Part shown: positions 1 to 24,000 of the stretch, one piece after another
Position numbering within the stretch: the stretch's first letter is position 1
Layout: each line of letters opens with the position of its first letter
Origin: an uncultured bacterium
GTDB lineage: Bacteria > Omnitrophota > Gorgyraeia > Duberdicusellales > CBEUCJ01
NCBI GenBank assembly: GCA_965541615.1
Contig: CBEUCJ010000003.1
Span: forward strand, 107,830 to 131,829
DNA length: 24,000 bases
Reading direction: 5' to 3'
Made by a program: the position numbers and the translations under genes
The notes under the pieces: model-generated
The model's input: only the letters and a program-made list of their open reading frames with translations
What the model was told of the DNA's origin: nothing
The model's database searches: none

Positions 1-829
1 TATAGTCTTGATATTTAAAGAGTTCAGCATCACATTTTTTAGCTCTATGTGAAATCTGTATTCCTTCCTTCTTCAACAATTCTATAGTAAGAGTAGAGGC
101 ACCTGCTCCTTCAAAAGCATAAAGACCACAAGAATCTACTTTTATATTACTTCTACCATATTTTTTTAAAAGATATTCACACATTACAGACCTGCAAGAA
201 TTTCCTGTACACACAAAAAGAACATTTTTGGTATCTTTAACTTTTTGAATATCTTCTTTTTTAATAGGACCTTCTCTCAAAATCTCAAATTCTTTATCTT
301 TTACAAAACACACAGTAGAAGCTATACCTATTTGAGGAACCCCAGATTCCACAATTATCTCTACATCTTTACCAAAAACCTCTTCAATCTTAGCAATATC
401 TGTTAAAGGTGCTTGACCTGAAATATTTACAGAAGTAAGAGCTACTGGCTTTGAAAATCTTTCTAAAATTTTTAAAGTAACTTTATCCTTTGGCATCCTA
501 AAAGCTAAGTTTTTTTCATCATCTATTTTGAATACTAATGTTAAAGGACCTGGTAGAAACTCTCTTATTAATTTATATCCCAAAGTGGGCAATGGAAATA
601 AAAATTCTTCAATTTGAGATTTATCAAAGACTGCTACTGGAAAAGGTTTATTTTCAGGCCTCTTTTTTATCTCTGTTAACTTCTTTTTAGCAGATTCATT
701 ATAAAAATCACAACCAAAACCGTAAACTGTCTCTGTGGGTAAAACTACAATTTTTCCTTCTTTTAAGATTGAAACTACTCTTTCTATTTTCTCTTGCTCT
801 AATTCTGAAATTTTTAATATTTTACTCAT
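1..829 (-). CDS. tsaC: L-threonylcarbamoyladenylate synthase (TsaC / YrdC-Sua5 family domain) fused to a C-terminal low-molecular-weight phosphatase (LMW-PTP / YwlE-like) domain; the 3' end runs off the window
   Basis: Absent from the ORF track because the frame stays open to the window edge. My translation from the ATG at 829..827 reads MSKILKISELEQEKIERVVSILKEGKIVVLPTETVYGFGCD...KKRPENKPFPV...LPGPLTLVF...RMP...GIASTV...ILREGPI, which are YrdC/Sua5 fold motifs. From about nt 229 downward it continues KNVLFVCTGNSCRSVMCEYLLKK, the CX5R(S/T) P-loop of LMW phosphatases. The ATG overlaps the purE stop (ATGAGTAA). Confidence 0.85.
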   Translation of the reverse strand, partial: MSKILKISELEQEKIERVVSILKEGKIVVLPTETVYGFGCDFYNESAKKKLTEIKKRPENKPFPVAVFDKSQIEEFLFPLPTLGYKLIREFLPGPLTLVFKIDDEKNLAFRMPKDKVTLKILERFSKPVALTSVNISGQAPLTDIAKIEEVFGKDVEIIVESGVPQIGIASTVCFVKDKEFEILREGPIKKEDIQKVKDTKNVLFVCTGNSCRSVMCEYLLKKYGRSNIKVDSCGLYAFEGAGASTLTIELLKKEGIQISHRAKKCDAELFKYQDY

Positions 830-1304
830 TTATTTTAGTGTTTTGTTTGGCAACCTCTTTCTCAATCTCTTTCTTGAAATTATTAAGCTTTTCTTTAAGA
901 GAAGAATTATTTAAAGCTAAGATTTTTAAAGCACAATATCCTGCATTTAAAGCTCCGTCTTTGCCTATACCACTGGTTACCACTCCTGTATTTTTAGGTA
1001 ATTGAGCAATACTTAGTAAAGAATCTAAACCATCTAAAAAATCACTCTTTAAAGGAACTCCTATCACAGGAAGATCAGTTAAAGCAGATATTACCCCAGG
1101 CAATGCTGCAGACTTACCAGCAAAAGCAATGAATAACTTTACTTCTTTTTCAGCTTTCTTTACATACTTTTCTAAAAGTTTTAAAGACCTATGGCAAGAT
1201 AAAACTTTTACTTCACATTCTACTCCAAATTTTTCCAAAAATTCTTTACATTTAAAGACTACTTCCTTATCAGAGATACTTCCCATTACCAAACTTACTT
1301 TCAT
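822..1304 (-). CDS. purE: PurE family protein (N5-CAIR mutase or AIR carboxylase; class uncertain)
   Basis: 160 aa. PurE-like blocks: VMGSISD, SCHRS, FAGKSAALPGV, LPVIGVPL, LDGLDSLLSIAQLP. AGGAGG SD lies upstream of the ATG at 1304. Confidence 0.9.
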   Translation of the reverse strand: MKVSLVMGSISDKEVVFKCKEFLEKFGVECEVKVLSCHRSLKLLEKYVKKAEKEVKLFIAFAGKSAALPGVISALTDLPVIGVPLKSDFLDGLDSLLSIAQLPKNTGVVTSGIGKDGALNAGYCALKILALNNSSLKEKLNNFKKEIEKEVAKQNTKINE

Positions 1305-1319
1305 AAACTCTCCTCCTTT

Positions 1320-2597
1320 TTATACTTTTTTATCTATTACTTTCTTGGCAATATCTGTTCTGTAATACATATTCTCAAAATAAATTTCTTTTACTGCCCT
1401 GTAAACCTTCTCATAAGTAGATTTAAAATCTTTATCTAAAGCACAAACATTTAGGACTCTTCCTCCATTCGTTAAAAATTTAGAATCAGCTTTTTTTGTG
1501 CCTGCATGAAAGATTATAATGTCTTTTGTATCTTTAAACTTTTCTAACCCTTTAATCTCAAATCCCTTTTCATATTTTAAAGGATAACCTTTTGAAGCTA
1601 AAACTACACAAATACACTTTCTCTCATCCCACCTCATTTTGTAATTCTCTAACTCACCTTTTACAGATTTAATAACTATCTCTAAAAGATCATTATTTAA
1701 TCTGGGTAATATGCTTTGAGTTTCAGGATCTCCAAATCTTACATTAAATTCTAAAACATAAACTCCTAAATTAGTAAGCATTAAACCTGCATATAAAACC
1801 CCTTTAAAAGGCGTTACATCTTTATACATACCTTGCAGTGTCTTTTTTATAATATTTTCTTTTATTTCTTCAAATAATTGTGGTGTAACAAAAGGTGTAG
1901 GTGAATAAGCTCCCATTCCTCCTGTATTAGGACCTTTATCGCCATCATATATTTTTTTATGGTCTTGAGAAGGAGAAAAACAAACAAAATTTTTTCCATC
2001 AGAAACTGCTAAAACACTAAGTTCAGTTCCCTCTAAAAACTCTTCTATTACTACTTTTTTGCCAGCATCTCCAAATATCCTATCTAACATTATTTCTTTT
2101 AAAACTTTCTTTGAAGTCTCCAAATCCTCACATACAACTGAACCCTTTCCTGCACATAAACCATCTGCTTTTATAACTAAAGGATGAGACTCATTCTCTA
2201 TGTATTTAAGAGCTTCTTCATAACTATCAAAAATTCTGAATTTAGGGACCAAAACTTTCCATCTTTTTAACATCTCTTTACAGAAAGCTTTGCTTGCTTC
2301 TAATAAAGCTGCTTCTTTTTTAGGTCCAAATATACATAATTTTTCTTTTTCAAAAATATCTACTATACCTTCAGCTAAAGGAGCTTCAGGACCTACAAGG
2401 GTTAGGTCTATTTTATTATCATACGCAAATCTTACTAATCCTTCTAAATCTAAAGGAGAAATATTTACACATTCTGCATCTTGAGCTATTCCTCCATTTC
2501 CTGGAGCACACCAAATTTTTTTAACAGATTTAGATTTTTTAAGTTTCCATACCAAACAATGTTCTCTTCCTCCACCTCCTATTACAAAGACTTTCAT
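1320..2597 (-). CDS. purD: Phosphoribosylamine-glycine ligase
   Basis: 425 aa. Starts MKVFVIGGGGREH and has an ATP-grasp core (GLCAGKGV-like, GPNTGGMGAYSP, EFNVRFGDPE). GGAGGT SD lies upstream. Confidence 0.95.
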   Translation of the reverse strand: MKVFVIGGGGREHCLVWKLKKSKSVKKIWCAPGNGGIAQDAECVNISPLDLEGLVRFAYDNKIDLTLVGPEAPLAEGIVDIFEKEKLCIFGPKKEAALLEASKAFCKEMLKRWKVLVPKFRIFDSYEEALKYIENESHPLVIKADGLCAGKGSVVCEDLETSKKVLKEIMLDRIFGDAGKKVVIEEFLEGTELSVLAVSDGKNFVCFSPSQDHKKIYDGDKGPNTGGMGAYSPTPFVTPQLFEEIKENIIKKTLQGMYKDVTPFKGVLYAGLMLTNLGVYVLEFNVRFGDPETQSILPRLNNDLLEIVIKSVKGELENYKMRWDERKCICVVLASKGYPLKYEKGFEIKGLEKFKDTKDIIIFHAGTKKADSKFLTNGGRVLNVCALDKDFKSTYEKVYRAVKEIYFENMYYRTDIAKKVIDKKV

Positions 2598-2616
2598 AAA
2601 AGACCCGACCTCCTTT

Positions 2617-3591
2617 TTATCTTAGTATAACTTCTTTTGCTTTTATTACCTCTCCTATTACATAACAATCTAAATTTATATTTTTAAAAAATTTAAATAT
2701 ATCTTTTACTGATTTTTGGCTTACAATCAAAATGAAACCTATTCCCATATTAAAAACTCTGTACATTTCTTTGTCTTCAATTTTTCCTTTTTCCTGAATC
2801 ATCTTAAATATTTTAGGAACAGGCCAATTTTTTTTATAAAAAACAAAACTTAAACCTTCTGGTAACACTTTTGGAGCTTTAATTAAAAAAGCTCCTCCTG
2901 TAATATGGGCTAAGCCTTTTATCTTTTTTTTAAATTTTCTGAGAGCTGCTAAAACTTCTTTAACATATATTCTGGTGGGTGTAAGTAATTCTTTTTTATA
3001 TTTTAAGATTTCAGGTTTAGTAAAAACTTTTCTTACTAAAGAAAAACCATTTGAATGTAAACCAGATGACTTTAATCCCAAAACTAAATCTCCTTCTTTT
3101 ATATTAGAAGGTGAAACCAAATCTTTCTTTTTTACCAATCCTACACAAAACCCTGCTAAATCATACTCACCTTTTTTGTAAACCCCTGGCATCTCAGCAG
3201 TCTCTCCTCCTGCTAAAATACACGTAGCTTCTTTACAACCTGTAACTATCCCTCTCATAATTTCTTTTAAAACTTTGAGTTCTACTTTATTAAAAGCTAT
3301 ATAATCTAAAAATACACAAGGCTTTGCTCCTGTACAGATAATATCATTAACATTCATAGCTACTAAATCTATACCTATTGGATAATGTATGTTTAACTCT
3401 TGAGCTATTTTTATTTTTGTTCCTACTCCATCACAACTCAAAACCAAAAAAGTATTTTTATTTAAAGGAAAAAGAGAGGCAAAAGCTCTAAAAGGATTTT
3501 TAAAACTCACTTCTTTTGAAATTTTTTTGATCTCTTTTAAAAATCTTTCTGCTTTATTTAAATCCACTCCTGCTTTTTTATAAGTAATCAT
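2617..3591 (-). CDS. purM: Phosphoribosylformylglycinamidine cyclo-ligase (AIR synthetase)
   Basis: 324 aa. YKKAGVD start, DGVGTK, VAMNVNDI and GGETAEMPGVY motifs. 4-nt overlap with the purF stop. Confidence 0.95.
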   Translation of the reverse strand: MITYKKAGVDLNKAERFLKEIKKISKEVSFKNPFRAFASLFPLNKNTFLVLSCDGVGTKIKIAQELNIHYPIGIDLVAMNVNDIICTGAKPCVFLDYIAFNKVELKVLKEIMRGIVTGCKEATCILAGGETAEMPGVYKKGEYDLAGFCVGLVKKKDLVSPSNIKEGDLVLGLKSSGLHSNGFSLVRKVFTKPEILKYKKELLTPTRIYVKEVLAALRKFKKKIKGLAHITGGAFLIKAPKVLPEGLSFVFYKKNWPVPKIFKMIQEKGKIEDKEMYRVFNMGIGFILIVSQKSVKDIFKFFKNINLDCYVIGEVIKAKEVILR

Positions 3592-4988
3592 CTTTCCAAT
3601 AGAAATTTATCTGCAGATTTAAATTTAACAGGATAATTTCCTGTAAAACAAGCAACACAATAATCTTCCTTTCTAAATTTCACGCAAGACAACATACCTT
3701 CTAAACTCAAATAACCTAAAGTATCTACATCTAAAAACTTCCTTATCTCTTCTAAAGAACAGTTGTTAGCTATTAGTTCTTTCTGTGAAGGAAAATCTAT
3801 TCCATAAAAACAGGGAAACTTATGAGGAGGACAAGAGATTCTTAGATGGACTTCTTTTGCTCCCAATTCTCTGAATTGTTTTATTCTCTTTTTAGAAGTA
3901 GTCCCTCTTACAATAGAATCGTCTACAATTACTACTCTTTTACCTTTTATTACCTCTTTTAAAATATTGAACTTAACTCTTACCCCTAAATCTCTTATTT
4001 TTTGATGAGGCTGAATAAAAGTCCTTCCTACATAATGATTTCTAATAATTCCGATTTCTAAAGGAATCTTTGAAAAATGACTAAAACCTAAAGCTGCTGA
4101 ATTTCCTGAATCTGGAACTCCTATCACAAAATCTGCTTCTACTGGATGCTCAAAAGCTAACCTCTCTCCTAACTTTTGTCTTACCAAATGCACTGTTTCT
4201 CCAAAGATTACAGAATCTGGTCTTGCAAAGTATATGTGTTCAAATATACAAAAAGCTTTTCTTTTAGTCTCTTTAAAAGGTTTATAAGAATGCAAACCAT
4301 CTTTATCTATTACTACTATCTCACCAGGTAGAACTTCTCTTATGAAATCTGCCTCTATTAAATCTAAAGCACATGTTTCTGAAGCTAAACACAGACTTGA
4401 ATCTTTTTTGCCAATACAAAGAGGTCTAAAACCTAAAGGGTCTCTTACACCTATTATCCTCTTTTCATCCATCAATAACAAAGAATAAGCTCCTTTAACT
4501 TTACTTAAAGCATAAATCAACTTCTCTATTAAATCGTGTTTCTTGCATCTTAACATTAAATGAAGGATTATTTCTGAATCTGAACTCGTCTGAAAAATTG
4601 CTCCTTGAGATTCTAACTTTTCTCTTAATTCCAAAGAATTTACTAAATTTCCATTATGAGCTATAGCTAAACTCCCTTTTAGATAATCTACAAATAAAGG
4701 TTGAGCGTTTCTAATGTGTGAAGAGCCTGTTGTAGAATATCTTACATGACCTATAGCAAAATGACCTTTAAGATTTTTAAGATTCTCTTCATTGAATACA
4801 TCAGAAACCAAACCCATTCCTTTATGGACAAAAAATCTTTTCCCATCACAAGATACTATTCCACAAGACTCTTCGCCTCTATGCTGAAGAGCATAAAGCC
4901 CTAAAAAAGTAAGGTAACTTGCATTATCTATTCCATAAATTCCAAAAAGACCACAATACTCTTTAGGATAGTAAAGCATCTTTGACAA
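3588..4988 (-). CDS. purF: Amidophosphoribosyltransferase, B. subtilis-like type with propeptide and Fe-S cysteines
   Basis: 466 aa. An 11-residue leader (MSKMLYYPKEY) precedes the Ntn catalytic Cys in CGLFGIYG. PRTase motif VVIVDDSIVRGTT. Cysteines sit in positions typical of 4Fe-4S PurF (CIFEHIYFARPDS, ISCPP, CVACFTGNYP). The start at 4988 is TTG with GGAG 5 nt upstream. Overlaps the purQ 3' end by 26 nt. Confidence 0.95.
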   Translation of the reverse strand: MSKMLYYPKEYCGLFGIYGIDNASYLTFLGLYALQHRGEESCGIVSCDGKRFFVHKGMGLVSDVFNEENLKNLKGHFAIGHVRYSTTGSSHIRNAQPLFVDYLKGSLAIAHNGNLVNSLELREKLESQGAIFQTSSDSEIILHLMLRCKKHDLIEKLIYALSKVKGAYSLLLMDEKRIIGVRDPLGFRPLCIGKKDSSLCLASETCALDLIEADFIREVLPGEIVVIDKDGLHSYKPFKETKRKAFCIFEHIYFARPDSVIFGETVHLVRQKLGERLAFEHPVEADFVIGVPDSGNSAALGFSHFSKIPLEIGIIRNHYVGRTFIQPHQKIRDLGVRVKFNILKEVIKGKRVVIVDDSIVRGTTSKKRIKQFRELGAKEVHLRISCPPHKFPCFYGIDFPSQKELIANNCSLEEIRKFLDVDTLGYLSLEGMLSCVKFRKEDYCVACFTGNYPVKFKSADKFLLER

Positions 4989-5739
4989 ATTTTACTCCGT
5001 TTTTAAAGATTAATAAACCTGGTTCTTCTTTTATCTCTCTTTTTTCAATCCAAAAAGGAGACTGCAAACTAAAACTGTATCTTTCTGGATGAGGCATTAA
5101 ACCTAAGATTTTGCCCTCTCTATCAGTAATTCCTGCAATGTTAAGTATAGAACCATTAGGATTTGCATCTGGAGTTATTTCTCCATTGACATCAGCATAC
5201 TGAAAGACGATTTGAGATTGTATTTGAGAAATAACTTCTTTTTCTGCGCAAAACCTTCCTTCAGCATGAGCTATGGGCAAAGAAATTATTTGAGGTAAAT
5301 CCTTTGTCCAGATGCAATTAGTTTTATTCACTTTTAAATACACCCAAGTATCAATAAACCTTGCACAGGTATTTAAAACTAAACTTACCTTTTGCTCAGA
5401 AAAAGGATAAAAAGGCAATATTCCTGCTTTTACTAAAACTTGAAAACCATTGCATATTCCCAAAATAAGTTTTCCATCATCATAAAATTTTTTAAGATCT
5501 TTGCCTATTAGATATTTTATCTGATTAGCCAATATTCTGCCTGCAGAGATATCATCTCCATAAGTGAATCCTCCAGGAATACAAAGAATATGATAGTTAT
5601 GTAAGAGTTTAGGATTCTCAATTAATCTTTTAATAGACACAAATTCAGATTCAGCTCCTACATAATCAAAACAAAATTTAGTCTCTTTATCACAGTTTGT
5701 GCCAGGTGCTACAAGGATTAAAACCTTAGGTCTTTTCAT
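4963..5739 (-). CDS. purQ: FGAM synthase, glutamine amidotransferase subunit
   Basis: 258 aa. Triad-type GATase motifs GICNGFQ, HAEGRF and MPHPER. Sits 3 nt downstream of purL. Confidence 0.92.
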   Translation of the reverse strand: MKRPKVLILVAPGTNCDKETKFCFDYVGAESEFVSIKRLIENPKLLHNYHILCIPGGFTYGDDISAGRILANQIKYLIGKDLKKFYDDGKLILGICNGFQVLVKAGILPFYPFSEQKVSLVLNTCARFIDTWVYLKVNKTNCIWTKDLPQIISLPIAHAEGRFCAEKEVISQIQSQIVFQYADVNGEITPDANPNGSILNIAGITDREGKILGLMPHPERYSFSLQSPFWIEKREIKEEPGLLIFKNGVKFVKDALLS

Positions 5740-5742
5740 CCT

Positions 5743-8649
5743 TTAAAAATCTTTAAAAGCTTTCTGCCAGGCAGATTCTAATTCTTTGATATCTAAGTCT
5801 ATAATTAATTTTTTATCTAATCCATAAATTTTTAATCTTTTAGAGTCATCTATAAAACCTATCTTTTTGCAAGGTAAATCTTTAAATAATTCTTTGAATT
5901 CAGATTCTGCCTTAAAGTTTACCTCTACTAAAATTCTGGAAGCTGATTCTGAGAAAAGAACTACAAAATCTTTTAATTCTTCTTTCTTTATATCTACTGG
6001 CACTTTGTCTAAAAAAATCGTGCATCCAAAATCAGTACCAAAACACATCTCAGTTAAAGCTACTGCTAATCCTCCTTCTGATAAATCATGACAAGCACAT
6101 ACTAAATCTTTTTGAATAGCCAAAAATAACTTTTCATAAATCTTTTTGGCGAGCTCTGCACAGGGTTTGGGAACATTTTTTCCAATAAAACCTCTTATTC
6201 TGTAGAATTCTGAAGCTCCTAATTCATTCTTTGTAAGACCTAACAAATAAATCAGATTATCTTTTCTTTTAAAATCACTAGATACCACCTTCCTTACATC
6301 TTCTAAAATACCTAATCCACTTATCAAAAGTGTTCCAGGAATAGTTATTCTTAACTCTTCTGATTTATATTCGTTGTTTAAACTGTCCTTTCCAGAGATA
6401 AAAGGAGTCTGCATCTTTAAAGCATAAGTATAGCACCCTTTACAAGCTCTTACCAAATCTCCTAATATTAGAGGGTCAGCAGGACTTGCCCAGCTAAAAT
6501 TATCTAACAAAAATATCTTAGCAGGATCTGTTCCCACACAGACTAAATTTCTAATAGCTTCATCTATTGCGTTTTGAGCCATATAGTAAGGGTCTATATC
6601 TGAATAAAAGGGATTTATTCCACAAGAGAGTGCTATTCCTTTCCAAGAGTCTAAAGAAATTCTGATCACTGAAGAATCTTGTGGAGATTTAAATATTTTC
6701 ATCAGAGGCTTTAAAACACTTAAGGCTTTTACTTCGTGATCATATTGAGAGATTATCTTTTCTTTTGAGGCTATGTTAAATGAACTCAGGAGTTTCAACA
6801 ACTCTTGATTATAATCTAAATCTTCTGGTATTTGAGGTTCTGGAAACTCTCTTTTTTTAAAGATAGCTTTCAGATGTTTTTTGGGTCTTTTTTCATATAA
6901 AAACTCTGTATCTAACTCACAGACTTTTTCTCCTTTATAAAAAAGTTCTACTTTTTTGGTGTTAGTTACTTCTCCTATTACAGTTAACTCCACAGATTCA
7001 GCTTCAAATATCTTTTTTAACTCCTCCAGATCTTTAGGAGAAACGATTATTATCATTCTTTCTTGAGATTCAGATATCCAGATTTCAGTGTAAGATAAAC
7101 CTTTATATTTTAAAGGGACTTTTTCTAAATAGACTCTGCAACCTGTGTGTTGAGTTGTTTCGCCCACTGCACTCGATAACCCCCCTCCTCCACAATCAGT
7201 TATACTTTTTATCAAACCTCTATCTCTTGCAGTCAAAATAGCTTGAGTAAGCTTTTTTTCCTCAATAGGATTTCCTATTTGAACTGCACCTTGAGAAATC
7301 CTAAAAGAATCTGTATCTAAAGTATCTGAAGAAAAGGTAGCTCCATGAATGCCATCTCTTCCAGTTCTGCCCCCAACCAAAACTATTAGATCTCCTTCAT
7401 CTACTTTTTTTTGTACAAATTTTTTTGGTATTAATCCTACACATCCACAATAGACCAATGGATTTGCTGTAAATCTTTTATCGAATAAAACTGCTCCTGA
7501 AATGGTAGGGATTCCCATTCTATTTCCATAGTCTCTTACACCACTTACCACTCCTTTCATTATTCTTTTAGGGTGTAAAACTCCTTTTGGCAGTTCTTTA
7601 AAATCTGTGTTAGGTAAACCAAAGCAAAAAACATCTGTTAAAGCTACTGGTTCTGCACCACAACCTGCACCTAAAATATCTCTTATTACTCCTCCAATAC
7701 CAGTTGAAGCTCCTCCATAAGGTTCTAAACTTGAAGGATGATTGTGAGTCTCTACTTTAAAACATACACACAGATTTTCATCTATACTTACAATACCTGC
7801 ATTATCTTTAAATACACTTACGCACTCAGGTTTATTTAAAGTAGAGGTGACTCTCATTATGTAAGTTTGTAATAAATTGTCTATTATTTCTTTCTTGGGT
7901 TCTGTGATGATCTCTGTATATTCGATTAAACCTTTAAAAGTCTTATGTACACAATGCTCAGACCAAGTTTGAGCTATCATCTCTAATTCACAATCTGTTG
8001 GGTCTCTATTAAGAGTTATAAAGTATTCTTTGATCTTTCTCATCTCTTCTAAATCTAAATTCAATTGAGCTTTTTTACTAAGTTCTAATAATTGTTTATC
8101 TTCTGCTTTTCTTATAGGAACCTTAATTAGTCTAAAATCATACTCAACATTTAAAAACTCTTTAAGGCTCTTTATCTTTTGGGCTTTATCAGATGTTAAT
8201 ATATGCTCTATTAAGGGATTAAAAAGGAGTCTTTCTTTTATAAATTCTAATTCTTTAGAATCCAAATCTCCTTTTAATATATATTTTTTAAAAGTTCTGA
8301 CTTCTAAATCTTTTTTTATTCCTAAATCTTTTATAGCTGTTTTTAAAGATTCGGTCTCTGGGTCTGTTACTCCTGGATTGTAAAATACTCTGAAGATAAA
8401 CTCTCTTTTCTTTTCTTTTTCAAAGAATGGAAATTCGTAAATTTGATAATTTTGAGTTATAGGACATGCCAAAATCTGTGAAGAAATCTGTTCTATTTCT
8501 TTAGAATCTAAATCTCCTTCTATTAGATAACCTTTTTTAAATTCTACTTGTATATCTTTTTTTATTCCTAAGTCTTTTATAGATTCTTTTAAAGAGATAG
8601 CTATTGGGTTCTGATAATCTTTTTCTCCTATCTCTATCTGCCAGAGCAT
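5743..8649 (-). CDS. purL: FGAM synthase subunit PurL with two tandem N-terminal PurS-like modules ((PurS)2-PurL fusion)
   Basis: 968 aa. Residues ~170-968 are small-type PurL (DPTDCELEMIAQTWSEHCVHKTF, ETHNHPS, GGRTGRDGIHGATFSS). Residues 1-~155 are two ~75-aa PurS-like repeats. The start codon directly abuts the purB stop. Confidence 0.93.
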   Translation of the reverse strand: MLWQIEIGEKDYQNPIAISLKESIKDLGIKKDIQVEFKKGYLIEGDLDSKEIEQISSQILACPITQNYQIYEFPFFEKEKKREFIFRVFYNPGVTDPETESLKTAIKDLGIKKDLEVRTFKKYILKGDLDSKELEFIKERLLFNPLIEHILTSDKAQKIKSLKEFLNVEYDFRLIKVPIRKAEDKQLLELSKKAQLNLDLEEMRKIKEYFITLNRDPTDCELEMIAQTWSEHCVHKTFKGLIEYTEIITEPKKEIIDNLLQTYIMRVTSTLNKPECVSVFKDNAGIVSIDENLCVCFKVETHNHPSSLEPYGGASTGIGGVIRDILGAGCGAEPVALTDVFCFGLPNTDFKELPKGVLHPKRIMKGVVSGVRDYGNRMGIPTISGAVLFDKRFTANPLVYCGCVGLIPKKFVQKKVDEGDLIVLVGGRTGRDGIHGATFSSDTLDTDSFRISQGAVQIGNPIEEKKLTQAILTARDRGLIKSITDCGGGGLSSAVGETTQHTGCRVYLEKVPLKYKGLSYTEIWISESQERMIIIVSPKDLEELKKIFEAESVELTVIGEVTNTKKVELFYKGEKVCELDTEFLYEKRPKKHLKAIFKKREFPEPQIPEDLDYNQELLKLLSSFNIASKEKIISQYDHEVKALSVLKPLMKIFKSPQDSSVIRISLDSWKGIALSCGINPFYSDIDPYYMAQNAIDEAIRNLVCVGTDPAKIFLLDNFSWASPADPLILGDLVRACKGCYTYALKMQTPFISGKDSLNNEYKSEELRITIPGTLLISGLGILEDVRKVVSSDFKRKDNLIYLLGLTKNELGASEFYRIRGFIGKNVPKPCAELAKKIYEKLFLAIQKDLVCACHDLSEGGLAVALTEMCFGTDFGCTIFLDKVPVDIKKEELKDFVVLFSESASRILVEVNFKAESEFKELFKDLPCKKIGFIDDSKRLKIYGLDKKLIIDLDIKELESAWQKAFKDF
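8185..8649 (-). repeat. Internal tandem duplication encoding two PurS-like modules (offset 82 codons)
   Basis: SLKESIKDLGIKKDIQVEFKKGYLIEGDLDSKEIEQI (from residue 19) matches SLKTAIKDLGIKKDLEVRTFKKYILKGDLDSKELEFI (from residue 101). The similarity is also visible in the DNA (the ttttttattcctaa[a/g]tcttttatag blocks near 8314-8336 and 8559-8582). Confidence 0.85.
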
Positions 8650-9942
8650 TTAAATTCCTAACCTTTCATAAATTTTGGAGACATTCTTTAAGTATTCAGC
8701 TGGAGAAAAGATCTTTTGGATTTCCTTCTTCTTTAAGATCTTTTTTATTAATGGATGATTTAGAACTTCATTTTTAAAATCCTTATTTTCTCTTTGAACT
8801 TTAAAAGCTAACTCTTGTACTAAATCATAACTATCTTGGCGCTTTAAACCTTTTTCAGTGAGAGCTAACATCAATCTTTGAGAAAAAATTAAACCTTTAT
8901 TCAATTTTAGATTCTCTTTCATTTTTTTTGTATCTATCTCTAAATCTTTAACTATCTCTGTCATCTTTTGAGTCATATAAATTATTAGATGAAAAGTATC
9001 AGGGAATATTACTCTTTCTACAGAAGAATGAGAAATATCTCTCTCATGCCATAAAACTATATTTTGGAGACTTGCTTCTAAATAAGCTCTTATAAGTCTT
9101 GCCAAACCACACATTCTCTCACACAAAATAGGGTTTCTTTTATGAGGCATAGCAGATGATCCTTTTTGTCCTTTATAAAAAGGCTCAAACACCTCTCTAA
9201 CTTCTGTTCTCTGCAAGTGCCTAATCTCTGTAGCAAATCTTTCAAAACAACTTGCTAATATTGCTATGCAACTCAATAAATAACTAAATCTATCTCGAGG
9301 TATTACTTGAGTAGTTATAGAAGCAGGTTTAAGTCCTAGTTTTTTTAATACGTATTCTTCTACAGAAGGAGGTAAATGTGAGTAAGTTCCTACAGCTCCT
9401 GAAATCTTGCCTACACTTATTTCTTCTTTTACACTTTTCAAAAACTTTTGATTTCTTCTTATCTCATCTAAAAATAAAGCGAATTTCAATCCTAAAGAAT
9501 AAACCTCAGCGTGAATTCCGTGAGTTCTTCCCACACACAGAGTAAATTTATATTTTTTTGCCTTAGATTTAACGAGTAACGCTAATTCTTCTAAATGTTT
9601 TAATAATAAATTTAAACTCTCTTTTAATTGAATACATAAAGAAGTATCCAAAACATCGTTACTAGTTAAACCCCAATGAAAATATTTAGAATCTTTATTT
9701 AAATGAGAACAAACTTCAAGAACAAAAGCTACCACATCGTGATGAGTGGTTTTTTCTCTTTCTTTTATTCCATCCAAATTAAACTTAGCATTCTTTTTAA
9801 TTCTTTTTAGAACCTCCTTAGAGATTCTGCCCTCTTTACATAAGGCTTCTAAAACCAATAATTCTATTTTTAACATCAAATTAAACTTGTATTCAGCTGA
9901 CCAGATCTTTTCTATCTCTGGAATAGAATACCTCTTGATCAT
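8650..9942 (-). CDS. purB: Adenylosuccinate lyase
   Basis: 430 aa. Fumarate-lyase superfamily signature GSSAMPHKRNP. N-terminal MIKRYSIPEIEKIW is typical of PurB. Confidence 0.95.
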   Translation of the reverse strand: MIKRYSIPEIEKIWSAEYKFNLMLKIELLVLEALCKEGRISKEVLKRIKKNAKFNLDGIKEREKTTHHDVVAFVLEVCSHLNKDSKYFHWGLTSNDVLDTSLCIQLKESLNLLLKHLEELALLVKSKAKKYKFTLCVGRTHGIHAEVYSLGLKFALFLDEIRRNQKFLKSVKEEISVGKISGAVGTYSHLPPSVEEYVLKKLGLKPASITTQVIPRDRFSYLLSCIAILASCFERFATEIRHLQRTEVREVFEPFYKGQKGSSAMPHKRNPILCERMCGLARLIRAYLEASLQNIVLWHERDISHSSVERVIFPDTFHLIIYMTQKMTEIVKDLEIDTKKMKENLKLNKGLIFSQRLMLALTEKGLKRQDSYDLVQELAFKVQRENKDFKNEVLNHPLIKKILKKKEIQKIFSPAEYLKNVSKIYERLGI

Positions 9943-9999
9943 AACGCTTTATATTATATCAATCTTATTCAACATAATGAATAAAGTTTTTATAACGAA

Positions 10000-10224
10000 T
10001 CAGAATACTTGCTCAACTCTCTTTATTTCAGGAATCTTTTCTTTCAACATCTTCTCGATCCAGAATTTTAAAGTATATGTACTCATAGGACAATGTCCAC
10101 AACTGCCTGTCAATCTTAATTTTACTATTCCTTCTTCATTTACATCTACTAACTCAACATCTCCTCCGTCTTTTTTTAAATAGGGTCTTATCTCCTCTAA
10201 AATTTTTTCTACTTTTTCTTTCAT
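10000..10224 (-). CDS. NifU C-terminal domain (Nfu-type) Fe-S cluster carrier protein
   Basis: 74 aa. Contains [15 protein letters not shown] and the [13 protein letters not shown] motif. AGGAGG SD lies 8 nt upstream of the ATG. Confidence 0.85.
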
Positions 10225-10255
10225 AGTTTTGCCTCCTTATTTTTATTAACATCAT

Positions 10256-10261
10256 ATTATA
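10256..10261 (-). promoter_or_regulatory. Possible -10 box (TATAAT on the minus strand) for the nfu-pur operon
   Basis: TATAAT lies ~31 nt upstream of the nfu ATG and ahead of the SD. I found no convincing -35. AT-rich background makes chance hexamers likely. Confidence 0.3.
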
Positions 10262-10285
10262 AGTCTTTAAAATATTCAAATAATC

Positions 10286-10314
10286 TTTACTCTTTTAAGA
10301 TTAAAATTTATAAT
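10286..10314 (+). promoter_or_regulatory. Putative sigma70-type promoter TTTACT-N17-TATAAT directly abutting the start codon of the PIN/HARP-like gene
   Basis: TATAAT is at 10309-10314, only 8 nt before the ATG at 10323. No SD lies between them. Confidence 0.4.
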
Positions 10315-10322
10315 TTAAAAAT

Positions 10323-10892
10323 ATGAAGAATAAATTTGTTATTGATACAAGTATATTTTTAAATGCTCAAACTTTCTTTCTTTTAGGCAAAACCCCTCAA
10401 GAAGCTTTTAAAAATTTCCTGCAAAAAATAAGTCATAAAAAAAGACTTCAATTCTTTATGCCTGTTTCTGTAAAAGAGGAGCTTTTAAAAATTTTAAATC
10501 CTATCTCTATAGATGAAAAATTGTTATTAAGAATGAATTGTGTCTCTCCAAAAAAATATGAATTGAAAGTCCCTGCCTTATTCTTATATGAATTCATAAA
10601 AGAAATGAGGATTAGAATAAACAAAGGGCTCAGAATAGCTGAAAAATTTACACGTAAAGGTCTTAAAAAGGAGGCTCCAGAAGAAAAACTTATAAAAGAC
10701 TTAAGAGATGAATTCAGAGAAGCTTTGAGAAAAGGTATAATAGATAGTTGTCAAGATGTAGATTTGTTATTGTTATCTAAACAATTAAAAGCTAGTTTGA
10801 TAACTGAAGACGAAGGACTAAAAGTTTGGGCAGATAAGTTAGGCATTAGAGTTTTAAATACCAAAGACCTAAAGAGACTATTAGAACTTTAA
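10323..10892 (+). CDS. PIN-like metallonuclease of the UPF0278 / HARP family (homolog of Aquifex aeolicus Aq_880 protein-only RNase P; also annotated 'RNA ligase partner, MJ_0950 family')
   Basis: 189 aa. N-terminal FVIDTSIF (Asp8). An inserted helical segment contains LYEFIKEMRIRINKGLRIAE. C-terminal acidic cluster IIDSCQDVDLLLL...LITEDEGLKVWADKLGI (D141, D145, D147, D163). Size and motif order match my recollection of Aq_880-type HARPs. Confidence 0.65.
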   Translation: MKNKFVIDTSIFLNAQTFFLLGKTPQEAFKNFLQKISHKKRLQFFMPVSVKEELLKILNPISIDEKLLLRMNCVSPKKYELKVPALFLYEFIKEMRIRINKGLRIAEKFTRKGLKKEAPEEKLIKDLRDEFREALRKGIIDSCQDVDLLLLSKQLKASLITEDEGLKVWADKLGIRVLNTKDLKRLLEL

Positions 10893-11833
10893 AGGAAATT
10901 GGAAACTATTTCTTTCGTTAGATCATGAAGGGTAACTATTCCAATAATTTTATTTCCTTTTACTACTGCACACATACTTTGTTTTCTTTCTTGCATCTTA
11001 GCAAATACTTCATCTAGCCTTTCGTTTCTACCTACTTTCATTATAGGCCTAATGTGAGATTGCCATTCGCCTCCTTTATAGAAATAATCAAAAATATTTA
11101 ACATTCCTATTAACTTTGTTTTCCTTACCACAGGATATCTTGTAAATTTATATTTTCTAACCTTATTTAAAACGGATTCTATTTTTTCACTGAATTCTAA
11201 ATAAACCACTTCAGAAATAGGTTTCATTACATCAGAAACACGCTTTTCACCAAAATCAAAAACATCTTCAATAGCTTGGGCTTCTTCTGATTCTAAAACA
11301 CCTTCTTTACGAATTTCTTTTACTAAATTGATTAAGTCTTGCCTTGTTAATTTAGAAAGAGATATCTTTTCTTTAACTATTTTCTTAGAAATAAACTCTG
11401 AGATTCTTTCCAAAACAAATACAAGAGGATTCAATAATTTTGAAAACAAATCCAAATATTTACTTCCTTTTAAAGAAATCTCTTGTGGTCTTAATCTTGC
11501 AATCCTTTTAGGAATTATCTCACAGAATATTAAAATCACAGGTGTTAAAATTAAAGTAGATATAAAAGCAGGATTCTTAACTTTAAGTCTAATGAGAATA
11601 TAAGTAAAAAATACAGAGATAATAATAATGCAAAGATTTGTTCCTACTAAAATGATTGAAAGAAATCTTGAAGGAGATTCTAAAAATTTTAAAGAGATTT
11701 CAGCTGGTTTTATTCCTTTTTCTTTTAAATACTTTAGTCTATAAATATTAGCTGAGATTAAAGCTGTCTCCATACCTGAAAAGAATCCTGCTAAACCTAT
11801 TAATAAAATTATTCCGATAAAAAAACCTATCAT
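10889..11833 (-). CDS. CNNM/CorC-family membrane protein, DUF21 + CBS pair, lacking the C-terminal CorC_HlyC domain
   Basis: 314 aa. FFSGMETAL and FCEIIPKR in the TM region, then two CBS-like segments ending at the C-terminus. 4-nt overlap with the upstream paralog. Its stop codon interlocks with the stop of the convergent gene (TTAA at 10889-10892). Confidence 0.8.
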   Translation of the reverse strand: MIGFFIGIILLIGLAGFFSGMETALISANIYRLKYLKEKGIKPAEISLKFLESPSRFLSIILVGTNLCIIIISVFFTYILIRLKVKNPAFISTLILTPVILIFCEIIPKRIARLRPQEISLKGSKYLDLFSKLLNPLVFVLERISEFISKKIVKEKISLSKLTRQDLINLVKEIRKEGVLESEEAQAIEDVFDFGEKRVSDVMKPISEVVYLEFSEKIESVLNKVRKYKFTRYPVVRKTKLIGMLNIFDYFYKGGEWQSHIRPIMKVGRNERLDEVFAKMQERKQSMCAVVKGNKIIGIVTLHDLTKEIVSNFL

Positions 11834-13047
11834 AACTTTTTAATAATCACAGAAACTATTCTTTTTAAAGTGGCTTTCTCTATCTCAAATTCTATATTCT
11901 TGTATCTTACTTTTTCTCCTGTCTTTGGAATTCTTCCTAAAATATCCAGAATTAAACCTGCTATAGTGTCAAATTCTTCTTCAGGAAGATTTAATTTTAG
12001 CTTTTGATTTATTTCTTTTATTGAAGTCTTGCCACTAACTAAATAAACTTCTTCTTTTAATTTTCTTATAGGAACTTTTGGAAATTCAAATTCATCATAT
12101 ATTTCTCCAAATATCTCTTCTAAAATGTCTTCTAAGGTAACTAAACCAGCTGTGCCTCCATATTCATCTACGACTATGGCTATCCTTTCATTTTTAGAAT
12201 ATAATTCCTTTAACAATTCATCTATCTTCATACTTTCAGGCACAAATATAGGTTCTCTTATAAATTCTGTAAATTTTTTTTGAGGATTTAAAAATACATC
12301 TTTACTGTAAACTACTCCTATTATTTTATCTAAAGACTCTTCATAAATAGGTATTTTTGAAAATTTTACTTTTTTTAAAAATTGAATAAAATCTGATTGC
12401 TCCATATCGATGGGGGCTGCGTGGATATCTATTCTGGGAGTCATTATTTGAGAGACTTCAGTTTCAGTAAATTCTAAAAGTGATCTTATCATCTCTCTTT
12501 CCTTTTTATCCAATACCTTTTCTTTCTCACCTATTTCTATTAAAGCATCAAACTCATCTTCTGTTAAAGTAACGTCTGTTTTTTTCTTAACTGGTCTTAA
12601 AAAAATATCAGTCAAAGATTTCAATAAAGTCCTCACTGGAGAAAATAGATAAAAAGATATCAACAAAAATTGAGAAGAAAAAACGCTAAATTTGAAGGGA
12701 TTCTTTAAGGCTACAGATTTTGGTGTAATCTCTCCAAATATGAGTAATAAAAATGTAACTATTATTATAGAAAGTATTACTCCTTCTCCTTTTAGCAAAG
12801 GGACTAACATTTGAGTAGCTATACCAGAAAAATAAACATTAACTATCATATTTCCTATCAAGATTGTAATAAGGAGACTGTGAGGATCTTTAAGTAATCT
12901 TTTAATTCTCTTTGAACTTCTATATTTTGAGGTTAACTTTCTTAAAGAAACTTTACTTAAAGAAAAGTAAGCGGTCTCAGAGCCAGAATAAAGAGAGGAT
13001 AAAAACAAAAGTAAGATTAAAAGTAGTAAATTCAATATCAATAACAT
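11830..13047 (-). CDS. CNNM/CorC-family (hemolysin-C-like) putative Mg2+/divalent cation transporter, DUF21 + CBS pair + CorC_HlyC domain
   Basis: 405 aa. YSGSETAYFSL, FGEITPKS, a CBS pair (VSQIMTPRIDI ... GLVTLEDILEEIFGEI) and a C-terminal transporter-associated domain. Confidence 0.85.
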   Translation of the reverse strand: MLLILNLLLLILLLFLSSLYSGSETAYFSLSKVSLRKLTSKYRSSKRIKRLLKDPHSLLITILIGNMIVNVYFSGIATQMLVPLLKGEGVILSIIIVTFLLLIFGEITPKSVALKNPFKFSVFSSQFLLISFYLFSPVRTLLKSLTDIFLRPVKKKTDVTLTEDEFDALIEIGEKEKVLDKKEREMIRSLLEFTETEVSQIMTPRIDIHAAPIDMEQSDFIQFLKKVKFSKIPIYEESLDKIIGVVYSKDVFLNPQKKFTEFIREPIFVPESMKIDELLKELYSKNERIAIVVDEYGGTAGLVTLEDILEEIFGEIYDEFEFPKVPIRKLKEEVYLVSGKTSIKEINQKLKLNLPEEEFDTIAGLILDILGRIPKTGEKVRYKNIEFEIEKATLKRIVSVIIKKL

Positions 13048-13050
13048 TAC

Positions 13051-15282
13051 CTAATATTTTAACAAACTAAAGAATATCAAAATATTTAAAAAAAATAACA
13101 AAATACAGACCCAAACTAATCCACATATAGGAATAAAGAAAATTGAAATCCCTAAAGCTCCAAAAGAAGAACCTAAGAGATCTACACTGTAAGTAACAGG
13201 TCCCCAGGATTCTGAATCTTTATATTCTTTAGTAAGTATTTTATTAGCTGTTATGTATTGAGCTGAACCTAAAAATCCGGCTGTAAAAGGCAATAGTAAA
13301 AATATAAATTTTTCAATAAAGAGATGTATAGAGATGTTTTTAAGAAAAAAGGTCAAAATGAGTAAAATTAAAGGATAAAAGCAAATACTCAATTGAATTT
13401 TTAAATAAGAAAAAAATAAATTTTTAAAATTTCTTTTTAAAAATAAATAACCTCCTACAAACAAACCTGTCATATAACTACCAAAAACTGCTCCTATCAT
13501 ATAATAGAGATATCCATATAAGATTTGAAAAAAGAGCAAGATAATTATCTGAAAACTCATTTCAGAAAATCCTGTAGCACATAAAGACATTAAAATCAAT
13601 TTTTTTCTATCAAAAAAGATAAAAGAGATTAAAAATACCCCTAAACTCAAAAATATAAATAACTTAAATAAAAAATTTCTATTTATCTTTTTGAAGACCT
13701 TTCTAAAAACATCTCTAAATTGCTGAGAAAAATATACTATATCTAACCAAAAACAAATTGGAACAAAATCTTTGTTTAAAAAAGTTAAACCAGCTTTTTC
13801 CAATCTTTCTTTAAGGTATGAAATCCTTTCTCCAGACAACCTTTGAAACAAATAAGCCTCATTTAAGTATCTAAGAGTTATCTTTTTCTGAGTTAATTTC
13901 TTAAAAATTTCTTCAGGTCTTTGAGAAAAAATTCCTTTTTGTGTACATCCAATAAAGATAGCATTTTGACCTGGATAGACTATTACTTCCTCAAAAATAG
14001 ATTCTAAAGTATTTTTTATAACACGAAGATATTCAGATAATTCTTTATTTATATAGTTCTCTTGAGAACTTAATTTAAAACTTATAATTCCAGGTATATT
14101 AAGAATTTTTTTTGCTTCTCTAAAGAACTCTTGAGTATAAAATCTATTAAAAGAAAGACTTACAGGCTCAGATATATTTAAAATAATGCAATCATACTTT
14201 GTACTTGCGTTTCTTACAAAATTTACTCCATCACCTATAAAGATATTTACTCTTTTATCTTCATAATACCTTTTAAATTTTGAATACTTTCTTATCAATT
14301 TAAGTTTTTGAACATCTAATTCTATGATATCTATCCTTTCTGGAGCATACTTTAATATTTCTCTTATCATCTGACCTCCCTTTGTTCCTATTAAGAGCAC
14401 TCTTTTAAGGATTGGTAACTGTGAAATTACCAAATGTATGATTTCAGATTCTAACCTTTGAGGAAGAGAAAAACTTAAGATCCCATTCTCTAAAAAACTT
14501 ATCTGTCTGTGTCTTTCTACTACTTGAATGTTAGAATATTTGGTATCTCTTAACTCTAAAATTCTGTATCCTGGTAAAAGCAAACTAAAAAATTTTACAT
14601 TTAATTTTGGACTCAAAAACAAAAGAAAAAAATAGATGCAAAGAAAAGTTACATTAAAAAGTAAAATTCTATTTTTTTTATTAAAAATTATGTTGTAAAC
14701 TGAAACTAAAATTGCCAAAAAAATGCATAAACTCAAAATCCCTATTTTCTGAATGATAATATATCCAAAAATTATTCCTCCTATAGCTGAACCTACTGAC
14801 TCTAAAAGATATGAAAAACCGATCTTTTTGTCTTTTTCTCTGTGAGGATAAACATAACAAGATAAACTAAAATTAACCCCTAAACTTAAGCACACTCCAC
14901 TTAAAATAATTAAACAAAAGCTTAAAATCTTACCTAAAGGTAAGATCTCTCCTAAAAGAGGAGAAAAATTTTTTCTCAAAAAAATACTCAAAATATAAGT
15001 AAGAATTAAAAGGATACTTAAAATAAATAGAGAAAAATTAAGAATATTAATTTTATTCTTAATTTTTTTAATGAAAAAATTTGCTAAAAAACTGCCTATA
15101 CCTGTCCATAACAACCATAAACTTAAAAAAATACCTGAGGCTAATTCATTTCCATAAAATAGAATAAAAGTTAATCTTAAAAGCACTACCTGAAAAGATA
15201 TAGAAATAACTCCTATAAGAACAGGAAATAATTTGAGAAGTTTATTTTTTAATAAAGACCGTGCTGAAGAGGACTCTTCCAT
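13051..15282 (-). CDS. Integral membrane protein with a central spermidine-synthase-like (aminopropyltransferase/SAM-MTase fold) domain flanked by two polytopic TM blocks (the 'fused MFS/spermidine synthase' type)
   Basis: 743 aa. Residues ~1-235 and ~535-743 are strongly hydrophobic. Residues ~238-505 align by eye with the canonical SpeE at 19085-19933: VLLIGTKGGQMIREILKY vs VLIIGGGDGGTAREILKH, IDIIELD vs LDLVEID, IGDGVNFV...YDCIILNISEP vs IQDGIKFV...YDLIFVDSTDP. Confidence 0.8.
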   Translation of the reverse strand: MEESSSARSLLKNKLLKLFPVLIGVISISFQVVLLRLTFILFYGNELASGIFLSLWLLWTGIGSFLANFFIKKIKNKINILNFSLFILSILLILTYILSIFLRKNFSPLLGEILPLGKILSFCLIILSGVCLSLGVNFSLSCYVYPHREKDKKIGFSYLLESVGSAIGGIIFGYIIIQKIGILSLCIFLAILVSVYNIIFNKKNRILLFNVTFLCIYFFLLFLSPKLNVKFFSLLLPGYRILELRDTKYSNIQVVERHRQISFLENGILSFSLPQRLESEIIHLVISQLPILKRVLLIGTKGGQMIREILKYAPERIDIIELDVQKLKLIRKYSKFKRYYEDKRVNIFIGDGVNFVRNASTKYDCIILNISEPVSLSFNRFYTQEFFREAKKILNIPGIISFKLSSQENYINKELSEYLRVIKNTLESIFEEVIVYPGQNAIFIGCTQKGIFSQRPEEIFKKLTQKKITLRYLNEAYLFQRLSGERISYLKERLEKAGLTFLNKDFVPICFWLDIVYFSQQFRDVFRKVFKKINRNFLFKLFIFLSLGVFLISFIFFDRKKLILMSLCATGFSEMSFQIIILLFFQILYGYLYYMIGAVFGSYMTGLFVGGYLFLKRNFKNLFFSYLKIQLSICFYPLILLILTFFLKNISIHLFIEKFIFLLLPFTAGFLGSAQYITANKILTKEYKDSESWGPVTYSVDLLGSSFGALGISIFFIPICGLVWVCILLFFLNILIFFSLLKY

Positions 15283-16304
15283 ATCCCAGGAATAGTGTTA
15301 TTGCAAAATTTACATTTACCTTCTTTATCTATGTTTATCTCTGAGACCATATATCCTAATCTTTTTATCAGAATATTTTTGCAATTAGGACAGTAAGTAT
15401 TCTCCAAAATGTGACCTGGAACATTTCCTATATACACATAATTTAAACCTTCTGATTTCGCAATTTCGCAAGCTTGTTCTAAAGTCTTTAAAGGAGTAGG
15501 AGGGATATTTCTTAATTTATACATAGGGTAAAATTTTGAAAAATGGATAGGAGTCTCAGGTCCTAAATTTTCTCTTATCCACTTGCACATCCTTCTAATA
15601 AGATGAGCAGAATCATTTAAATCTGGGATTACAAGATTTGTGATCTCTATCCATATACCTTCTTTCTTCATCACCTTTAAAGAATTTAATACTTCATCTA
15701 AATTACCTCCTACTATATTATGGTAAAAATTAGGATCGAATCCTTTTAAATCTACATTAGCTGCATCTATGAATTTGCAGAGTTCTCTTAAAGGTGCTTC
15801 GTTAATGTAACCATTTGTAACCATTAGATTCAGTATACCTTTTTCCTTCGCTAACTTTGCAGTCTCTAACATAAATTCATAAAATATGATTGGCTCTGAA
15901 TAAGTATAAGCTATTGTAGGAGCCTTATACTTTAAAGCTAACTTTACAACTTGAAGGGGTGTTAAAAATTTGGAACTAGCATCTTCTGGCCAGATTTGAG
16001 AAATATCTGAATTTTGGCAAAATTTGCAACTCAGATTACAACCTGGTGTAGCCAAAGAAAATGCTGTTTTTGAAGGTAAAACATGATAGAAGGGTTTTTT
16101 CTCGATTGGATCTTGATGGAGAGCAATAATTCTGCCATACACTAAAGTATAAAGTATACCTCTTCTATTCTCTCTAACTTTACATTTTCCTCTTTGAGCA
16201 TCATTCAACACACATTTAAAAGGACACAACAAACACTGCACAACTTCATCTGATAATTTTCTGTACCATTTAGCTTCTTTTATATACTCATTATATTCAC
16301 TCAT
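15249..16304 (-). CDS. Radical SAM enzyme of the AmmeMemoRadiSam / PFL-activase-like type
   Basis: 351 aa. CNLSCKFC (CX3CX2C, nt 16017-16040). N-terminal CLLCPFKC...GKCKVRENRRGILYTLVYGRIIALHQDPIEKKPFYH and C-terminal CPNC...CKFC blocks are as I remember for this family. Overlaps the downstream gene by 34 nt. Confidence 0.8.
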   Translation of the reverse strand: MSEYNEYIKEAKWYRKLSDEVVQCLLCPFKCVLNDAQRGKCKVRENRRGILYTLVYGRIIALHQDPIEKKPFYHVLPSKTAFSLATPGCNLSCKFCQNSDISQIWPEDASSKFLTPLQVVKLALKYKAPTIAYTYSEPIIFYEFMLETAKLAKEKGILNLMVTNGYINEAPLRELCKFIDAANVDLKGFDPNFYHNIVGGNLDEVLNSLKVMKKEGIWIEITNLVIPDLNDSAHLIRRMCKWIRENLGPETPIHFSKFYPMYKLRNIPPTPLKTLEQACEIAKSEGLNYVYIGNVPGHILENTYCPNCKNILIKRLGYMVSEINIDKEGKCKFCNNTIPGIWKSPLQHGLY

Positions 16305-16306
16305 AA

Positions 16307-17053
16307 TTATTTCTGACTTAATTCACATTTATGACATTCTAAACACCTTATACATTCAGATTGAATTATATTTTTTTCAAGAGTTATTATCCCTTTAGGA
16401 CATTTCTGAATGCATATTTTACAATCTTTATTTTTGCATTTAAATATGTATTTAGTTAGAGAAAAATAACTTAAAATCTTAAAAAAGGCTCCTGTAAAAC
16501 AAAGATATCTGCACCAAAAGTAGGGGATAAAAAAATTTAAAATTAAAAGGATAAAAAACCATACTTTTTTTAGAAAAGAAGGTGGGAACTTAGAATATTT
16601 AAAAAATGGTTCTAACTCAACCATAGAATAATTCCCTTTGGAAATAAGAAATATCCCTATAGCTAAAAATAAAATTTTAAAATAGAAAAGGAAAATAAAT
16701 CTGCCTTGAAGAAAACTTAGAGGCATCTTAAAAAAATCTCTTATCTTTTTTAAATACCAGTTTATTATTCCAAAAGGGCAAATCCATCCACAAAAAAATC
16801 TTCCCCAAAATAAATGTGAAAAAAATGCTAATAAAAGAAAGATAAAAAATGATATTGAACTCATTAGGACTGAAAAATTCAACTTCAAAAGATAATAAAT
16901 ATGAACGATACTCACAAAGTATCCTAAGTATATTCCAAAAAATATGAAATTTATAAAGAGCAATAAGTTTCTTAAAGGGATTTTAAAATGATAAAAAAGA
17001 TAACTGCATAAAAATAAAGATACTATCAGAATACTCTTAGTTAATTCTTGCAT
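16307..17053 (-). CDS. Membrane polyferredoxin (NapH/MauN-like 4Fe-4S binding protein)
   Basis: 248 aa with several TM helices. Loop motifs FFCGWICPFG and FWCRYLCFTG. C-terminal cysteine clusters CKNKDCKICIQKCP and CIRCLECHKC. Confidence 0.75.
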   Translation of the reverse strand: MQELTKSILIVSLFLCSYLFYHFKIPLRNLLLFINFIFFGIYLGYFVSIVHIYYLLKLNFSVLMSSISFFIFLLLAFFSHLFWGRFFCGWICPFGIINWYLKKIRDFFKMPLSFLQGRFIFLFYFKILFLAIGIFLISKGNYSMVELEPFFKYSKFPPSFLKKVWFFILLILNFFIPYFWCRYLCFTGAFFKILSYFSLTKYIFKCKNKDCKICIQKCPKGIITLEKNIIQSECIRCLECHKCELSQK

Positions 17054-17058
17054 TTTGA

Positions 17059-17820
17059 TTATGGACTATTTATAAGTTTCAGAACTTGAGAATGTAAATA
17101 TTTATTAGAAGCTAAGTAACCTCTTTTTTTCACACTCCATTTGCTTCCATCTAAATATGTAAATTTGCCTCCTGCCTCTTCTATTAAAATCTTACCTGCT
17201 GCACAATCCCAAGCATAATCTGAGAATTCTATAGCAATATCTAATTTCCCAGAGGCTAAATAAGAAAGAACTCTTGCAGAACTCCCAAACATTCTTATAT
17301 TAAAGACGCTTTCTGAAATTCTTCCTAAAACTTTTAAAATTCTATCTTTATCTATCCTTATAGCTGAATCAAAAGAAACTGAAGCTTTTTTAAGAATTTT
17401 AACTTGAGAGACTTTTATTCTCTTTCTATTCAAAAAACTTCCTTTATTTTTCTGAGCCCAATACAATTCTTTAGTAAAAGGAAGATAAATTACACCTAAA
17501 ATAATTTCATCCTTGTAGCTTAAAGCAATTGAAACTCCAAATATTTCTATTCTGTGAATATAGTTGTGAGTACCATCTAAGGGATCTATTATCCATAAAA
17601 ATTCTTCTTTTTCTATCAAATCTTTTTCTGTCTCTTCTGAAAGTATCTGATGAGTAGGAAACTTCTTTTTTAAGATATCTACTATTATCTTTTCTGCTGT
17701 AAGGTCTATTTCGGTTGCTAAATTTCTATCTCCCTTTTTTATTATCTTTTTAACTTTACCAAAATTCTTTAAAAGGTAATCTCCTGCTTTTTGTGCAGCT
17801 AGTATTGCTGTCTTAAGCAT
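17059..17820 (-). CDS. suhB: Inositol monophosphatase family protein (compact archaeal/thermophile-type IMPase, possibly dual IMPase/FBPase)
   Basis: 253 aa. Motifs EETE, WIIDPLDGTHNY and WDCAAG. The size resembles the MJ0109/TM1415-type enzymes. Confidence 0.85.
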   Translation of the reverse strand: MLKTAILAAQKAGDYLLKNFGKVKKIIKKGDRNLATEIDLTAEKIIVDILKKKFPTHQILSEETEKDLIEKEEFLWIIDPLDGTHNYIHRIEIFGVSIALSYKDEIILGVIYLPFTKELYWAQKNKGSFLNRKRIKVSQVKILKKASVSFDSAIRIDKDRILKVLGRISESVFNIRMFGSSARVLSYLASGKLDIAIEFSDYAWDCAAGKILIEEAGGKFTYLDGSKWSVKKRGYLASNKYLHSQVLKLINSP

Positions 17821-17966
17821 TTTTTAAAGATATTATCATAATTTTGTATAAGAAGATAGAAAAAATATTATTTAGGATTTCAAAGATCTTTTTCAGTTCT
17901 ACCATATCCTCAAATTAGATGCATCTTCCAAATATGATAGAATTTCTTCCTTCTTTTCTTTTATAA

Positions 17967-18122
17967 TCATTTTTTTCTTAATTCTTCTAATATAGCTTTT
18001 AAGAGTCTCTCTATATTTTCTAACAACTCTATCTGTCTTTTTTGAATCTTTTGTTGCTCTGAACCTAACTTTTGAGCTTGTTCAGCTATTTTTTTCATAT
18101 CAAAAAGACTTTTGAAGTCCAT
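17967..18122 (-). CDS. Small hypothetical protein, 51 aa, predicted all-helical / coiled-coil
   Basis: Below the ORF-track size cutoff. GGAGGT SD sits 5 nt upstream of the ATG at 18122, with a near-consensus promoter upstream. Product: MDFKSLFDMKKIAEQAQKLGSEQQKIQKRQIELLENIERLLKAILEELRKK. Confidence 0.5.
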   Translation of the reverse strand: MDFKSLFDMKKIAEQAQKLGSEQQKIQKRQIELLENIERLLKAILEELRKK

Positions 18123-18155
18123 AATCTACCTCCTTTTTAAAATTTATTGTTTTTA

Positions 18156-18183
18156 ATTATACTCCTCAAAAAATTATTGACAA
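18156..18183 (-). promoter_or_regulatory. Sigma70-type promoter TTGTCA-N16-TATAAT driving the 51-aa ORF and probably the long minus-strand operon
   Basis: On the minus strand the -35 is at 18183..18178 and the -10 at 18161..18156. This is ~27 nt upstream of the SD-preceded ATG at 18122. Confidence 0.6.
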
Positions 18184-18204
18184 AGATTTTTAAATTATTA
18201 TAAT
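18177..18204 (+). promoter_or_regulatory. Consensus sigma70-type promoter TTGACA-N16-TATAAT for the speH-pdaD-speE-speB operon
   Basis: Perfect TTGACA (18177-18182) and perfect TATAAT (18199-18204). The predicted leader of ~45 nt ends in GAGGAGGT before the TTG start at 18256. Confidence 0.7.
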
Positions 18205-18255
18205 TGTGTTTAAAAATTATAGTTTTTAGGATTTTTTAAAGAGGAGGTAGCATGA

Positions 18256-18630
18256 TTGAAAGGATTAGGAACTCATATATTAGCAGAATTTATAGATTGT
18301 GACTCACATTTATTAAACTCACCTCAATTTATAAAAGAGCTCCTGGAAACCGCTGCCCTCAAAGCAGGAGCTACTATTATAGAAAGTTTTTTTCACCAAT
18401 TTAATCCTCATGGAGTAAGTGGAATTGTAGTCATTGCTGAATCTCATCTATCTATTCATACTTGGCCTGAGTTTGGTTTTGCAGCTGTAGATATATTCAC
18501 GTGTGGCCAAAGAGTAAAGCCTGAAATAGCTTTTGAATATATGAAAGAAAAATTAAAAGCTCAGAAAGTAGTTACAAAGAAACTTATAAGAGGAGATTCC
18601 AAATTTCTTGTTTTTAATAAAAACTTCTAA
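18256..18630 (+). CDS. speH: S-adenosylmethionine decarboxylase proenzyme, small class 1 (SpeH/SpeD type), pyruvoyl-dependent
   Basis: 124 aa. GTHILAEF start and the self-processing motif VIAESHLSIHTWPE (Ser63, nt 18442-18444). TTG start 7 nt after GGAGGT. Confidence 0.92.
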   Translation: MKGLGTHILAEFIDCDSHLLNSPQFIKELLETAALKAGATIIESFFHQFNPHGVSGIVVIAESHLSIHTWPEFGFAAVDIFTCGQRVKPEIAFEYMKEKLKAQKVVTKKLIRGDSKFLVFNKNF

Positions 18631-19094
18631 TGTTTGAACTACCTAAAAATTTTTTTTTAGTAAAGGGAAATGCTGAAGGATACTCTCCTCTGAATGCTTT
18701 TGATTCTGCTCTCCTCAAATCTGGTATTGGAAATACCAATTTAATTAAAGTTACAAGTATAATCCCACCGGGTTCCAAACGCATTAGACCTAAAAAAGCT
18801 TATCCTGGAAGTCTTTTACCTTGTGCTTATTCTTATAAAATATCTGATATCCCAGGAGAAATAATATCTGCTTGTGTATGTGTGGCTTTACCTGAAGAGG
18901 AATCTGCGCCTGGAGTGATTATGGAGTTTTCTTCTACTGGTCGCAAAGACTTAGCAGAAGAAATTGTGAAAAAAATGGCAGAAGAAGCTATGAATATAAG
19001 AGGATTAAAAATTAAAGAGATGTTTGTAACCTCTGTTCAACATAGAGTGAAAAAAATAGGCTGTGTGTTTGCAGGAGTAGTATTGTGGGGTTAG
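18630..19094 (+). CDS. pdaD: Pyruvoyl-dependent arginine decarboxylase
   Basis: 154 aa. N-terminal FFLVKGNAEGYSPLNAFDSALLKSGIGNTNLIKVTSIIPPG, with the presumed cleavage serine Ser43 at nt 18756-18758. Its ATG overlaps the speH stop (TAATG). Confidence 0.88.
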   Translation: MFELPKNFFLVKGNAEGYSPLNAFDSALLKSGIGNTNLIKVTSIIPPGSKRIRPKKAYPGSLLPCAYSYKISDIPGEIISACVCVALPEEESAPGVIMEFSSTGRKDLAEEIVKKMAEEAMNIRGLKIKEMFVTSVQHRVKKIGCVFAGVVLWG

Positions 19095-19933
19095 GAGAAA
19101 TTTGGTTCACTGAAAAGCATAATCCAGCTTCAGGTTTCTCCTTAAAAGTAAATAAATTCATTTTTGAAAAAAAATCTAAATATCAAAGGATCGTAATTTT
19201 TGATAATAATGATTATGGTAGAATTTTTCTATTAGATGATCTTATAATGCTTACACAAAAAGATGAGTTTACTTATCATGAAATGCTTACACATCCTGCT
19301 CTCTTTACCCACAAAAATCCCAAAGATGTTTTAATAATTGGTGGAGGAGATGGTGGAACAGCAAGAGAGATTTTAAAACATAAAACTGTAAAACACTTAG
19401 ATTTAGTAGAAATAGATAAAGATGTTATAGAAACTTCTAAGAAGTATTTAAAATTTTGTGGAAAAGCTTTTAATGACAAAAGGCTAAAAGTTATTATTCA
19501 AGATGGTATAAAATTTGTTAAAAATACAGATAAAAAATATGATTTAATTTTTGTAGATTCTACAGACCCTATAGGGATGGCAAAAGGATTATTTTCAAAA
19601 AATTTTTATAAAAATTGCTACAAGATTCTGAAAGAAGATGGAATCTTGACTACACTTTCAGAGTCTCCTTTTAATGATCCTAAATGGACCAAAGAAATTT
19701 TTAAAAATTTAAAAGCAGTATTTAAAAATGTATTTTTGTATTTGAGTTTTGTACCTGCTTATCCATCAGGAGTTTGGAGTTTTTGTATGGCGAGTAAAAT
19801 CTATCATCCTTTAAAAGATTTCCAAGAAAAAAGATATAAAAATTTTGATTCAAAGAATAAATATTATAATAAAGAAATCCACTTTGCCTGTTTTTGCCTC
19901 CCTGAATTTGTAAAAGACTTAATAAATGCCTAA
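19085..19933 (+). CDS. speE: Polyamine aminopropyltransferase (spermidine synthase family; amine acceptor not determinable)
   Basis: 282 aa. Motifs YQRIVIF, VLIIGGGDGGTAREILKH, VEID and FVDSTDPIG. GTG start at 19085 follows AGGAG. 10-nt overlap with pdaD. Confidence 0.92.
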   Translation: MGLGEIWFTEKHNPASGFSLKVNKFIFEKKSKYQRIVIFDNNDYGRIFLLDDLIMLTQKDEFTYHEMLTHPALFTHKNPKDVLIIGGGDGGTAREILKHKTVKHLDLVEIDKDVIETSKKYLKFCGKAFNDKRLKVIIQDGIKFVKNTDKKYDLIFVDSTDPIGMAKGLFSKNFYKNCYKILKEDGILTTLSESPFNDPKWTKEIFKNLKAVFKNVFLYLSFVPAYPSGVWSFCMASKIYHPLKDFQEKRYKNFDSKNKYYNKEIHFACFCLPEFVKDLINA

Positions 19934-20750
19934 AACTTTCTTAGGTACGCAAAACTTTGAAAATCCTGAGATTAAAATAATAGGGATTCCTTTAGATATT
20001 ACAAGCAGTTTTCTGAATGGAACAAGGTTTGGTCCTCAAAATATAAGAATAGCTTCTGAAAATTTAGAAACTTATAGCGTAGTTCTGAAAAAAGATTTGA
20101 AAGATAAAAAGATCTCTGATTTAGGAGATATAGAGATTTGCAGTGATATTAAGAAAGCTTTAAAAATGATAGAGAATAAAATAGATAGAGAGCTTAAGAG
20201 TGATGCTAAGTTGATACTTATAGGCGGAGAACACACTTTAAGTTTGGCTAGTATAAAGAGTTTTTTGAAAAAATTTCCTAAATTAAGCCTAATATGGTTC
20301 GATGCCCATTTAGATTTAAGAGATTCTTATCAAAATAATAAACTTTCCCATGCTACAGTCTTAAGAAGAATTTCTGAAATTTCTGATATTAAAATTTTTC
20401 ATATAGGATTTAGATCAGCTATAAAAGAAGAATTAGAATTTGCTAAGAAGAGAGTAACTCTTTTAAAAGCCTCAAAAAAAGAGATTGTGAAGATAAAGAG
20501 GAGTTTAAAATATGAACCAGTTTATGTGAGCTTCGATGTAGATTTTATAAACCCTGATTCTGTGAGAAGTGTAGGATGTCCTGAACCAGGAGGGGTTTAT
20601 TTTAATGAAGCCATAGAGCTAATGTATTCTTTAAAAGGATTAAATATTGTAGGTGCAGATTTTGTAGAATACAATGGTTTAATTGATCCTTATTTTACAG
20701 ATGGAACAAAAATAGCTAAGTTAATAAGAGAGTTTTTGCTCTTTATGTAA
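19926..20750 (+). CDS. speB: Ureohydrolase of the arginase family (agmatinase or N1-aminopropylagmatine ureohydrolase)
   Basis: 274 aa. Mn-ligand blocks GGEHTLS, DAHLDLRD and SFDVDFINP. 8-nt overlap with speE. Confidence 0.88.
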   Translation: MPKTFLGTQNFENPEIKIIGIPLDITSSFLNGTRFGPQNIRIASENLETYSVVLKKDLKDKKISDLGDIEICSDIKKALKMIENKIDRELKSDAKLILIGGEHTLSLASIKSFLKKFPKLSLIWFDAHLDLRDSYQNNKLSHATVLRRISEISDIKIFHIGFRSAIKEELEFAKKRVTLLKASKKEIVKIKRSLKYEPVYVSFDVDFINPDSVRSVGCPEPGGVYFNEAIELMYSLKGLNIVGADFVEYNGLIDPYFTDGTKIAKLIREFLLFM

Positions 20751-21380
20751 ATTGTTTATTACCCTGTCTAAATATCTCCTAAAGTTATTCTCAGGGCAAA
20801 AAGAAGACTCTGTATATAAAAGCATTTCAAACAAAAGAGAATTAAAATTCTTTGAATTAGGACTATCTAAAAACTTTTTAAATCTTTTACATAAATTTTC
20901 TTTTAAACCAGACTTTCTCTTCTTTAAAACTCCTTTTCTTTGAGCTCTTCTTATCAATTTATAAGCTCTCATTAATGAAGGTAAATTCTTAGGGATACTC
21001 TTAATCTCATCTTTTCCTTCTCTTTCTTTAATCTTCGTCCACTCTTTTAGAACATCTTGAGGTTTAGAAAGAACTTTACCTTTAAAAACATGAGGATGTC
21101 TTAAAATCAGTTTTTTATTTACTCTTTTTAAAACCTGATATAAAGTTAACTTCTTTTTTTCTTTAAGAATTTGAGTTATAAATACCAAAATTAAAAACAT
21201 ATCTCCTAACTCTTCTTCTATCATTTTTTTATCATTCTTAGTTAAAGCTTCTAATAATTCATATGTCTCTTCTAAAAGATAAGATTCCAAATCTTTTAAC
21301 TTCTGTTTTCTATCCCAAGGACAACCTCTTTTTGATCTTAAAATGCTCACTATCTTTACTAATTTTTTAAATTCTTTCAT
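20721..21380 (-). CDS. mazG: MazG-family nucleoside triphosphate pyrophosphohydrolase (one intact MazG domain plus a degenerate C-terminal half)
   Basis: 219 aa. Motifs RGCPWDRKQ, LLEETYELLEA, EELGDMF and RHPHVF. The C-terminal ~100 aa lack the acidic motif set. The 3' end overlaps the convergent speB by 30 nt. Confidence 0.85.
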   Translation of the reverse strand: MKEFKKLVKIVSILRSKRGCPWDRKQKLKDLESYLLEETYELLEALTKNDKKMIEEELGDMFLILVFITQILKEKKKLTLYQVLKRVNKKLILRHPHVFKGKVLSKPQDVLKEWTKIKEREGKDEIKSIPKNLPSLMRAYKLIRRAQRKGVLKKRKSGLKENLCKRFKKFLDSPNSKNFNSLLFEMLLYTESSFCPENNFRRYLDRVINNLHKEQKLSY

Positions 21381-21386
21381 TTTTGT

Positions 21387-21716
21387 TTACAGCTTTACTT
21401 TATCCTCAGGATTAAAGGGTGCTTTTATAAATATAGCTTTGGTAAATTTTGAAGGAATTATATTATGGGATTCATTGGGTTCTATTCTGAAAGCATCTCC
21501 TTGAGAGTATTTATGTTCAATTTCATTAATTATTATTTTACCTTCACCTTCTAAAAAATAAAAAGTCTCTTCTACTGTATTGTGTAAGTGCTTTCCTAAT
21601 TCTGTTGATTCTTTTAAAATTAATATACCCCATTCTATCTTTGGACCTCTAAATATATATTTTGGTCCCCAATCACCAAATCTAAAATCTTTTTCCTTTT
21701 CATTTGTGTACTCCAT
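21387..21716 (-). CDS. Small cupin-domain protein
   Basis: Cupin motifs GKHLHNTVEETFYFLEGEG and GDAFRIEPNESHN. I moved the start from the track's GTG (21725) to the ATG at 21716. The GTG is itself part of the SD GGAGGTG (21729..21723), which is correctly spaced for the ATG. Confidence 0.8.
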   Translation of the reverse strand: MEYTNEKEKDFRFGDWGPKYIFRGPKIEWGILILKESTELGKHLHNTVEETFYFLEGEGKIIINEIEHKYSQGDAFRIEPNESHNIIPSKFTKAIFIKAPFNPEDKVKL

Positions 21717-21749
21717 TATTTCCACCTCCTTTTAATTTAATAAAGTTAA

Positions 21750-22901
21750 TCAATACGCTTTTTCCAAAATTTTGATTACATCAGAGTAACCTAAAGGTTT
21801 CTTGTTTGCTTTTAGAGAACCTGAAGTTAAACTTTCTTTTGCTATAAAATCAAAGTCTTTTTTATTTACTCCTAAATCTCTTAAATTTTGAGGAATATTA
21901 AACTTTCTTAATAAACTTTTTATCTTCCTTATCAACCATAAACTTGCTTCTTTATTTTTTAAATCTTTTTTTAAACCTAACACTTTAGCTATTTTTTTAT
22001 AAAGAGGAGCACACACCTCTAAATTATATTCTGCTACATGAGGTAAAAGTACACTGCATATTAATCCATGGGGTATATTGTATAAAGCTCCTATAGGATG
22101 AGCTATACCATGGACAGCACCCAACCTAGCATTAAAGAGAGCAATACCTCCTAAAACTGAACCATACAATAATTCTTTTCTAGAATTAACATCACTCAAA
22201 TTTTTTAAGAGACCTTTTAAACCTTTATATAAAAGTCTTAAAGATTCTATACTCAAAGGTTGAGTGAATTCTGAAGCATTCTTTGAAGTGTAAGATTCTA
22301 TAGCTTGAACTATTCCATCTAAAACTGAATAGAGAGTGCTTTTGAAATCTAAATTTAAAGTCAATAAGGGATCCAAAATTACTACTTTTGCAAATAAAAA
22401 ATTGGATCTAAAACTCTTTTTAAATTTTCTTTCTTTTGAAATCAACACAGCATTGGGAGTAACCTCTGCTCCTGTTCCAGCTGTGGTAGGGACTGCTATG
22501 AAAGGTAAGCCTTCTGATTCTAAAGGAATATTTTCATACATATATTCATAGATACTTTTTTCTTTATTAGCTATGCCACTGGTCGCTTTTGCTAAATCTA
22601 TAACACTTCCTCCTCCTATTCCTATTACAGTATCTGCGCCAAATTTTTTACACATCTTTTGAGCAGCATCTACCATCTCTAAAGTAGGCTCTCCTCTATC
22701 TTTATAAAAGACTTTCAATTCCAAATCCTCTTTTTTAAAAGCTTTTTTCAAAAAATTTAAAACACCTATTTTCTTCATAGAATTTTTACCACATATTAAA
22801 AAATGTCTTTTTCCTAATCTTCTACAAATATTTACCAATTCTTTAATAGCTGATTCTCCAAATATTATTTTTGAGGGTAGTTTAAACTCTTTTATATTCA
22901 T
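21750..22901 (-). CDS. Iron-containing (group III) alcohol dehydrogenase family protein
   Basis: 383 aa. Motifs GIGGGSVIDLAK, PTTAGTGAEVT and GAVHGIAHPIGALYNIPHG. Confidence 0.88.
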   Translation of the reverse strand: MNIKEFKLPSKIIFGESAIKELVNICRRLGKRHFLICGKNSMKKIGVLNFLKKAFKKEDLELKVFYKDRGEPTLEMVDAAQKMCKKFGADTVIGIGGGSVIDLAKATSGIANKEKSIYEYMYENIPLESEGLPFIAVPTTAGTGAEVTPNAVLISKERKFKKSFRSNFLFAKVVILDPLLTLNLDFKSTLYSVLDGIVQAIESYTSKNASEFTQPLSIESLRLLYKGLKGLLKNLSDVNSRKELLYGSVLGGIALFNARLGAVHGIAHPIGALYNIPHGLICSVLLPHVAEYNLEVCAPLYKKIAKVLGLKKDLKNKEASLWLIRKIKSLLRKFNIPQNLRDLGVNKKDFDFIAKESLTSGSLKANKKPLGYSDVIKILEKAY

Positions 22902-23469
22902 TTATAAAAAGTATTTCTTTTAAAGGCCTCTTTGGAACACATAGAGTGCCAGATTTATCTAAATAATACTTTACGCTTCCTTTAAATTTTACTACTTTGG
23001 ATTTGTGTGCAGGATATCCTAAAGCTATCACAGAATCCAGTTCTAAAAAATTTGGCAACTTTAAAATTTTTTTTATCTCCTTTTTATTAATAGCTGCTAT
23101 CCAACAGCTTGCTATTCCAAAGTAATGTAAACTAAGTAAAATGTTCTGGACACCAGCTCCTACATCTCTTAAGTCAGGTCTTTGAGATTTATATTTATTT
23201 ATAAGGACCATTATGTAACTGGCAGGTCTCTCTTTCTCAGAAGGTGTACCTTTTGGATAGAGATAACCTGCCCATTTCAAATGAGGGAAAATTTTTTCTT
23301 TTAGATTTTTTTTAGTAATTACTAAAAACTCTAAAAATTGTAAATTAGCAGCTGAAGGTGCGTATCTAGCACTGTCAATTGCTTTTTTGATAAGAGAAAG
23401 TTTAACCTTCTTATTTAAAAATTTCCTTATACTTCTCCTCGTTTTAATTAATTCCAAAAAATCTTTCAT
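22882..23469 (-). CDS. Nitroreductase-family flavoprotein
   Basis: 195 aa. Motifs IKTRRSIRKF, ARYAPSAANLQ and GYP near the C-terminal part. Its start overlaps the ribD stop (ATGA), and its 3' end overlaps the ADH start by 20 nt. Confidence 0.8.
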   Translation of the reverse strand: MKDFLELIKTRRSIRKFLNKKVKLSLIKKAIDSARYAPSAANLQFLEFLVITKKNLKEKIFPHLKWAGYLYPKGTPSEKERPASYIMVLINKYKSQRPDLRDVGAGVQNILLSLHYFGIASCWIAAINKKEIKKILKLPNFLELDSVIALGYPAHKSKVVKFKGSVKYYLDKSGTLCVPKRPLKEILFINEYKRV

Positions 23470-24000
23470 TCTAAAAAAGAAGTGTTTAAATACCCTGTTA
23501 TTAAAAAATCCTCACCTACTCTTTTAAATCTCACATATTTTAAGACTTTAGCATTCTTTATCCTTTGAATATCTTTTCCTTCAAAGCTTAAAAGACCTCT
23601 GCCTCCAAAAATCTTAGGAGCAATGTAAATCAACAATTTATCTGCCAGACCTTCTTCTAAAAATGATGTAAATATTTTTGAGCCTCCTTCAACCATTATA
23701 GAAATAATCCCTCTTTCTGCTAAGATTTTGAGGATTTGATTTAAATTTAGCTTACCTTCTTTTTCTTTAACTAAAATTATTTCACATTTATTTTTCAGAA
23801 GTCTAAACTTATCTTTATCATAATTTTTTTTAGAACAAAATATTAAAACTTTTCCTTTTTTAAAAATATTAGCATTCAGAGGAATTCTTAAATAAGAATC
23901 TAGAACTATCTTAATAGGAGAGTATTTACCTTTGGCTTCAAGATAAGGATTATCTTTTAAAATTGTGTTTATTCCTACTAATATAGCTTGGAAATTAGCT
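23466..24000 (-). CDS. ribD: Riboflavin biosynthesis protein RibD, C-terminal 5-amino-6-(5-phosphoribosylamino)uracil reductase domain; the 5' end lies outside the window
   Basis: The ORF track starts at an internal Met (23696), but the frame stays open to nt 24000. My translation: ANFQAILVGINTILKDNPYLEAKG...PIKIVLDSYLRIP...IMVEGGSKIFTSFLEEGLADKLLIYIAPKIFGG, which is typical of the RibD_C domain. Confidence 0.85.
   Translation of the reverse strand, partial: ANFQAILVGINTILKDNPYLEAKGKYSPIKIVLDSYLRIPLNANIFKKGKVLIFCSKKNYDKDKFRLLKNKCEIILVKEKEGKLNLNQILKILAERGIISIMVEGGSKIFTSFLEEGLADKLLIYIAPKIFGGRGLLSFEGKDIQRIKNAKVLKYVRFKRVGEDFLITGYLNTSFLE

Follow-up and report, generated by a model that had tools for sequence, protein, structure and literature searches.

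Radical SAM enzymes of family TIGR04337 ("AmmeMemoRadiSam system radical SAM enzyme") were defined earlier, by bioinformatics, together with AMMECR1 and Memo. The window analysed here, a single stretch of 24,000 nucleotides, encodes such an enzyme between two membrane proteins. The 351-aa product of its radical SAM gene (15249–16304, minus strand) is a bona fide, full member of TIGR04337, with a score of 374.6 bits (cutoff 220). The initial annotation had described it as PFL-activase-like; the Radical_SAM domain with a CX3CX2C motif is indeed present at residues 89–96 (nt 16017–16040), and its family is more exactly TIGR04337. Further invariant cysteines are located at residues 24, 27, 31 and 41 (nt 16182–16235), with a second set at residues 305, 308, 331 and 334 (nt 15303–15392). 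All these cysteines are kept in 50 of 50 sequences, except for Cys308, which is kept in 43 of 50.

The three genes and their products

The radical SAM gene is flanked by a NapH/NosR-type gene (16307–17053, minus strand, 248 aa) and an MFS-fold/SpeE-like gene (13051–15282, minus strand, 743 aa), with a gap of 2 nt at 16305–16306 on one side and an overlap of 34 nt at 15249–15282 on the other, so that the three consecutive minus-strand genes lie exactly where they had been placed. No alternative in-frame start (ATG, GTG or TTG) was found just downstream of the ATG of the 743-aa gene; the overlap is therefore likely to be genuine. It is not conserved as such, because the closest relative, locus L082 (67% identity), has a gap of 12 nt at the same junction. 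A scan of the window for SD sites revealed none before any of the three genes and AAGGAGG before the operon-leading genes (the 51-aa ORF, speH, purE and purD), in agreement with the initial annotation. It had read these features as pointing to coupled translation and fixed stoichiometry, both of which are conjectural; the features do not set the trio apart. Internal genes of the window all lack an SD, including those for the inositol-monophosphatase-family protein (IMPase), both CNNM proteins, PvlArgDC and agmatinase, which means that SD absence is not specific to the trio; and, as tight packing and absent SD sites span seven genes, packing alone cannot delimit it. The IMPase gene (17059–17820, minus strand; PF00459, 220 bits) ends 5 nt before the NapH-like gene, while the first of two CNNM/CorC-family genes (11830–13047, minus strand; Pfam CNNM and CBS, plus CorC_HlyC) starts 3 nt downstream of the 743-aa gene and overlaps by 4 nt with the second (10889–11833, minus strand; Pfam CNNM and CBS). 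No terminator-like sites were found at the gene junctions.

The minus-strand operon probably starts with the 51-aa ORF (17967–18122, minus strand), which has a strong AAGGAGG SD, is conserved in loci L001 and L082 and gave no match in a Pfam search. Upstream of it are overlapping, divergent sigma-70-like promoters (18156–18204, both strands), assigned by consensus match only (11/12 and 12/12): TTGTCA-16-TATAAT on the minus strand, with its −35 and −10 hexamers at 18156–18183, is directed at the module operon, and TTGACA-16-TATAAT on the plus strand at the speH-PvlArgDC-speE-agmatinase operon. Across the region as a whole, promoter-like sites are not in excess.

The 248-aa protein matches Pfam Fer4_5 (37.5 bits, cutoff 22) and has around five hydrophobic segments. 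Of the CxxxCP loops ascribed to it, the first is confirmed (CX3CP, residues 88–93, nt 16775–16792), but the second reads CX3CF (residues 181–186); the eight C-terminal cysteines, in a 2x[4Fe-4S]-like arrangement, are present at residues 206–243 (nt 16325–16438). Scores with the NosR C-terminal and NapH HMMs are far under their cutoffs. We propose that the protein supplies electrons to the radical SAM enzyme, although it is not evident that NapH-type quinol-level electrons have a low enough potential for a radical SAM cluster.

In its AF2 model (pLDDT 89.5, pTM 0.90), the 743-aa protein shows an MFS fold of 14 TM segments, in which an inserted SpeE-derived domain separates TM7 from TM8. TM1–6 make up the N-terminal half (residues 7–200, nt 14683–15264) and are followed by TM7 (residues 204–235, nt 14578–14673), the SpeE-like domain (residues 239–500, nt 13783–14568), TM8 (residues 535–556, nt 13615–13680) and TM9–14, which make up the C-terminal half (residues 559–741, nt 13060–13608), all encoded on the minus strand. 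The SpeE fold is thus located between two membrane blocks, as had been noticed at the outset, with PF01564 matching residues 279–424 (87.2 bits). Foldseek comparison with SpeE structures gave TM-scores near 0.75 (target-length normalisation). The two membrane blocks are homologous, forming two 6-TM halves (hhalign probability 99.1%, E=4.7e-19), and each of the top 50 matches in a fold search with the C-terminal block is an MFS transporter. Two acidic residues are found within the membrane part of the MFS domain, Glu161 (the same in 65 of 78 homologues) and Asp701 (in 76 of 78). The family comprises 2,682 representatives of 50%-identity clusters at E<=1e-30. HMM searches matched all three proteins (Fer4_5, Radical_SAM and PF01564), and the radical SAM enzyme falls in a family already named.

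An outward orientation is predicted for the SpeE-like domain, because the count of lysines plus arginines is six-fold higher in the loops assigned inside, seen independently in both halves; inside and outside loops alternate, and the topology is derived from the positive-inside rule together with the repeat logic rather than from coordinates. The radical SAM enzyme of the window does not have a signal peptide, since an in-frame TGA sits seven codons 5' of its ATG. The catalytic domains would thus be on opposite faces of the membrane.

Conservation of the module across genomes

A homologue of the radical SAM enzyme (45–56% identity) is encoded within 3 kb of the membrane-protein homologue in 54 of 80 species-level loci and, considering only the 33 loci flanked by 5 kb or more on each side, within 5 kb of it in 26. 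The 54 loci are spread over about ten bacterial phyla and several archaeal lineages, with bacteria from Omnitrophota, Planctomycetia, Acidobacteriota, Thermodesulfobacteriota, Zixibacteria and Clostridia-labelled MAGs and archaea from Altiarchaeota, Woesearchaeota, Aenigmatarchaeota and others; the two genes are, as the gene-neighbourhood survey showed, syntenic in both prokaryotic domains. At least five different gene orders are present, which argues for selection rather than for inheritance of one arrangement. The reverse test also speaks for the link, the membrane gene being next door in 7 of 25 radical SAM-centred metagenome loci. On the other hand, an adjacent radical SAM gene is absent from 7 of the 33 fully flanked loci and also from a 44%-identical relative (P0003). 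The neighbourhoods support a functional link between the two genes, and to this extent the initial proposal fares well. Direct action of the radical SAM enzyme on the membrane protein is doubtful in the window, given the predicted extracytoplasmic SpeE-like domain and the signal-less enzyme.

The third partner is variable, usually a membrane redox protein, and has been subject to recurrent non-orthologous replacement. Such a protein (Fer4_5/NosR-like, DsbD_2 or polyferredoxin) is encoded in 25 of the 80 loci. Fer4_5-type proteins occur in 13, and in 11 a DsbD_2 gene lies between the radical SAM and membrane genes; in a twelfth it immediately precedes the membrane gene, at the end of a contig. 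As in the window, Fer4_5/NosR-like genes are found directly upstream of the radical SAM gene in L004, L021 and L058, a position taken in L017 by a NosR-like 207-aa ORF, while L082 retains the window gene order. The recurrence of redox proteins beside the pair fits the membrane electron conduit that had been envisaged. In many lineages, Memo-AMMECR1 fusions (neighbouring ones pass TIGR04336 with 267.7 against 26 and TIGR04335 with 180 against 99) and DUF362 join the module. Neither Memo nor AMMECR1 was found in the window or the 21-kb locus L001, and DUF362 is likewise absent from the window.

The three genes represent, in this window, a module that is conserved in many phyla of bacteria and archaea, and we are confident that this module is a real functional unit. 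In the literature searched, no characterised pathway was found for it, as the initial annotation had supposed.

Proposed mechanism and alternatives

We favour, with moderate confidence, an explanation in which a TIGR04337 radical SAM enzyme, an MFS-SpeE protein and a membrane redox protein work together. In the mechanism we infer, for which the specific order of steps and the transferase activity are tentative, the cytoplasmic iron-sulphur domain of the NapH-like protein would supply the radical SAM enzyme with electrons at the inner membrane face, and the latter would use a 5'-deoxyadenosyl radical to initiate the modification of a substrate, either a small cationic or a membrane-associated one. 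This substrate, and/or SAM or dcSAM, would be carried by the MFS domain through the membrane, where the outward SpeE-like domain may catalyse a SAM-type alkyl transfer (methyl, aminopropyl or aminocarboxypropyl) onto the substrate. Exported Memo, AMMECR1 and DUF362 proteins could contribute extra steps in other lineages. A point against this mechanism is that neither SAM nor dcSAM is known to be available outside the cytoplasmic membrane.

A rather unlikely alternative is that the MFS-SpeE protein chiefly exports SAM or dcSAM, or recovers 5'-deoxyadenosine or MTA, with an outward SpeE-like domain that only docks the adenosyl ligand, serving AmmeMemoRadiSam enzymes outside the cytoplasmic membrane; the window would then contain a derived version, its radical SAM enzyme having returned to the cytoplasm. 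Export is suggested by the N-termini of the membrane-protein-linked radical SAM homologues, 28 of 53 being Tat-like and 14 of 53 Sec- or anchor-like (assigned from regular expressions and hydropathy alone), with one passing the TIGR01409 TAT HMM, and by the adjacent Memo-AMMECR1 fusions, 24 of 24 of which have a signal peptide or lipobox. In a crude NJ tree, the linked enzymes also group apart from the signal-less, Memo-only copies. However, signal-less enzymes remain paired with the membrane protein in the window, L004, L017, L021, L042 and L058, and the exported systems of L085 and L095–L098 do without an adjacent MFS-SpeE gene. An MFS fold with conserved intramembrane acids would suit a cationic cargo, and the adenosyl-binding hallmarks (Gly-rich loop, Glu321 and Asp351) are kept in 95–99% of sequences while the catalytic SpeE residues are not; yet the family-specific invariant motifs NRFYTxEFF, SxYGN and NxDxxP in the SpeE-like domain suggest an active site instead of a mere dock.

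It is improbable that the locus belongs to ordinary polyamine metabolism, with the 743-aa protein as a membrane-anchored PRK03612-type polyamine aminopropyltransferase that works with the speH/speE/agmatinase operon and CNNM (PaeA-like) exporters, and the radical SAM and ferredoxin genes as unrelated passengers in a long housekeeping operon. The best HMM matches are polyamine aminopropyltransferases (NF002956, 112 bits; TIGR00417, 89.5 bits) and the PDB profile search found Pyrobaculum and Thermus enzymes (1e-38 to 1e-40; Pyrobaculum SpeE 4e-40), but all equivalog scores are far under cutoff (for example, 112 against 472) and characteristic SpeE residues are replaced, as described below. The divergent promoter region is common to the module operon and the complete polyamine operon (SAM decarboxylase, pyruvoyl arginine decarboxylase, canonical SpeE and agmatinase; 18256–20750, plus strand; Pfam, L001 and L082), the downstream CNNM genes show weak NCBIfam similarity to PaeA, and to GldE, under the cutoffs, and the operon-wide lack of SD sites singles out no trio. 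Against this, a canonical speE is already present 3.8 kb away, the prediction places the SpeE-like domain outside the cytoplasm, and none of these neighbours recurs: IMPase accompanies the module in the window lineage alone (L001, L082 and L084) and in 0 of 80 genome loci, the CNNM pair is absent from the other 80 loci, and no polyamine-operon homologues are near the module in L002–L081, whereas the radical SAM gene is there in 54. IMPase and the CNNM pair, although co-operonic, were thus rejected as conserved partners, and the polyamine operon is lineage-specific context, outside the conserved module.

That a PFL-AE-type enzyme installs a protein radical on the membrane protein, or on an unlinked glycyl-radical enzyme, is barely credible: PFL-activating enzymes are the nearest characterised relatives, with E. 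coli PFL-AE as the only solved homologue (at only E=1.7e-8), and Balaji & Aravind speculated that the conserved cysteine of AMMECR1 could receive an organic radical (PMC2034487), but all activase HMMs are far below cutoff (63.9 against 231.75 bits for PFL-AE), no glycyl-radical enzyme is encoded in the window or among recurrent neighbours, inspection of the 743-aa protein, as opposed to a systematic scan, revealed no RVxG-type motif, and its conserved outer-loop glycine (FYGNE) would be across the membrane from the window enzyme.

Comparison with SpeE and AmmeMemoRadiSam

The label aminopropyltransferase-like holds for the fold of the 743-aa protein, but not for its signature residues, and no SpeE equivalog cutoff is reached. 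In SpeE, the acidic residue of GGG(D/E)G recognises dcSAM, while the membrane-protein family has Val, Ile, Ala or Leu there; the window loop, GTKGGQ, also lacks this acid and is degenerate with respect to the GGGxGG of the family. The first catalytic aspartate of the SpeE DxxDP motif is an asparagine in the window protein and in 46 of 78 sequences. The window lineage also departs at otherwise conserved positions (R353V, H289L, P292L and Y319I); with these changes and the degenerate Gly-rich loop, its SpeE-like domain may be altered or inactive. For the module as a whole, the common definition of TIGR04337 with AMMECR1 and Memo makes it a variant of the already named, though functionally uncharacterised, AmmeMemoRadiSam system.

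Operon context and conserved neighbours

Three minus-strand open reading frames, read directly from the ORF listing, encode the NapH-like protein (16307-17053, 248 aa), the radical SAM enzyme (15249-16304, 351 aa) and the MFS-SpeE fusion (13051-15282, 743 aa), as the initial annotation had it; the 2-nt gap and the 34-nt overlap reported between them are also present. The radical SAM enzyme, previously described as PFL-activase-like, turned out to be a full-score member of a different family. It reaches 374.6 bits (cutoff 220) on TIGR04337, the "AmmeMemoRadiSam system radical SAM enzyme", aligning with profile positions 1-335 of 349, whereas the activase models stay far under cutoff (TIGR02493, 63.9 versus 231.75; TIGR02494, 53.9 versus 174.35). 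The CX3CX2C motif (C89/C93/C96) is invariant in 50/50 aligned homologues, as are two extra cysteine sets, C24/C27/C31/C41 and C305/C331/C334; C308 is found in 43/50. Its sole solved relative in the PDB is E. coli PFL-AE (E=1.7e-8).

A survey of gene neighbourhoods, proposed as a check on the initial annotation, showed that co-occurrence of the radical SAM and membrane-protein genes recurs. An alignment of 23 membrane-protein homologues served as query, and 80 loci were taken from contigs of one genome per species. They come from bacteria (including Omnitrophota, Planctomycetia, Acidobacteriota, Thermodesulfobacteriota, Zixibacteria and KSB1) and archaea (including Altiarchaeota, Woesearchaeota, Aenigmatarchaeota and genomes labelled Methanosarcinales). 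In 54 of the 80, a TIGR04337-type gene is no more than 3 kb from the membrane gene, its product being 45-56% identical to the window enzyme; where at least 5 kb is available on both sides, it is found within 5 kb of the membrane gene in 26 of 33 loci. By our estimate, a gene present once in a genome a few megabases long would lie next to the membrane gene by chance in well under 1% of cases. The functional linkage of the TIGR04337 enzyme with the MFS-SpeE fusion is conserved.

Gene order varies. The radical SAM gene may be followed directly by the membrane gene, or by a DsbD_2 gene and then the membrane gene (11 loci; a twelfth breaks off upstream of DsbD_2, where its contig ends). In three loci (L004, L021 and L058) the membrane gene is convergent with a NosR-like gene followed by the radical SAM gene, and in Acidobacteria it is convergent with a run of polyferredoxin, DUF362, radical SAM and Memo-AMMECR1 genes. 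Archaeal versions also contain Memo-AMMECR1. Assigned by Pfam and NCBIfam, the Memo-AMMECR1 neighbours pass both TIGR04336 and TIGR04335, the others being DUF362, DsbD_2, FMN_bind plus Fer4_5 proteins and polyferredoxins; membrane redox proteins have been recruited repeatedly beside the radical SAM and MFS-SpeE genes. AMMECR1 is present in 26/80 related loci and Memo in 24/80, each time fused to AMMECR1. Scans of the window ORFs and of the 21-kb locus L001 gave no match to AMMECR1 (TIGR04335) or Memo (TIGR04336).

When the survey was reversed, starting from the radical SAM enzyme in metagenome contigs, the membrane gene was adjacent in 7/25 non-self loci and only Memo and/or AMMECR1 in 8/25; the MFS-SpeE protein is therefore a frequent, but not universal, partner of the TIGR04337 family. 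In single ORFs of 840-853 aa (L095 5989-8550, L096 76-2637, L097 2967-5489 and L098 58-2580), an N-terminal TM anchor is joined to the radical SAM enzyme, Memo and AMMECR1, and these single-polypeptide fusions are strong evidence that the three act together. A DUF362 protein with a Tat signal is encoded directly upstream of the radical SAM gene in 15 loci (L045-L079, Acidobacteria; e.g., L061 15064-16074), and likewise in several metagenome contigs (L087-L090, L093, L108 and L109). This uncharacterised protein is a further conserved component, absent from the window. An NJ tree of the radical SAM enzymes was crude, carried no support values and was taken as a hint only.

Translation signals and gene packing do not set the trio apart. 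The three genes lack a Shine-Dalgarno (SD) sequence and AAGGAGG precedes operon-leading genes, as first described, but every other internal gene of the window lacks one likewise. Nor does packing mark a boundary: tight spacing runs on at both sides, with an IMPase-family gene ending 5 nt upstream of the trio and, downstream, a 3-nt gap, a first CNNM/CorC gene, a 4-nt overlap and a second. Given this packing, a near-perfect promoter-like site (-35/-10 hexamers, 18156-18183) upstream of a 51-aa ORF and no terminator-like site at any gene junction, the minus-strand transcription unit probably comprises seven genes. L082, the closest relative (67% identity), has a 12-nt gap in place of the 34-nt overlap. 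SD absence and gene overlap were rejected as trio-specific evidence, the former being an operon-wide trait and the latter not kept in this relative.

The 51-aa ORF (17967-18122, minus strand), with a strong AAGGAGG sequence, is apparently the first gene of the seven-gene operon; L082 also keeps it (5760-5915), and Pfam gives no match. At 18156-18204, two divergent, overlapping sigma-70-like promoters, both near-perfect (11/12 and 12/12 matches), face the trio operon and a speH-PvlArgDC-speE-agmatinase operon, respectively. Co-regulation of the trio operon with polyamine and dcSAM synthesis is possible, in the window lineage only. Outside that lineage, no IMPase, CNNM or polyamine genes lie near the module in the 80 other loci, and all three were rejected as module parts. 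Immediately downstream, next to the membrane SpeE-like gene, come the two tandem CNNM/CBS genes (10889-13047, minus strand), whose products weakly resemble PaeA, a polyamine exporter (157 bits versus a cutoff of 500), and GldE (300 versus 376). The lower third of the window is occupied by a minus-strand purine-biosynthesis run (purE, purD, purM, purF, purQ, PurL and purB, 822-9942), which is ordinary context; its PurL has 968 aa and also a weak PurS Pfam match. GC content is 25-35% across 1-kb windows and about 29% overall. For one gene, adenylosuccinate lyase, the nearest relatives are named proteins of Candidatus Omnitrophota MAGs (52-56% identity), which points, for this single gene, to a deep Omnitrophota-like lineage.

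Fold, topology and active site of the MFS-SpeE protein

The SpeE-like domain does lie between two membrane blocks, with PF01564 matching residues 279-424 (87.2 bits, cutoff 22.9). An AlphaFold2 model of the whole 743-aa protein, calculated from 23 sequences (pLDDT 89.5, pTM 0.90), contains seven helices, the SpeE-like alpha/beta domain, including its N-terminal beta domain, and seven further membrane helices. Foldseek retrieved SpeE structures only (TM-scores about 0.75, normalised to target length), and a PDB profile search gave the Pyrobaculum SpeE (4e-40) and the Thermus enzyme (3e-38). Residues 9-201 (TM1-6) are homologous to approximately 556-742 (TM9-14), with an hhalign probability of 99.1% (E=4.7e-19). 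The C-terminal block was also modelled by itself (pLDDT 87.7), and the best 50 PDB fold matches of that model are all MFS transporters, among them ferroportin, G6PT, VMAT2, NorC and PepT, the matches being weak (E 0.04-0.5, TM-scores about 0.5 normalised to query). Pfam searches with the isolated membrane blocks gave nothing at E<=10, and no MFS match. Because the halves are homologous and the C-terminal block matches MFS transporters alone, the protein, as modelled, is of an MFS-like 6+2+6 design, in which the SpeE-like domain sits between the linker helices TM7 and TM8.

Among 78 homologues, the number of lysines plus arginines per loop is 1.4-3.6 for loops assigned inside and 0.0-0.9 for those assigned outside, an alternation that holds independently in both halves; the sole exception is the very short C-terminal tail (0.35). 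From this positive-inside pattern and the 6+2+6 arrangement, both termini are predicted to be inside and the SpeE-like domain outside the cytoplasm. The family is large, with 2,682 representatives of 50%-identity clusters at E<=1e-30. One locus, L032, has two paralogous MFS-SpeE genes about 3 kb apart (610-2883 and 5989-8406).

Beyond the fold, the label aminopropyltransferase-like could not be upheld. With SpeE aminopropyltransferases (PF01564; among them the membrane-anchored PRK03612/NF002956 type and enzymes of Thermus and Pyrobaculum, PDB 1UIR, 3ANX and 7XIF) the protein shares the entire fold including the N-terminal beta domain, and with PRK03612 also a homologous N-terminal membrane block. 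A Gly-rich loop, E321 at the ribose-binding Glu position, D351 and a second acidic residue preceding P373 (E372 in the window, acidic in 66/78 sequences) are kept across the family. The window protein differs in staying under all equivalog cutoffs (NF002956, 112.4 versus 472; NF002010, 93.7 versus 260; TIGR00417, 89.5 versus 249.55). In the family, the acidic column of GGG(D/E)G (E/D in 7XIF and 1UIR), the residue at which SpeE holds the aminopropyl amine of dcSAM, is V/I/A/L. The first catalytic Asp, at the first DxxDP position, is mostly Asn (N in 46/78, D in 17/78 and H in 8/78; N in the window). A second 6-TM half follows the domain, which is itself predicted to be extracytoplasmic; dcSAM is made in the cytoplasm.

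The family has invariant motifs of its own, NRFYTxEFF, SxYGN and NxDxxP in the domain and FYGNE and YGYxY in outer loops. A further motif, Y-x-x-[E/D]-x-x-G-x-x-x-G, occurs in TM5 and again in the repeat of TM5, and places E161 and D701 within the membrane. The window protein and homologues P0002 and P0003 form a divergent branch, with a degenerate Gly loop (G-T-K-G-G-Q in the window) and several substitutions at otherwise conserved positions.

Electron carriers, apparently exported partners and possible roles

The NapH-like protein was thought to carry CxxxCP loops and a C-terminal cysteine set. One CX3CP motif (CGWICP, residues 88-93) and eight C-terminal cysteines are there, but the second motif is CX3CF. 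The protein matches Fer4_5 (PF12801, 37.5 bits, cutoff 22) and shares with the NapH/NosR/MauN family this CX3CP membrane motif and the eight-Cys ferredoxin-like tail. Its counterpart in Omnitrophota loci is a NosR-like neighbour that has a periplasmic FMN_bind domain. NapGH is a quinol dehydrogenase, and NosR is proposed to donate electrons to N2O reductase. The window protein differs in falling far under the cutoffs of the family models (TIGR02163, NapH/MauN, 43.8 versus 213; NF007013, 41.8 versus 234; NF046105, NosR, 56.3 versus 1000), in its second motif and in having no FMN_bind domain. No nap or nos genes occur among the scanned window ORFs or the genes called in L001, and a PDB search gave no structure matching the protein.

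Signals for export were called by regular expression and hydropathy. Of 53 linked radical SAM homologues, 28 have Tat-like and 14 Sec- or anchor-like N-termini (loci L002-L081 and L085-L100; e.g., L018 8850-9986), and one that was checked passes the TAT-signal model TIGR01409. Memo-AMMECR1 fusions beside the membrane protein have a signal peptide or lipobox in 24/24 cases, archaeal copies included (L017 and L039-L079, 24 loci; e.g., L066 3019-4557). The window enzyme has no signal peptide, and its N-terminus cannot extend further, as an in-frame stop lies seven codons upstream; most of the other signal-less enzymes (L004, L017, L021 and L058) are paired with Fer4_5/NosR-like proteins. Exported partners, as called from their N-termini, agree with the predicted outward-facing position of the SpeE-like domain. 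The literature searched holds no description of exported radical SAM enzymes of the TIGR04337 family.

We propose that electrons reach the radical SAM cluster at the membrane from the NapH-like protein, and that the enzyme would modify a substrate that is cationic or membrane-associated. The MFS part may move the substrate and/or the adenosyl cofactor across the membrane, and the outward-facing domain would perform, or support, SAM-type alkyl transfer. In the main rival reading, the membrane protein would handle cofactor, exporting SAM or retrieving 5'-dA for an extracytoplasmic radical SAM system. HMM cutoffs, the loss of motifs, the predicted topology and synteny speak against ordinary polyamine synthesis and glycyl-radical activation; no glycyl-radical enzyme partner is among the recurrent neighbours.

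In a wider reading, which we consider unlikely to hold as a whole, radical SAM chemistry would occur outside the cytoplasmic membrane. The MFS-SpeE protein would export SAM/dcSAM or retrieve 5'-deoxyadenosine, and at the outer face it would alkylate a substrate that is lipid-linked or belongs to the envelope. AmmeMemoRadiSam enzymes exported by Tat or Sec, with Memo, AMMECR1 and DUF362, would act on that substrate too, and NapH/NosR-like, DsbD-like or polyferredoxin redox proteins would bring electrons out, the window being a reduced, partly re-internalised version. Were this reading true, it would give a first biochemical handle on Memo and AMMECR1 function.

Comparison with known systems

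NF037959, "fused MFS/spermidine synthase", is a subfamily-level naming model with no known function. Homologues P0004 (52.2 bits) and P0016 (82.5) pass its cutoff of 40, NCBI applies the name to some members, and there is support for an MFS-like fold in the membrane halves. The window protein, in contrast, scores 21.1, and the model, having 480 positions, does not describe the 14-TM architecture of about 750 aa.

The wybutosine pathway (TYW1 radical SAM, TYW2 aminocarboxypropyl transferase and TYW3, of RAGNYA fold) offers an analogy only; the comparison starts from PMC2034487, TYW2 being our addition. Both bring together a radical SAM enzyme, a SAM-dependent alkyl transferase of class I and a RAGNYA protein (AMMECR1, in related loci), a set that resembles a multi-step SAM-consuming modification pathway. 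Homology to TYW1 and TYW2 is at the superfamily level only, and tRNA is an unlikely substrate since the present system is membrane-bound and, as predicted, largely extracytoplasmic.

Closest is the AmmeMemoRadiSam system, defined by TIGR04335 (AMMECR1-like protein A), TIGR04336 (Memo-like protein B) and TIGR04337. The window enzyme is a full-score member of the last, and genuine TIGR04335/TIGR04336 fusions stand beside the membrane protein in 24-26/80 related loci. The window differs in encoding neither AMMECR1 nor Memo and in adding the MFS-SpeE fusion and the Fer4_5 membrane protein, which are outside the defined system; most MFS-SpeE-linked versions also appear exported. Memo and AMMECR1 are ancient, ranging from archaea to humans, and both are linked to human disease. 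Burroughs et al. reportedly revisited the neighbourhood in 2019 (JBC), the abstract tying Memo contexts to nucleotide-base and isoprenoid modification. The AMMECR1/dioxygenase-like/radical-SAM neighbourhood was first described in 2007, AMMECR1 already being termed uncharacterised (Balaji & Aravind, PMC2034487), and an eLife paper speaks of "recently-described Memo-Ammecr1 systems" (PMC7159879). The initial claim that no characterised pathway is built in this way holds for the full-text literature searched, which contains no functional study of the Memo-AMMECR1-radical-SAM system or of a membrane/MFS spermidine synthase.

Since the neighbourhood has been known from 2007 and the searched literature reports no function for it, we rate the trio as a variant of the bioinformatically defined AmmeMemoRadiSam system, not as categorically new; the three-gene version of the window is a minimal form. 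The analysis adds that genes of a large MFS-SpeE fusion family persistently accompany that of the system's radical SAM enzyme, that the partnered versions mostly look exported and that membrane electron carriers have been recruited repeatedly. Together, the MFS-SpeE partnership, apparent export and electron carriers point to chemistry on the membrane or envelope side that needs SAM and reductant, and specific candidates for purification and for gene deletion can now be named for the Memo-AMMECR1-radical-SAM system.
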